Shown piece after piece: positions 1-64,000 of a stretch of 64,000 nucleotides of DNA. Source of the stretch: Escherichia coli (lineage in GTDB: Bacteria > Pseudomonadota > Gammaproteobacteria > Enterobacterales > Enterobacteriaceae). How positions within the stretch are numbered: position 1 is the stretch's first letter; the number at the start of each line of letters is the position of its first letter. The position numbers and the translations under genes are program-made. The stretch is taken from assembly GCF_030013595.1 (NCBI RefSeq), contig NZ_CP122768.1, one strand, 5' to 3'. Below the pieces are notes generated by a model. That model was not told where the DNA came from, did no database searches, and saw only the letters and a list, made by a program, of their open reading frames with translations.

Positions 1-2
1 CA

Positions 3-167
<165 letters not shown>

Positions 168-206
168 TCTGATTCGGGCGCGGTTCTCGCGCCCGTTATT
201 AACAGA

Positions 207-1247
207 TCATTTATCGGAAGACGCCTGCCACAGATTCAGCTCGCCATCGGCGATATGCTGATCAATCTGCGCCAGCTCCTCGGTGCTAAATGTCAGATTA
301 TTCAGCGCCTGCACGTTCTCCTCAAGTTGCTCCGCGCGGCTGGCACCAATCAATACCGACGTCACGCGATCATCTTTCAGCAACCAGCTTAATGCCATTT
401 GCGCCATTGATTGTCCACGTTGCTGTGCCATTTCATGCAATAAGCGCAGGCTGTTGAGGTTGGCTTCGGTGAGCATTTTCGGCGTCAGACCACGAACTTT
501 ATTCCCTTCACGATGCATCCGTGAATCTTGCGGAATACCGTTGAGATATTTTCCGGTCAGCAATCCCTGAGCCAGAGGAGTAAAGGCAATGCAGCCCACG
601 CCGTTATTTTGCAGGGTATCCAGCAGGCCGCTTTTATCCACCCAGCGGTTCAGTAAATTGTACGAAGGTTGATGAATTAACAGCGGAATTTTCCACTCGC
701 GCAGTAACTCGACCATTTTTTGCGTCCGCTCTGGCGAGTAAGAGGAGATCCCGACATACAGCGCCTTACCGCTTTGTACCGCATGGGCCAGCGCAGAGGC
801 GGTTTCTTCCATCGGCGTATTTTCATCGACGCGATGAGAGTAAAAGATATCGACATACTCAAGCCCCATACGCTTCAGGCTTTGGTCGAGGCTGGCGAGC
901 AGGTATTTACGTGAACCGCCAGAGCCGTAAGGGCCGGGCCACATATCGTAGCCAGCCTTGGTAGAGATAATCAGTTCATCGCGATAAGCGGCAAAATCCT
1001 CCCGCAGCAGGCGACCAAAGTTCTCTTCTGCGCTTCCTGGAGGCGGCCCGTAATTGTTGGCTAAATCAAAGTGCGTAATGCCTAAATCAAACGCTTTACG
1101 CAGGATCGCTCGCTGTGATTCCAGCGCGTTAACGTGACCGAAATTGTGCCATAAACCGAGCGATAACGCGGGCAGGCGTAAACCGCTTTTTCCGCAATAG
1201 CGGTACTGCATTTGCCCGTAACGCTCGGGATTCGCTAACCAGACCAT
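207..1247 (-). CDS. yghZ: Aldo-keto reductase (L-glyceraldehyde 3-phosphate reductase)
   Basis: 346-aa ORF with aldo-keto reductase hallmarks; size and synteny match YghZ/Gpr. Confidence 0.85.
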   Translation of the reverse strand: MVWLANPERYGQMQYRYCGKSGLRLPALSLGLWHNFGHVNALESQRAILRKAFDLGITHFDLANNYGPPPGSAEENFGRLLREDFAAYRDELIISTKAGYDMWPGPYGSGGSRKYLLASLDQSLKRMGLEYVDIFYSHRVDENTPMEETASALAHAVQSGKALYVGISSYSPERTQKMVELLREWKIPLLIHQPSYNLLNRWVDKSGLLDTLQNNGVGCIAFTPLAQGLLTGKYLNGIPQDSRMHREGNKVRGLTPKMLTEANLNSLRLLHEMAQQRGQSMAQMALSWLLKDDRVTSVLIGASRAEQLEENVQALNNLTFSTEELAQIDQHIADGELNLWQASSDK

Positions 1248-1403
1248 GACCTCTCCTTTCCACCGTTCAATTTCGAAACAATGTTTCTAGTTTAGCGATT
1301 CATCAGCGCGTATCCCGTAGTCTGGCTCACAGAGTGACGAAAAACTGGGCAAAAACACGTGCTTATGCTTTGCTTAAAAAAACACCAATTGAGGAGTGCA
1401 ACG

Positions 1404-2291
1404 ATGCCGCGTCTGACCGCTAAAGATTTCCCACAAGAGTTGCTGGATTACTACGACTATTACGCTCACGGGAAAATTTCGAAACGTGAGTTCCTCAACC
1501 TTGCGGCGAAGTATGCGGTAGGCGGGATGACGGCATTAGCGTTGTTTGATTTGCTCAAGCCAAATTATGCGCTGGCGACTCAGGTAGAGTTTACCGACCC
1601 GGAAATTGTTGCTGAGTACATCACGTATTCTTCACCAAATGGTCACGGCGAGGTGCGGGGTTATCTGGTGAAGCCCGCAAAGATGAGCGGCAAAACGCCA
1701 GCCGTAGTGGTGGTGCATGAGAATCGTGGACTGAATCCGTATATCGAAGATGTGGCACGGCGAGTGGCGAAGGCGGGGTATATCGCCCTGGCTCCTGACG
1801 GCTTAAGTTCCGTTGGAGGTTATCCGGGTAATGATGATAAAGGTCGTGAGCTGCAACAGCAGGTTGATCCAACCAAACTGATGAATGATTTCTTTGCCGC
1901 AATTGAGTTTATGCAACGCTATCCGCAAGCGACAGGCAAAGTGGGTATTACCGGATTTTGCTATGGCGGTGGCGTATCGAACGCGGCGGCTGTCGCGTAT
2001 CCGGAACTGGCCTGCGCGGTGCCGTTTTATGGTCGACAGGCACCCACCGCCGATGTGGCGAAGATTGAAGCGCCTTTACTACTCCACTACGCGGAACTGG
2101 ACACCCGAATCAACGAGGGCTGGCCTGCTTACGAGGCGGCGTTGAAAGCCAATAATAAGGTCTATGAGGCGTATATCTATCCGGGAGTTAATCACGGATT
2201 CCATAATGATTCCACGCCCCGTTATGACAAATCTGCCGCCGATCTTGCCTGGCAAAGGACGCTGAAATGGTTCGATAAATATCTCTCCTGA
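1404..2291 (+). CDS. yghX: Dienelactone hydrolase family protein (intact here)
   Basis: ORF 1359-2291; preferred start ATG 1404 preceded by GAGGAG at 1391-1396; alpha/beta hydrolase pattern with GFCYGG nucleophile elbow; synteny with yghX. Confidence 0.75.
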   Translation: MPRLTAKDFPQELLDYYDYYAHGKISKREFLNLAAKYAVGGMTALALFDLLKPNYALATQVEFTDPEIVAEYITYSSPNGHGEVRGYLVKPAKMSGKTPAVVVVHENRGLNPYIEDVARRVAKAGYIALAPDGLSSVGGYPGNDDKGRELQQQVDPTKLMNDFFAAIEFMQRYPQATGKVGITGFCYGGGVSNAAAVAYPELACAVPFYGRQAPTADVAKIEAPLLLHYAELDTRINEGWPAYEAALKANNKVYEAYIYPGVNHGFHNDSTPRYDKSAADLAWQRTLKWFDKYLS

Positions 2292-2409
2292 TAGGTTTAT
2301 CTCTTACGGGATTACGTCTTAAACAAGCATGAAAAAATAGCGTGCGCAAAAGTCGTTCTTTGCCTAAAATATCGCTATATATGACAATATATAGCGAATG
2401 AGGTGAACG

Positions 2410-2697
2410 ATGAATAACCATTTTGGTAAAGGCTTAATGGCGGGATTAAAAGCAACGCATGCCGACAGTGCGGTTAATGTGACAAAATACTGTGCCGATT
2501 ATAAACGCGGTTTTGTATTAGGCTACTCACACCGGATGTACGAAAAGACCGGAGATCGCCAGCTTAGCGCCTGGGAAGCGGGTATTCTGACGCGCCGCTA
2601 TGGACTGGATAAAGAGATGGTAATGGATTTCTTTCGTGAGAATAATTCCTGTTCTACGTTGCGCTTTTTTATGGCCGGTTATCGCCTCGAAAATTGA
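2410..2697 (+). CDS. yghW: Small conserved protein YghW
   Basis: 95-aa ORF between yghX and hybO, matching the size and position of K-12 yghW. Confidence 0.55.
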
Positions 2698-2885
2698 TCA
2701 AACATACGTATTATCTTGCTTTAATTAATTACACTAATGCTTCTTCCCTTCGTTTTAGCGCCCCGCCGCAGTATCATGATATCGATAACCATAATAAATG
2801 TGTGGTAAATGGCGCATCGATCGCATTATTGATTTTGCGATTGAGGCAAAATATATGCCAGGTCTTCGCAACGGAATAACTATAA

Positions 2886-4004
2886 ATGACTGGAGATAAC
2901 ACCCTCATCCATTCTCACGGCATTAACCGTCGTGATTTCATGAAGCTTTGTGCAGCATTAGCCGCCACCATGGGGTTAAGTAGCAAAGCCGCTGCAGAGA
3001 TGGCCGAATCGGTTACTAACCCGCAGCGTCCGCCAGTTATCTGGATTGGCGCGCAGGAGTGTACCGGTTGTACTGAATCTCTGCTTCGTGCAACGCATCC
3101 AACGGTAGAAAACCTCGTGCTGGAGACTATCTCTCTGGAGTATCACGAAGTGCTTTCCGCCGCCTTCGGTCATCAGGTCGAAGAGAACAAACATAACGCT
3201 CTCGAGAAGTACAAAGGGCAGTATGTGTTAGTGGTGGATGGTTCCATCCCATTAAAAGATAATGGTATTTATTGCATGGTTGCCGGTGAGCCGATTGTGG
3301 ATCACATCCGCAAAGCGGCGGAAGGCGCAGCAGCCATTATCGCTATCGGTTCCTGCTCTGCGTGGGGCGGTGTTGCCGCGGCTGGGGTTAACCCAACTGG
3401 CGCGGTCAGTCTGCAAGAAGTTCTGCCAGGCAAAACTGTAATCAACATTCCTGGCTGCCCGCCGAACCCGCACAACTTCCTCGCGACCGTTGCGCACATC
3501 ATCACTTACGGCAAACCACCGAAGCTGGATGATAAAAACCGTCCGACTTTCGCCTACGGTCGTCTGATTCACGAACACTGTGAACGTCGCCCGCACTTCG
3601 ATGCTGGTCGCTTTGCGAAAGAGTTCGGCGACGAAGGCCACCGTGAAGGCTGGTGCCTGTACCACCTCGGCTGTAAAGGGCCAGAAACTTACGGCAACTG
3701 CTCAACGCTGCAATTCTGCGACGTTGGCGGCGTGTGGCCGGTGGCGATTGGTCACCCGTGCTATGGCTGTAACGAAGAAGGTATCGGCTTCCATAAAGGC
3801 ATCCATCAGCTTGCCAACGTCGAAAACCAGACTCCGCGTTCACAGAAACCGGACGTTAACGCTAAAGAAGGCGGCAACGTCTCGGCAGGCGCTATTGGTT
3901 TGCTCGGCGGTGTGGTTGGGCTGGTTGCCGGTGTCAGCGTGATGGCGGTGCGTGAACTGGGTCGTCAGCAAAAGAAAGATAACGCTGACTCACGGGGAGA
4001 ATAA
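2886..4004 (+). CDS. hybO: Hydrogenase 2 small subunit, Tat-exported
   Basis: 372 aa; twin-arginine motif NRRDFMK near N-terminus; Cys-rich [NiFe] small-subunit pattern; C-terminal membrane anchor. Confidence 0.95.
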
Positions 4005-4006
4005 CC

Positions 4007-4993
4007 GTGAACAGACGTAATTTTATTAAAGCAGCCTCCTGCGGGGCATTGCTGACGGGCGCACTGCCGTCTGTTAGCCATGCGGCTGCCGAAAACCGCC
4101 CGCCAATTCCGGGATCGCTGGGGATGTTGTACGACTCGACTTTGTGCGTAGGCTGCCAGGCTTGCGTCACCAAGTGTCAGGATATCAATTTCCCTGAACG
4201 TAACCCACAAGGGGAACAGACCTGGTCGAACAACGACAAACTGTCGCCGTACACCAATAATATCATTCAGGTGTGGACCAGCGGCACGGGGGTCAACAAA
4301 GACCAGGAGGAGAACGGCTACGCGTACATCAAGAAACAGTGTATGCATTGCGTCGATCCGAACTGTGTCTCCGTGTGCCCGGTCTCTGCACTGAAAAAAG
4401 ATCCGAAAACCGGCATTGTCCATTACGACAAAGACGTGTGCACCGGTTGCCGTTACTGCATGGTCGCCTGTCCGTACAACGTGCCGAAGTACGACTACAA
4501 CAACCCGTTTGGTGCGCTGCATAAGTGCGAGCTGTGCAACCAGAAAGGTGTGGAACGTCTCGACAAAGGCGGTCTGCCTGGCTGCGTAGAAGTGTGCCCG
4601 GCGGGCGCGGTGATTTTCGGTACGCGTGAAGAGCTGATGGCGGAGGCGAAAAAACGTCTGGCGCTGAAGCCTGGCAGCGAATACCACTATCCGCGTCAGA
4701 CGCTGAAATCTGGCGACACTTACCTGCATACGGTGCCGGAATATTATCCGCATCTGTACGGCGAGAAAGAGGGCGGCGGTACTCAGGTTCTGGTACTGAC
4801 GGGTGTGCCTTATGAAAATCTCGACCTGCCGAAGCTGGACGATCTTTCTACCGGTGCGCGTTCCGAAAATATTCAACACACCCTGTATAAAGGCATGATG
4901 CTACCACTGGCCGTGCTGGCGGGCTTAACCGTGCTGGTTCGTCGCAACACCAAAAACGACCATCACGACGGAGGAGACGATCATGAGTCATGA
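4007..4993 (+). CDS. hybA: Hydrogenase 2 ferredoxin-type 4Fe-4S subunit
   Basis: 328 aa; Tat motif MNRRNFIK; several CxxCxxCxxxCP ferredoxin motifs. Confidence 0.95.
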
Positions 4994-6161
4994 TCCACAA
5001 CCGCTGGGCGGCAAAATCATCAGTAAACCGGTCATGATTTTTGGACCGTTAATCGTCATCTGTATGCTCCTGATTGTGAAGCGTCTGGTGTTCGGTCTGG
5101 GCTCTGTCTCTGACCTGAACGGCGGTTTCCCGTGGGGCGTATGGATCGCGTTTGACCTGCTGATCGGAACCGGCTTCGCCTGTGGCGGCTGGGCGCTGGC
5201 GTGGGCGGTATACGTCTTTAACCGTGGACAATACCATCCGCTAGTGCGTCCGGCGCTGTTGGCGAGTCTGTTCGGTTACTCACTGGGTGGCTTGTCGATC
5301 ACTATCGACGTCGGTCGCTACTGGAACCTGCCGTACTTCTACATTCCGGGTCACTTCAACGTGAACTCGGTACTGTTCGAGACGGCGGTCTGTATGACCA
5401 TCTACATCGGCGTGATGGCACTGGAGTTTGCTCCGGCACTGTTTGAACGTCTGGGCTGGAAAGTGTCGCTCAAACGGCTGAACAAGGTGATGTTCTTCAT
5501 CATCGCGCTCGGTGCGCTGCTGCCAACTATGCACCAGTCTTCAATGGGGTCGCTGATGATCTCGGCGGGCTACAAGGTGCATCCGCTGTGGCAGAGCTAT
5601 GAAATGTTGCCGCTGTTCTCGCTGCTGACGGCGTTCATCATGGGCTTCTCGATTGTCATCTTTGAAGGTTCACTGGTGCAGGCGGGTCTGCGTGGCAACG
5701 GTCCGGATGAAAAGAGCCTGTTCGTCAAGCTGACCAACACCATCAGTGTGTTGCTGACGATTTTCATCGTGCTGCGCTTTGGCGAGCTTATCTATCGCGA
5801 CAAGCTGTCGTTAGCGTTTGCCGGTGACTTCTACTCCGTGATGTTCTGGATTGAAGTCCTGCTGATGCTCTTCCCGCTGGTCGTTCTGCGTGTGGCGAAG
5901 CTGCGTAATGATTCCCGCATGCTGTTCCTGTCAGCACTGAGCGCACTGTTAGGTTGTGCAACCTGGCGTCTGACCTATTCGCTGGTGGCATTCAACCCGG
6001 GCGGCGGTTACGCCTACTTCCCGACCTGGGAAGAACTGTTGATTTCTATTGGTTTTGTGGCTATTGAGATTTGCGCTTACATCGTACTCATTCGTCTACT
6101 GCCGATACTTCCTCCTTTAAAACAAAACGATCATAATCGTCATGAGGCGAGCAAAGCATGA
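4983..6161 (+). CDS. hybB: Hydrogenase 2 integral membrane subunit
   Basis: 392 aa, highly hydrophobic multi-span protein; start overlaps hybA stop. Confidence 0.9.
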
Positions 6162-7861
6162 GCCAGAGAATTACTATTGATCCGGTAACCCGTATTGAGG
6201 GGCATTTACGCATCGATTGCGAAATCGAAAATGGCGTCGTTTCGAAAGCATGGGCTTCCGGTACCATGTGGCGCGGCATGGAAGAGATCGTGAAAAACCG
6301 CGATCCGCGCGATGCATGGATGATTGTGCAACGTATCTGTGGCGTATGTACTACCACTCACGCGCTGTCTTCTGTTCGTGCGGCAGAAAGTGCGCTGAAT
6401 ATCGACGTTCCGGTTAACGCGCAATACATCCGTAACATCATTCTGGCTGCGCACACCACGCATGACCATATCGTTCATTTCTATCAGCTCTCGGCGCTGG
6501 ACTGGGTGGACATCACTTCTGCACTGCAAGCTGACCCAACCAAAGCCTCCGAAATGCTGAAAGGCGTTTCGACCTGGCATCTGAACAGCCCGGAAGAGTT
6601 CACTAAAGTTCAGAACAAGATCAAAGATCTGGTTGCCAGCGGTCAGTTGGGTATTTTCGCCAATGGCTACTGGGGTCACCCGGCAATGAAACTGCCGCCG
6701 GAAGTGAACCTGATTGCGGTAGCGCACTACCTGCAAGCGCTGGAGTGCCAGCGTGACGCTAACCGCGTCGTGGCGCTGCTGGGCGGTAAAACGCCGCACA
6801 TTCAGAACCTGGCGGTAGGTGGTGTCGCGAACCCGATCAACCTCGACGGTCTGGGTGTGCTGAACCTTGAGCGCCTGATGTACATCAAGTCTTTCATCGA
6901 CAAACTGAGCGACTTTGTTGAGCAGGTTTATAAGGTTGATACCGCGGTTATCGCCGCGTTCTACCCGGAATGGCTGACGCGCGGTAAAGGTGCGGTGAAC
7001 TACCTGAGCGTGCCGGAATTCCCGACCGACAGCAAAAACGGCAGCTTCCTGTTCCCGGGCGGCTACATTGAGAATGCGGATCTGTCCTCGTATCGTCCGA
7101 TCACTTCTCATTCCGATGAATACCTGATCAAAGGCATTCAGGAAAGCGCGAAGCACTCCTGGTATAAAGACGAAGCGCCGCAGGCACCGTGGGAAGGCAC
7201 CACCATTCCGGCTTATGATGGTTGGTCTGACGACGGGAAATATTCCTGGGTGAAATCACCAACTTTCTACGGCAAAACGGTAGAAGTGGGTCCGCTGGCT
7301 AATATGCTGGTGAAACTGGCGGCAGGTCGCGAATCTACCCAGAACAAACTGAATGAAATCGTTGCGATTTATCAGAAACTGACTGGCAACACGCTGGAAG
7401 TGGCACAGCTGCACTCCACGCTGGGCCGTATTATTGGTCGTACCGTTCACTGCTGCGAATTGCAGGATATCCTGCAAAATCAATACAGTGCACTGATCAC
7501 CAATATCGGCAAAGGCGATCACACCACCTTTGTTAAGCCGAACATTCCGGCAACGGGTGAGTTCAAAGGTGTTGGCTTCCTCGAAGCGCCGCGCGGTATG
7601 CTCTCTCACTGGATGGTGATCAAAGACGGTATTATCAGTAACTACCAGGCAGTTGTTCCATCAACCTGGAACTCTGGCCCGCGTAACTTCAATGATGACG
7701 TCGGTCCTTACGAGCAGTCGCTGGTGGGTACGCCGGTTGCCGATCCGAATAAACCGCTGGAAGTGGTGCGTACCATTCACTCCTTCGACCCGTGCATGGC
7801 CTGTGCGGTACACGTAGTGGATGCCGACGGCAACGAAGTGGTTTCAGTGAAGGTTCTGTAA
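6158..7861 (+). CDS. hybC: Hydrogenase 2 [NiFe] large subunit
   Basis: 567 aa; N-terminal RICGVCTTTH and C-terminal DPCMACAVH nickel-binding motifs. Confidence 0.95.
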   Translation: MSQRITIDPVTRIEGHLRIDCEIENGVVSKAWASGTMWRGMEEIVKNRDPRDAWMIVQRICGVCTTTHALSSVRAAESALNIDVPVNAQYIRNIILAAHTTHDHIVHFYQLSALDWVDITSALQADPTKASEMLKGVSTWHLNSPEEFTKVQNKIKDLVASGQLGIFANGYWGHPAMKLPPEVNLIAVAHYLQALECQRDANRVVALLGGKTPHIQNLAVGGVANPINLDGLGVLNLERLMYIKSFIDKLSDFVEQVYKVDTAVIAAFYPEWLTRGKGAVNYLSVPEFPTDSKNGSFLFPGGYIENADLSSYRPITSHSDEYLIKGIQESAKHSWYKDEAPQAPWEGTTIPAYDGWSDDGKYSWVKSPTFYGKTVEVGPLANMLVKLAAGRESTQNKLNEIVAIYQKLTGNTLEVAQLHSTLGRIIGRTVHCCELQDILQNQYSALITNIGKGDHTTFVKPNIPATGEFKGVGFLEAPRGMLSHWMVIKDGIISNYQAVVPSTWNSGPRNFNDDVGPYEQSLVGTPVADPNKPLEVVRTIHSFDPCMACAVHVVDADGNEVVSVKVL

Positions 7862-8355
7862 TGCGTATTTTAGTCTTAGGGGTTGGCAATATTTTGCTGA
7901 CCGATGAAGCCATCGGTGTGCGGATTGTCGAAGCGTTAGAGCAACGATATATTCTGCCGGATTATGTTGAGATCCTCGATGGCGGCACGGCGGGAATGGA
8001 GCTGCTTGGCGACATGGCAAATCGCGATCATCTGATCATTGCGGATGCCATTGTGTCGAAGAAGAGCGCGCCGGGAACGATGATGATCCTGCGGGATGAA
8101 GAAGTTCCGGCGTTGTTTACCAACAAAATCTCTCCGCATCAGCTTGGCCTGGCCGACGTATTGTCGGCCCTGCGCTTCACCGGTGAGTTTCCGAAAAAGC
8201 TGACCCTGGTCGGCGTGATCCCGGAATCGCTGGAGCCACACATCGGCTTAACGCCGACGGTTGAAGCAATGATTGAACCTGCGCTTGAGCAGGTTCTGGC
8301 TGCGCTGCGCGAATCAGGCGTGGAAGCCATCCCACGGGAGGCGACTCATGACTGA
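7861..8355 (+). CDS. hybD: Hydrogenase 2 maturation endopeptidase
   Basis: Start ATG at 7861 overlapping the hybC stop (ORF track starts further upstream at 7792); 164 aa beginning MRILVLGVGN. Confidence 0.9.
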   Translation: MRILVLGVGNILLTDEAIGVRIVEALEQRYILPDYVEILDGGTAGMELLGDMANRDHLIIADAIVSKKSAPGTMMILRDEEVPALFTNKISPHQLGLADVLSALRFTGEFPKKLTLVGVIPESLEPHIGLTPTVEAMIEPALEQVLAALRESGVEAIPREATHD

Positions 8356-8836
8356 AGAGATAGCAGGTTTCCAGACCTCCCCGAAGGCGCAAGTACAGGC
8401 AGCTTTTGAAGAAATTGCCCGGCGTTCGATGCATGATCTCTCTTTTCTGCATCCTTCAATGCCGGTGTATGTTTCTGACTTTACGCTGTTCGAAGGTCAG
8501 TGGACGGGGTGTGTGATCACCCCGTGGATGCTGAGTGCAGTTATCTTCCCCGGCCCGGATCAACTCTGGCCACTGCGCAAAGTGAGTGAAAAAATTGGTC
8601 TGCAACTGCCGTATGGCACTATGACCTTTACCGTTGGCGAACTGGACGGTGTTTCTCAATATCTCTCCTGTTCGCTGATGTCGCCGCTTTCGCACAGCAT
8701 GTCGATTGAAGAGGGCCAACGCCTGACGGATGACTGCGCACGAATGATCCTTTCGCTGCCAGTCACGAATCCGGATGTACCACACGCAGGGCGTCGCGCC
8801 CTGCTGTTTGGCCGCAGGAGTGGCGAAAATGCATGA
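8348..8836 (+). CDS. hybE: Hydrogenase 2-specific chaperone
   Basis: Start ATG 8348 (MTEEIAGFQ) overlapping hybD end; 162 aa; operon position. Confidence 0.8.
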   Translation: MTEEIAGFQTSPKAQVQAAFEEIARRSMHDLSFLHPSMPVYVSDFTLFEGQWTGCVITPWMLSAVIFPGPDQLWPLRKVSEKIGLQLPYGTMTFTVGELDGVSQYLSCSLMSPLSHSMSIEEGQRLTDDCARMILSLPVTNPDVPHAGRRALLFGRRSGENA

Positions 8837-9170
8837 GTTGTCGCTTTGCCAGAGCGCCGTTGAAATTATCCAACGGCAGGCGGAGCAGCACGATGTTAAG
8901 CGCGTCACCGCCGTGTGGCTGGAAATTGGCGCGCTCTCCTGCGTTGAGGAGAGCGCCGTCCGTTTTAGTTTTGAAATTGTCTGCCACGGAACGGTGGCGC
9001 AAGGGTGCGATTTACATATCGTCTATAAACCCGCCCATGCCTGGTGCTGGGATTGCAGCCAGGTGGTGGAGATTCATCAGCACGATGCGCAGTGTCCGCT
9101 CTGTCATGGCGAGCGGTTGCGTGTCGATACCGGCGATTCGCTGATCGTCAAAAGTATTGAAGTTGAATAA
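8829..9170 (+). CDS. hybF: Hydrogenase nickel-incorporation protein (HypA paralog)
   Basis: Start ATG 8829 (MHELSLCQ); 113 aa with CxxC ... CPxC zinc-finger motifs. Confidence 0.85.
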   Translation: MHELSLCQSAVEIIQRQAEQHDVKRVTAVWLEIGALSCVEESAVRFSFEIVCHGTVAQGCDLHIVYKPAHAWCWDCSQVVEIHQHDAQCPLCHGERLRVDTGDSLIVKSIEVE

Positions 9171-9182
9171 CCGGAGTTAATA

Positions 9183-9431
9183 ATGTGTATTGGCGTTCCA
9201 GGCCAGGTGCTGGCTGTCGGTGAAGATATTCACCAGCTTGCGCAGGTTGAAGTATGTGGTATCAAGCGCGACGTGAATATCGCCCTGATTTGTGAAGGTA
9301 ACCCTGCCGATCTACTGGGCCAGTGGGTGCTGGTACACGTCGGATTTGCCATGAGCATCATCGACGAAGATGAAGCCAAAGCCACATTAGACGCGCTGCG
9401 CCAAATGGATTACGACATTACCAGCGCGTGA
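9183..9431 (+). CDS. hybG: Hydrogenase maturation factor (HypC family)
   Basis: 82 aa starting MCIGVPGQV, the HypC-family N-terminal signature. Confidence 0.9.
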
Positions 9432-9545
9432 TGATTAGCTTTCGTAGGCCAGATAAGACGCGACAGCGTCGCATCAGGCCTTGTGCACGATTGCCGGATG
9501 CGGCGCCTTATCCGGCCTGGATGGGGTGCTGCGACGAACACCAAC
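9431..9545. repeat. REP (repetitive extragenic palindromic) element cluster downstream of hybG
   Basis: Imperfect palindromes of the gccggatgcggcg / cgcatcaggc type between convergent hybG and yghU. Confidence 0.6.
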
Positions 9546-9547
9546 CC

Positions 9548-10414
9548 TTACCCCTGACGCTTATCTTCCGTATTCGTCTCGAAATCACTGGCGTCATGGC
9601 GTTCATGCAACTGCTCGTTCAGCGGTCCGTTGGTGCGGTTAACAATACGCCCACGCTTCACCGCCGGACGTTCGCCCACTTCTTTCGCCCAGCGTTGTAC
9701 GTGTTTATAACTTCCCGCATCCAGAAACTCTGCGGCATCATACACGCCGCCTAACACCACGTTGCCAAACCACGGCCAAATCGCCATATCCGCAATGGTG
9801 TACTCATCGCCCGCAACAAACTTATGCTGCGCCAGTTGCTTATCCAGCACGTCGAGCAGGCGCTTGGCTTCCATAGTAAAGCGGTTGATGGCGTACTCAA
9901 TTTTCACCGGCGCGTAATGGTAAAAGTGACCAAAACCACCGCCGAGGAACGGCGCGGCACCCTGTAACCAGAACAGCCAGTTCAGCGTTTCAGTCCGTTT
10001 TGCCAGATCCTGCGGCAGGAAGTAGCCAAATTTCTCCGCCAGATAAAGCAGAATCGATCCAGACTCAAACACGCGGATCGGTGGATTATGAGTATGATCG
10101 CGCAATGCCGGAATCTTCGAATTCGGGTTCACTTCGACAAAGCCGCTGGAGAATTGATCGCCATCGCCTATGCGTATCAGCCAGGCATCGTACTCTGCAC
10201 CAGTAACGCCCAGCGCCAGCAGCTCCTCAAGCATAATCGTTACTTTCTGACCGTTCGGCGTTCCCAGCGAATAGAGTTGTAAGGGGTGTTTGCCAACGGG
10301 CAGCGTTTTTTCATGCGTCGGACCAGAAACCGGGCGATTGATATTGGCGAACGCGCCGCCGGCGGATTTGTCCCACGTCCAGACTTTCGCGGGCTGATAA
10401 GTATTGTCTGTCAT
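9548..10414 (-). CDS. yghU: Glutathione S-transferase-like protein
   Basis: ORF 9548-10462; preferred start at 10414 (MTDNTYQPAKV) gives 288 aa; GST fold and synteny. Confidence 0.85.
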   Translation of the reverse strand: MTDNTYQPAKVWTWDKSAGGAFANINRPVSGPTHEKTLPVGKHPLQLYSLGTPNGQKVTIMLEELLALGVTGAEYDAWLIRIGDGDQFSSGFVEVNPNSKIPALRDHTHNPPIRVFESGSILLYLAEKFGYFLPQDLAKRTETLNWLFWLQGAAPFLGGGFGHFYHYAPVKIEYAINRFTMEAKRLLDVLDKQLAQHKFVAGDEYTIADMAIWPWFGNVVLGGVYDAAEFLDAGSYKHVQRWAKEVGERPAVKRGRIVNRTNGPLNEQLHERHDASDFETNTEDKRQG

Positions 10415-10618
10415 AGTGAGTTGCCTTCTCAGTGGTAGTGTCGAAGCAGTGTAGCAGGTCACTTGCTGTACAGAATGTGAATTTTTTAACCCTTTGCGCC
10501 AGCCGCTGCGATGAGGTGTATGATTAGTCTGACCTCTGTCCGGTTAATGTCGCTGAGCAGGTAATCAGAGCACAACAATTACGCCAACTGCTTAGGTTGT
10601 ATTGTTAAAGGTAAAGTG

Positions 10619-12478
10619 ATGAGCAAAGGAACGACCAGCCAGGATGCCCCGTTCGGGACATTATTGGGCTACGCCCCAGGTGGGGTAGCAATCTACTCTT
10701 CAGATTACAGTTCTCTCGATCCGCAGGAATACGAAGATGACGCCGTATTCCGTAGCTATATCGACGACGAATATATGGGCCACAAATGGCAATGCGTTGA
10801 ATTTGCTCGCCGTTTTCTCTTTCTGAATTACGGTGTGGTCTTCACTGACGTGGGTATGGCGTGGGAGATTTTCTCGCTGCGCTTCCTGCGTGAAGTGGTT
10901 AATGACAACATCCTGCCATTGCAGGCATTTCCTAATGGCTCGCCGCGTGCACCGGTCGCGGGCGCGCTTCTTATCTGGGATAAAGGCGGTGAATTTAAAG
11001 ACACTGGCCATGTCGCCATCATTACCCAATTGCATGGCAACAAAGTCCGTATTGCGGAACAGAACGTGATTCATTCCCCGTTGCCGCAAGGACAACAGTG
11101 GACACGCGAGCTGGAGATGGTGGTCGAAAACGGCTGCTATACCCTTAAAGACACTTTTGATGACACCACCATTCTCGGCTGGATGATCCAGACGGAAGAT
11201 ACTGAATACAGCTTACCGCAGCCGGAAATTGCAGGCGAGCTGCTGAAAATCAGCGGAGCGCGTCTGGAAAACAAAGGCCAGTTTGACGGTAAATGGCTGG
11301 ATGAAAAAGATCCGCTACAAAACGCCTATGTGCAGGCCAACGGTCAGGTGATCAATCAGGATCCGTATCATTACTACACCATTACCGAGAGTGCCGAGCA
11401 GGAGCTGATTAAAGCCACCAACGAGCTGCACCTGATGTATCTTCACGCCACCGACAAGGTGCTGAAAGATGACAACCTGCTGGCGCTGTTCGACATCCCA
11501 AAAATCCTTTGGCCACGTTTGCGTCTCTCCTGGCAGCGTCGCCGTCACCATATGATCACCGGTCGTATGGATTTCTGCATGGATGAGCGTGGCCTGAAGG
11601 TCTACGAATACAACGCCGACTCCGCCTCCTGTCATACCGAAGCGGGCTTGATCCTCGAACGTTGGGCGGAGCAGGGCTATAAAGGCAACGGCTTCAATCC
11701 GGCGGAAGGGCTGATTAACGAACTGGCTGGTGCCTGGAAACACAGTCGTGCACGTCCGTTTGTCCATATCATGCAGGACAAAGATATCGAGGAAAACTAT
11801 CACGCGCAGTTTATGGAGCAGGCGCTGCACCAGGCGGGCTTTGAAACACGTATCTTGCGCGGGCTGGATGAACTGGGCTGGGATGCTGCCGGGCAACTGA
11901 TTGATGGGGAAGGGCGACTGGTTAACTGCGTGTGGAAAACCTGGGCGTGGGAAACCGCGTTTGATCAGATTCGTGAAGTTAGCGACCGTGAGTTTGCTGC
12001 GGTGCCGATCCGTACCGGTCATCCGCAAAATGAAGTGCGTCTTATCGACGTATTGCTGCGCCCGGAAGTGCTGGTCTTTGAACCTCTGTGGACAGTGATC
12101 CCCGGCAACAAAGCGATTCTTCCGATCCTCTGGTCGCTGTTCCCGCACCATCGTTACCTACTGGATACCGATTTCACTGTTAATGATGAACTGGTAAAAA
12201 CAGGTTACGCAGTGAAACCGATCGCTGGTCGCTGTGGTAGCAATATCGACCTGGTCAGCCATCATGAAGAGGTGCTGGACAAAACCAGCGGTAAATTTGC
12301 CGAGCAGAAAAACATCTATCAGCAACTGTGGTGTTTGCCGAAAGTGGACGGTAAATACATTCAGGTATGTACCTTCACCGTTGGCGGCAACTACGGTGGG
12401 ACGTGTTTGCGCGGTGATGAATCACTGGTCATCAAAAAAGAGAGTGATATTGAACCGCTAATTGTGGTGAAAGAGTAA
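10619..12478 (+). CDS. gss: Bifunctional glutathionylspermidine synthetase/amidase
   Basis: 619 aa from the second Met (MSKGTTSQDAPFGTLLGYAPGG); amidase domain at the N-terminus, synthetase domain at the C-terminus. Confidence 0.9.
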   Translation: MSKGTTSQDAPFGTLLGYAPGGVAIYSSDYSSLDPQEYEDDAVFRSYIDDEYMGHKWQCVEFARRFLFLNYGVVFTDVGMAWEIFSLRFLREVVNDNILPLQAFPNGSPRAPVAGALLIWDKGGEFKDTGHVAIITQLHGNKVRIAEQNVIHSPLPQGQQWTRELEMVVENGCYTLKDTFDDTTILGWMIQTEDTEYSLPQPEIAGELLKISGARLENKGQFDGKWLDEKDPLQNAYVQANGQVINQDPYHYYTITESAEQELIKATNELHLMYLHATDKVLKDDNLLALFDIPKILWPRLRLSWQRRRHHMITGRMDFCMDERGLKVYEYNADSASCHTEAGLILERWAEQGYKGNGFNPAEGLINELAGAWKHSRARPFVHIMQDKDIEENYHAQFMEQALHQAGFETRILRGLDELGWDAAGQLIDGEGRLVNCVWKTWAWETAFDQIREVSDREFAAVPIRTGHPQNEVRLIDVLLRPEVLVFEPLWTVIPGNKAILPILWSLFPHHRYLLDTDFTVNDELVKTGYAVKPIAGRCGSNIDLVSHHEEVLDKTSGKFAEQKNIYQQLWCLPKVDGKYIQVCTFTVGGNYGGTCLRGDESLVIKKESDIEPLIVVKE

Positions 12479-12769
12479 TACATGTTGTAGCAACCCCGTA
12501 CTGATTATGAAGAATAATCAGTACGGGGATTAATCAAAACATTCAACATTTATATATTCCAATATTTATTTATTTAATATATGAATATATTAACCAGTGG
12601 AATACCTGTGTTTTGATTATTTCTGAAGATTTTGAATGAATGCTTATTGTCTGATACACAAGAAATAACACTCTTTTTATCGTTAAAAAATGATATTTCA
12701 CTTTGCCCATGCCGTTAAAGTCACTGATAATGCGTCCGTTCGTAAATTCAAAATGGCGTAATCTATTAT

Positions 12770-14269
12770 ATGCTAAATTTATTTGTTGGCCTTGATATAT
12801 ACACAGGGCTTTTGTTATTACTTGCTCTGGCATTTGTGTTGTTCTACGAAGCAATCAATGGTTTTCATGACACGGCGAATGCGGTGGCAACCGTTATTTA
12901 TACTCGTGCCATGCAGCCACAGCTTGCCGTGGTGATGGCGGCATTTTTTAACTTTTTTGGCGTATTGCTAGGCGGACTTAGCGTTGCCTATGCCATTGTC
13001 CATATGTTGCCAACCGATTTGTTGCTGAATATGGGGTCAACTCACGGCCTGGCGATGGTCTTTTCCATGCTGCTGGCGGCGATTATCTGGAACCTGGGAA
13101 CGTGGTTCTTTGGTTTACCGGCCTCCAGTTCGCATACCTTGATTGGTGCGATTATCGGCATCGGTTTAACCAACGCGCTGTTAACCGGCTCATCGGTGAT
13201 GGATGCGTTAAACCTGCGTGAAGTGACCAAAATTTTCTCCTCGCTGATTGTTTCCCCTATCGTCGGCCTGGTCATTGCGGGAGGCCTGATCTTCCTGCTG
13301 CGCCGTTTCTGGAGCGGGACGAAAAAGCGTGACCGTATTCACCGCATTCCGGAAGATCGCAAAAAGAAAAAAGGCAAACGTAAGCCGCCATTCTGGACGC
13401 GTATTGCGCTGATTGTTTCCGCTGCGGGCGTGGCGTTTTCGCACGGCGCGAACGACGGGCAGAAAGGGATCGGCCTGGTGATGCTGGTACTGGTGGGGAT
13501 TGCCCCTGCTGGTTTCGTCGTCAATATGAATGCGTCCGGCTATGAAATTACCCGTACCCGCGATGCCGTCACCAACTTTGAACACTATCTGCAACAGCAT
13601 CCTGAACTGCCGCAGAAGTTGATTGCGATGGAACCTCCATTGCCTGCGGCATCGACTGATGGCACGCAAGTAACGGAGTTTCACTGTCATCCGGCAAATA
13701 CCTTTGATGCGATTGCGCGCGTTAAAACGATGCTGCCAGGCAATATGGAAAGTTACGAGCCGTTAAGCGTGAGTCAGCGCAGCCAGCTGCGCCGCATTAT
13801 GCTGTGCATCTCTGATACCTCCGCGAAGCTGGCGAAACTGCCAGGCGTCAGTAAAGAAGACCAGAACCTGCTGAAAAAACTGCGCAGCGATATGTTAAGC
13901 ACCATTGAGTACGCTCCGGTGTGGATCATCATGGCAGTAGCTCTGGCGCTCGGCATTGGCACCATGATTGGCTGGCGTCGTGTAGCGATGACCATCGGTG
14001 AGAAGATTGGTAAGCGCGGCATGACGTATGCGCAAGGCATGGCGGCACAAATGACGGCGGCAGTGTCTATCGGCCTTGCCAGTTATATTGGGATGCCCGT
14101 CTCCACAACACACGTCCTCTCGTCTGCGGTAGCAGGGACGATGGTGGTGGACGGCGGTGGGTTACAGCGTAAAACGGTAACCAGCATCCTGATGGCGTGG
14201 GTGTTTACTTTACCGGCGGCGATTTTTCTTTCTGGTGGGTTGTACTGGATAGCATTGCAGTTGATTTAA
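12770..14269 (+). CDS. pitB: Low-affinity inorganic phosphate transporter (Pit family)
   Basis: 499-aa polytopic membrane protein with duplicated GxNDGQK-type PHO4 motifs. Confidence 0.9.
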
Positions 14270-14317
14270 CCTTCCTGAAAATGCCCGGTCCTGGCGATCG
14301 GGCATTTCCATTTTTGA

Positions 14318-15010
14318 CTAGTGATAACCACGCGCGGTCATAAAATCCGTAATCGCTTTTTCCGCATCAACCAGCACTTGTTCCAGCGGTTGATTGGCAT
14401 CGATATCAACCAGTTGCGCGCCTCCAAAGGTTAACTGTGGCGTTATGGCTATCTTCCTTTCCAGCGATTCTCTTTTGTGGTCAGGCTTACGCGCGCAGGC
14501 CACGTCCAGATCGACATTGAGTTTGATGACCAGATCGGGCTTATGGCTCGCCATCCAGTGAAACGCTTTACGTTCCTGGCTTGCCAGCCATGAGACAAAA
14601 CGACCACCTTCAACGTTAGGTGGGAACACCGTACCATCGTAAGCACCAGGAATTTGGTCCTGAGGATAACGGTCGGTTAGAACAATTAACCCGCGACGAC
14701 GACAGGCAAGCATATGACGAAAGCGCAGTAAGCGACGGGCGACAAACGCTGTAATTACCAGCGCCGGAACAGGGCCAGGCAATTTTTTTGCTGTTTTCAC
14801 CTGATTTCGTTCAATTGTTTTATGTAAGGATTTTCCCATCAACGGTAATTTTGTCACTGCACGACCGACATTTCCGGCCTGTTTTCCTAAATGAACTCTT
14901 TCGGCAGCACCATATTTTTCGACAACGGTAATGAGATGTTCACACACCGTTGACTTGCCTGAACCATCGCTACCAATAACGGCAATTAATGGAGGTGTTA
15001 TTGACTGCAT
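14318..15010 (-). CDS. yghT: P-loop NTPase/kinase-like protein
   Basis: 230 aa; Walker [11 protein letters not shown] at N-terminus and a DRY-type motif; paralog of the two following ORFs. Confidence 0.75.
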
Positions 15011-15183
15011 GAATATATCCTTTAATTTAAATATCCATTAAAAATATTTATTTGGTTAATATGTTTTTATGAAAGCGTAATTCAGGTCAATGTCACAATT
15101 AACCATTGTCACAATAAGGTTGAACGGATATTCTGAGCACGGACCACGTAATATTCAATACATTATTTGCTGCCGGGTTTTTC

Positions 15184-15897
15184 GTGAATCAACGTAATAT
15201 GTCAATAATTAATTCCACGCCAGTGCGTGTTATTGCCATTGTAGGATGTGATGGTTCAGGTAAATCGACCCTCACGGCAAGCCTGGTAAATGAACTGGCA
15301 GCAACAATGCCAACAGAACACATTTATCTCGGGCAATCGTCCGGGCGAATTGGCGAATGGATTTCACAGCTCCCTGTTATTGGCGCACCTTTTGGGCGTT
15401 ATTTGCGAAGTAAAGCGGCACATGTGCACGAAAAGCCCTTAACACCGCCTGGCAATATTACTGCGCTGGTTATCTATCTGCTTTCCTGCTGGCGGGCGTA
15501 CAAGTTTCGCAAAATGTTGTGTAAAAGCCAGCAAGGCTATCTGCTCATCACCGACCGCTACCCGCAGGTTGAAGTGCCGGGTTTTCGCTTTGATGGCCCG
15601 CAATTGGCAAAAACCACGGGCGGTAACGGTTGGATAAAAATGTTAAGGCAGCGCGAGCTGAAGCTGTACCAATGGATGGCGTCTTATTTGCCCGTATTGT
15701 TGATTCGTCTTGGCATTGATGAACAAACCGCGTTTGCGCGTAAACCTGACCACCAACTGGCAGCGTTACAGGAAAAAATCGCCGTTACGCCGCAACTGAC
15801 ATTCAATGGCGCAAAGATCCTTGAACTGGATGGTCGGCAACCAGCCGATGAAATTATGCAAGCGTCACTACGCGCAATTCACGCCGCGCTTTCCTGA
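15184..15897 (+). CDS. yghS: P-loop NTPase/kinase-like protein
   Basis: 237 aa; Walker A VGCDGSGKST; ITDRYPQ motif. Confidence 0.75.
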   Translation: MNQRNMSIINSTPVRVIAIVGCDGSGKSTLTASLVNELAATMPTEHIYLGQSSGRIGEWISQLPVIGAPFGRYLRSKAAHVHEKPLTPPGNITALVIYLLSCWRAYKFRKMLCKSQQGYLLITDRYPQVEVPGFRFDGPQLAKTTGGNGWIKMLRQRELKLYQWMASYLPVLLIRLGIDEQTAFARKPDHQLAALQEKIAVTPQLTFNGAKILELDGRQPADEIMQASLRAIHAALS

Positions 15898-15928
15898 TCA
15901 CCAAAATGGATAGGGGATGATTTAACGA

Positions 15929-16687
15929 ATGGATGCACTACAAACACAAACTGTTAATAGTACAACCGCGCCGCAGCCCAACTACATTCCGGGGCTGATT
16001 GCGGTGGTCGGGTGTGATGGCACCGGTAAATCCACGCTGACCACCGACCTGGTGAAATCGCTGCAACAACACTGGCAAACCGAGCGGCGCTATCTGGGGC
16101 TGCTCTCCGGCGAAGACGGCGACAAAATCAAACGATTGCCGTTGGTTGGCGTCTGGCTGGAACGGCGACTGGCGGCCAAATCCTCGAAAACCCAAAGCAT
16201 GAAAACCAAATCTCCGGCGCTATGGGCGGCGGTGATTATGTACTGCTTTTCGCTGCGAAGAATGGCGAATCTACGCAAGGTTCAGCGACTGGCGCAAAGT
16301 GGCGTTCTGGTGGTCAGCGATCGCTTCCCGCAGGCTGAAATTTCGGGCTTTTATTATGACGGACCGGGGATTGGCGTCGAACGTGCGACCGGGAAAATCA
16401 GCATGTTTCTGGCGCAGCGCGAACGGCGTTTATACCAACAAATGGCGCAATATCGCCCGGAATTAATTATTCGCCTGGGCATTGATATTGAGACTGCCAT
16501 CTCCCGCAAGCCTGACCATGACTATGCCGAGCTGCAGGACAAAATCGGCGTCATGTCGACGATTGGCTATAACGGCACAAAAATTCTTGAGATTGATTCC
16601 AGAGCGCCCTACAGCGAAGTGCTGGAACAGGCACAGAAGGCGGTTTCTCTGGTTGCCATCGTTTCTGACCGCCGAAGTTTAACTTAA
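15929..16687 (+). CDS. yghR: P-loop NTPase/kinase-like protein
   Basis: 252 aa; Walker A VGCDGTGKST; VSDRFPQ motif. Confidence 0.75.
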   Translation: MDALQTQTVNSTTAPQPNYIPGLIAVVGCDGTGKSTLTTDLVKSLQQHWQTERRYLGLLSGEDGDKIKRLPLVGVWLERRLAAKSSKTQSMKTKSPALWAAVIMYCFSLRRMANLRKVQRLAQSGVLVVSDRFPQAEISGFYYDGPGIGVERATGKISMFLAQRERRLYQQMAQYRPELIIRLGIDIETAISRKPDHDYAELQDKIGVMSTIGYNGTKILEIDSRAPYSEVLEQAQKAVSLVAIVSDRRSLT

Positions 16688-16732
16688 GGCTGGCGGGATA
16701 CTTTTTACTATCAACGATAAGGTCAGGCTGAA

Positions 16733-18082
16733 TTGGCGGGTCTTAACATCAAACATTGGTTTGCAGATGGCGCGTTTCGCACCATTATTCGCAATAGCGC
16801 CTGGTTAGGCTCCAGTAATGTCGTGAGCGCCTTGCTGGGTCTGTTGGCGCTCTCGTGTGCCGGTAAAGGGATGACGCCCGCCATGTTTGGCGTACTGGTG
16901 ATTGTGCAATCGTACGCCAAGTCGATCAGCGATTTTATTAAGTTTCAGACATGGCAGTTGGTGGTGCAGTACGGAACGCCAGCCTTGACCAACAATAATC
17001 CGCAGCAATTTCGCAATGTCGTCTCATTTTCCTTCTCGCTGGATATCGTCAGCGGCGCGGTGGCGATTGTCGGCGGCATTGCCTTACTGCCATTCCTTTC
17101 CCATTCATTAGGTCTGGATGACCAAAGCTTTTGGCTGGCGGCGCTGTATTGCACGCTCATTCCTTCAATGGCTTCCTCCACGCCGACCGGCATTCTGCGT
17201 GCGGTAGATCGCTTCGATCTAATTGCTGTACAGCAGGCGACGAAACCTTTTCTGCGCGCAGCGGGGAGCGTCGTAGCTTGGTATTTTGACTTTGGTTTTG
17301 CGGGTTTTGTTATTGCCTGGTACGTGTCGAATCTGGTTGGCGGCACCATGTACTGGTGGTTTGCCGCGCGCGAATTACGCCGCAGAAATATCCATAACGC
17401 GTTCAAATTGAATCTGTTTGAGTCTGCCCGACACATTAAAGGCGCGTGGAGTTTTGTCTGGTCAACCAACATTGCCCACTCCATCTGGTCGGCACGTAAC
17501 TCGTGCAGCACAGTGTTGGTGGGGATCGTGTTAGGACCCGCTGCCGCCGGGTTATTTAAAATCGCCATGACATTCTTCGACGCCGCCGGAACGCCAGCGG
17601 GTTTACTGGGTAAAAGTTTTTACCCAGAGGTGATGCGTTTAGATCCGCGCACCACCAGACCGTGGTTGTTAGGCGTGAAGTCCGGTTTACTGGCGGGCGG
17701 AATCGGTATTCTGGTGGCGCTCGCGGTGTTGATCGTCGGCAAGCCGCTCATTTCGCTGGTGTTTGGCGTTAAGTATCTCGAAGCGTATGACCTGATTCAG
17801 GTGATGCTGGGCGCAATTGTGATCTCGATGCTGGGCTTCCCACAGGAGTCATTGCTATTGATGGCGGGAAAACAGCGCGCTTTTCTCGTGGCGCAAACCA
17901 TCGCCTCAATCGGCTACATCGTATTGCTGTTCATGTTCTGTCATCTGTTTGGCGTGCTGGGGGCTGCATTTGCTTACTTCGGTGGGCAATGTCTGGATGT
18001 GGTGTTCTCGCTAATTCCGACCTTAAAGGCATTTTTTCAGCGCCATTCCTTGCTTTATAACGCAGCCGGAGAGAAATCCTGA
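16733..18082 (+). CDS. yghQ: Multi-span inner membrane protein, MOP/Wzx-like flippase family (start uncertain)
   Basis: 449-aa hydrophobic ORF; stop TGA overlaps the next ATG (ATGATG at 18079-18084); synteny with yghQ. Confidence 0.7.
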   Translation: MAGLNIKHWFADGAFRTIIRNSAWLGSSNVVSALLGLLALSCAGKGMTPAMFGVLVIVQSYAKSISDFIKFQTWQLVVQYGTPALTNNNPQQFRNVVSFSFSLDIVSGAVAIVGGIALLPFLSHSLGLDDQSFWLAALYCTLIPSMASSTPTGILRAVDRFDLIAVQQATKPFLRAAGSVVAWYFDFGFAGFVIAWYVSNLVGGTMYWWFAARELRRRNIHNAFKLNLFESARHIKGAWSFVWSTNIAHSIWSARNSCSTVLVGIVLGPAAAGLFKIAMTFFDAAGTPAGLLGKSFYPEVMRLDPRTTRPWLLGVKSGLLAGGIGILVALAVLIVGKPLISLVFGVKYLEAYDLIQVMLGAIVISMLGFPQESLLLMAGKQRAFLVAQTIASIGYIVLLFMFCHLFGVLGAAFAYFGGQCLDVVFSLIPTLKAFFQRHSLLYNAAGEKS

Positions 18083-18918
18083 TGATGAGAAAATATTTCC
18101 CGCTTGAGGCGAGCGAGCGTCTATTTGTTGCGATTGAAGAAGATGATGTCGTTGATGCACAGGTCAGTTTGCCGCCGACTATCGCACTAAGTTGTACCAC
18201 CGAAATCATCCATGATAATTACGCGTTATGCCTGAAATTCTGGCTGGATGGTGTTAATCGTCAGGAGCTACTGCGTTTAATCCGCAAACAGGCGAAAGGC
18301 GATGAGCTGACGACAGACGAGCGCAAAAAGTATAAATACATGCGAGCGCGCTACAAGCATCTGCGCTTTGCGCAACGGCTGTATTTAAAGAAGCATCAGG
18401 CCGGATTTTTATTCGGCAAAACGACCGTTTTTTTGGGGCGTTTTCAGGACGGCTTTCGTAACGGTAAGAAAAATATTGTGTCGTATTACGGCAACCTGTT
18501 ACGGGTTTATTTAAGCTCTCCGGTCTGGTCGTTGGTGAACTATTCATTACGCCATAGCCAGTTAGAAAGCGTAAGCGGTTTTATTGCCTATCGGCAAAAG
18601 CAAATGCATACCCTGAAAGAGATAATTGCCAAACCGCGACTAACTGGCAGGGAATTTCATGATGTGCGAAAAATCATCAGCCAGCAGGTTTCTTATTACG
18701 ACACCCTAAGATCGCTTGATCCTGAAAATAAAGAGGCGTTACAGATTTCCCGCTTCCTCGCCGCCATTAATGGCCTGATGGGGGATAAACACGACGACAT
18801 GGTGGCGGATGATATGGAAAACCGCCAGTCGTATGATGCACCGATGGCGCTGGATAGCGATATTCGTCAGCGCTTAGAACTGCTGATTTCGCGTTTCCCA
18901 CTATATCCGGAGCAATAA
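18082..18918 (+). CDS. Hypothetical cytoplasmic protein (278 aa), translationally coupled to yghQ
   Basis: Long ORF with start overlapping the yghQ stop and stop overlapping the next start (TAATG); basic and charged, no signal peptide seen. Confidence 0.55.
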   Translation: MMRKYFPLEASERLFVAIEEDDVVDAQVSLPPTIALSCTTEIIHDNYALCLKFWLDGVNRQELLRLIRKQAKGDELTTDERKKYKYMRARYKHLRFAQRLYLKKHQAGFLFGKTTVFLGRFQDGFRNGKKNIVSYYGNLLRVYLSSPVWSLVNYSLRHSQLESVSGFIAYRQKQMHTLKEIIAKPRLTGREFHDVRKIISQQVSYYDTLRSLDPENKEALQISRFLAAINGLMGDKHDDMVADDMENRQSYDAPMALDSDIRQRLELLISRFPLYPEQ

Positions 18919-19478
18919 TGCCATCTCGTTGGATTTTCGCTCTGATCATCGCACTCTTAGCGCCAGGCGCGGCGGCACACAATTTCGTCACTGGCAAAAC
19001 GGTTACCCCTGTTTATATCCAGGAAGGTGGTGAGCTGCTTCTGAATAGCGATGACGAAATTCACTACCAAAAGTGGAACAGCACACAATTGGCGGGAAAA
19101 GTCCGCATTATTCAGTATATCGCCGGGCGTAAGTCGGCGAAGAAAAAGAACTCACTGTTAATTAAAGCGGTTGAAGCGGCAAACTTTCCACAGGATCGTT
19201 TTCAGCCCACCACCATTGTGAACACCGATGATGCCATCTTTGGTACTGGCTATTTTGTCGTTGGCAAAATCGAAAAAAATAAACGCCGCTATCCGTGGGC
19301 GCAATTCGTTATTGACGGCAATGGACAGGGACGTGTTGCTTGGCGGTTGCCGGAGCAGAGTTCAACCATTCTGGTGCTGAATAAAGCCGGGCAAATTCAG
19401 TGGGCAAAGGACGGCAGCCTGACGCCGGAAGAGGTAGATCATGTCATTGCGCTGGCGCAGAAGCTGATCAATGAATAA
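18918..19478 (+). CDS. Hypothetical secreted/periplasmic protein (186 aa)
   Basis: N-terminal signal peptide MPSRWIFALIIALLAPGAAAHNF (AxA cleavage-type site, no lipobox Cys). Confidence 0.55.
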   Translation: MPSRWIFALIIALLAPGAAAHNFVTGKTVTPVYIQEGGELLLNSDDEIHYQKWNSTQLAGKVRIIQYIAGRKSAKKKNSLLIKAVEAANFPQDRFQPTTIVNTDDAIFGTGYFVVGKIEKNKRRYPWAQFVIDGNGQGRVAWRLPEQSSTILVLNKAGQIQWAKDGSLTPEEVDHVIALAQKLINE

Positions 19479-19508
19479 AAAACTCAAAGGATTGAGGGCA
19501 TTAGTGGG

Positions 19509-20579
19509 ATGAAGCTGGTTGAACACTACATCATGCGTGGTACGCGCCGTCTGGTGCTGATTATCGTCGGTTTTCTGATCTTTATTTTCGCCAGCTACTC
19601 CGCACAGCGTTATCTGACCGAAGCGGCAAATGGGACATTAGCTCTTGATGTTGTGCTGGATATTGTTTTCTACAAGGTGCTGATTGCACTGGAGATGTTG
19701 TTACCTGTTGGACTGTATGTGTCAGTTGGCGTGACGCTAGGGCAGATGTATACCGACTCGGAAATTACCGCTATTTCTGCGGCGGGGGGGAGTCCGGGAC
19801 GCTTGTACAAAGCCGTTCTTTATCTGGCGATACCGCTAAGTATTTTTGTCACCCTTCTGTCGATGTATGGTCGGCCGTGGGCTTATGCGCAGATTTATCA
19901 ACTGGAGCAACAGTCGCAGTCGGAGCTGGATGTTCGCCAGTTGCGGGCAAAGAAATTTAACACTAACGATAACGGACGAATGATCCTTTCGCAGACGGTT
20001 GATCAGGATAATAATCGCCTGACTGACGTGCTGATTTATACTTCTACTGCCAATCGAACCCGTATTTTCCGCGCCCGTTCGGTTGATGTGGTTGACCCAT
20101 CACCCGAGAAACCGACCGTTATGTTGCACAACGGCACTGCCTATCTTCTCGATCATCAGGGGCGTGACGACAACGAACAGATCTACCGTCATCTGCAATT
20201 ACATCTGAATCCGCTGGATCAAAGCCCTAACGTCAAACGCAAAGCGAAATCGGTCACGGAGCTGGCGCGCTCCGTCTTTCCAGCCGATCATGCCGAACTG
20301 CAATGGCGACAAAGCCGTGGCCTGACAGCATTGTTGATGGCGCTGCTGGCCATTTCATTAAGTCGGGTAAAACCGCGGCAAGGGCGATTTTCAACATTAT
20401 TGCCACTGACGTTGCTGTTTATTGCCATTTTTTATGGCGGCGACGTCTGCCGTACGCTGGTGGCTAACGGCGCGATTCCCCTCATTCCTGGTTTGTGGTT
20501 AGTACCCGGACTCATGCTAATGGGCCTGCTGATGCTGGTCGCACGCGACTTCTCTTTGCTGCAGAAATTTTCCCGATGA
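19509..20579 (+). CDS. LptF-like permease (YjgP/YjgQ family) paralog
   Basis: 356 aa; membrane topology and YTDSEITAISAAG segment resemble the LptF/LptG family. Confidence 0.7.
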   Translation: MKLVEHYIMRGTRRLVLIIVGFLIFIFASYSAQRYLTEAANGTLALDVVLDIVFYKVLIALEMLLPVGLYVSVGVTLGQMYTDSEITAISAAGGSPGRLYKAVLYLAIPLSIFVTLLSMYGRPWAYAQIYQLEQQSQSELDVRQLRAKKFNTNDNGRMILSQTVDQDNNRLTDVLIYTSTANRTRIFRARSVDVVDPSPEKPTVMLHNGTAYLLDHQGRDDNEQIYRHLQLHLNPLDQSPNVKRKAKSVTELARSVFPADHAELQWRQSRGLTALLMALLAISLSRVKPRQGRFSTLLPLTLLFIAIFYGGDVCRTLVANGAIPLIPGLWLVPGLMLMGLLMLVARDFSLLQKFSR

Positions 20580-21655
20580 ATGTTTTCAGTCGCTATTTAA
20601 TCCGTCATCTCTTTCTCGGTTTTGCCGCCGCCGCAGGGCTATTGCTGCCGCTTTTTACCACCTTCAACCTGATTAACGAACTGGATGATGTCAGCCCGGG
20701 TGGTTATCGCTGGACTCAGGCGGTGCTGGTGGTGCTGATGACCTTACCGCGCACACTGGTCGAACTTTCGCCGTTTATCGCATTATTGGGAGGGATTGTT
20801 GGCCTGGGGCAGTTATCGAAAAACAGTGAGCTTACCGCCATTCGCAGCACGGGGTTTTCTATCTTCCGTATTGCACTAGTGGCGCTGGTTGCCGGGATAT
20901 TTTGGACTGTTTCGTTAGGCGCGATAGATGAGTGGGTGGCGTCGCCATTGCAGCAACAGGCGCTGCAAATCAAATCGACTGCCACCGCGTTGGGGGAGGA
21001 CGATGACATTACCGGCAATATGCTTTGGGCCAGGCGCGGTAATGAATTTGTGACGGTGAAATCGCTGAACGAGCAGGGCCAGCCTGTGGGCGTGGAGATA
21101 TTTCATTATCGCGACGATCTCTCGCTCGAATCCTACATTTTTGCACGCAGTGCCTCCATTGAAGACGACAAAACGTGGATCCTGCATGGTGTGAATCATA
21201 AAAAATGGTTGAATGGCAAAGAAACGCTGGAAACATCAGATAATCTTGCCTGGCAATCGGCCTTCACCAGTATGAATCTTGAAGAGTTATCGATGCCGGG
21301 AAATACTTTTTCTGTCCGTCAACTTAATCATTACATCCATTATTTGCAGGAAACTGGGCAACCCAGCAGCGAATACCGCCTTGCACTGTGGGAAAAACTG
21401 GGACAACCCATCCTGACTCTGGCGATGATTTTGCTGGCTGTGCCGTTTACCTTTAGTGCCCCGCGTTCGCCTGGGATGGGTAGCCGTCTCGCTGTAGGCG
21501 TCATCGTGGGCTTACTTACCTGGATCAGCTATCAAATCATGGTCAATCTGGGATTGCTATTTGCGTTGAGCGCACCTGTTACCGCGCTCGGTTTACCGGT
21601 AGCGTTTGTGCTGGTGGCGTTGAGCCTGGTGTATTGGTATGACAGACAACATTAA
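20576..21655 (+). CDS. LptG-like permease (YjgP/YjgQ family) paralog
   Basis: Start ATG 20576 overlapping upstream stop (ATGA); 359 aa; N-terminal MNVFSRYLIRHLF typical of LptF/G permeases. Confidence 0.7.
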   Translation: MNVFSRYLIRHLFLGFAAAAGLLLPLFTTFNLINELDDVSPGGYRWTQAVLVVLMTLPRTLVELSPFIALLGGIVGLGQLSKNSELTAIRSTGFSIFRIALVALVAGIFWTVSLGAIDEWVASPLQQQALQIKSTATALGEDDDITGNMLWARRGNEFVTVKSLNEQGQPVGVEIFHYRDDLSLESYIFARSASIEDDKTWILHGVNHKKWLNGKETLETSDNLAWQSAFTSMNLEELSMPGNTFSVRQLNHYIHYLQETGQPSSEYRLALWEKLGQPILTLAMILLAVPFTFSAPRSPGMGSRLAVGVIVGLLTWISYQIMVNLGLLFALSAPVTALGLPVAFVLVALSLVYWYDRQH

Positions 21656-21656
21656 A

Positions 21657-21683
21657 CCCGCCGTGGCGCAACACCACAGCGGG
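21657..21683. terminator. Hairpin between convergent operons (possible bidirectional terminator)
   Basis: cccgccgtgg ... ccacagcggg near-perfect inverted repeat in the 34-nt gap between the LptG-like stop and the oxoamine synthase stop. Confidence 0.4.
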
Positions 21684-21689
21684 CTCACA

Positions 21690-22862
21690 TTACTGCTTCA
21701 GAGTAGCGAACGCTTGAATGATGGCATCAATTTGCTCACGACTGTGGGCAGCGTTTACGCTACAGCGCAGCAGCGTGATGCCTGCAGGCGCGGCAGGTGG
21801 CAGGATAAGATTCACATAAACGCCCAGCGAAATAAGCTCGCGCCAGATGCGTAAACCTTCCTCTTTCGAACCGATTATTACTGGCACTACCGGGCTAATA
21901 TGTGAACTTAACTCATAACCCAGTTTTTGCAGACCGTCATACAGATGGTTGGCATTATCCATCAGCTTTTGCCGCAACTCTGGTTGTGTAGCAATGGTTC
22001 TTAACGACGAGCGCACGGTCGCAATGCAGGACGGAGAAGGAGAGGCGGTAAAAATATACGGGCGGCTGCCGTAGCGCAGCACTTCCATCGCTTCCGAACC
22101 GACAGCAAAACCGCCAATCGAGGCCAGACTTTTACTGAAAGTACCAACGATAATATCCACATCATCTTCAACGCCAACGGCTTCAGCCAGTCCGCGCCCC
22201 GTTGCGCCTAACACGCCAAACGAATGCGCTTCATCGACAATCAAATAACCACCGAGACGACGTTTGATATCAACAATTTCCGCCAGCGGCGCAACGTCAC
22301 CGAGCATACTGTAGATGCCTTCAACGATGATAATCGCCTCTTTTGCCCGTTCACCGAGGCGAACCATGCGCCGTTCCAGATCTTTAGCATCGTTATGGCG
22401 GAAACGAATAATTTCCGCGCCACCGAGAGAACAGGCGTCATAAATACTGGCGTGGCTGTCGGCATCCAGTAACACCACGGCGTTATGGTCGGCAAGTGCG
22501 CTGATGACGCCTAAATTAGCGGTATAACCGGTTGAAAAAACGATAGCGGTAGGGCGATTAAAAAACTCGGCGATCTCTTTCTCTAACGCCAGATGCGGCG
22601 CATAACTGCCGTTTGCCATACGAGAACCGGTGGTGCCGGTGCCTTGGGCCGCTAACGCTGCCTGACCTTCGGCGATGGCATCATGATTAAAGGTTAAACC
22701 GAGATAATTATTGGTCCCGGCCAGAATCACTTTTTTATTGCCGATCCGACCTTCGGTGGCGGAATACACTTCATCAATACAGGTGCCAAACGGTGTTAAC
22801 CCGTTGTCACTAAATTGCAGTCGCTCGCCAGCAAGGCGCGCATATTTATCGTATAGCCCCAT
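21690..22862 (-). CDS. PLP-dependent alpha-oxoamine synthase, serine palmitoyltransferase-like
   Basis: 390 aa; class I/II aminotransferase fold; DEAHSFG and GTFSKSL (PLP-lysine) motifs. Confidence 0.8.
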   Translation of the reverse strand: MGLYDKYARLAGERLQFSDNGLTPFGTCIDEVYSATEGRIGNKKVILAGTNNYLGLTFNHDAIAEGQAALAAQGTGTTGSRMANGSYAPHLALEKEIAEFFNRPTAIVFSTGYTANLGVISALADHNAVVLLDADSHASIYDACSLGGAEIIRFRHNDAKDLERRMVRLGERAKEAIIIVEGIYSMLGDVAPLAEIVDIKRRLGGYLIVDEAHSFGVLGATGRGLAEAVGVEDDVDIIVGTFSKSLASIGGFAVGSEAMEVLRYGSRPYIFTASPSPSCIATVRSSLRTIATQPELRQKLMDNANHLYDGLQKLGYELSSHISPVVPVIIGSKEEGLRIWRELISLGVYVNLILPPAAPAGITLLRCSVNAAHSREQIDAIIQAFATLKQ

Positions 22863-23110
22863 TATTTATTCTCCAGCCATGGAAGTAGTGTTTCCATTAA
22901 TTGCGCAGGGGTTTTGACATCCAGCAGAATATTAATAGGAATGGAAATATCGAATCTGTCTTCCAGCATCATTAAGAGATCCATCACTTTGATCGACTCC
23001 AGGCCAAGATCGTTGACGAGATCGCTGTCGGACTTAATTTCCACACCGTTTTCGACCAAATCCTGTAAACAGGAAAGGATGTAATCCATTACTATTTCAC
23101 GATTTACCAT
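22862..23110 (-). CDS. Acyl carrier protein
   Basis: 82 aa, acidic, with DLGLESIKVMDL phosphopantetheine-attachment-type serine motif. Confidence 0.75.
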   Translation of the reverse strand: MVNREIVMDYILSCLQDLVENGVEIKSDSDLVNDLGLESIKVMDLLMMLEDRFDISIPINILLDVKTPAQLMETLLPWLENK

Positions 23111-23141
23111 AGAAACGTTAACACACCTTTAAACAAGACAA

Positions 23142-24056
23142 TCAAAATAGCCCGTTGCGTAATGCGTGTTCCAGGCTAATCCCGGGAAACCAATTAATAT
23201 CTTCAGAAATACGGTTATTACTTGCCGACCAGTCGGCATGAGTTAATTCACGGATTTTCGAACGAGTCAGCATCGGTTCTTTACCCGCCAGACGGCTCAA
23301 CGCGGTACTGATATCCGCAAGGCAGGTGAGTAGCGGCAGAGGAATACCGACCATCCGCACGGAACCACAGCGGACATCGGCAATAAGCTGTTGGACACGT
23401 TGCCAGTCATAGCCTCCGGCGACGCCATCGCATAATTCATAGGTTTGCGTCTGTACAGTTTCGGCGCTTAACCACTGCCCCACGGCTTGCGCGAAATCGG
23501 TGACGTGCAGGAAAGAGAGCTGTGTATCTGGCGCACCAAGTCGTGGCAGTAGGCCGCGCAGCATCCAGTCAAACAGCGGTTTTAACTCTTTATCGCCGGG
23601 ACCATACACGGCTGTCGGGCGAAAAATGCCCAGCGTAATTTCGTCAGCCATTGCGGTCAGTCGTTGTTCGGCGACGTGTTTGGAATTTGCGTACCAGGAG
23701 AGTTCGGGATGGCGCGCCGCCAGCGAAGAGATAAACAGAAAACGTTGGCAAAAGCCGCTCTCTTTTGCCGCTTGCATCAGTCGCAGGCTGCCGTCAACGT
23801 TACAGCGGGTAAAAATCTCTTCTTTGTGCCCGCGCACTTGCCCGGCGCAATGGACCACCGCGCTGGCTCCGGCAACCAGTTCGCTAAGTGAATGAGTATC
23901 TTCCAGAGAACCGCGCACCCAGATGAGATTGTCATTGACGTGAGCGCGGGCAGTACGCGTCAATGCGCGAACGTGAAAGCCGCGGGCGAGCAGGTTATCG
24001 ATAATATATTTACCGATAAACCCGGTAGCGCCCGTCACCGCGACAGTTTGATTCAT
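23142..24056 (-). CDS. NAD(P)-dependent epimerase/dehydratase-family reductase
   Basis: 304 aa; N-terminal Rossmann motif VTGATGFIGKYI. Confidence 0.75.
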   Translation of the reverse strand: MNQTVAVTGATGFIGKYIIDNLLARGFHVRALTRTARAHVNDNLIWVRGSLEDTHSLSELVAGASAVVHCAGQVRGHKEEIFTRCNVDGSLRLMQAAKESGFCQRFLFISSLAARHPELSWYANSKHVAEQRLTAMADEITLGIFRPTAVYGPGDKELKPLFDWMLRGLLPRLGAPDTQLSFLHVTDFAQAVGQWLSAETVQTQTYELCDGVAGGYDWQRVQQLIADVRCGSVRMVGIPLPLLTCLADISTALSRLAGKEPMLTRSKIRELTHADWSASNNRISEDINWFPGISLEHALRNGLF

Positions 24057-25804
24057 GCCAGGGATTCCTGCACATGAAGGCTTGCAGCATAAGCCTTCTG
24101 ATAACGTTTTTTCGCTTCCGCACGGGCAGGCTTGCCGGAGGACGTTCGGGGAATACTGTGGGGCGGCAACAGATCGATAGCCGCGGTCACGCCAAATTCG
24201 CTTTGGATCGGTGCTGCCAGCGCGTGGATAAGCTGCCCGCGACGTTCTTCATCGCTGATCCGACACTGGATCTGCAAAATGATTTTTTCCTGGGCGGTAA
24301 CAAAAGCAATCGCATCGCCAGAATGAATTTCCGGTTCCTGTTCCGCAATATATTCAATATCCTGCGGCCAGATATTACGGCCACGAATAATAATCAGATC
24401 TTTAATGCGCCCGGTGACATACAGATAACCGTCCAGCAGATAACCGAGGTCGCCGGTGTCTAACCAGCCCGTCGCGGCAATCTCGTCTTGTGAAATCTGG
24501 TCGCCAAAGTAACCGCTCATCAGGCTAGGGCCGGAGATGCAAATATGGCCTACCACACGTTCCGCGACAGGTATACCTGCTTCATTGCGGATTTCAATGC
24601 CATGTTCTGGCAACGCTTTACCGCAGTTGACGAAAGTCGATACGGCGCGTGTTTCAGCACCCGGCGCGACGGCTTTGCCCTGATATTCAAGGATGTCGCG
24701 ATCCACTTCGTTAACCACAACCCCGGAGGCTTCATCAGAGAAGCTGACAGCCAGCGCATTTTCTGCCAGTCCGTAGCACGGCATGAACGTTTTATCGTCA
24801 AAGTTAACCTGACGGAAACATTCAGCGAATTGATGGAGTTGTTCTGCGGAGATCGGCTCAGCACCAATACCAGCGACGCGCCAGCAGGATAGATCCAGTT
24901 CAGCGAGATCTTTTTCATTCACGCGGCGCTGGCACAATTCATAGCCAAACGGCGGCGCAACGGAAACGGTGCCGCGATTTTTACTGATCAATTTAAGCCA
25001 TTGCAGAGGACGCATGGCAAAATCCTGAGTGCGCAAATAATCTACTGAGAGCTGCGTGGCGACGGGGGTCAGGAGAAAGCCGACCAGTCCCATATCATGG
25101 TAGAAAGGCAGCCAGGAGACGCAGCGGTCGCCAGGGCGTAATTTAATGCCATCGTGGCTTATAGCACGTAGATTAGCCATCACTTCGCGATGGGTGATAA
25201 TGACGCCACGGGGAAAACGGGTGCTGCCGGAGGTGTACTGGAGGTAGGCGATATCGTTCGGAACTGGATGCTGGAGTGCAACATCGGCTTCCGGTAATGC
25301 CTTAAACCAGGCGTGGCTTAAAACATGTAATTCGGGGTTGTTGTTATGCGTCGCGGCATTGACCAGCGGTAACCACTCATCACCAGTGATAATGGCTGCG
25401 GGCTGGCAACTTGTCAGTAAACCCTGCAGTTTGGCGCTCCAGGAATCCCGCTGACCGACGCCCATTGGAATCGCCAACGGGACGGCGACTAAGCCGGCAT
25501 ACTGGCAGGAAAAAAAAGCCTCTACGAACCCGCTACTGGTTTCGGCAATCAGCGCCACGCGATCGCCTTTTTTCAGGTTCAGCGATAACAATCGCTTCGC
25601 ACCAGCTTCGGCACGCGCTTTTAACGTCTGATATTCCAGTTGATCTTCAAGTTGGCAACGTCTGTCATAAAAATTCATTCCGGCGCTACTCAGAGCGGCG
25701 TAGTCCAAAGCATCAACCAGCGTTGGAAAATCGGCATAGCGCATAGGTAGGGAATGCGTAAAGATTTTATTAGACATATACACCACGAAAAAATTGGATA
25801 TCAA
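24053..25804 (-). CDS. Fatty acyl-AMP ligase / acyl-ACP synthetase (AMP-binding family)
   Basis: 583 aa; AMP-binding motif YLQYTSGSTRFPRGV; start may be at a downstream Met. Confidence 0.8.
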   Translation of the reverse strand: MISNFFVVYMSNKIFTHSLPMRYADFPTLVDALDYAALSSAGMNFYDRRCQLEDQLEYQTLKARAEAGAKRLLSLNLKKGDRVALIAETSSGFVEAFFSCQYAGLVAVPLAIPMGVGQRDSWSAKLQGLLTSCQPAAIITGDEWLPLVNAATHNNNPELHVLSHAWFKALPEADVALQHPVPNDIAYLQYTSGSTRFPRGVIITHREVMANLRAISHDGIKLRPGDRCVSWLPFYHDMGLVGFLLTPVATQLSVDYLRTQDFAMRPLQWLKLISKNRGTVSVAPPFGYELCQRRVNEKDLAELDLSCWRVAGIGAEPISAEQLHQFAECFRQVNFDDKTFMPCYGLAENALAVSFSDEASGVVVNEVDRDILEYQGKAVAPGAETRAVSTFVNCGKALPEHGIEIRNEAGIPVAERVVGHICISGPSLMSGYFGDQISQDEIAATGWLDTGDLGYLLDGYLYVTGRIKDLIIIRGRNIWPQDIEYIAEQEPEIHSGDAIAFVTAQEKIILQIQCRISDEERRGQLIHALAAPIQSEFGVTAAIDLLPPHSIPRTSSGKPARAEAKKRYQKAYAASLHVQESLA

Positions 25805-26148
25805 AAATAAAATGACAATAATGCGGTGGATTATATAGGCATAAAAGATAAATGAGATAGTATTTTCATTAGTGTGAAAATGAACATTGATTTAAATAAT
25901 GAGTTTGAGTTTTTTTGTTTTTATTGTGAATGATATTTAATTTATGAATGTATTAAGAAGAAGCCTTGTCCGGTCGCCTTAAATCGACAAAAGGCATTGT
26001 GGCGCTTCTGTGTAGTCTCTGACCTTATCGTAATCATTAATAAATGCTATTTATTCGTCGTTTGTATTCATTGGGTTGATTATTAAGGTGCCGTTCGTTG
26101 CTGTTGCAACCTGTTTGTCACCGTTAATTATTTGTTACCCACAGAACT
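25805..26148. promoter_or_regulatory. AT-rich divergent promoter region between the lipid operon and yghO
   Basis: About 340 nt of strongly AT-rich non-coding DNA between divergent gene starts. Confidence 0.4.
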
Positions 26149-27291
26149 ATGGAATGCGATCTGCTGATGATTAAAATTGAAAAAGTAATTAATAAAAATG
26201 ACCTTAAGGCATTTATCGCTTTTCCGTCATCACTTTATCCCGACGATCCAAACTGGATACCCCCTTTATTCATTGAACGCAACGAGCATTTGTCTGCGAA
26301 AAATCCGGGGACGGACCATATCATCTGGCAGGCGTGGGTGGCAAAAAAAGCGGGGCAGATAGTCGGGCGTATTACCGCGCAAATAGATACCTTGCACCGC
26401 GAGCGTTACGGCAAAGATACCGGTCATTTCGGCATGATTGACGCCATTGATGATCCGCAGGTTTTTGCCGCGTTGTTTGGCGCAGCGGAAGCGTGGTTGA
26501 AGTCACAAGGTGCAAGTAAGATCAGCGGGCCTTTCAGCCTGAATATCAATCAGGAAAGCGGATTACTGATTGAAGGTTTTGACACACCACCCTGTGCGAT
26601 GATGCCACACGGCAAACCGTGGTATGCCGCGCATATTGAACAACTGGGTTATCACAAAGGCATTGATTTACTGGCGTGGTGGATGCAGCGAACCGATCTC
26701 ACGTTCTCTCCGGCGCTAAAAAAACTGATGGATCAGGTGCGCAAAAAGGTGACCATTCGCTGCATCAATCGCCAGCGGTTTGCCGAAGAGATGCAGATCC
26801 TGCGTGAGATTTTCAACTCCGGCTGGCAGCACAACTGGGGATTTGTGCCGTTTACCGAACATGAATTCGCGACCATGGGCGATCAACTTAAATATCTGGT
26901 GCCGGACGATATGATCTACATCGCTGAGATTGATTCTGCACCCTGCGCGTTTATTGTCGGCTTGCCAAACATCAACGAGGCGATTGCCGATCTGAACGGA
27001 TCGCTCTTTCCCTTCGGCTGGGCAAAATTGCTGTGGCGTTTAAAAGTCAGCGGTGTGCGAACTGCGCGAGTACCGCTGATGGGCGTGCGGGACGAGTATC
27101 TGTTTAGCCGCATCGGCCCGGTGATTGCGCTGTTATTGATTGAAGCCTTACGCGATCCGTTTGCCCGCCGGAAGATCGATGCGCTGGAGATGTCATGGAT
27201 CCTCGAAACCAATACAGGCATGAATAACATGCTGGAACGCATTGGGGCGGAGCCGTACAAGCGTTACCGATTGTATGAAAAGCAGATTTGA
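26149..27291 (+). CDS. yghO: Acetyltransferase-fold (GNAT-like) protein; putative N-acyltransferase (intact here)
   Basis: 380-aa ORF at the yghO position next to glcC; fold assignment from reading the translation, not searched. Confidence 0.6.
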   Translation: MECDLLMIKIEKVINKNDLKAFIAFPSSLYPDDPNWIPPLFIERNEHLSAKNPGTDHIIWQAWVAKKAGQIVGRITAQIDTLHRERYGKDTGHFGMIDAIDDPQVFAALFGAAEAWLKSQGASKISGPFSLNINQESGLLIEGFDTPPCAMMPHGKPWYAAHIEQLGYHKGIDLLAWWMQRTDLTFSPALKKLMDQVRKKVTIRCINRQRFAEEMQILREIFNSGWQHNWGFVPFTEHEFATMGDQLKYLVPDDMIYIAEIDSAPCAFIVGLPNINEAIADLNGSLFPFGWAKLLWRLKVSGVRTARVPLMGVRDEYLFSRIGPVIALLLIEALRDPFARRKIDALEMSWILETNTGMNNMLERIGAEPYKRYRLYEKQI

Positions 27292-27297
27292 TGGCAG

Positions 27298-28062
27298 TCA
27301 CCCCTGCTTCATCTCCAGCGGCACCGCCGAGCGAATCAAATGGTGGCCTTCCAGCTCGATATCGTGGAGATTCTTTTTCACGGTCCGCACATGATCACGT
27401 GCTGCGCGCTGGGCGACGTGTGGCAGCCGCTGCAACACCGCGTTGTAGATCCGCGCATGCTGGCGATCGATCTGCTTTTTTTGCTGTGGTCGATGGTAGA
27501 GATTATTTACGCTGGCAAACACTGAATTAAACATCAGGTCGGTCAATGATTGCAGTGTAAACACCAGCACCTGATTGTGAGAAGCCTGGCAAATGGCGAG
27601 ATGGAAAGCGTGATCCAGTTGTGCATGTTCGATCAGCGAAATCTCTTTGTTGTTCTCACTGGCGGCGAGCATTTTTTCATAACAGCGGGTTATCACAACA
27701 AAATCAGCCTGGGTTCCCAGCGTTGCCGCCAGCCTTGCCGATTCGCCCTCCAGTAATGCGCGAACGTCGAGCAGATCGTACAGCGTTCGCGGCTGCGTAC
27801 TGAACAGATGGATCAGCGGGCTGGTGTCCTGCACCCGATTGAGCCGTGCGACACGAGAATCGCGCCCCTGCGCCGTTTCAATAATCCCGCGCCCGCGCAG
27901 CACGGTCAGCCCTTCACGCAGTGCGGAGCGTGAGAAGCCGAGCTTTTCACACAGTCGACGTTCCGAGGGAAGCGGCTGACCGACCTTCAGTACGCCGTCG
28001 ATAATTAACCGTTCGATACTCTCTGCAACCACTTCGCAAATAGGGCGACGTTCATCTTTCAT
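27298..28062 (-). CDS. glcC: GntR-family transcriptional activator of the glc operon
   Basis: ORF 27298-28122; preferred start 28062 (MKDERRPICE) gives 254 aa; N-terminal HTH, C-terminal FCD domain. Confidence 0.9.
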   Translation of the reverse strand: MKDERRPICEVVAESIERLIIDGVLKVGQPLPSERRLCEKLGFSRSALREGLTVLRGRGIIETAQGRDSRVARLNRVQDTSPLIHLFSTQPRTLYDLLDVRALLEGESARLAATLGTQADFVVITRCYEKMLAASENNKEISLIEHAQLDHAFHLAICQASHNQVLVFTLQSLTDLMFNSVFASVNNLYHRPQQKKQIDRQHARIYNAVLQRLPHVAQRAARDHVRTVKKNLHDIELEGHHLIRSAVPLEMKQG

Positions 28063-28312
28063 TCCCGGACCTCGTGCACAGGTAGGACCAATTTTTCTGT
28101 TCTTGATTCGCAAAACACGCACATCACGTAAGTGATTATGTTACATCAATTTAACATTAAGTTAACCAAGACAAGGTCACAGAGCTGGAAAAAAAATGGT
28201 CTGACCGGTAGCTAAAGAGATAGACGAAAACGAAAAGCCCGCTTAATAACTGTTCACAGAAGCAGCGCGCAAAAATCAGCTGCCACACAACACAACAAAG
28301 CGAAGCCTACTC

Positions 28313-29812
28313 ATGAGCATCTTGTACGAAGAGCGTCTTGATGGCGCTTTACCCGATGTCGACCTCACATCGGTACTGATGGCACTGCGTGAGCATGTCC
28401 CTGGACTTGAGATCCTGCATACCGATGAGGAGATCATTCCTTACGAGTGTGACGGGTTGAGCGCGTATCGCACGCGTCCATTACTGGTTGTTCTGCCTAA
28501 GCAAATGGAACAGGTGACAGCGATTCTGGCTGTTTGTCACCGCCTGCGTGTGCCGGTGGTGACCCGTGGTGCAGGCACCGGGCTTTCTGGTGGCGCGCTG
28601 CCGCTGGAAAAAGGTGTGTTGTTGGTGATGGCGCGCTTTAAAGAGATCCTCGACATTAACCCCGTTGGTCGCCGCGCGCGCGTGCAGCCGGGCGTGCGTA
28701 ACCTGGCGATCTCCCAGGCCGTTGCGCCGCATAATCTCTATTACGCGCCGGATCCTTCCTCACAAATCGCCTGTTCAATTGGCGGCAATGTGGCGGAAAA
28801 TGCCGGTGGCGTCCACTGCCTGAAATATGGTTTGACCGTACATAACCTGCTGAAAATTGAAGTGCAAACGCTGGACGGCGAGGCGCTGACGTTGGGATCG
28901 GATGCGCTGGATTCGCCTGGTTTTGATCTGCTGGCGCTGTTCACCGGATCGGAAGGTATGCTCGGCGTGACCACCGAAGTGACTGTAAAACTGCTGCCGA
29001 AGCCGCCCGTGGCTCGGGTTCTGTTAGCCAGCTTTGACTCGGTAGAAAAAGCCGGACTTGCGGTTGGTGACATCATCGCCAATGGCATTATCCCCGGCGG
29101 GCTGGAGATGATGGATAACCTGTCGATCCGCGCAGCGGAAGATTTTATTCATGCCGGTTATCCCGTCGACGCCGAAGCGATTTTGTTATGCGAGCTGGAC
29201 GGCGTGGAGTCTGACGTACAGGAAGACTGCGAGCGGGTTAACGACATCTTGTTGAAAGCGGGCGCGACTGACGTCCGTCTGGCACAGGACGAAGCTGAGC
29301 GCGTACGTTTCTGGGCCGGTCGCAAAAATGCGTTCCCGGCGGTAGGACGTATCTCCCCGGATTACTACTGCATGGATGGCACCATCCCGCGCCGCGCCCT
29401 GCCTGGCGTACTGGAAGGCATTGCCCGTTTATCGCAGCAATATGATTTACGTGTTGCTAACGTCTTTCATGCCGGAGATGGCAACATGCACCCGTTAATC
29501 CTTTTCGATGCCAACGAACCCGGTGAATTTGCCCGCGCGGAAGAGCTGGGCGGGAAGATCCTCGAACTCTGCGTTGAAGTTGGCGGCAGCATCAGTGGGG
29601 AACATGGCATCGGGCGAGAAAAAATCAATCAAATGTGCGCCCAGTTCAACAGCGATGAAATCACGACCTTCCATGCGGTCAAGGCGGCGTTTGACCCCGA
29701 TGGTTTGCTGAACCCTGGGAAAAACATTCCCACGCTACACCGCTGTGCTGAATTTGGTGCCATGCATGTGCATCACGGTCATTTACCTTTCCCTGAACTG
29801 GAGCGTTTCTGA
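28313..29812 (+). CDS. glcD: Glycolate oxidase FAD-binding subunit
   Basis: 499 aa; FAD-binding PCMH fold; first gene of glcDEFGBA. Confidence 0.9.
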   Translation: MSILYEERLDGALPDVDLTSVLMALREHVPGLEILHTDEEIIPYECDGLSAYRTRPLLVVLPKQMEQVTAILAVCHRLRVPVVTRGAGTGLSGGALPLEKGVLLVMARFKEILDINPVGRRARVQPGVRNLAISQAVAPHNLYYAPDPSSQIACSIGGNVAENAGGVHCLKYGLTVHNLLKIEVQTLDGEALTLGSDALDSPGFDLLALFTGSEGMLGVTTEVTVKLLPKPPVARVLLASFDSVEKAGLAVGDIIANGIIPGGLEMMDNLSIRAAEDFIHAGYPVDAEAILLCELDGVESDVQEDCERVNDILLKAGATDVRLAQDEAERVRFWAGRKNAFPAVGRISPDYYCMDGTIPRRALPGVLEGIARLSQQYDLRVANVFHAGDGNMHPLILFDANEPGEFARAEELGGKILELCVEVGGSISGEHGIGREKINQMCAQFNSDEITTFHAVKAAFDPDGLLNPGKNIPTLHRCAEFGAMHVHHGHLPFPELERF

Positions 29813-41789: not shown

Positions 41790-41935
41790 CCGGATAAGGC
41801 GCTCGCGCCGCATCCGGCATGAAATAAGGCGCATCGGGTCAACACATATGCCCGATGCGCCAGCTTATCGGGCCTGGAGGAAAGCCGTATGGCATACACC
41901 CGCAGGCCCGCATCCGGCAAGTTACAACAAATAAC
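41790..41935. repeat. REP element cluster downstream of sslE
   Basis: Multiple gccggatgcggcg / cgcatcgggc palindromic units. Confidence 0.6.
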
Positions 41936-41943
41936 CTTTAACC

Positions 41944-42753
41944 ATGTTTTTTGATGTTTTTCAGCAATACCCCGCGGCGATGCCCATACTGGCAACCGTC
42001 GGAGGATTGATTATCGGCAGTTTTTTGAATGTGGTGATTTGGCGTTACCCCATCATGCTGCGCCAACAAATGGCGGAGTTTCACGGTGAAATGCCGAGTA
42101 CGCAGTCAAAAATAAGCCTGGCGCTGCCACGCTCGCACTGTCCGCATTGCCAGCAGACTATCCGCGTTCGTGACAATATTCCGCTGCTCTCCTGGTTGAT
42201 GCTCAAAGGGCGCTGCCGCGACTGTCAGGCGAAAATCAGCAAGCGTTATCCGCTGGTGGAGTTATTGACGGCACTCGCTTTTTTGCTGGCGAGCCTGGTG
42301 TGGCCGGAAAGTGGATGGGCGCTGGCGGTGATGATATTATCCGCCTGGCTGATTGCCGCGAGCGTCATTGACCTCGATAACCAATGGCTGCCCGATGTTT
42401 TTACTCAGGGCGTATTGTGGACGGGACTAATTGCGGCATGGGCGCAGCAGAGTCCGCTCACGCTACAAGACGCAGTCACCGGCGTACTGGTGGGATTTAT
42501 CACTTTTTACTCCCTGCGCTGGATAGCCGGAATAGTTCTGCGTAAAGAAGCATTAGGCATGGGCGATGTATTACTCTTCGCCGCTTTAGGTGGCTGGGTG
42601 GGGGCGTTATCACTGCCCAACGTTGCTTTAATCGCCTCATGCTGCGGCCTGATATATGCCGTTATTACAAAAAGAGGATCAACCACACTGCCTTTTGGAC
42701 CGTGTTTAAGTCTGGGCGGTATAGCAACACTTTATCTACAGGCATTGTTTTAA
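41944..42753 (+). CDS. pppA: Prepilin peptidase (GspO-type)
   Basis: 269 aa; N-terminal Cys-rich region and multi-span peptidase A24 architecture. Confidence 0.85.
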
Positions 42754-42818
42754 TGATAACAACGTCATTATCAAAGTGACATTTTAACTCTTATTAATAA
42801 CCTTAGAGATTATTTACC

Positions 42819-43229
42819 ATGTCGATAAAACAAATGCCAGGGAGGGTATTAATATCGCTATTGTTGAGCGTTACAGGATTATTAAGTGGCTGTGCCAGCC
42901 ATAATGAAAATGCCAGTTTACTGGCGAAAAAACAGGCGCAAAATATCAGCCAAAACCTGCCGATTAAATCTGCGGGATATACCTTAGTGCTGGCGCAAAG
43001 TAGCGGCACGACGGTAAAAATGACCATTATCAGCGAAGCGGGTGCTCAGACCACACAGACGCCTGATGCCTTTTTAACCAGCTATCAACGACAAATGTGC
43101 GCTGACCCGACGGTGAAATTAATGATTACCGAGGGAATTAATTACAGCATAACGATTAATGATACACGTACAGGTAACCAGTATCAGCGGAAACTGGATC
43201 GTACCACCTGTGGAATAGTCAAAGCATAA
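42819..43229 (+). CDS. yghG: Outer-membrane pilotin lipoprotein for the T2SS secretin (YghG/AspS)
   Basis: 136 aa; lipobox LLSGC; position between pppA and gspC. Confidence 0.75.
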   Translation: MSIKQMPGRVLISLLLSVTGLLSGCASHNENASLLAKKQAQNISQNLPIKSAGYTLVLAQSSGTTVKMTIISEAGAQTTQTPDAFLTSYQRQMCADPTVKLMITEGINYSITINDTRTGNQYQRKLDRTTCGIVKA

Positions 43230-43246
43230 CGTCGGGTAGATATAAA

Positions 43247-44206
43247 TTGGCGCGGGTTGTTTTTCGTGACGCACGAATTTATCTCATTCAATGGCTGACA
43301 AAAATTCGTCACACTCTTAACCAGAGACAATCTCTTAATACAGACAAAGAGCATCTGCGAAAAATTGCACGCGGGATGTTCTGGCTCATGCTGCTTATTA
43401 TTTCTGCAAAAGTGGCGCATTCACTCTGGCGCTATTTCTCCTTTTCTGCGGAATATACGGCGGTTTCCCCATCGGCGAATAAACCGCCCCGTGCAGATGC
43501 AAAACCGTTCGATAAAAATGACGTGCAATTAGTCAGCCAACAAAACTGGTTTGGCAAATATCAACCCGTCGCCGCACCGGTAAAACAACCTGAATCTGCG
43601 CCTGTGGCAGAAACGCGTCTTCATGTGGTGCTGCGCGGGATCGCCTTTGGTGCCAGACCCGGCGCGGTTATTGAAGCAGGCGGTAAACAGCAGGTCTATT
43701 TGCAGGGTGAAACGCTTGGCTCGCACAACGCAGTGATTGAGGAAATCAATCGCGACCATGTGATGCTGCGCTATCAGGGAAAAATAGAGCGCCTGAGCCT
43801 GACAGAAGAGGAGCGTTCCACCGTAGCCGTGACCAACAAAAAAGTCATCAGTGACGAAGCAAAGCAAGCTGTTGCTGAGCCTGCTGCCAGTGCGCCAGTT
43901 GAGATCCCGACTGCTGTGCGTCAGGCACTGGCGAAAGATCCGCAGAAAATTTTTAACTATATCCAGCTTACGCCTGTGCGTAAGGAGGGGATTGTCGGTT
44001 ATGCAGTGAAGCCGGGGGCAGATCGTTCTCTGTTCGATGTCAGCGGTTTCAGGGAAGGCGATATCGCCATTGCGCTAAATCAGCAGGATTTCACTGATCC
44101 ACGAGCAATGATTGCTCTGATGCGGCAGTTACCTTCAATGGATTCCATTCAACTTACGGTTTTACGCAAGGGTGCGCGCCACGACATTTCCATCGCGCTG
44201 CGCTAA
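43247..44206 (+). CDS. gspC: Type II secretion system protein C
   Basis: 319 aa; N-terminal membrane anchor; first gene of the gspC-M operon; start uncertain. Confidence 0.8.
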   Translation: MARVVFRDARIYLIQWLTKIRHTLNQRQSLNTDKEHLRKIARGMFWLMLLIISAKVAHSLWRYFSFSAEYTAVSPSANKPPRADAKPFDKNDVQLVSQQNWFGKYQPVAAPVKQPESAPVAETRLHVVLRGIAFGARPGAVIEAGGKQQVYLQGETLGSHNAVIEEINRDHVMLRYQGKIERLSLTEEERSTVAVTNKKVISDEAKQAVAEPAASAPVEIPTAVRQALAKDPQKIFNYIQLTPVRKEGIVGYAVKPGADRSLFDVSGFREGDIAIALNQQDFTDPRAMIALMRQLPSMDSIQLTVLRKGARHDISIALR

Positions 44207-44235
44207 CCGCATTTAATCCAGGAGAATCATTCATC

Positions 44236-46296
44236 GTGTTTTGGCGTGATATTACGTTGTCGGTCTGGCGTAAGAAGACAACTGGCCTCAAAACAAAAAA
44301 GCGTTTACTGCCGCTGGTGTTGGCAGCGGCATTATGCAGTTCACCGGTCTGGGCGGAAGAAGCCACTTTCACCGCCAATTTTAAAGATACCGACCTGAAA
44401 TCGTTCATCGAAACCGTCGGCGCTAACCTTAATAAAACCATCATTATGGGGCCGGGCGTACAGGGGAAAGTGAGTATTCGTACCATGACTCCGCTCAATG
44501 AACGCCAGTATTACCAGCTATTCCTTAACCTGCTGGAAGCACAGGGGTATGCCGTCGTACCGATGGAAAACGACGTGCTGAAGGTGGTGAAATCCAGCGC
44601 CGCGAAAGTCGAGCCACTGCCGCTGGTCGGTGAAGGCAGCGACAACTACGCGGGCGATGAAATGGTCACCAAAGTAGTGCCGGTACGTAATGTGTCGGTC
44701 CGCGAATTGGCACCGATTCTGCGCCAGATGATCGACAGCGCAGGCTCAGGCAACGTTGTTAATTACGATCCCTCCAACGTGATTATGCTCACCGGACGCG
44801 CCTCCGTTGTGGAGCGCCTGACGGAAGTGATCCAGCGTGTGGATCACGCGGGTAATCGCACTGAAGAGGTGATCCCGCTGGATAACGCCTCGGCTTCGGA
44901 AATCGCCCGCGTGCTGGAAAGCCTGACGAAAAACAGCGGCGAGAACCAGCCTGCGACGCTGAAATCTCAAATTGTCGCCGACGAACGCACCAACAGTGTG
45001 ATTGTCAGTGGTGACCCGGCCACGCGGGACAAAATGCGCCGCCTGATCCGTCGGCTGGACTCAGAAATGGAGCGCAGCGGCAACAGCCAGGTTTTCTATC
45101 TCAAATACAGCAAAGCGGAAGATCTGGTCGATGTGCTGAAGCAGGTCAGCGGCACGCTCACGGCGGCTAAAGAAGAGGCGGAAGGCACCGTCGGTAGCGG
45201 GCGTGAGGTTGTCTCCATCGCCGCCAGCAAACACAGTAATGCCCTGATTGTTACTGCGCCGCAGGACATCATGCAGTCGCTGCAAAGCGTGATTGAACAA
45301 CTGGATATTCGCCGTGCTCAGGTGCACGTCGAGGCGTTGATCGTGGAAGTTGCTGAAGGCAGCAATATCAACTTCGGCGTGCAGTGGGCGTCGAAAGATG
45401 CCGGATTAATGCAGTTTGCTAACGGTACGCAGATCCCTATTGGCACGCTGGGGGCAGCCATTTCTCAGGCGAAACCGCAGAAAGGCTCGACGGTAATCAG
45501 TGAAAACGGCGCTACCACCATAAATCCGGATACTAACGGCGATCTCTCCACGCTTGCTCAGCTACTTTCCGGCTTTAGCGGTACGGCGGTTGGCGTGGTG
45601 AAAGGTGACTGGATGGCGCTGGTACAGGCGGTCAAAAACGACTCCAGCTCGAACGTGCTCTCCACGCCGAGCATCACCACGCTGGACAACCAGGAAGCCT
45701 TCTTCATGGTGGGCCAGGATGTTCCGGTATTAACCGGCTCTACCGTTGGCTCCAATAACAGCAATCCTTTCAATACAGTAGAGAGGAAAAAAGTCGGCAT
45801 CATGCTGAAAGTCACGCCGCAGATTAACGAAGGAAACGCGGTACAGATGGTGATTGAGCAGGAAGTGTCGAAGGTGGAAGGACAGACCAGCCTCGACGTC
45901 GTGTTTGGTGAGCGCAAACTGAAGACCACCGTGCTGGCTAACGATGGCGAGCTGATTGTGCTTGGCGGCCTGATGGACGACCAGGCAGGAGAAAGCGTGG
46001 CGAAAGTGCCGCTGCTGGGCGATATCCCGTTGATTGGTAACCTGTTTAAATCGACGGCGGATAAAAAAGAAAAACGTAACCTGATGGTGTTTATCCGCCC
46101 GACCATTCTGCGTGACGGTATGGCGGCAGACGGCGTGTCGCAGCGCAAATATAACTACATGCGCGCCGAGCAGATCTATCGCGATGAGCAAGGCTTAAGC
46201 CTGATGCCGCACACCGCGCAGCCGGTACTGCCAGCGCAAAACCAGGCCTTACCGCCGGAAGTACGCGCATTCCTCAATGCCGGGAGAACGCGTTAA
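44236..46296 (+). CDS. gspD: Type II secretion system secretin D
   Basis: 686 aa; signal peptide; secretin C-terminal domain pattern. Confidence 0.9.
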
Positions 46297-47789
46297 TGGT
46301 GCCTGTAGCACAGGAAACCACCGCTAACACCGTGCGTCTGCCCTACAGTTTCAGCCGTCGGTTTAGCCTGGTGGCATGGTGCGAAGCGTCGCTGGAGATC
46401 CTCCACGTTCATCCGCTATCGCTCTCTGTTTTGCAGGAGCTGCAGCGGGGGCTGAACGCGCCCTTTACGCTGCGGCAAATCGACGAAGCCGAATTTGAAC
46501 AGCGGCTGAATGCGGTCTGGCAGCGGGACTCTTCCGAGGCCCGCCAGTTGATGGAAGATCTCGGTTCTGCTGAGGATTTTTTTACCCTCGCCGAAGAACT
46601 GCCGGAAACGGAAGATCTGCTGGAAAGCGACGACGACGCGCCAATCATCAAACTGATCAACGCTATGCTGGCAGAGGCGATTAAAGAAGGCGCTTCGGAT
46701 ATCCACATCGAGACATTTGAAAAGAGTCTGGTGATCCGTTTTCGCGTTGACGGCACATTACATGAAATGTTGCGCCCCGGTCGCAAGCTGGCCTCGCTGC
46801 TGGTCTCGCGTATCAAGGTGATGGCGCGGCTGGATATCGCCGAAAAGCGCGTACCGCAGGATGGACGTATTGCGCTGCTGCTGGGCGGTCGGGCGATTGA
46901 CGTGCGTGTCTCCACCATGCCATCCGCCTGGGGCGAGCGCGTGGTGCTGCGACTGCTGGACAAAAACCAGGCCCGCCTGACGCTGGAGCGTCTGGGGTTG
47001 AGCCATGAACTGACCGCGCAGTTGCGCCAGCTGTTACACAAACCGCACGGTATCTTTCTGGTTACGGGGCCGACGGGTTCCGGCAAAAGCACCACGCTGT
47101 ACGCCGGATTGCAGGAGCTGAACAACCACTCGCGTAACATTCTCACGGTTGAAGACCCCATCGAATACATGATTGAAGGGATCGGTCAGACGCAGGTTAA
47201 CACCCGCGTTGGGATGACCTTCGCCCGTGGCCTGCGCGCGATTTTGCGTCAGGACCCGGATGTGGTGATGGTCGGTGAAATCCGCGATACCGAAACCGCA
47301 GAAATCGCCGTTCAGGCTTCACTTACCGGACACCTGGTCCTTTCCACGCTGCATACCAACACAGCGGTGGGGGCGATCACACGTTTGCAGGATATGGGCG
47401 TGGAGCCTTTCCTGCTCTCTTCCAGTCTGACGGGCGTGATGGCGCAGCGACTGGTTCGCACGCTGTGCCCCGACTGCCGCCAGCCCGTGCCTGCCACCGA
47501 CGAAGAAAAACGCCTGCTGGGGATTACCGATGCGCGAACCGTCACTCTGTACCATCCGCAGGGCTGTCCCGCCTGTAATCACAAAGGCTTTCGCGGACGT
47601 ACCGCCATCCATGAGCTGATCGTGGTGGACGCCACATTGCGTGATTTGATCCACCGTCAGGCCGGGGAACTGGAGCTGGAACGTTATGTCCGGCAACACT
47701 CTACGGGTATCCGCAGCAACGGCATTGAGAAAGTGCTCGCCGGAGAAACCTCTCTCGATGAAGTTCTGCGGGTAACCATGGAGGCGTAA
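46296..47789 (+). CDS. gspE: Type II secretion ATPase E
   Basis: 497 aa; Walker [10 protein letters not shown]; C-terminal CxxC pairs. Confidence 0.95.
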
Positions 47790-49012
47790 TGGCACTGTTT
47801 TACTATCAGGCGCTGGAGCGTAATGGTCGCAAAACCAAAGGCATGATTGAGGCGGATTCCGCGCGTCATGCCCGCCAGTTGTTACGTGGTAAAGACCTCA
47901 TTCCCGTGCACATTGAAGCCCGGCTGAATGCTTCGTCAGGGGGAATGTTGCAGCGTCGGCGGCACGCACATCGTCGCGTGGCGGCGGCAGATCTGGCGCT
48001 GTTCACCCGCCAACTGGCAACGTTAGTACAGGCAGCAATGCCGCTGGAAACCTGCTTACAGGCGGTCAGTGAGCAAAGTGAAAAACTGCATGTAAAAAGC
48101 CTCGGAATGGCGCTGCGCAGCCGGATTCAGGAGGGTTACACCCTGTCGGACAGCCTGCGCGAACATCCCCGCGTCTTTGATTCTCTGTTTTGTTCGATGG
48201 TGGCTGCCGGAGAAAAATCCGGGCATCTCGACGTGGTGCTCAATCGCCTGGCGGATTACACCGAACAGCGCCAGCGCCTGAAATCACGTCTGTTGCAGGC
48301 CATGCTCTATCCGCTGGTATTGCTGGTGGTGGCAACGGGCGTGGTCACTATTTTGTTGACGGCGGTAGTGCCGAAAATCATCGAACAGTTTGATCATCTC
48401 GGACATGCGCTGCCCGCTTCCACCCGCGCGCTTATCGCCATGAGCGACGCGTTACAGGCCAGCGGCGTTTACTGGCTGGTAGGTTTGCTGGGACTTCTGG
48501 TGCTCGGGCAACGGCTACTCAAAAATCCTGCTATGCGACTGCGCTGGGATAAAACCGTGCTGCGCCTGCCCGTGACGGGGCGGGTTGCGCGCGGGCTGAA
48601 TACGGCGCGTTTTTCCCGCACTTTAAGCATCCTCACTGCCAGCAGTGTTCCGCTACTGGAAGGCATTCAGACCGCTGCCGCCGTGTCGGCAAATCGCTAT
48701 GTCGAGCAACAACTGCTGCTGGCGGCAGATCGCGTCCGCGAAGGAAGCAGTCTGCGCGCCGCGCTGGCGGAGCTTCGCCTGTTCCCGCCGATGATGCTGT
48801 ACATGATCGCCTCCGGCGAACAGAGCGGCGAGCTGGAAACCATGCTTGAACAGGCCGCAGTCAACCAGGAGCGGGAGTTTGATACCCAGGTGGGGCTGGC
48901 GTTAGGGCTGTTTGAACCGGCACTGGTGGTGATGATGGCGGGCGTGGTGCTGTTTATCGTCATCGCCATCCTTGAGCCGATGCTGCAACTGAACAATATG
49001 GTTGGAATGTAA
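47789..49012 (+). CDS. gspF: Type II secretion inner-membrane platform protein F
   Basis: 407 aa; GspF/PilC architecture. Confidence 0.9.
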   Translation: MALFYYQALERNGRKTKGMIEADSARHARQLLRGKDLIPVHIEARLNASSGGMLQRRRHAHRRVAAADLALFTRQLATLVQAAMPLETCLQAVSEQSEKLHVKSLGMALRSRIQEGYTLSDSLREHPRVFDSLFCSMVAAGEKSGHLDVVLNRLADYTEQRQRLKSRLLQAMLYPLVLLVVATGVVTILLTAVVPKIIEQFDHLGHALPASTRALIAMSDALQASGVYWLVGLLGLLVLGQRLLKNPAMRLRWDKTVLRLPVTGRVARGLNTARFSRTLSILTASSVPLLEGIQTAAAVSANRYVEQQLLLAADRVREGSSLRAALAELRLFPPMMLYMIASGEQSGELETMLEQAAVNQEREFDTQVGLALGLFEPALVVMMAGVVLFIVIAILEPMLQLNNMVGM

Positions 49013-49028
49013 TTTACGGAGTTATCAC

Positions 49029-49484
49029 ATGAATTCGTTATCCCGCACACAAAAACCACGGGCAGGTTTTACCCTGCTGGAAGTGATGGTGGTGATTGTT
49101 ATTCTTGGCGTTCTGGCAAGCCTGGTGGTGCCTAACCTGCTGGGCAACAAAGAGAAAGCGGATCGGCAAAAAGCCATCAGCGATATCGTGGCGCTGGAGA
49201 ATGCGCTGGATATGTACCGACTGGACAACGGGCGTTATCCGACCACCGAGCAGGGGCTTGAGGCGCTGATCCAGCAACCGGCCAATATGGCGGATTCCCG
49301 CAACTACCGTCCAGGTGGATACATTAAACGACTGCCAAAAGATCCGTGGGGCAATGATTATCAGTATCTCAGCCCGGGTGAAAAAGGGATGTTTGATGTT
49401 TACACCTTAGGGGCGGATGGTCAGGAAAACGGGGAAGGCGCTGGCGCAGATATCGGTAACTGGAATTTGCAGGAGTTTCAGTAA
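49029..49484 (+). CDS. gspG: Major pseudopilin G
   Basis: Start ATG 49029; prepilin leader followed by GFTLLEVMVV. Confidence 0.9.
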   Translation: MNSLSRTQKPRAGFTLLEVMVVIVILGVLASLVVPNLLGNKEKADRQKAISDIVALENALDMYRLDNGRYPTTEQGLEALIQQPANMADSRNYRPGGYIKRLPKDPWGNDYQYLSPGEKGMFDVYTLGADGQENGEGAGADIGNWNLQEFQ

Positions 49485-49487
49485 TCA

Positions 49488-50051
49488 GTGCCTGAACGCG
49501 GATTCACTCTTCTGGAAATCATGCTGGTGATTTTCCTTATCGGCCTTGCCAGTGTGGGCGTGGTACAGACTTTTGCGACCGATTCTGAATCGCCCGCGAA
49601 AAAAGCGGCGCAGGATTTTCTGACTCGCTTTGCGCAGTTTAAGGACAGGGCAGTGATCGAAGGACAGACACTCGGTGTGTTAATCGACCCGCCTGGCTAC
49701 CAGTTTATGCAGCGTCGTCAGGGGCAGTGGTTGCCCGTTTCTGCGACCCGGTTATCGGCACAGGTTACGGTGCCGAAACAGGTGCAGATGCTGTTACAAC
49801 CCGGAAGTGATATCTGGCAGAAGGAATATACGCTGGAGCTGCAACGTCGTCGCCTGACGCTGCACGATATTGAACTTGAGCTGCAAAAAGAGGCGAAAAA
49901 GAAGACGCCGCAGATCCGTTTTTCGCCTTTTGAACCCGCCACGCCGTTTACGCTGCGATTCTATTCGGCGGCGCAAAACGCATGTTGGGCGGTAAAACTG
50001 GCACACGATGGCGCGTTATCCCTCAGTCAATGTGATGAGAGGATGCCATGA
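49488..50051 (+). CDS. gspH: Minor pseudopilin H
   Basis: 187 aa; N-terminal RGFTLLEIMLV prepilin motif. Confidence 0.85.
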   Translation: MPERGFTLLEIMLVIFLIGLASVGVVQTFATDSESPAKKAAQDFLTRFAQFKDRAVIEGQTLGVLIDPPGYQFMQRRQGQWLPVSATRLSAQVTVPKQVQMLLQPGSDIWQKEYTLELQRRRLTLHDIELELQKEAKKKTPQIRFSPFEPATPFTLRFYSAAQNACWAVKLAHDGALSLSQCDERMP

Positions 50052-50419
50052 AGCGTGGATTTACCTTGCTGGAAGTGATGCTCGCGCTGGCGATTTTTGC
50101 GCTGGCTGCCACGGCAGTGTTACAGATTGCCAGCGGTGCGCTGAATAATCAGCAGGTTCTTGAGGAGAAAACAGTAGCGGGCTGGGTAGCTGAAAACCAA
50201 ATCGCACTGCTCTACCTGATGACCCGCGAACAACGGGCGGTCAGGCATCAGGGCGAGAGCGATATGGCAGGAAGCCGCTGGTACTGGCGAACCACACCGC
50301 TGAATACAGGTAACGCGCTGCTTCAGGCGGTGGATATTGAAGTCAGCCGTCACGAAGACTTTTCGTCGGTGGTTCAGTCACGACGCGCCTGGTTTAGCTC
50401 CGTGGGAGGCCAGCAATGA
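50048..50419 (+). CDS. gspI: Minor pseudopilin I
   Basis: 123 aa; MKRGFTLLEVMLA prepilin motif. Confidence 0.85.
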   Translation: MKRGFTLLEVMLALAIFALAATAVLQIASGALNNQQVLEEKTVAGWVAENQIALLYLMTREQRAVRHQGESDMAGSRWYWRTTPLNTGNALLQAVDIEVSRHEDFSSVVQSRRAWFSSVGGQQ

Positions 50420-51021
50420 AAAAGACTCGCGCTGGTTTCACGTTACTGGAAATGCTGGTGGCAATCGCCATTTTTGCCTCACTGGCACTGATGGCGCAGC
50501 AGGTGACAAACGGCGTCACGCGCGTGAATAGCGCCGTCGGCGAACACGATCAAAAACTAAACCTCATGCAGCAAACGATGAGTTTTCTGACCCACGATCT
50601 GACACAAATGATGCCACGCCCGGTAAGAGGCGAGCAGGGGCAGCGAGAACCGGCGTTACTGGCTGGCGCTGGCGTGCTGGCGTCTGAGAGTGAAGGGATG
50701 CGCTTTGTACGTGGCGGTGTGGTTAATCCATTGATGCGCCTGCCGCGCAGTAATCTGCTCACCGTCGGTTACCGCATTCATGACGGTTATCTTGAACGAT
50801 TGTCCTGGCCGCTGACCGATGCAGCAGGCAGCGTGAAGCCAACAACGCAAAAATTAATCCCGGCAGATTCGCTCCGTTTGCAGTTCTACGACGGCACGCG
50901 CTGGCAGGAGAGCTGGTCGTCAGGGCAGGCGATCCCTGTGGCGGTACGCATGACTCTGCGTTCGCCGCAATGGGGCGAGATTGAACGCATCTGGTTGTTA
51001 CGTGGGCCGCAATTATCATGA
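50416..51021 (+). CDS. gspJ: Minor pseudopilin J
   Basis: 201 aa; RAGFTLLEMLVA prepilin motif. Confidence 0.85.
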   Translation: MKKTRAGFTLLEMLVAIAIFASLALMAQQVTNGVTRVNSAVGEHDQKLNLMQQTMSFLTHDLTQMMPRPVRGEQGQREPALLAGAGVLASESEGMRFVRGGVVNPLMRLPRSNLLTVGYRIHDGYLERLSWPLTDAAGSVKPTTQKLIPADSLRLQFYDGTRWQESWSSGQAIPVAVRMTLRSPQWGEIERIWLLRGPQLS

Positions 51022-51995
51022 CCGCCTCACCACCAAAACGCGGAATGGCACTGGTCGTGGTGCTGATATTGCTGGCGGTTATGATGCTGGTAACCATCAC
51101 GCTTTCCGGGCGGATGCAACAACAACTTGGGCGAACGCGCAGCCAGCAGGAGTACCAGCAGGCGCTGTGGTACAGCGCCAGTGCTGAAAGCCTGGCGCTG
51201 AGCGCGCTCAGTCTGAGCCTGAAAAATGAACAACGCGTGCATCTGGCGCAGCCGTGGGCATCCGGCCCTCGTTTTTTTCCTCTGCCGCAGGGGCAAATTG
51301 CCGTTACTCTGCGTGACGCACAGGCCTGCTTTAACCTGAATGCCCTCGCTCAGCCGACGACAGCGTCGCGTCCGCTCGCGGTACAACAACTGATTGCCCT
51401 GATCACGCGCCTGGATGTGCCTGCTTATCGGGCCGAATTAATTGCTGAAAGCCTGTGGGAGTTTATTGACGAAGACCGCAGCGTGCAGACGCGTCTGGGC
51501 CGTGAAGACAGCGAGTATCTCGCCCGCTCGGTGCCGTTCTACGCCGCGAATCAACCGCTGGCCGATATCAGCGAAATGCGCGTGGTGCAGGGAATGGACG
51601 CCGGACTCTATCAAAAACTGAAACCGCTGGTTTGTGCGCTGCCGATGACCCGCCAGCAAATCAACATCAACACCTTAGACGTCACGCAAAGCGTGATTCT
51701 TGAGGCGCTGTTTGATCCGTGGTTAAGCCCTGTTCAGGCGCGGGCGTTATTACAACAACGTCCGGCGAAGGGCTGGGAAGATGTCGATCAGTTTCTTGCA
51801 CAGCCGCTACTTGCCGACGTCGATGAGCGTACTAAAAAACAGCTAAAAACCGTCCTGAGCGTGGACAGCAATTACTTCTGGCTGCGTTCGGATATCACCG
51901 TGAATGAGATTGAACTGACGATGAACTCGTTAATTGTCCGCATGGGGCCACAACACTTTTCGGTTCTCTGGCATCAGACAGGAGAAAGTGAGTGA
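51018..51995 (+). CDS. gspK: Minor pseudopilin K
   Basis: 325 aa; N-terminal hydrophobic segment; operon position. Confidence 0.85.
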   Translation: MTASPPKRGMALVVVLILLAVMMLVTITLSGRMQQQLGRTRSQQEYQQALWYSASAESLALSALSLSLKNEQRVHLAQPWASGPRFFPLPQGQIAVTLRDAQACFNLNALAQPTTASRPLAVQQLIALITRLDVPAYRAELIAESLWEFIDEDRSVQTRLGREDSEYLARSVPFYAANQPLADISEMRVVQGMDAGLYQKLKPLVCALPMTRQQININTLDVTQSVILEALFDPWLSPVQARALLQQRPAKGWEDVDQFLAQPLLADVDERTKKQLKTVLSVDSNYFWLRSDITVNEIELTMNSLIVRMGPQHFSVLWHQTGESE

Positions 51996-53170
51996 GTTCC
52001 ATGCTTGAGATTTTTTTCCCGCTTTGCGCCACCGACCCCATCCGCTGGCAGCGCCGTACACCCGACGTGGAGTGCGGTATCTGGCCTGACGTTGCTGACG
52101 AACGTCTTCAGCAATGGCTGCAAACCGATGCGATTCGACTCTACATTCCCGGCGAATGGATCAGCGTCTGGCAGGTTGAACTGCCTGATGTCGCCCGCAA
52201 GCAGATACCGACTATTCTGCCCGCCTTACTGGAAGAAGAACTGAACCAGGATATCGATGAACTGCATTTTGCGCCGCTGAAAATCGACCAGCAACTGGCA
52301 ACCGTGGCAGTGATTCACCAGCAGCATATGCGCAACATTGCGCAGTGGTTGCAGGAAAACGGTATCACCCGCGCTACCGTCGCGCCGGACTGGATGTCCA
52401 TTCCTTGTGGCTATATGGCTGGCGATGCGCAACGGGTTATCTGCCGCATCGATGAATGTCGGGGATGGAGCGCCGGGCGGGCGCTGGCTCCGGTTATGTT
52501 CCGCGCCCAGCTCAATGAGCAGGATTTACCGCTTTCGCTAACCGTGGTCGGCATTGTGCCGGAAGAGCTATCGACATGGGCTGGCGTAGACACTGAACGC
52601 CTGACAGTGACGGCTCTGCCAGCTATTACCACTTATGGAGAACCGGAAGGAAACCTGCTGACAGGGCCGTGGCAGCCTCGCGTCAGTTACCGAAAACAGT
52701 GGGTGCGCTGGCGGGTGATGATTCTGCCGATATTGCTGATTCTGGTTGCGCTGGCAGTGGAACGGGGCGTGACGTTATGGAGCGTCAGCGAACAGGTGGC
52801 GCAAAGTCGCGCCCAGGCTGAGAAACAGTTCTTAACGTTGTTCCCGGAGCAGAAGCGGATTGTGAATTTACGCTCTCAGGTGACGATGGCGCTGAAAAAA
52901 TATCGCCCACAGGCCGACGATACCCGGCTGCTCGCCGAGTTGTCAGCGATCGCCAGCACCCTGAAAACGGCGTCACTTTCCGACATCGAGATGCGTGGTT
53001 TCACCTTTGATCAAAAACGCCAGACGCTTCACCTCCAGTTGCGGGCTGCTAACTTTGCCAGTTTCGACAAACTGCGTAGTGCACTGGCAACCGATTATGT
53101 TGTGCAACAGGACGCGTTACAGAAAGAGGGTGATGCGGTTTCCGGCGGCGTAACGTTGCGGAGGAAATAA
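51992..53170 (+). CDS. gspL: Type II secretion protein L
   Basis: 392 aa; single mid-protein transmembrane segment; operon position. Confidence 0.8.
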   Translation: MSSMLEIFFPLCATDPIRWQRRTPDVECGIWPDVADERLQQWLQTDAIRLYIPGEWISVWQVELPDVARKQIPTILPALLEEELNQDIDELHFAPLKIDQQLATVAVIHQQHMRNIAQWLQENGITRATVAPDWMSIPCGYMAGDAQRVICRIDECRGWSAGRALAPVMFRAQLNEQDLPLSLTVVGIVPEELSTWAGVDTERLTVTALPAITTYGEPEGNLLTGPWQPRVSYRKQWVRWRVMILPILLILVALAVERGVTLWSVSEQVAQSRAQAEKQFLTLFPEQKRIVNLRSQVTMALKKYRPQADDTRLLAELSAIASTLKTASLSDIEMRGFTFDQKRQTLHLQLRAANFASFDKLRSALATDYVVQQDALQKEGDAVSGGVTLRRK

Positions 53171-53171
53171 C

Positions 53172-64000: not shown

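Follow-up and report, generated by a model that had tools for sequence, protein, structure and literature searches.

Whether the yghX gene in this stretch of Escherichia coli DNA is whole, and whether it represents the form from which the K-12 allele decayed, were asked here. The original prediction held that the dienelactone-hydrolase-family reading frame is uninterrupted over 295 codons behind a good Shine-Dalgarno sequence, that the K-12 orthologue is a frameshifted pseudogene, and that the form seen here is the ancestral functional one. In the window, i.e. the whole stretch of 64,000 nt that was analysed, the ORF, profile matches and RefSeq placed the coding sequence of yghX, a YghX family hydrolase, at 1404..2291 on the plus strand (888 nt, 295 codons plus TGA). 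The ORF list and translation displayed a frame running from the ATG at 1404 to the TGA at 2289-2291 without interruption, and a Shine-Dalgarno sequence, GAGGAG (1391..1396, plus strand), was read 7 nt before the ATG, so the predicted reading frame and ribosome-binding site were both borne out. In the mechanical ORF list a longer frame of yghX opens with a GTG at 1359, which was rejected as the start because no Shine-Dalgarno sequence precedes it and the RefSeq start is 1404; the latter is annotated on HCP5S3_I2 DNA, which is 100% identical over window positions 1250-2420 and encodes protein WP_001360974.1. The small protein YqhI, epitope-tagged on the K-12 chromosome, also begins at the ATG equivalent to 1404 of yghX (PMC6001520).

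The neighbours of yghX are gpr (L-glyceraldehyde 3-phosphate reductase; 207..1247, minus strand; assigned by the ORF and by RefSeq on near-identical DNA), which lies divergently upstream, and yghW (DUF2623; 2410..2697, plus strand; assigned by the ORF and annotation) downstream, with the hybOABCDEFG operon next. Simple scans found neither a consensus sigma-70 promoter upstream of yghX nor a plus-strand terminator after it.

Assignment to the YghX family and to the dienelactone hydrolase (DLH) family was upheld by one profile each: the NCBIfam model NF041440, "YghX family hydrolase", scored 586.3 bits (cutoff 460, E 9e-177), with its positions 1-292/292 matched by YghX residues 3-294, and Pfam DLH (PF01738) scored 164.7 bits (cutoff 21), with residues 84-294 matching model positions 1-217/217. 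A third model, Pfam PF23678 'YqhI-like', matched residues 1-36. Internal gaps were absent from a multiple alignment of nine orthologues with the window YghX. A cryptic frameshift was looked for and none was found, NF041440 being covered from 1 to 292 of 292 and the alignments to the orthologues and to PDB 4zv9 (residues 59-294) being gap-free.

K-12 carries a different allele. In RefSeq, yghX of K-12 MG1655 is an 885-nt pseudogene with the note "frameshifted", and it resides (under the old names yghX_1/yghX_2) between the same neighbours, gpr, yghW and hyb, in DNA that is 98% identical to the window. Pairwise alignment located two lesions, namely a 2-bp deletion removing TA of codon 37 (TAT; ORF nt 109-110, window 1512..1513, plus strand) and a 1-bp deletion removing one C of codon 157 (ACC; ORF nt 470, window 1873, plus strand); the window is intact at both sites, and the remaining differences between the two alleles amount to only 15 substitutions. 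Thus, by the RefSeq flag and the alignment alike, K-12 yghX is a frameshifted pseudogene as had been proposed, with the amendment that there are two frameshifts and not one, and that they are not private to K-12.

As 2 bp and 1 bp sum to 3 nt, the last 138 codons of K-12 yghX return to the original frame, and this arithmetic could be taken to mean that K-12 yghX is no real pseudogene but a sequencing artefact, or a gene read through by programmed frameshifting, or one that works as split polypeptides. The same lesions, however, recur in ~1,200-1,500 independently assembled genomes; the frame between the two sites contains many stops, so translation from the native ATG ends after 47 residues, and the product detected in K-12 is exactly this 47-aa stump; and the catalytic part is left with neither a start nor a leader of its own. 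We consider such a reading of the K-12 allele to have almost no chance of being right, and take K-12 yghX as a genuine pseudogene.

The 47-aa product of the K-12 frame, MPRLTAKDFPQELLDYYDYYAHGKISKREFLNLAAKCGRRDDGISVV, is identical letter for letter to the small protein YqhI of VanOrsdel et al. 2018 (PMC6001520). It shares the start codon and the first 36 codons with the window gene and continues with 11 out-of-frame codons, positions 2655-2798 of the K-12 locus (L001) corresponding to window 1404-1549, and it is only 47 aa long. This identity means that YqhI consists of the n-region and KR motif of the YghX leader plus 11 out-of-frame codons; being the stump of yghX, it also reveals that what Pfam PF23678 'YqhI-like' describes is the leader carried by full-length YghX. 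Tagging revealed YqhI in K-12, with yqhI tabulated between "yghX_2" and gpr (PMC6001520), and this detection demonstrates that the promoter, ribosome-binding site and start codon of yghX are active in K-12. A 2025 preprint lists yqhI among the small proteins induced by magnesium starvation and reports a deletion phenotype, a defect in low magnesium, that was not complemented by YqhI (PMC11429745). Neither PMC6001520 nor PMC11429745 describes YqhI as a pseudogene remnant, and in the literature searched the only link between YqhI and yghX was the PMC6001520 table naming them as neighbours, while databases may already state it.

To see how the two deletions are distributed, a census was carried out on 5,426 complete E. 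coli genomes, in 5,425 of which the yghX locus was found. The queries were short 50-mers, for which a 28-nt seed is available only where the allele matches, and the scope of the counts is the two K-12-type deletion sites, other lesions in yghX falling outside them. Among the 5,426 genomes, the intact codon-37 query matched 3,490 and the 2-bp deletion query 1,251, while the intact codon-157 query matched 4,221 and the 1-bp deletion query 1,199. The single-site 50-mers left ~680 genomes unclassified at codon 37, which seemed to clash with the length classes in a spread sample; this conflict was resolved by concatenated two-site queries and five example genomes. The concatenated double-deletion query found either piece in 1,505 genomes and both pieces in 941, and ~425 genomes are still unclassified at codon 37 owing to nearby SNPs that block the seed match. 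Taken together, the 2-bp deletion occurs in ~1,505/5,426 genomes (~28%), both deletions in ~1,199 (~22%) and the 2-bp deletion alone in ~310, leaving ~72% of complete E. coli genomes with neither deletion at the two sites surveyed.

The order of the two events could be read from their combinations. An intact codon 37 together with a deleted codon 157 was encountered in 0/4,689 genomes (concatenated query, both pieces). The 1-bp deletion without an exact codon-37 match was seen in 258 genomes, and both of those sampled (W4 and CAVP814) turned out to lack the 2 bp as well and to have a G114A SNP by which the seed match was broken. Since no genome matching the intact codon-37 50-mer had the 1-bp deletion, and the 2-bp loss was present in each of the two unclassified genomes sampled, the 2-bp deletion came first. 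Three genomes sampled from the ~310 with the 2-bp deletion alone (ST540, 1450 and BKQ37E) have an intact codon 157, and the gene is annotated as frameshifted in 3/3. The decay of yghX is therefore nested and two-step: the 2-bp deletion in codon 37 severs the leader from the catalytic domain, and the 1-bp loss in codon 157 followed later in most of the affected strains. The G114A change (loci L010 and L011, i.e. W4 and CAVP814), 4 nt past the 2-bp deletion, marks a pseudogene sub-lineage of ~258 genomes.

Recombination has also left its trace at the locus. In strain EcN_Sk (locus L009), yghX has both K-12-type deletions plus 20 substitutions confined to ~95 nt (nt 352-447), a dense patch suggesting that recombination brought in a short tract from a divergent donor when the gene was already inactive. 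Such exchange raises the question of whether the intact allele of the window was regained by recombination into a deletion-bearing background and is not ancestral at all. We regard this as very improbable: the differences between the window and K-12 (97.8% identity over 17.8 kb) are mostly synonymous and are spread along the whole of yghX and into the flanking DNA, with no patch, and most genomes as well as the outgroups have the intact form.

That the intact allele is the older one was evident outside the species. Orthologues 92% identical to YghX in Citrobacter koseri, and 85-89% identical in Pseudescherichia, Enterobacter, Kosakonia, Silvania and Leclercia, are collinear proteins of 294-298 aa, gap-free across codons 37 and 157. 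These full-length outgroup proteins, the absence of the two lesions from ~72% of genomes and the nesting of the deletions together establish the intact form as ancestral. K-12 yghX repaired by 3 nt is free of stops and differs from the window by just 2 non-synonymous changes, indicating that the pseudogene is young. Among five intact E. coli alleles, pairwise Nei-Gojobori comparison gave dN/dS of 0.04-0.13, and so the intact gene is under purifying selection. The data support the window yghX being an intact ancestral allele, with intact as the majority state. Of the predicted 'ancestral functional form', the ancestral part was thus supported by collinear outgroups, the ~72% majority and the nested lesions; the functional part is inferred from the dN/dS of 0.04-0.13, the Cys-Asp-His triad and the fold.

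An intact frame could nevertheless be useless, namely a silent or decaying gene that in this lineage has not yet acquired its lesion. In favour of this, yghX has no known function or phenotype, its loss from a large clade of E. coli came at no obvious cost, and K-12 engineers treat the locus as a neutral integration site (PMC7677707). Such a gene would hardly be expected to show dN/dS of 0.04-0.13 among intact alleles, a triad invariant in orthologues, a constant protein length at 85-92% identity across genera and a start site that is translated in K-12 (as YqhI), and we judge this view unlikely by a wide distance; the reading of yghX as a gene maintained by selection is retained below.

Residues C186, D233 and H264 of YghX align to positions 123, 171 and 202 of the Pseudomonas dienelactone hydrolase ClcD, the triad numbers of which we take partly from established knowledge. 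The codon of Cys186, the predicted nucleophile in the motif G-F-C-Y-G-G, lies at 1959..1961 (plus strand) and aligns to position 123 of PDB 4u2c, a Pseudomonas dienelactone hydrolase with C123S (Cys to Ser at position 123). By alignment to the same structure, the triad acid Asp233 is encoded at 2100..2102 and the triad base His264 at 2193..2195 (both plus strand). In a sample of 32 diverse family representatives (36-68% identity), Cys186 was conserved in 29/32, Asp233 in 32/32 and His264 in 29/32, and in the nine-orthologue alignment the triad was invariant among enterobacterial YghX proteins. The G-x-C-x-G elbow is present as G184-F-C186-Y-G188.

Structural comparisons agreed with these assignments. 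The AlphaFold2 model of the window YghX (pLDDT 96, pTM 0.93) superposed on 4zv9 at 0.5 A (Foldseek TM 0.98) and on the Pseudomonas dienelactone hydrolase structures 1din/1zi6 with TM of 0.83-0.85. The crystal structure 4zv9, released in 2015 as an 'uncharacterized protein', is the YghX orthologue of E. coli O157:H7 Sakai and is ~98% identical over residues 59-294, differing by T59A, V69F, S76P, S135N and Y229F (window to 4zv9); its construct omits the 56-58-residue leader and starts at about residue 57. ClcD itself (1din, 1zi6 and 4u2c; carboxymethylenebutenolidase, EC 3.1.1.45) resembles YghX with Foldseek TM of 0.81-0.85 and rmsd of 2.2-3.0 A and has Cys-Asp-His at equivalent positions, but the sequences are only ~25% identical. 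ClcD is moreover cytoplasmic, without a leader, and takes part in chlorocatechol degradation as the product of a clc operon, whereas YghX has a 58-residue Tat-like leader and is encoded outside any aromatic-degradation cluster. The next closest solved structure is the putative dienelactone hydrolase 3f67 of Klebsiella pneumoniae (E 8.5e-24, 28% identity), which shares the G-F-C-x-G-G nucleophile elbow but belongs to a paralogous branch, its deposited chain having no YqhI-like leader. Judged from sequence, model and the solved orthologue, YghX has a DLH-type alpha/beta-hydrolase core at residues ~59-295 with a conserved Cys186-Asp233-His264 triad. Neither family membership nor the name would establish dienelactone hydrolysis (EC 3.1.1.45) by YghX, and the literature searched contained no dienelactone hydrolase assay of YghX. 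A review recalls an old proposal from structural similarity, in which yghX is a candidate poly-3-hydroxybutyrate polymerase by virtue of the GxCxG motif (PMC3709699); it is not adopted here.

What precedes the core is a leader of 58 residues: M-P-R-L-T-A-K-D-F-P-Q-E-L-L-D-Y-Y-D-Y-Y-A-H-G-K-I-S-K-R-E-F-L-N-L-A-A-K-Y-A-V-G-G-M-T-A-L-A-L-F-D-L-L-K-P-N-Y-A-L-A. From motif counts, hydropathy and the start of the 4zv9 construct, codons 1-58 (1404..1577, plus strand) were annotated as a putative twin-arginine-type (Tat) signal peptide. It comprises a polar n-region (PF23678, codons 1-36), the motif S-K-R-E-F-L at 26-31, a hydrophobic stretch at ~38-51, K52, P53, and A-L-A at 56-58. The h-region (38-51) reached a Kyte-Doolittle peak of 1.9, compared with 2.0 for HybO, and as in Tat signals it is followed by A-x-A. 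The Tat signal of HybO, encoded 600 bp downstream, likewise combines a polar n-region, a basic pair followed by x-F-(L/M), a weakly hydrophobic core and A-x-A, and its hydropathy profile resembles that of the YghX leader. Unlike Tat signals such as that of HybO, YghX has K-R for R-R, and its n-region, at ~25 residues, is unusually long and conserved throughout the family. The motif S-K-R-E-F-L-N is to be set against the Tat motif S/T-R-R-x-F-L-K, and K-R occurs in all enterobacterial orthologues; K-R is tolerated in Tat signals, as established mutational work demonstrates.

The family consensus reads R-R-x-F-(L/M/I), with arginine at positions 27 and 28 in 28/32 and 30/32 representatives and F30 in 28/32, and it is followed by a variable uncharged stretch and then A-x-A (A58 in 24/32). 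An RR motif within the first 75 residues was present in 59/80 near-full-length representatives. Five of the 80 combine RR, a hydrophobic stretch and a lipobox Cys with long Pro/Thr/Ala linkers before the catalytic domain, so that in these relatives, with their Tat-lipoprotein signals, the leader cannot belong to the fold; some others have plain short Tat signals with no n-region extension. The Pfam TAT_signal model matched neither YghX nor the RR-bearing relatives, so motif counts on alignments were used. In the literature searched, dienelactone hydrolases and Tat were co-mentioned only incidentally, and experiments on the localisation, cleavage or substrate of YghX were not found. On these motifs, export of YghX by Tat appears somewhat more probable than retention.

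The opposing view is that residues 1-58 form a permanent helical domain, a lid or an oligomerisation element, of a cytoplasmic enzyme, with the RR/KR-x-F-L motif being incidental in the enterobacterial branch. AlphaFold2 placed helices at 11-21, 27-37, 44-51 and 55-58 of the leader with pLDDT of 89-95, and such values over the leader, unusual for a cleaved signal peptide, could reflect packing on the core. These three or four helices in a model of pTM 0.93, an n-region conserved enough to form the Pfam family PF23678, KR in place of RR in every enterobacterial orthologue and the failure of the TAT_signal HMM to match all speak for a fixed domain. Against it stand the RR-x-F-L motif in 59/80 representatives, with a lipobox Cys and low-complexity linkers in 5 and plain short Tat signals in others; A-x-A is conserved in the leader although the sequence of its hydrophobic stretch is variable; and the crystallised 4zv9 construct still folds as a complete domain with the leader removed. 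A fixed helical domain is accordingly a real but doubtful possibility, and export by Tat is kept as the working reading.

If exported, YghX would fold in the cytoplasm and then cross to the periplasm via Tat, its signal peptide would be cleaved after Ala58, and in the periplasm the enzyme would hydrolyse an ester, lactone or thioester via a covalent Cys186 intermediate. More tentatively, and with the odds well against it, the conserved 36-residue 'YqhI-like' segment, which AlphaFold2 placed with confidence, might serve as a functional part of an extended Tat leader common to this hydrolase family, e.g. for docking of a proofreading chaperone or as a pro-segment packed against the enzyme before export, with K-12 YqhI as its orphaned stump; were this so, the way YqhI is regulated would reflect that of a complete periplasmic cysteine hydrolase made by wild E. 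coli strains like this one. For the explanation as a whole, namely an intact ancestral yghX that encodes a Cys-triad DLH enzyme with a Tat-like leader and that decayed in K-12 by two deletions, we estimate a probability of roughly 0.9.

Both the intactness of yghX and the pseudogene status of the K-12 allele are correct, ordinary and already known: annotations of the intact gene run to thousands of genomes, the O157:H7 orthologue has been crystallised and its structure solved, Swiss-Prot uses the name "Putative hydrolase fragment YghX" (as quoted in PMC12366299), and metabolic engineers routinely insert cassettes at "the pseudogene yghX locus" (PMC7677707). The gene is one more case of K-12 being unrepresentative of E. 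coli, which is of little general importance. Some practical consequences can still be drawn. Insertion at yghX, a "neutral" site in K-12/W3110, would in ~72% of strains destroy a conserved gene under purifying selection; YqhI has been studied as a stress-induced small protein, and its phenotypes are to be read as those of a yghX remnant; and the two nested deletions are handy lineage markers in the K-12-related clade.

The remainder of the window differs from K-12 at several places. An 8.4-kb segment at 17802-26188 is missing from K-12, where IS5 sits between truncated yghQ and yghO. By the annotation of the near-identical strain HCP5S3_I2, it encodes the rest of an LPS-biosynthesis-like gene, a hypothetical protein, a YtfJ-family protein, lptF/lptG paralogues, spt (serine palmitoyltransferase), an acyl carrier protein, a reductase-like NAD epimerase/dehydratase and a fatty acyl-AMP ligase, and from this gene content it looks like a cluster for lipid or amino-lipid synthesis and export. 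Nothing on a cluster of yghQ with serine palmitoyltransferase was found in the literature searched. Further on, the 8.0 kb at 44210-52205 belong to the second type II secretion system and run from gspD into the 5' part of gspL; they are intact here and lie downstream of sslE, pppA, gspS2 and gspC; K-12 is deleted for this stretch and keeps only gspC and a truncated gspL.

Collinearity with both K-12 and HCP5S3_I2 ends at 53878, and the sequence there, TGGTGCCGGACTCGGAATCGAA (53857-53878), imperfectly repeats the 3' end of tRNA-Phe (pheV); ARAGORN found no tRNA in the window. Past 53878 the genes, all on the minus strand, encode DUF4942 and DUF5983 proteins, the CbtA toxin, the CbeA antitoxin, RadC, an antirestriction protein, a DUF932 protein, a 973-aa AIDA/antigen-43-like autotransporter and a GTPase. 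By its sequence, the last 10 kb (to 64000) is assigned as the distal end of a genomic island inserted at pheV, which continues past the window.

Downstream of yghX, two perfectly inverted 11-bp arms separated by 4 nt were noticed at 2372-2397, reading TCGCTATATAT GACA ATATATAGCGA and lying 13 nt before yghW begins. This inverted repeat overlaps part of the constitutive promoter that Shimada et al. 2014 list for yghW (TTGCCT-17-GACAAT, PMC3946193), namely the promoter's spacer and -10 element; it is identical in K-12 and looks like a candidate operator. Three RNA families scored above the Rfam gathering score, all on the minus strand: the REP-derived naRNA4 at 9447-9517, adjoining an indel relative to HCP5S3_I2 near 9506; the sRNA C0719 at 34755-34976, between glcB and glcA; and 'IS102 RNA' at 61891-62127, just upstream of the antigen-43-like gene.

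Follow-up and report, generated by a model that had tools for sequence, protein, structure and literature searches.

We identify a region within the 64,000-nucleotide stretch of Escherichia coli DNA analysed here (the window) as, very probably, a chromosomal cluster for the synthesis of a ceramide-type sphingolipid, its predicted native lipid class, which the same cluster probably also exports. The identity of the locus is already published and is not a new discovery, and the RefSeq annotation already names its synthase gene spt. What is new here is that the ceramide genes sit in a wider linked and conserved module, spanning positions 14318–27291, with the LptF2/LptG2 exporter paralogues, a YghQ flippase, the P-loop kinase-like proteins YghR, YghS and YghT, a YtfJ paralogue and an uncharacterised helical protein as additions. 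In Serratia, Erwinia, Rosenbergiella, Pluralibacter, Hafnia and Shimwellia these genes stay together although the region has been rearranged.

BL21(DE3) carries the same locus (ECD_02850–ECD_02854) in identical gene order, with protein identities of 95.6–99.7%. The differences are at strain level only, comprising where aasR and the gene for a 278-aa protein are annotated to start, and 304 nucleotide substitutions over the 12 genes compared; BL21(DE3) also shares its YghO accession with a strain that, over the queried stretch, matches the DNA of the window at 99.9% identity. AasR, AcpR and SPT of BL21(DE3) together make 3-oxo-sphinganine in vivo (Padilla-Gómez et al. 2022, PMC9386255), so the locus, for which the preliminary description knew of no characterised product, is in fact characterised in part. 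In that study AcpR(Ec) incorporates beta-alanine, and ECD_02853 carries 4'-phosphopantetheine; [14C]serine is incorporated by SPT(Ec), which favours palmitoyl-AcpR, and ECD_02851 supports 3-oxo-sphinganine formation only with E. coli AcpR as its partner (PMC9386255).

By extension from these near-identical proteins, AasR would activate a free long-chain fatty acid and load it onto the dedicated carrier AcpR, and Spt would convert acyl-AcpR and L-serine to 3-oxo-sphinganine and CO2. Homology and conserved linkage suggest that YghO would N-acylate the long-chain base and that CerR would reduce the 3-keto group, yielding dihydroceramide. The order of N-acylation and 3-keto reduction is disputed in the literature.

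Every ORF of the preliminary description lies where it was placed, and all four motifs that it quoted are present in the ligase, reductase and synthase. The four genes on the minus strand do form a tight operon, with overlaps of 4 nt (aasR/cerR) and 1 nt (acpR/spt) and a sole gap of 31 nt. The first gene, aasR (24053–25777, minus strand; RefSeq start at 25777, TTG at 25804 in the ORF list), encodes a fatty acyl-AMP ligase (FAAL)-type acyl-AcpR synthetase that passes the FAAL model NF006624 (868 bits, cut-off 600), is 95.6% identical to ECD_02851 and has the motif YTSGSTRFPRGV at residue 181. FadD was considered and rejected as an identity for AasR (99 bits against a model cut-off of 884), in line with the original reading of it as a fatty acyl-AMP ligase. 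The specialised acyl carrier protein AcpR (22862–23110, minus strand) is 98.8% identical to ECD_02853, and its DLGLESI motif points to Ser39. Between them, cerR/epi (23142–24056, minus strand) encodes an extended-SDR, NDUFA9-like protein with a TGxxGxxG motif (VTGATGFIGKYI) at residue 7 and YANSK at residue 122, whose best solved relatives are NDUFA9-type proteins. The BL21 reductase ECD_02852 has been named as a ceramide reductase homologue, with 34% identity to Caulobacter CC_1164 (PMC9386255), and from its homology and linkage we infer that CerR is the 3-keto reductase of the ceramide pathway.

The divergently transcribed yghO (26149–27291, plus strand) encodes a predicted tandem-GNAT N-acyltransferase homologous to bCerS/Aca. 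Its AlphaFold2 model (pLDDT 95) matches tandem-GNAT folds with E about 1e-14, GNAT Pfam matches are found in 5 of 44 members of the family, and no DNA-binding domain was detected in YghO. The gene (ECD_02850 in BL21) has been named as an N-acyltransferase homologue with 44% identity to Caulobacter CC_1154 (PMC9386255). YghO-family homologues adjoin spt operons across several phyla: among 53 full-length loci retrieved with the YghO family, which belong to Gamma-, Beta- and Alphaproteobacteria, Nitrospira and Desulfobacterota, spt, acpR and aasR lie within 10 kb in 30, cerR in 33, lptF2 in 34 and lptG2 in 37. Homology and this conserved linkage thus point to YghO as the bacterial ceramide synthase, N-acylating the long-chain base. 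The Spt and FAAL profiles, the fold of YghO and its synteny with spt together bear out the Caulobacter-like ceramide enzyme set that had been proposed for the locus.

The preliminary description regarded the cluster as an inserted accessory module, which is contradicted by its distribution. The locus is present in the majority state of E. coli, with spt found in 4092 of 5426 complete genomes, and K-12, among the roughly one quarter of genomes that lack spt, bears a deletion. The preliminary description was right that IS5 and a truncated yghO lie at the K-12 junction: in MG1655, IS5 (insH9) is annotated between yghO and a truncated yghQ, and blastn alignment of MG1655 3122000–3137000 with the window shows that it replaces 8387 bp (17802–26188), comprising the final 94 codons of yghQ (breakpoint 17801/17802), the initial 40 nt of yghO and everything in between. 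K-12 has lost the core of the cluster through this IS5-associated deletion of 8.4 kb. In E. coli the locus is ancestral, and purifying selection acts on it. Its base composition is normal (GC 0.50, against 52.5% for the whole window), overall dN/dS against BL21 is 0.084 over 12 genes (0.025–0.27 per gene, with yghO at the lowest value), and the 13 ORFs compared contain neither frameshifts nor stops.

It could be argued that the locus is an intact-looking but unexpressed relic without a role, and that YghO is employed otherwise, for instance as a regulator or in protein acetylation. In the literature we found no sphingolipid described for wild-type E. coli, and in BL21(DE3), with the whole locus present, neither empty vectors nor SPT alone led to 3-oxo-sphinganine (PMC9386255). 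These controls imply at most very weak expression of the native genes in complex medium at 30 C, and the locus appears silent in standard culture. The absence of spt from K-12 and other strains, the K-12 annotation of yghO as a putative DNA-binding regulator and the inclusion of yghO in a lysine acetyltransferase screen could be read in the same way. However, the low dN/dS and the intact ORFs, the persistence of the gene set through rearrangements in six other genera, and the tandem-GNAT fold of a protein in which no DNA-binding domain is detected all argue for maintained function, and laboratory silence is compatible with use in nature. We therefore consider a relic improbable, and prefer a ceramide pathway that is maintained by selection.

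The PLP-dependent Spt (21690–22862, minus strand; PLP Lys244) passes the NCBIfam serine palmitoyltransferase equivalog NF047599 with 600 bits (cut-off 500). BioF and Kbl were rejected as identities, with scores below their model cut-offs (334 versus 426 bits and 298 versus 460 bits, respectively), and Spt also falls far under the cut-offs of the NCBIfam ALAS and CqsA profiles. Among solved structures the best relatives are the Sphingomonas SPTs, led by PDB 2JG2 with 377 bits, followed by CFAT, the cysteate acyltransferase of sulfonolipid synthesis (207 bits), Kbl (187–204), BioF (about 176) and CqsA (124). Profile models and structure scores thus agree with the original reading of the synthase as nearer to SPT than to BioF or Kbl. 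The motifs DEAHSFG and GTFSKSL lie at residues 210 and 240, H137, D210, H213, K244 and R366 are invariant in 39 sequences, and the protein is 99.5% identical to the assayed ECD_02854.

That the locus makes some other aminolipid or signal (a cysteate-derived sulfonolipid or capnine, a 1-deoxy or glycine-derived base, or a CAI-1-type alpha-hydroxyketone autoinducer) is very improbable: the synthases for such chemistries all belong to one alpha-oxoamine synthase superfamily, Spt does score against CFAT, Kbl and CqsA, and a passage of PMC9386255 describes relaxed substrate specificity in rhodobacterial SPTs, but Spt passes only the SPT equivalog of the models above, stands about 170 bits nearer to solved SPTs than to CFAT, which leaves the suggested resemblance to capnine/sulfonolipid chemistry unsupported, has a BL21 counterpart that puts [14C]serine into a product migrating as 3-oxo-sphinganine (PMC9386255), and is accompanied by bCerS and CerR homologues and LptF2/LptG2, which fit a ceramide pathway.

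Spt shares with the SPTs of Sphingomonas paucimobilis and S. wittichii (2JG2, 2X8U) the fold family, alignable over its full length, and the PLP-Lys, His, Asp, His and Arg390-equivalent residues; S. wittichii also pairs its Spt with an upstream ACP (PMC9386255). Arg378 of the S. paucimobilis enzyme, in contrast, is replaced by Leu354 in E. coli, a point against our reading, although the 37 other homologues examined lack this Arg too and have Leu, Ile, Val or Phe there. NCBIfam places E. coli Spt in its "SerpalmtaseBetaP" rather than its "AlphaP" group (430 bits, cut-off 670).

The span 18082–27291 also includes four plus-strand genes that the preliminary description left uninterpreted, for a 278-aa hypothetical protein, the YtfJ paralogue and the LptF and LptG paralogues. 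The last two, lptF2 (19509–20579; TIGR04407, 322 bits) and lptG2 (20576–21655; TIGR04408, 304 bits; dN/dS 0.07), overlap by 4 nt and pass the NCBIfam LptF and LptG equivalogs over their full length. Unlike the permeases of the canonical LptB2FG exporter, they are distant paralogues (LptF2 scores only about 96 bits against solved E. coli LptF) and are encoded beside spt rather than at the lptFG locus. The Caulobacter LptF2/G2 pair has been linked to the transport of sphingolipids, and a published drawing of the E. coli locus includes its LptF/LptG paralogues (2026 preprint). By analogy, LptF2 and LptG2 may be subunits of a sphingolipid exporter, and their RefSeq label, "LPS export ABC transporter permease", is probably a misnomer. 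Full-length yghQ (16733–18082, plus strand) encodes a 449-aa MOP/Polysacc_synt-family flippase, PF01943 being found on its Serratia and Pluralibacter orthologues, and shares its family with CC_1166, a putative sphingolipid flippase of the Caulobacter locus. On the basis of the Caulobacter work and of linkage, YghQ would flip the product across the inner membrane, after which LptF2/LptG2 would extract it for delivery to the outer membrane, probably borrowing LptB; the sphingolipid locus contains no copies of LptB, LptC or LptA.

Of the P-loop kinase-like proteins, YghT (14318–15010, minus strand; Walker A GSDGSGKS), a YghR/YghS paralogue, reaches only 25 bits against the dTMP kinase model (cut-off 83), leaving its RefSeq name "dTMP kinase" unsupported. 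It is a candidate head-group enzyme, and its linkage to the spt cluster is kept in Erwinia, Rosenbergiella, Mangrovibacter and Serratia despite changed gene order. YghS (15184–15897, plus strand; GCDGSGKS; dN/dS 0.23) has a 55% identical homologue adjoining spt in a betaproteobacterial MAG (L042). YghR (15929–16687, plus strand; dN/dS 0.06) scores 32 bits against the same dTMP kinase cut-off, and sequence search returned no solved relative. The YtfJ-family paralogue (18918–19478, plus strand; TIGR01626, 211 bits, cut-off 151) co-occurs with the module in Enterobacterales, and its N-terminus, MPSRWIFALIIALLAPGAAAH, is hydrophobic and signal-peptide-like by eye. The all-helical 278-aa protein ("Ybl138"; 18082–18918, plus strand; dN/dS 0.10) has no Pfam or NCBIfam match, and its AlphaFold2 model (pLDDT 92, 11 helices) none among solved folds; AFDB50 relatives with 26–42% identity and TM>0.9 occur in Sphingomonas, Zymomonas, Acetobacter, Gluconobacter and Komagataeibacter, and many Arg, Lys and His positions are invariant. 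These five proteins, all members of the conserved module in Enterobacterales, probably have a part in modification, trafficking or regulation of the lipid, the least supported step of our scheme.

All five ceramide genes (aasR, cerR, acpR, spt and bCerS) also occur in the Caulobacter crescentus locus (CC_1152–CC_1168/CCNA_01210–01226), whose neighbourhood likewise holds LptF2, LptG2 and a flippase of the Polysacc_synt family. Among the genomes compared in PMC9386255, all five are clustered only in Caulobacter and E. coli BL21. Caulobacter alone has the LCB5-type ceramide kinase CpgB, the Tam41-like CC_1161, the CC_1159 transferase, the nucleotidyltransferases CC_1152/1153 and LptC2. None has a match in the E. 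coli locus; profile and sequence comparison of its added proteins revealed no likeness to the Caulobacter head-group enzymes, nor was any other recognisable head-group enzyme found within it. In their place E. coli has the three P-loop kinase-like proteins, the YtfJ paralogue and the helical protein. The products are established in Caulobacter (ceramide, CPG and CPG2), whereas the E. coli locus is read from its genes and from BL21 3-oxo-sphinganine.

As to transcription, seven co-directional plus-strand genes run from yghS through lptG2. The AT-rich region from which intact yghO had been described as diverging is a 371-bp spacer (25778–26148; 31.8% GC) between aasR and yghO, a likely control region; it matches no Rfam family, and a sigma-70 consensus scan found 1 site where 2.8 are expected, thus not above chance. 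At the other end of the operon, a hairpin with a 16-bp stem (21653–21687) falls in the 34-bp gap between convergent lptG2 and spt, and is a candidate bidirectional terminator, as a pattern match rather than proof of function.

The central part of the locus is a minus-strand operon of four ORFs, which encode, in order of transcription, a 574-aa ligase (aasR, 24053-25777), a 304-aa SDR (cerR, 23142-24056), an 82-aa ACP (acpR, 22862-23110) and a 390-aa oxoamine synthase (spt, 21690-22862). Between aasR and cerR there is an overlap of 4 nt and between cerR and acpR a gap of 31 nt; acpR, immediately upstream of spt, runs 1 nt into its start. Intact yghO (26149-27291, plus strand) diverges from aasR; the 371 bp between them have a GC content of 31.8%, compared with 52.5% for the window. 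All of these genes lie where the preliminary description had placed them, the four motifs that it quoted are present in the window ORFs, and its account of an intact yghO diverging over an AT-rich spacer holds. A promoter consensus scan of that spacer returned one site, with 2.8 expected, which is not above chance. On the plus strand, 18082-27291 also contains genes for a hypothetical protein of 278 aa, a YtfJ-family paralogue, and LptF and LptG paralogues. Together with yghS, yghR and a full-length yghQ, these four genes form a seven-gene co-directional array with gaps of no more than 45 nt. The array and spt converge, and the 34 bp between them contain a hairpin with a 16-bp stem. In the wider window, the gene order is yqhA and the hyb operon, pitB, yghTSRQ, the sphingolipid locus, yghO, glcC-glcDEFGBA, sslE, the gsp genes and ansB.

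In K-12 MG1655 the order is yghO, IS5 (insH9) and a truncated yghQ, and alignment shows that IS5 takes the place of window positions 17802-26188 (8387 bp), as the preliminary description had it for this junction. The module had also been described as inserted and accessory. Insertion as a horizontally acquired island can be rejected: the GC content of the locus is 0.50, its prevalence is 75%, and the RefSeq annotation has no flanking mobile-element or tRNA gene. Of 5426 complete E. coli genomes, 4092 carry a single, chromosomal copy of spt at 95–100% identity, and the 9.4-kb query is covered over at least 80% of its length in 4058. Across 12 genes, the window strain differs from BL21 at 237 synonymous and 67 non-synonymous positions with no disrupted ORF, giving an overall dN/dS of 0.084, with extremes of 0.025 in yghO and 0.27 in the short acpR. 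The prevalence of spt, the normal GC content and the intact ORFs under low dN/dS identify K-12 as the derived, deleted state and the locus as ancestral. "Accessory" is apt only to the extent that the locus is missing from roughly one strain in four; having it is the majority state.

The assignment of the synthase is central to the interpretation of the locus. Spt passes the NCBIfam serine palmitoyltransferase (SPT) equivalog NF047599 with 600 bits (cut-off 500), and its closest solved structures are the Sphingomonas SPTs (374–377 bits), followed by the Sphingobacterium SPT (265). The resemblance to capnine and sulfonolipid chemistry noted earlier does not hold up, as the sulfonolipid cysteate acyltransferase (CFAT, 28EH) scores 207 bits against 377 for SPT. 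Identity as BioF or Kbl is similarly rejected: the bioF and Kbl models failed (334 and 298 bits, with cut-offs of 426 and 460), and the solved enzymes score far under SPT (BioF about 176, Kbl 187–204), so that this profile-HMM check upholds the original reading of the enzyme as SPT instead of either. The ALAS model also failed (220, cut-off 339), and a CAI-1-type synthase is dismissed by 221 bits against a CqsA cut-off of 428 and 124 bits against solved CqsA. The PLP lysine K244 and residues H137, D210, H213 and R366 align with K265, H159, D231, H234 and R390 of the S. paucimobilis SPT structure 2JG2, and all five are invariant among 39 sequences. Arg378 of that enzyme, which we take to be implicated in binding the serine carboxylate, is replaced by Leu354 in the window Spt (21801-21803) and by Leu, Ile, Val or Phe in all 37 other Spt homologues from YghO-linked loci. 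Its absence from all of these proteins indicates that the residue is not defining for this SPT group. On sequence grounds, we place Spt in the SPT clade of Alpha-, Beta- and Gammaproteobacteria.

A specialised partnership of AcpR and AasR is also apparent. AcpR is a small ACP encoded next to spt, with Ser39 within DLGLESI as its phosphopantetheine-attachment site, and the ligase encoded nearby is of the fatty acyl-AMP ligase (FAAL) type. AasR reaches 868 bits against the FAAL model NF006624 (cut-off 600) and just 99 against FadD; a housekeeping FadD or Aas ligase is therefore rejected. Neither result that the preliminary description would have counted against its reading, a BioF- or Kbl-like synthase or a FadD/Aas-type ligase, was obtained. 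CerR has a Rossmann TGxxGxxG motif at residue 7 and a catalytic YxxxK (YANSK) at 122, and several of its best solved relatives are NDUFA9-type subunits. With these features of the family present, CerR is an NDUFA9-like extended SDR and a predicted ceramide reductase. Its BL21 orthologue ECD_02852 is 34% identical to Caulobacter CC_1164 (E 7e-38; PMC9386255, Table S2).

For YghO, searches of Pfam, NCBIfam and PDB sequences returned nothing significant, and Acetyltransf_1 of Pfam is matched by 5 of 44 family members. Its AlphaFold2 model (pLDDT 95.3) has a tandem GNAT fold, with structural matches to the tandem GNATs 2WPW, 5KF1, 7Q3A and MshD at E values of 1e-15 to 1e-11; the model resembles MshD and the clavulanate tandem-GNAT protein. 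The BL21 orthologue ECD_02850 aligns with Caulobacter crescentus CC_1154 (CCNA_01212), of the bacterial ceramide synthase family bCerS/Aca, at 44% identity over 98% coverage (E 1e-107; PMC9386255, Table S2). YghO is also 50% identical to a homologue in the Nitrosomonas eutropha locus L075, and N. eutropha Neut_1100 has been given as the CC_1154 orthologue (PMC9386255). For bCerS and CerR, our statements draw on papers that cite Stankeviciute et al. 2022. YghO homologues also occur outside complete loci. Shimwellia pseudoproteus carries, besides its complete locus (L010), a second paralogue on a separate contig (NZ_WBXP01000025.1, 10001-11122; locus L018), which shares 74% identity with the query and lacks the other 12 genes within 10 kb. 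In Luteibacter yeojuensis (locus L056), a YghO homologue (48%, 10001-11119) lies 9 kb from a homologue of the 278-aa protein (51%, 19806-21119), and spt, acpR, cerR, aasR and lptF2/G2 were undetected in the 21 kb fetched.

The full complement of ceramide enzymes proposed earlier is thus supported by the SPT, FAAL, ACP, SDR and GNAT assignments. It is not new, however, having been published for BL21: the same locus in E. coli BL21(DE3) was studied by Padilla-Gómez et al. 2022 (PMC9386255), and thousands of genomes carry the RefSeq annotation "spt: serine palmitoyltransferase". We confirm the observation and support its interpretation; with the sphingolipid locus already in the literature, this amounts to a correct rediscovery, not a new discovery. 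The window proteins are nearly identical to those of BL21 (Spt 99.5%, 388 of 390 residues of ECD_02854; AcpR 98.8%, AasR 95.6%, CerR 96.4%, YghO 99.7%). In that study (PMC9386255), AcpR (ECD_02853) carries 4'-phosphopantetheine, AasR (ECD_02851) pairs with its own AcpR and not with the Caulobacter ACP, and the SPT ECD_02854 incorporates [14C]serine, preferring palmitoyl-AcpR over palmitoyl-CoA. Co-expression of AasR, AcpR and SPT yields 3-oxo-sphinganine, and ECD_02852 and yghO (ECD_02850) were named as keto-reductase and N-acyltransferase homologues (PMC9386255).

These results suggest a pathway in which AasR would load fatty acid to give acyl-AcpR, and Spt would condense acyl-AcpR with serine to 3-oxo-sphinganine, both steps having been shown for the near-identical BL21 proteins. 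Homology and synteny point to YghO as the N-acyltransferase and to CerR as the 3-keto reductase of the next two steps, which would yield dihydroceramide; two groups disagree on the order of these steps (PMC9386255). The only hint of N-acylation by YghO comes from ceramide-like TLC spots in BL21 when overexpression supplies 3-oxo-sphinganine (PMC9386255). In BL21(DE3), where the whole locus is present, 3-oxo-sphinganine is absent when only SPT, or empty vectors, are supplied (PMC9386255). Given these controls, at 30 C in complex medium the native locus appears to be silent, and a sphingolipid of wild-type E. coli did not turn up in our literature searches.

What is new here is that the conserved module exceeds the four-gene core and yghO, and includes genes of the plus-strand array. 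We searched 80 loci around YghO-family genes, one genome per species, with all 13 proteins. Among the 53 full-length loci, spt, acpR and aasR are linked to the YghO family within 10 kb in 30, cerR in 33, and lptF2/G2 in 34–37. Across the 80 loci, the core, mostly with lptF2-lptG2, recurs in Enterobacterales, Pseudomonas, Nitrococcus, Nitrosomonas, Nitrospira, Desulfobacterota and Alphaproteobacteria, and the divergent aasR-cerR-acpR-spt/yghO arrangement is preserved all the way from Enterobacterales to Pseudomonas, Nitrococcus and Nitrospira. In these loci the yghR/S/T genes and yghQ, like the ytfJ paralogue and the gene for the 278-aa protein, occur only in Enterobacterales and a few other genomes: a Pseudomonas, a betaproteobacterial MAG and a Luteibacter. 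In Enterobacterales they adjoin the core despite changes of order or side, as in Serratia, Erwinia, Rosenbergiella and Mangrovibacter.

Of the transport genes, lptF2 and lptG2 are an LptF/LptG-family pair within a sphingolipid locus, distinct from the housekeeping pair. They score about 96 bits against solved E. coli LptF and yet exceed the equivalog cut-offs, which marks them as distant paralogues. LptF2 and LptG2 of Caulobacter are reported to form a complex and to bind LptB, and their deletion is possible only in the absence of spt (10.64898/2026.04.12.717747, preprint); the same preprint displays E. coli UTI89 "sphingolipid operons" alongside those of Caulobacter and S. wittichii. YghQ and the putative Caulobacter flippase CC_1166 both belong to the Polysacc_synt family. 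By analogy with Caulobacter and from the linkage of the genes, YghQ may flip the lipid and LptF2/G2 may extract it using LptB.

The yghT, yghS and yghR genes (14318-16687) encode paralogous P-loop proteins with Walker A motifs that accompany the sphingolipid genes in a number of genera. Their scores on the dTMP kinase model, with a threshold of 83 bits, are 25 for YghT and YghS and 32 for YghR; a PDB sequence search with YghR gave nothing significant, and literature searches on the functions of YghQ/R/S/T found nothing relevant. RefSeq names yghT and yghS "dTMP kinase" despite 25 bits against that cut-off, and RefSeq/PGAP labels 19509-21655 "LPS export ABC transporter permease LptF/LptG", with the symbols lptF and lptG, as it does in loci L001 and L008 (BL21(DE3)). 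Both names are probably misleading here, and the LptF/LptG name is likely to be wrong for thousands of genomes.

The YtfJ paralogue has a signal-peptide-like N-terminus. Its neighbour, the 278-aa protein ("Ybl138", 18082-18918), has an all-helical AlphaFold2 model (pLDDT 92) with many invariant Arg, Lys and His residues; a Pfam search gave no match, and Foldseek no PDB match at E<0.001. Its AFDB50 relatives (26–42% identity, TM>0.9) are from Sphingomonas, Zymomonas, Acetobacter, Gluconobacter, Komagataeibacter and Pseudomonas veronii, most of which are genera of sphingolipid producers. A profile search for distant relatives gave Enterobacterales alone among the matches listed, and the family HMM hit, in the 80 YghO-centred loci, just Enterobacterales and one Luteibacter locus. 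The only distant AFDB50 relatives, chiefly from Sphingomonas, Zymomonas and acetic acid bacteria, are labelled "CHAD domain-containing", a label that was not reproduced by the CHAD Pfam model (0 of 28 members). Within the plus-strand array, protein identity is lowest (95–97%) for the 278-aa protein and its YtfJ-family neighbour. Their genes overlap by 1 nt in the window strain (region 18906-18918; 25658-25670 in L008), and in BL21(DE3) the first is annotated with 274 aa and stops 11 nt short of the second; this junction varies between strains.

NCBIfam models for the CPG/CPG2 head-group families (LCB5-type ceramide kinase, Tam41-like, phosphoglycerate transferase and nucleotidyltransferases) found no counterpart among the ORFs of 14318-27291, and the genes of the E. 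coli locus do not resemble the Caulobacter head-group enzymes of PMC11324152 and PMC10331486. As the corresponding genes are absent, the E. coli head-group and trafficking steps cannot be copied from Caulobacter, and the extended module provides a concrete list of candidates for them. We tentatively raise the possibility, which we consider rather less than even, that E. coli and related Enterobacterales make an outer-membrane sphingolipid under non-laboratory conditions, with a head group novel relative to all described bacterial ones, and that the lineage-specific genes travelling with the ceramide core (YghR/S/T as substitutes for an LCB5-type ceramide kinase, YghQ, the likely periplasmic YtfJ paralogue and the 278-aa protein) build and deliver it. 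Speculatively, YghR/S/T might phosphorylate or otherwise modify the head group, and the YtfJ paralogue and the helical 278-aa protein could have roles in the pathway. Although E. coli routinely passes for a host devoid of sphingolipids, a locus for ceramide synthesis and export, intact and under purifying selection, is present in three quarters of its complete genomes, among them pathogenic lineages and the expression strain BL21(DE3). Where sphingolipid enzymes are expressed in BL21, an endogenous background pathway should be considered.

An Rfam scan found no RNA family within the sphingolipid locus; its matches above the gathering score, all minus-strand and all outside the locus, are the C0719 sRNA (34755-34976, between glcA and sslE), naRNA4 (9447-9517) and IS102 RNA (61891-62127). 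After the glc operon, 37232-53708 holds a complete sslE-pppA-gspS2-gspC...gspL-yghD type II secretion (T2SS-beta) cluster, of which K-12 presumably retains only part; the window may thus hold a second K-12 deletion at this cluster. Between yghD and yqgA lies a minus-strand tRNA-Phe gene (53857-53931), which we take to be pheV, a frequent integration site of genomic islands, and which appears unoccupied in this strain.

What the first reader, a model, noticed from the sequence alone, without database searches (positions are those of the whole stretch)
16733..21655. Paralogous LptF/LptG-like permease pair, translationally coupled to a flippase-like protein and two unknown proteins, with no cognate ABC ATPase
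yghQ, a 278-aa unknown, a 186-aa signal-peptide protein and the LptF-like and LptG-like permeases are chained by overlapping stop/start codons (ATGATG at 18079-18084, TAATG at 18916-18920, ATGA at 20576-20579). The permeases are a second copy of the LPS-extracting LptFG fold, but no LptB-like ABC ATPase is encoded nearby. The operon converges on the lipid synthesis operon across a 34-nt hairpin-containing gap. This suggests a dedicated envelope export route for the putative aminolipid, possibly borrowing LptB or another ATPase.
Basis: partly seen in the sequence, partly recalled or inferred. Interest (0 to 1): 0.7.

Follow-up and report, generated by a model that had tools for sequence, protein, structure and literature searches.

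The report
Second LptFG pair for sphingolipid export
Most E. coli strains, though not K-12, carry a second copy of the membrane pump that extracts lipopolysaccharide, sitting beside genes that make sphingolipid; it probably exports that lipid using the cell's ordinary LptB motor, as a 2026 preprint showed for Caulobacter.

Summary
The window is the E. coli yghT–glcC region. yghQ, a 278-aa ORF, a 186-aa secreted ORF, lptF2 and lptG2 form one chain with 1-, 1- and 4-nt overlaps. A 34-nt gap with a hairpin separates them from spt-acpR-cerR-aasR. One quoted coordinate is off by 3 nt.

The permeases are a second copy:
- Housekeeping lptFG is in 5425 of 5426 complete E. coli genomes; this locus is in about 4100.
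- No ABC ATPase lies anywhere in the 64 kb.
- In 42 of 45 related genome loci (Enterobacterales, Pseudomonas, Azotobacter), spt lies within 10 kb. The other three are cut by contig ends.

Both coupling-helix glutamates are invariant. LptG's LPS-phosphate contacts K34, K40 and K41 are N/D, D/E and D. This fits an LptB-driven extractor for a lipid other than LPS.

LptF2/LptG2 were proposed in 2024 and shown in an April 2026 preprint to bind LptB in Caulobacter; that preprint draws the E. coli UTI89 locus.

New here:
- The 278-aa protein has a CHAD-like fold.
- The 186-aa protein is a cysteine-free thioredoxin-fold YtfJ relative, not LptC-like.
- Three thymidylate-kinase-like P-loop genes (yghRST) travel with the locus.

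Nothing has been tested in E. coli.

The parts
16733..18082 (+). yghQ: MOP/Wzx-type flippase-like membrane protein, 449 aa, intact here and truncated in K-12
   Evidence: Pfam Polysacc_synt PF01943 E 1.1e-8 and PF13440 E 9.6e-8. NCBIfam MOP flippase E 2e-8, far below the cut-off. K-12 carries a pseudogene next to IS5. It belongs to the same InterPro family (IPR002797) as Caulobacter CC_1166, a proposed sphingolipid flippase.
18082..18918 (+). 278-aa basic cytoplasmic protein with a CHAD-like all-helical fold and no Pfam family
18918..19478 (+). 186-aa secreted YtfJ-family protein with a cysteine-free thioredoxin-like fold
19509..20579 (+). lptF2: second LptF-type permease, 356 aa
   Evidence: TIGR04407 321.6 bits against a cut-off of 230. 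30% identical to K-12 LptF by BLASTP and 24% over the full MAFFT alignment. Full-length matches to solved LptF chains. The coupling-helix Glu85 is invariant in 47 of 47 relatives.
20576..21655 (+). lptG2: second LptG-type permease, 359 aa from ATG 20576
   Evidence: TIGR04408 304.1 bits against a cut-off of 240. 28% identical to K-12 LptG over the full length. Matches solved LptG chains. Glu85 is invariant in 44 of 44 relatives. LptG K34, K40, K41 and R133 are replaced by N31, D37, D38 and L130.
21657..21683 (.). GC-rich hairpin in the 34-nt gap between the convergent operons; a likely terminator for the spt operon and possibly for both
   Evidence: Fold -15.7 kcal/mol, z -3.1. Terminator-like site on the minus strand only.
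21690..25777 (-). spt-acpR-cerR-aasR: the sphingoid base and ceramide synthesis operon (21690-22862, 22862-23110, 23142-24056, 24053-25777)
   Evidence: NCBIfam serine palmitoyltransferase 600 bits against a cut-off of 500; fatty acyl-AMP ligase 868 bits. RefSeq annotation. Spt, AcpR and AasR were tested biochemically in E. coli BL21(DE3) (PMC9386255).
26149..27291 (+). yghO: homologue of the bacterial ceramide synthase (N-acyltransferase)
   Evidence: Assigned as the counterpart of CC_1154 in PMC9386255. Found with the locus in nearly all relatives. No Pfam or NCBIfam hit.
14318..16687 (.). yghT (-), yghS (+) and yghR (+): three paralogous P-loop proteins, weakly thymidylate-kinase-like, that travel with the locus. 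yghS-yghR may open the same transcription unit as yghQ.
   Evidence: Walker A and DR[YF]PQ motifs, no ABC signature. Weak dTMP-kinase matches. Only generic P-loop hits in Pfam. They co-occur with lptF2G2 even in rearranged loci, and homologues at 36-44% identity occur in Pseudomonas loci.

Best explanation
The region is the transport arm of the E. coli sphingolipid locus.

Proposed mechanism:
1. Spt, AcpR, AasR, YghO and CerR make (dihydro)ceramide at the inner membrane.
2. The lipid may then be modified; the only candidate head-group enzymes in the locus are the kinase-like YghR, YghS and YghT.
3. YghQ, a MOP-family flippase, moves the lipid to the periplasmic leaflet.
4. LptF2 and LptG2 form the membrane part of an LptB2FG-type extractor. 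Having no ATPase gene of their own, they dock through their conserved coupling helices onto the housekeeping LptB dimer.
5. The lipid is pushed into their periplasmic domains and probably onward over the ordinary LptC/LptA/LptDE bridge to the outer membrane.

Shown here: gene anatomy, family membership, second-copy status, absence of an ATPase gene, tight co-occurrence with spt, purifying selection, conserved coupling helices and an altered substrate pocket.

Shown elsewhere, in Caulobacter only: F2-G2 complex formation, binding to LptB, and lethality of deletion only when anionic sphingolipid is made.

Inferred for E. coli: the substrate, the use of LptB, the flippase role of YghQ, and any role of the CHAD-like and YtfJ-like proteins.
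For: Family and copy number
- Both permeases pass the LptF and LptG equivalog cut-offs and align end to end with solved LptF/LptG chains.
- They are a second copy: 5425 of 5426 genomes carry housekeeping lptFG, while about 4105 of 5426 carry this pair.

No dedicated Lpt partner
- No ABC ATPase is annotated or detectable in the 64 kb.
- No LptA, LptB or LptC homologue occurs in any of 63 related loci. The only ABC hits near the cluster are MsbA-like fused exporters in Pseudomonas-type loci; a few Enterobacterales loci have unrelated flanking ABC hits about 9 kb away.

Co-occurrence with spt genes
- 42 of 45 genome loci with LptF2 at least 50% identical have them within 10 kb; 3 are truncated.
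- Metagenomic relatives at 37-55% identity also sit in spt clusters.
- Within E. coli the counts are 4105, 4067 and 4056.

Residue-level evidence
- The coupling-helix region is 14/29 (F) and 11/29 (G) identical to LptF and LptG, against 24% and 28% overall. The glutamates equivalent to LptF E84 and LptG E88 are invariant.
- The LPS-phosphate contacts of LptG TM1 are charge-reversed across the clade (K34 to N/D, K40 to D/E, K41 to D, R133 to L). K34E is lethal in LptG.

Selection and published work
- dN/dS is 0.03-0.15 for every gene of the locus.
- Pseudomonas-type loci have an MsbA-like exporter where Enterobacterales have YghQ. Caulobacter has a same-family flippase candidate.
Against: - No experiment exists for E. 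coli.
- BL21(DE3), which carries the locus, made no detectable 3-oxo-sphinganine without overexpression (PMC9386255). The locus may be silent in laboratory culture.
- A member of the E. coli clade (A. vinelandii Avin_44330) is only 24% identical (E 1e-6) to Caulobacter LptF2. Transferring the Caulobacter result therefore rests on analogy, and the two pairs may have arisen independently.
- I could not model or test binding to LptB.
- The locus has no LptC2.
- The periplasmic protein it does encode is not an Lpt-fold protein.
- The final lipid is unknown.
Confidence: 0.62

Rival explanations
1. LptF2G2 is an alternative or back-up extractor for LPS or another glycolipid (for example a modified lipid A form), and its position next to spt is incidental.
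For: Both proteins pass the curated LptF and LptG equivalog thresholds, and RefSeq names them lptF and lptG. Some cationic pocket residues are kept: LptF R33 and K317, LptG K62 and R136.
Against: Linkage to spt genes holds over Enterobacterales, Pseudomonas, Azotobacter and more distant MAGs despite extensive rearrangement. LptG K34, K40 and K41 are replaced by N/D, D/E and D, and K34E is lethal for LPS transport. K-12 lacks the pair yet makes a normal envelope (the envelope point is established knowledge).
Confidence: 0.08
2. LptF2G2 is powered not by LptB but by a locus-encoded or other NTPase, for example the co-travelling P-loop proteins YghR, YghS and YghT (230-252 aa, similar in size to LptB).
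For: YghRST homologues accompany lptF2G2 in most Enterobacterales loci, and lie immediately beside lptG2 in Rahnella, Erwinia and Pantoea variants. Homologues at 36-44% identity occur in Pseudomonas loci. They have a Walker A motif. Pfam gives only generic P-loop hits.
Against: They have no ABC signature motif, and their ABC matches are confined to the Walker A stretch. Their longer matches are to thymidylate kinases, with the DR[YF] motif. Several Pseudomonas and Azotobacter loci lack them within 10 kb. The coupling-helix glutamates that contact LptB are invariant. Caulobacter F2/G2 bind LptB.
Confidence: 0.08
3. In E. coli the locus is a cryptic or decaying remnant: present in genomes but not used, so the permease pair has no current role.
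For: The locus is lost from about 24% of complete genomes, including K-12, where IS5 flanks the deletion. Truncated and fused gene products occur in some E. coli and Shigella assemblies. BL21(DE3) extracts showed no native SPT activity.
Against: All genes are intact in more than 4000 genomes at 95-99% identity. dN/dS is 0.03-0.15 against other Escherichia species, Pseudocitrobacter and Citrobacter. The overlapping start and stop codons are conserved.
Confidence: 0.12

Closest known systems
Caulobacter crescentus LptF2/LptG2 (CCNA_01214/CCNA_01213), the sphingolipid-locus paralogues of LptFG (Olea-Ozuna et al. 2024, PMC11324152; Uchendu, Isom and Klein 2026 preprint, 10.64898/2026.04.12.717747)
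   Same: A second LptF/LptG pair inside the sphingolipid synthesis locus. No lptB paralogue. A same-family (Polysacc_synt/MOP) flippase candidate nearby. The same five ceramide genes. The preprint's Figure 2B shows the E. coli UTI89 locus alongside.
   Different: No LptC2 in E. coli. No CPG head-group genes (ceramide kinase and others); instead yghRST, a CHAD-like protein and a YtfJ-like protein. Sequence relatedness is low: 24% between CC_1156 and a member of the E. coli clade. No experiments in E. coli.
E. coli LptB2FGC, the housekeeping LPS extractor (PDB 6MHU, 6MI7; PMC6744409)
   Same: The same two families. End-to-end alignment. Three TM segments, then a hydrophilic insert of about 170 residues, then a C-terminal hydrophobic region, by crude hydropathy. 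Conserved coupling-helix glutamates.
   Different: 24-30% identity. Not essential and not universal. Not linked to pepA. LptG TM1 lysines that bind lipid A phosphates are replaced by acidic or neutral residues. Encoded beside spt rather than alone.
Pseudomonas/Azotobacter-type sphingolipid clusters (A. vinelandii Avin_44240-44370; P. luteola), predicted to make ceramide phosphoglycerate
   Same: LptF2 and LptG2 are 50-61% and 47-58% identical to the E. coli proteins and form one clade with them (96% bootstrap). The ceramide genes are the same.
   Different: These clusters carry an MsbA-like ABC exporter, NTP_transf_3, DAGK_cat kinase and Asp/Arg hydroxylase genes. They lack yghQ, the CHAD-like protein and the YtfJ-like protein.
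CHAD domains (PF05235; PDB 6QV5, 3E0S, 6RN5), polyphosphate-binding helical domains
   Different: No sequence-level match to the Pfam CHAD model. Foldseek was not significant. No CYTH or polyphosphate-kinase partner was recognised. Ligand unknown.

Membership tests
LptF/LptG permease family (Pfam PF03739; NCBIfam TIGR04407, TIGR04408) | Profile score above the curated cut-off, with LptF-type and LptG-type distinguished | tested here: met
   LptF2 321.6 bits against 230; LptG2 304.1 against 240. Each scores far lower on the other model. K-12 LptF and LptG score 385 and 456.
LptF/LptG permease family (Pfam PF03739; NCBIfam TIGR04407, TIGR04408) | Six-TM architecture with a large periplasmic domain between TM3 and TM4 | tested here: inconclusive
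   Crude hydropathy gives three N-terminal TM segments, a hydrophilic insert of about 170 residues and a C-terminal hydrophobic region whose segments overlap, so the count is not clean. Alignments to solved LptF and LptG chains are full-length. The fold itself was not modelled here.
LptF/LptG permease family (Pfam PF03739; NCBIfam TIGR04407, TIGR04408) | Coupling-helix glutamate that contacts LptB (LptF E84, LptG E88) | tested here: met
   E85 in both proteins, invariant in 47 of 47 and 44 of 44 relatives. The coupling-helix region is 48% and 38% identical, against 24% and 28% overall.
Housekeeping LPS extractor LptB2FG | Cationic residues of LptG TM1 that bind lipid A phosphates and inner core (K34, K40, K41, R133) | tested here: not met
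   N31, D37, D38 and L130 in LptG2; N/D, D/E, D and mostly L across the clade. Residue roles are taken from PMC6744409.
Housekeeping LPS extractor LptB2FG | Universal, single, essential copy beside pepA | tested here: not met
   That copy exists elsewhere in 5425 of 5426 genomes. The window's pair is absent from about 24% of genomes, including K-12.
Sphingolipid-locus LptF2/LptG2 (as defined in Caulobacter) | Second lptFG pair encoded within or beside the spt/acpR/cerR/aasR/cerS cluster | tested here: met
   A 34-nt gap separates it from spt in the window. 42 of 45 related genome loci have the cluster within 10 kb.
Sphingolipid-locus LptF2/LptG2 (as defined in Caulobacter) | No dedicated ATPase; forms a complex with the single LptB | not testable with these tools
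   The absence of an ATPase gene was tested and met. Physical association with LptB needs pull-downs or multimer modelling.
Sphingolipid-locus LptF2/LptG2 (as defined in Caulobacter) | Deletion tolerated only when (anionic) sphingolipid synthesis is abolished | not testable with these tools
   This is a genetic experiment; it was shown only in Caulobacter.
Sphingolipid-locus LptF2/LptG2 (as defined in Caulobacter) | Common descent with Caulobacter LptF2/LptG2 rather than an independent duplication | tested here: inconclusive
   No Caulobacter sequence could be fetched. A published comparison gives 24% identity, E 1e-6, between CC_1156 and Avin_44330. My NJ tree separates the sampled LptF2-like proteins (spt context shown for only some of the distant ones) from the PepA-linked LptFs with only 61% support.
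MOP (Wzx/MurJ-type) flippases | Match to Polysacc_synt profiles; multi-span membrane protein | tested here: met
   PF01943 E 1.1e-8 and PF13440 E 9.6e-8. At least 9 hydrophobic segments. No NCBIfam equivalog cut-off is reached.
CHAD domain (PF05235) | Sequence match to the family profile | tested here: not met
   No Pfam hit with E <= 0.001.
CHAD domain (PF05235) | Two-lobed helical-bundle fold with conserved His and basic residues | tested here: met
YtfJ_HI0045 family (TIGR01626, PF09695) | Profile score above the cut-off; secreted protein of about 185 aa | tested here: met
   211.5 bits against 151.1. Signal-like N-terminus.
LptC/LptA (OstA) periplasmic bridge proteins | Beta-jellyroll OstA fold, or sequence similarity to LptC or LptA | tested here: not met
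ABC-transporter ATPases (candidates: YghR, YghS, YghT) | Walker A plus the ABC signature (LSGGQ) and a full ABC_tran profile match | tested here: not met
   Walker A only, with no signature motif. The best ABC_tran E-value is 0.011. The longer matches are to thymidylate kinases.

The most novel reading that the evidence does not exclude
Enterobacterales may have built their own version of the sphingolipid pathway. In this reading the product is not the Caulobacter-type ceramide phosphoglycerate but a different, perhaps phosphorylated, sphingolipid. Its head group would be made or handled by the three thymidylate-kinase-like P-loop proteins and the CHAD-like polyanion-binding protein. YghQ would flip it and LptB2-F2G2 would extract it. 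The cysteine-free thioredoxin-fold YtfJ-like protein would be a new kind of periplasmic partner, standing in for the missing LptC2. The gammaproteobacterial LptF2G2 pair might also have arisen independently of the alphaproteobacterial one.
Probability: 0.25. Interest if true: 0.65.

Novelty: new member of a known kind. Interest (0 to 1): 0.38.

Why it matters
About three quarters of complete E. coli genomes, though not the K-12 laboratory strain, encode both sphingolipid synthesis and a second LptFG extractor. RefSeq labels both pairs lptF and lptG, which hides this.

If the pair shares LptB with the LPS machine, two outer-membrane lipid routes compete for one essential ATPase. That matters for envelope homeostasis and for drugs aimed at LptB2FG.

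E. coli would also be a far more tractable system than Caulobacter for asking how bacterial sphingolipids are flipped, extracted and carried across the periplasm. The locus offers three untested candidates for the missing steps: YghQ, the CHAD-like protein and the YtfJ-like protein.

The central idea, however, is already in the literature.

Tried and rejected
1. YghR/S/T as the missing ABC ATPase: rejected. They have no signature motif, their ABC hits cover only the Walker A stretch, and their longer hits are thymidylate-kinase-like.

2. The 186-aa secreted protein as an LptC2 or LptA analogue: rejected on fold, which is thioredoxin-like. It also has no similarity to LptC or LptA.

4. The promoter scan found no more sites than shuffled sequence (14 against 16.3 expected), so operon boundaries stay inferred.

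5. Several distant LptF relatives lay on contigs too short to judge context (L008, L009, L012).

The single-origin question is left open; the NJ tree is weakly supported at depth.

7. Literature searches for yghQ, yghS, yghT and yghO found no functional study of the E. coli transport genes.

Full report
**What the window is.** The 10 kb around the finding matches E. coli chromosomes. One record (NZ_CM149870.1) is 100% identical, and 4056 of 5426 complete genomes hold at least 80% of it. RefSeq annotation of that record gives this gene order: pitB, yghT(-), yghS, yghR, yghQ, a hypothetical protein, a YtfJ-family protein, 'lptF', 'lptG', then on the other strand spt, an acyl carrier protein, an NAD-dependent epimerase/dehydratase and a fatty acyl-AMP ligase, then yghO and glcC. 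In K-12 the stretch from mid-yghQ to yghO is missing and an IS5 sits at the junction.

**Checking the observation.**
- yghQ's TGA (18080-18082) shares one base with the next ATG (18082-18084).
- TAATG at 18916-18920 and ATGA at 20576-20579 are exact.
- The 186-aa ORF and lptF2 are 30 nt apart, in the same frame.
- The gap to spt is 34 nt and holds a hairpin of -15.7 kcal/mol (z = -3.1). The hairpin counts as terminator-like on the minus strand only.
- The lptF2/lptG2 overlap recurs in every related locus.

**Family membership.**
- LptF2 scores 321.6 bits on the NCBIfam LptF equivalog (cut-off 230). LptG2 scores 304.1 bits on the LptG equivalog (cut-off 240). K-12 LptF and LptG score 385 and 456.
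- Identity to K-12 LptF and LptG is 30% and 28% by BLASTP. Identity of the two window proteins to each other is negligible. So this is a copy of the whole F/G pair, not a fresh duplication of one gene.
- Both align over their full length with solved LptF and LptG chains.

**Second copy, and no ATPase.** The pepA-linked lptFG of K-12 is found in 5425 of 5426 genomes. The window's pair is found in 4105. No ABC ATPase is annotated anywhere in the 64 kb. tblastn with E. coli LptB, LptA and LptC finds nothing in the window.

**Does the pair track the lipid genes?**
- Within E. coli, lptF2G2 (4105 genomes), spt-aasR (4067) and the whole block (4056) are nearly coextensive.
- A scan of one genome per species returned 56 loci. 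I searched each with the window's proteins. Of 45 loci with LptF2 at least 50% identical (Escherichia, Pseudocitrobacter, Citrobacter, Hafnia, Shimwellia, Pluralibacter, Mangrovibacter, Sodalis, Serratia, Erwinia, Pantoea, Rahnella, Tatumella, Pseudomonas, Azotobacter), 42 have Spt, AcpR, CerR and AasR, and usually YghO, within 10 kb.
- The other three (L026, L033, L046) are cut by a contig end on the side where their relatives carry spt.
- The gene order is rearranged many times, yet the linkage persists.
- More distant relatives also sit in spt clusters: a 55% relative, a 37% relative and a 36% relative (L060).
- Relatives at 25-28% identity lie beside pepA or have no spt nearby, and are presumably housekeeping.
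- In a neighbour-joining tree the E. coli protein groups with the Pseudomonas and Azotobacter ones (96% bootstrap). All sampled LptF2-like proteins fall outside the group holding K-12 LptF and the PepA-linked proteins (61% bootstrap). Deep support is weak.

**What the residues say.**
- The glutamates corresponding to LptF E84 and LptG E88 sit in the coupling helices that engage LptB. They are invariant in 47 and 44 relatives.
- The 29-residue coupling region is 48% (F) and 38% (G) identical to the housekeeping proteins, against 24% and 28% overall.
- The LptG residues reported to bind the lipid A phosphates and inner core (K34, K40, K41, R133; PMC6744409) are N31, D37, D38 and L130 in LptG2. 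Across the clade they are N/D, D/E, D and mostly L. LptG I66 becomes D/E.
- K34E is lethal in LptG.
- LptF R33 and K317 and LptG K62 and R136 remain basic.
- Overall this looks like an LptB-compatible engine with a re-tooled substrate pocket.

**The other genes in the chain.**
- YghQ matches the Polysacc_synt (MOP flippase) profiles weakly but clearly. This is the same family as Caulobacter CC_1166, which has been proposed as the sphingolipid flippase.
- Pseudomonas-type loci lack yghQ but carry an MsbA-like exporter beside spt. That fits a flippase slot filled by different proteins.
- yghQ, the 278-aa gene and the ytfJ-like gene usually move together, including when inverted relative to lptF2G2, and they are confined to Enterobacterales. 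Three loci (L030, L032, L049) lack yghQ and the 278-aa gene, and two of those keep only the ytfJ-like gene.

**The yghRST genes.** These three paralogues have a Walker A motif, DR[YF]PQ and ARKPDH motifs, and weak thymidylate-kinase similarity. They have no ABC signature. They accompany lptF2G2 in most Enterobacterales loci, sometimes directly beside lptG2. Homologues at 36-44% identity occur in many Pseudomonas loci. They are unlikely to be the missing ATPase, but they probably belong to the pathway.

**Selection.** dN/dS against other Escherichia species, Pseudocitrobacter and Citrobacter is 0.03-0.15 for every gene from yghS to yghO. The genes are maintained.

**What is already known.**
- E. 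coli Spt, AcpR and AasR from this locus were characterised biochemically. yghO and the epimerase-like gene were assigned as ceramide synthase and reductase homologues (PMC9386255).
- Second versions of LptC, LptF and LptG, plus a flippase, were proposed to export phosphosphingolipids in Caulobacter (PMC11324152).
- An April 2026 preprint showed that Caulobacter lptF2, lptG2 and lptC2 can be deleted only when anionic sphingolipid is not made. It also showed that LptF2 and LptG2 co-purify with each other and with the single LptB. It draws the E. coli UTI89 locus in its Figure 2B (10.64898/2026.04.12.717747).
- I found no study of the E. coli transport genes.

**Caveats.**
- A. vinelandii Avin_44330 lies in the E. 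coli clade (53% identical) but is only 24% identical to Caulobacter LptF2. The two systems may not share a single origin.
- BL21(DE3) extracts without overexpression made no 3-oxo-sphinganine, so the locus may be silent in culture.
- Use of LptB, the identity of the lipid and the roles of the accessory proteins are all inferred for E. coli.

**Verdict.** The core idea, however, is already published for Caulobacter, with the E. coli locus pictured. I class the E. coli pair as a new, untested member of a known kind. It comes with an Enterobacterales-specific accessory set (MOP flippase, CHAD-like protein, Cys-less thioredoxin-fold protein, three kinase-like P-loop proteins) that has not been described.

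Noticed in passing
window 14318-16687 (yghT, yghS, yghR); L030, L032, L049, L006: Three paralogous P-loop proteins, weakly thymidylate-kinase-like, travel with the sphingolipid locus across Enterobacterales, even where gene order is scrambled. Homologues at 36-44% identity sit in Pseudomonas sphingolipid clusters. They may be lipid or head-group kinases.
   Followed up: partly
window 18082-18918: The 'unknown' 278-aa protein is predicted with high confidence to adopt a CHAD-like fold, a polyphosphate-binding domain type, despite having no sequence match to any family. Its presence between a flippase and a secreted protein is unexplained.
   Followed up: partly
window 19509-21655 and RefSeq records such as NZ_CM149870.1: RefSeq (PGAP) names this pair lptF and lptG, 'LPS export ABC transporter permease', in thousands of E. 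coli genomes that also carry the real lptFG. Those genomes therefore have two gene pairs with the same name and product.
   Followed up: yes
window 17800-26150 versus K-12 (L002 7798-8963): K-12 lacks everything from mid-yghQ to just before yghO, with an IS5 at the junction. About 24% of complete E. coli genomes lack the block.
   Followed up: partly
proteins P0003-P0006, P0011-P0020, P0106, P0152: Some E. coli and Shigella assemblies encode fusions or truncations here: YtfJ-like-LptF2 read-through products (the two ORFs are in the same frame), LptF2 joined to PitB or AMP-ligase fragments, the 278-aa protein joined to GspM, and a 238-aa LptF2 remnant in Shigella boydii. This suggests recurrent deletions and decay in some lineages.
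   Followed up: no
L006 1682-3406; L010 13532-15301; Pseudomonas and Azotobacter loci L036-L058: Pseudomonas-type sphingolipid clusters carry an MsbA-like fused ABC exporter, a DAGK_cat kinase, NTP_transf_3 and an Asp/Arg hydroxylase in place of yghQ, the CHAD-like protein and the YtfJ-like protein. One metagenomic cluster adds a sulfotransferase and glycosyltransferases.
   Followed up: partly
L056, L057, L059 (Desulfobacterota/Syntrophobacterales MAGs): LptF2-like pairs at 36-37% identity occur in deltaproteobacterial-type MAGs. One has a YghO-like (ceramide-synthase-like) gene just upstream, hinting that the association reaches beyond Proteobacteria proper.
   Followed up: no
window 21653-21687: The inter-operon hairpin qualifies as an intrinsic-terminator-like site only on the minus strand (spt operon). 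The lptG2 side has no T-run, so termination of the transport operon may rely on the same stem or on other means.
   Followed up: partly

Follow-up and report, generated by a model that had tools for sequence, protein, structure and literature searches.

The question raised by this locus is how the long AT-rich DNA between two divergent genes, yghO and the first gene of an acyl-AMP ligase operon, takes part in their control, and whether it marks these genes as foreign and silenced. The locus lies in a stretch of 64,000 nucleotides of Escherichia coli DNA, which was analyzed at its full length and is called the window here. The initial annotation described about 340 nt of AT-rich DNA as typical of the xenogeneic-silencer-bound promoters of horizontally acquired genes, and proposed that silencing would explain why the module could be cryptic in the laboratory. 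The AT-rich divergent spacer is real, with 32.0% GC at 25805-26148. Its yghO edge stands, as yghO is annotated to start at 26149, but its aasR edge does not. The left edge had been placed at 25805 because the longest aasR ORF begins at TTG 25804. The RefSeq start of aasR is ATG 25777, and therefore the whole aasR/yghO divergent intergenic region is 25778-26148, a spacer of 371 nt. The RefSeq annotation was transferred from NZ_CP028192.1 (strain CFSAN018748), to which the 551 nt around the spacer are 100% identical. The reading favored in this manuscript, which we consider likely, is that the spacer is a two-way control region composed of a conserved aasR promoter part and a variable part with islands, and that its AT-richness is ancestral.

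Several start codons are in play at the two edges. For aasR these are the TTG at 25804, the ATG at 25777, which is used in RefSeq and in most strains (574 aa), and a later start in the annotation of EAEC 042 (1689 nt, 562 aa). In Citrobacter, Pseudocitrobacter and Hafnia the aasR ATG lies three codons upstream, at a position where E. coli has GTG (25786). At the other edge, the first six codons of yghO (MECDLL; 26149-26169) are Escherichia-specific, and other genera have no start codon at the equivalent of M1. Because the yghO homologues of other genera align only from residue 5-7, M7 (ATG 26167) may be the true start. A good Shine-Dalgarno sequence is absent at both of these yghO ATGs.

The genes on either side of the spacer identify the module. 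All five ceramide gene types (spt, acpR, aasR, epi/cerR and aca/bCerS) are present and clustered at the locus. On the minus strand, the first gene of the operon is aasR (24053-25777), which encodes a fatty acyl-AMP ligase or specialised acyl-ACP synthetase (RefSeq; Pfam AMP-binding, E = 2.7e-57). It is followed by epi (23142-24056), for an NAD-dependent epimerase/dehydratase-family protein (RefSeq; Pfam Epimerase), acpR (22862-23110), for an acyl carrier protein (RefSeq; Pfam PP-binding), and spt (21690-22862), for a serine palmitoyltransferase (RefSeq; Pfam Aminotran_1_2). On the plus strand, yghO (26149-27291; "protein YghO" in RefSeq) encodes a putative N-acyltransferase (aca, ceramide synthase-like). 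The Pfam scan gave no match for YghO; the other four cluster proteins have matching Pfam domains.

The orthologous genes have been studied in Caulobacter crescentus (CC_1162-CC_1165 and CC_1154) and in E. coli BL21(DE3), where they are ECD_02851 (aasR), ECD_02852 (epi), ECD_02853 (acpR), ECD_02854 (spt) and ECD_02850 (yghO/aca) (Padilla-Gomez et al., PMC9386255). The five genes together represent dihydroceramide synthesis, and among the species compared they were clustered only in Caulobacter and E. coli (PMC9386255). Those authors named yghO as the homologue of CC_1154, and they proposed that ECD_02852 is the presumptive ketosphinganine reductase and yghO/aca the presumptive N-acyltransferase (PMC9386255). 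The AasR, AcpR and SPT proteins of BL21(DE3) work biochemically (PMC9386255). The published work on the Caulobacter and BL21(DE3) cluster was concerned with the enzymes, while the present analysis deals with the spacer between the orthologous genes and its predicted promoters. The spacer, its promoters and regulation are not mentioned in the text of that paper, and the terms "not expressed," "silent" and "cryptic" are absent from it (PMC9386255). A five-gene block at 16733-21655 adjoins the ceramide operon and is convergent with it. The block consists of a yghQ-type "lipopolysaccharide biosynthesis protein," a hypothetical protein, a YtfJ-family protein and paralogues of lptF and lptG. These genes could encode a system that exports the lipid product of the ceramide cluster. 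Of this block, K-12 retains just a truncated yghQ.

Base composition was analyzed across the window. The spacer has 31.8% GC versus 52.5% for the whole window, and a GC content this low is reached by only 0.7% of the 371-nt windows. The composition is uneven along the spacer, with 23% GC at 25778-25960, 48% at 25961-26035 and 35% at 26036-26148. An equally high AT content occurs in three other promoter-bearing spacers of the annotated 32 kb: gss/pitB (12479-12769; 291 nt, 29.9% GC), yghT/yghS (173 nt, 30.1% GC) and glcA/sslE (36738-37222; 485 nt, 32.0% GC). Since these match aasR/yghO in AT content, the confirmed feature belongs to a common class of E. coli spacer. Thus, the AT-richness is beyond chance relative to bulk sequence but ordinary among the promoter-bearing spacers nearby, and as regulatory DNA of a known gene cluster the spacer is unexceptional. 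A comparison with glcC/glcD, a typical divergent sigma-70 region in the same window, gives a similar picture. Both regions have back-to-back genes, an AT-rich spacer, a recognizable -10 element, which for aasR/yghO is a predicted one, and conserved sequence at the core promoter. However, the aasR/yghO spacer is longer (371 vs 250 nt) and lower in GC (31.8% vs 43.6%), and, unlike such typical regions, it contains a single convincing promoter candidate.

The initial annotation took the genes to be horizontally acquired. Low coding GC, a patchy distribution and a variable site were looked for, and the opposite was found for each. First, the coding GC of the ceramide cluster is 0.41-0.55, the same as that of the neighboring genes. 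Secondly, the locus is present in 4137 of 5426 complete E. coli genomes (approximately 76%, counted at a coverage of at least 80% of the query region), where it is chromosomal, at one site and in one copy each. Third, a YghO scan with one genome per species gave 44 loci, and aasR lies divergently upstream of yghO in 42 of them. The genes epi, acpR and spt lie beyond aasR in nearly all of these 42 loci, where the fetched DNA extends far enough. The 42 loci include other Escherichia species, Shimwellia, Citrobacter, Pluralibacter, Pseudocitrobacter, Serratia, Klebsiella indica, Tatumella, Erwinia, Pantoea, Rosenbergiella, Rahnella, Cedecea, Hafnia, Sodalis and two Pseudomonas, so that the divergent layout with a long AT-rich spacer extends over more than 15 genera of Enterobacterales. 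Across these loci the spacer is 270-1095 nt long and its GC content is approximately 7-27 points (mostly 10-20) below that of the flanking coding sequence. Because all 42 loci have a long AT-rich spacer, it is an old, inherited trait of the ceramide cluster. Its AT-richness is ancestral across Enterobacterales and is no mark of recent foreign DNA. The evidence says that the module is not foreign, at least not recently, and that it is an old near-core locus. Two further yghO-like sequences were seen during this survey. Shimwellia pseudoproteus has a second yghO paralogue with no adjoining aasR cluster, and a 430-nt low-coverage contig of "Macrococcus sp. DPC7161" shows 99% protein identity to E. 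coli yghO, which is probably contamination.

The E. coli strains without the locus lost it by deletions associated with insertion sequences or with a prophage-like element. In the K-12 lineage, IS5 and a deletion extend from yghQ into the 5' end of yghO, with an endpoint near 26189 (also PMC11677980). Three distinct IS1-linked deletions each end within the spacer, near 26069 in Ecol_AZ147, near 25860 in ATCC 8739 and near 26110 in FORC_082. The deletions that end in or beside the spacer thus number four independent events (one IS5, three IS1), two of which begin in the gss/pitB spacer. It thus seems that AT-rich spacers serve as targets for IS elements, and loss of the ceramide cluster has occurred repeatedly. 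In O157:H7 Sakai (NC_002695.2 3852167-3876852), everything between pheV and a truncated pitB is gone and SpLE3 is in its place. The Sakai deletion covers sslE, the glc operon, yghO, the ceramide cluster and yghQRST, and the SpLE3 found there carries espL2, nleB1 and nleE.

The internal two-part structure of the spacer, as a conservation map, is the new result of this analysis. The map is based on an alignment (A1) of six Escherichia lineages: the window, Nissle 1917, E. whittamii and three GTDB species representatives. At 25778-25869, beside aasR, 90 of 92 positions are invariant in A1. This near-invariant core, which is read on the minus strand, would comprise the predicted aasR 5' leader (approximately 46 nt) and the core promoter. 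In the most distant Escherichia pair only 2 differences were observed in these 92 nt, versus 21-31 expected under neutral drift. The slightly larger block 25778-25900 is 93.5-96% identical in every Escherichia comparison; in the same comparisons the identity at 4-fold degenerate sites is 0.66-0.88 for aasR and 0.77-0.955 for yghO. Among 4151 E. coli genomes, 4132 have this block at 95% identity or more, and in none does it drop under 90%. In contrast, 840 of 4130 genomes have less than 95% identity over the remaining 248 nt (25901-26148), and 482 of these 840 lie at 80-90%. The invariance of the 92-nt core and the population data agree in marking constrained promoter-proximal DNA, and they indicate strong purifying selection on the 92-123 nt beside aasR. 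The approximately 250 nt of remainder evolve at the neutral rate or faster. The middle of the spacer (25901-26035, including the GC-richer island at 25961-26035 with 48% GC) has an identity of 0.51-0.75 to the divergent lineages. The middle and the yghO side together show 51-76% identity in distant Escherichia lineages, which is at or below synonymous-site identity, and carry indels.

A spacer made up mostly of AT-rich filler that has no function and reflects mutational bias, with a minimal promoter at either end and a length without regulatory meaning, would account for part of this pattern. The 135-250 nt in the middle change at or above the synonymous rate, spacer length differs severalfold between genera within the range given above, and a central block conserved in other genera (described below) is missing from Escherichia. 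However, the strong constraint on the aasR-side block does not fit filler, nor does the persistence of a long spacer in 42 of 42 loci, never shorter than 270 nt. In addition, three conserved islands survive in the variable part: GTAATCATTAATAAAT (26030-26045), a small island amid scrambled sequence and within palindrome I5; GTGCCGTTCGTTGCTGT (26088-26104, plus strand), upstream of yghO; and TTAATTATTTGTTACCCAC (26123-26141, plus strand), an imperfect palindrome (I3) just before the yghO start and a possible -10 region or operator. For these reasons filler is quite unlikely as an account of the whole spacer. On the favored reading of a two-way control region, the three islands in the approximately 250-nt remainder probably include the yghO promoter or operator. 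A terminator-like hairpin at 26097-26110, GTTGCTGTTGCAAC, adjoins the island GTGCCGTTCGTTGCTGT. A 7-nt deletion removes it in two lineages, and therefore the hairpin is no conserved feature and was set aside.

The promoter scan points to the same side of the spacer as the conservation map. Promoter scores were calculated with our own approximate, sigma-70-like position weight matrix (PWM). A perfect -10 element, TATAAT, lies on the minus strand at 25830-25835 (25835 to 25830) with a score of 10.1. This is the best aasR-facing sigma-70-like site, and only 10 sites in the 128 kb of window sequence score 10 or higher. From its position we infer an aasR promoter with a predicted transcription start near 25823 and a leader of approximately 46 nt. 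The -10 element is kept as TATAAT in all Escherichia and is TATAAC in Pseudocitrobacter, the sole other genus whose spacer still aligns with the Escherichia spacer. At a spacing of 17 nt from it the PWM scan found a weak -35-like element on the minus strand, ATCTCA (25853-25858), with 3 of 6 matches. A strong -10 combined with a poor -35 is typical of promoters that have little basal activity and require an activator, which suggests that the predicted aasR promoter is weakly active on its own or depends on activation. For yghO, the PWM scan did not find a convincing promoter; its best candidate is TTGCAA-N16-AATTAT, with a score of 7.4. A simple consensus promoter scan of both strands of the spacer gave nothing above chance.

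An inverted repeat, TTCATT-N8-AATGAA (25862-25887; repeat pair I10), lies upstream of the predicted aasR promoter. It is the sole variable patch in the conserved block (A1 columns 123-133) and may be a regulator site. Three candidate sites for known regulators were compared by eye against consensus sequences, and none of them is claimed here. The CRP candidate (TGTGA, 25873-25877) and the FadR candidate (TTGTCCGGTCGCC, approximately 25964-25976) are half-sites or marginal, and their bases vary between Escherichia lineages. The Fur candidate (around 26030-26045) is also a half-site or marginal. In Serratia and Klebsiella indica, a near-perfect palindrome, TTGAATAA-N5-TTATTCAA, is conserved approximately 85-105 nt upstream of aasR and looks like a site for a dimeric regulator; a clear counterpart is absent in E. 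coli.

The strong conservation beside aasR could also be due to an unrecognized element that is not a promoter. A small RNA, a leader of the riboswitch type or a gene for a small protein could explain both the conserved block and the length of the spacer, as the block of approximately 92-123 nt is conserved to the level of coding sequence and the longer spacers of other genera (600-1100 nt) share a conserved central block. We consider such a hidden element very improbable, for several reasons. First, an Rfam scan of the window spacer and of the spacers of four other genera gave no match at E-values up to 1. Secondly, when folded as RNA, the two putative leaders and the GC-richer island showed no excess of stability over shuffled sequences (z -0.17 to -0.97). 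Third, the only three small ORFs encode 29-32 aa, two of the three have a TTG start, and all lie in sequence with indels between lineages, so they were rejected; across the 42 spacers no ORF is conserved between genera. Lastly, the block reaches right up to the aasR start codon, as expected of a promoter with its leader. It most likely holds the aasR core promoter and that leader.

In many other Enterobacterales the spacer is 600-800 nt long and contains a conserved central block of approximately 95-140 nt with the core AAAGCATTAAGTGGTAAAA. The block also has an upstream TTAAACA...TAAACAGTA, for example at spacer positions 310-450 of a representative locus (L014). The block gave no Rfam match and may represent a promoter, an operator or an RNA outside the known classes. 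An nhmmer profile of the block matches ten further spacers, from Serratia, Pluralibacter, Erwinia, Rahnella, Citrobacter amalonaticus and Hafnia. The same profile has no match in Escherichia, Pseudocitrobacter or Rosenbergiella (at E-values up to 10 for the window and the other Escherichia). The sequence AAAAGGCATTGTGGCGC (approximately 26000-26020) had been considered as a decayed copy of the block, and the nhmmer profile did not support it.

The initial annotation held that the spacer is typical of xenogeneic-silencer-bound promoters. In its strongest form, this would make the spacer a nucleation site for H-NS/StpA on a horizontally acquired module, with H-NS silencing as the main cause of its crypticity. 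The composition agrees with H-NS binding; the counts of the H-NS motif speak against a specific site. The spacer has 68.2% AT over 371 nt and a 183-nt part with 77% AT, and within a 297-nt stretch of it no 100-nt window drops under 65% AT, the richest reaching 82%. These AT levels lie within the range preferred by H-NS. The repeated IS1- and IS5-linked deletions ending in or beside the spacer also count for H-NS, as IS1 and IS5 favor AT-rich DNA of the H-NS-bound kind. The high-affinity nucleation motif of H-NS (tCGATAAATT-like, TCGATAAATT) is common in its targets but not obligatory. Relative to composition-matched shuffles of the spacer, this consensus is not enriched, with 1 site versus 1.05 expected at up to 2 mismatches and 7 versus 7.6 at up to 3. 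A crude check of curvature found 19 A-tracts with no significant phasing at 10-11.5 bp (P = 0.13-0.91), and the AA/TT power at 10.5 bp, also a crude test, gave P = 0.064.

The E. coli promoter regions proU, bgl, hdeAB and yghJ/sslE-gsp are AT-rich and repressed by H-NS. The last of these, the sslE (yghJ)-gsp operon, lies in the same window, and we take it to be H-NS-repressed as reported. The aasR/yghO spacer is likewise long, promoter-bearing and approximately 68% AT, with downstream genes poorly expressed in the laboratory. It differs from these regions in that its Lang-type motif is unenriched, its A-tracts show no significant phasing and no AT-rich gene body is present for a filament. As the flanking coding DNA is normal in GC, an H-NS complex formed here would stay within the spacer, with little for H-NS to spread over.

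Published data bear on the same point. H-NS ChAP-seq of SE11 and SE15 is available (Higashi et al. 2016, PMC4720273), and SE11 carries the locus (NC_011415.1 3389330-3389699). RNA-seq of hns and hns2 mutants is available for EAEC 042, whose locus includes EC042_RS17425 (yghO) and RS17430 (PMC5861252). In the SE11 and SE15 study, H-NS-bound upstream spacers evolve faster than others (median diversity 0.013 vs 0.005), and gss, which adjoins the equally AT-rich gss/pitB spacer, is H-NS-bound according to Table S2 (PMC4720273). The non-core part of the aasR/yghO spacer likewise diverges fast, which gives H-NS binding mild and indirect support (PMC4720273). The literature search found no paper connecting H-NS to yghO or spt, and the ETEC H10407 ChIP-seq supplements do not mention the locus. 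Judged by composition alone, binding of the spacer by H-NS is somewhat favored. A foreign module silenced chiefly by H-NS is unlikely, as the cluster's coding GC equals that of its neighbors and the locus occupies one site in most complete E. coli genomes and keeps the same layout in many Enterobacterales. Apart from any foreign origin, H-NS as the main cause of silence is similarly doubtful. On the favored reading of a two-way control region, H-NS probably binds the AT-rich spacer and may add to low expression in the laboratory.

Whether the module is cryptic in the laboratory, as the initial annotation suggested, has a divided answer. BL21(DE3) with empty vectors or with an SPT alone, its own SPT included, makes no 3-oxo-sphinganine (PMC9386255). 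This lack of product from the native cluster supports crypticity, and would also be expected if H-NS silenced the cluster. The compound appeared only upon joint overexpression of AcpR, AasR and an SPT, in complex medium at 30 C (PMC9386255). The authors suggested that the compounds resembling sphinganine and ceramide which then formed arise from the intrinsic products of ECD_02852 and yghO (PMC9386255). If these intrinsic products act, their expression is above zero and the operon is not fully silent. The weak -35 beside the perfect -10 offers a second possible explanation of low expression, in which a silencer would be unneeded. In addition, the proteins and the promoter block are under purifying selection, which argues for use of the cluster in nature and against its decay.

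Taken together, the spacer would drive aasR-epi-acpR-spt leftward and yghO rightward. The 92-123 nt beside aasR most likely represent the aasR core promoter, its leader of approximately 46 nt and an upstream inverted repeat that is possibly bound by a regulator. The value of the spacer lies in what it controls, a complete ceramide cluster in approximately 76% of complete E. coli genomes whose regulation was so far undescribed. The conservation map corrects the idea of a foreign island. It points the search for the switch to the approximately 120 nt adjoining aasR and to the three short islands on the yghO side, and it makes promoter-reporter screens and pull-downs straightforward to design. 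A more specific possibility, which we regard as unlikely, is that the conserved 92-123 nt are the site of a dedicated activator or signal-responsive regulator which, with H-NS on the remainder, would keep the operon off in the laboratory and turn it on in its niche. If this is true, the regulator or signal would show that most E. coli (approximately three quarters of sequenced strains, K-12 and O157:H7 Sakai not among them) can make sphingolipids on demand.
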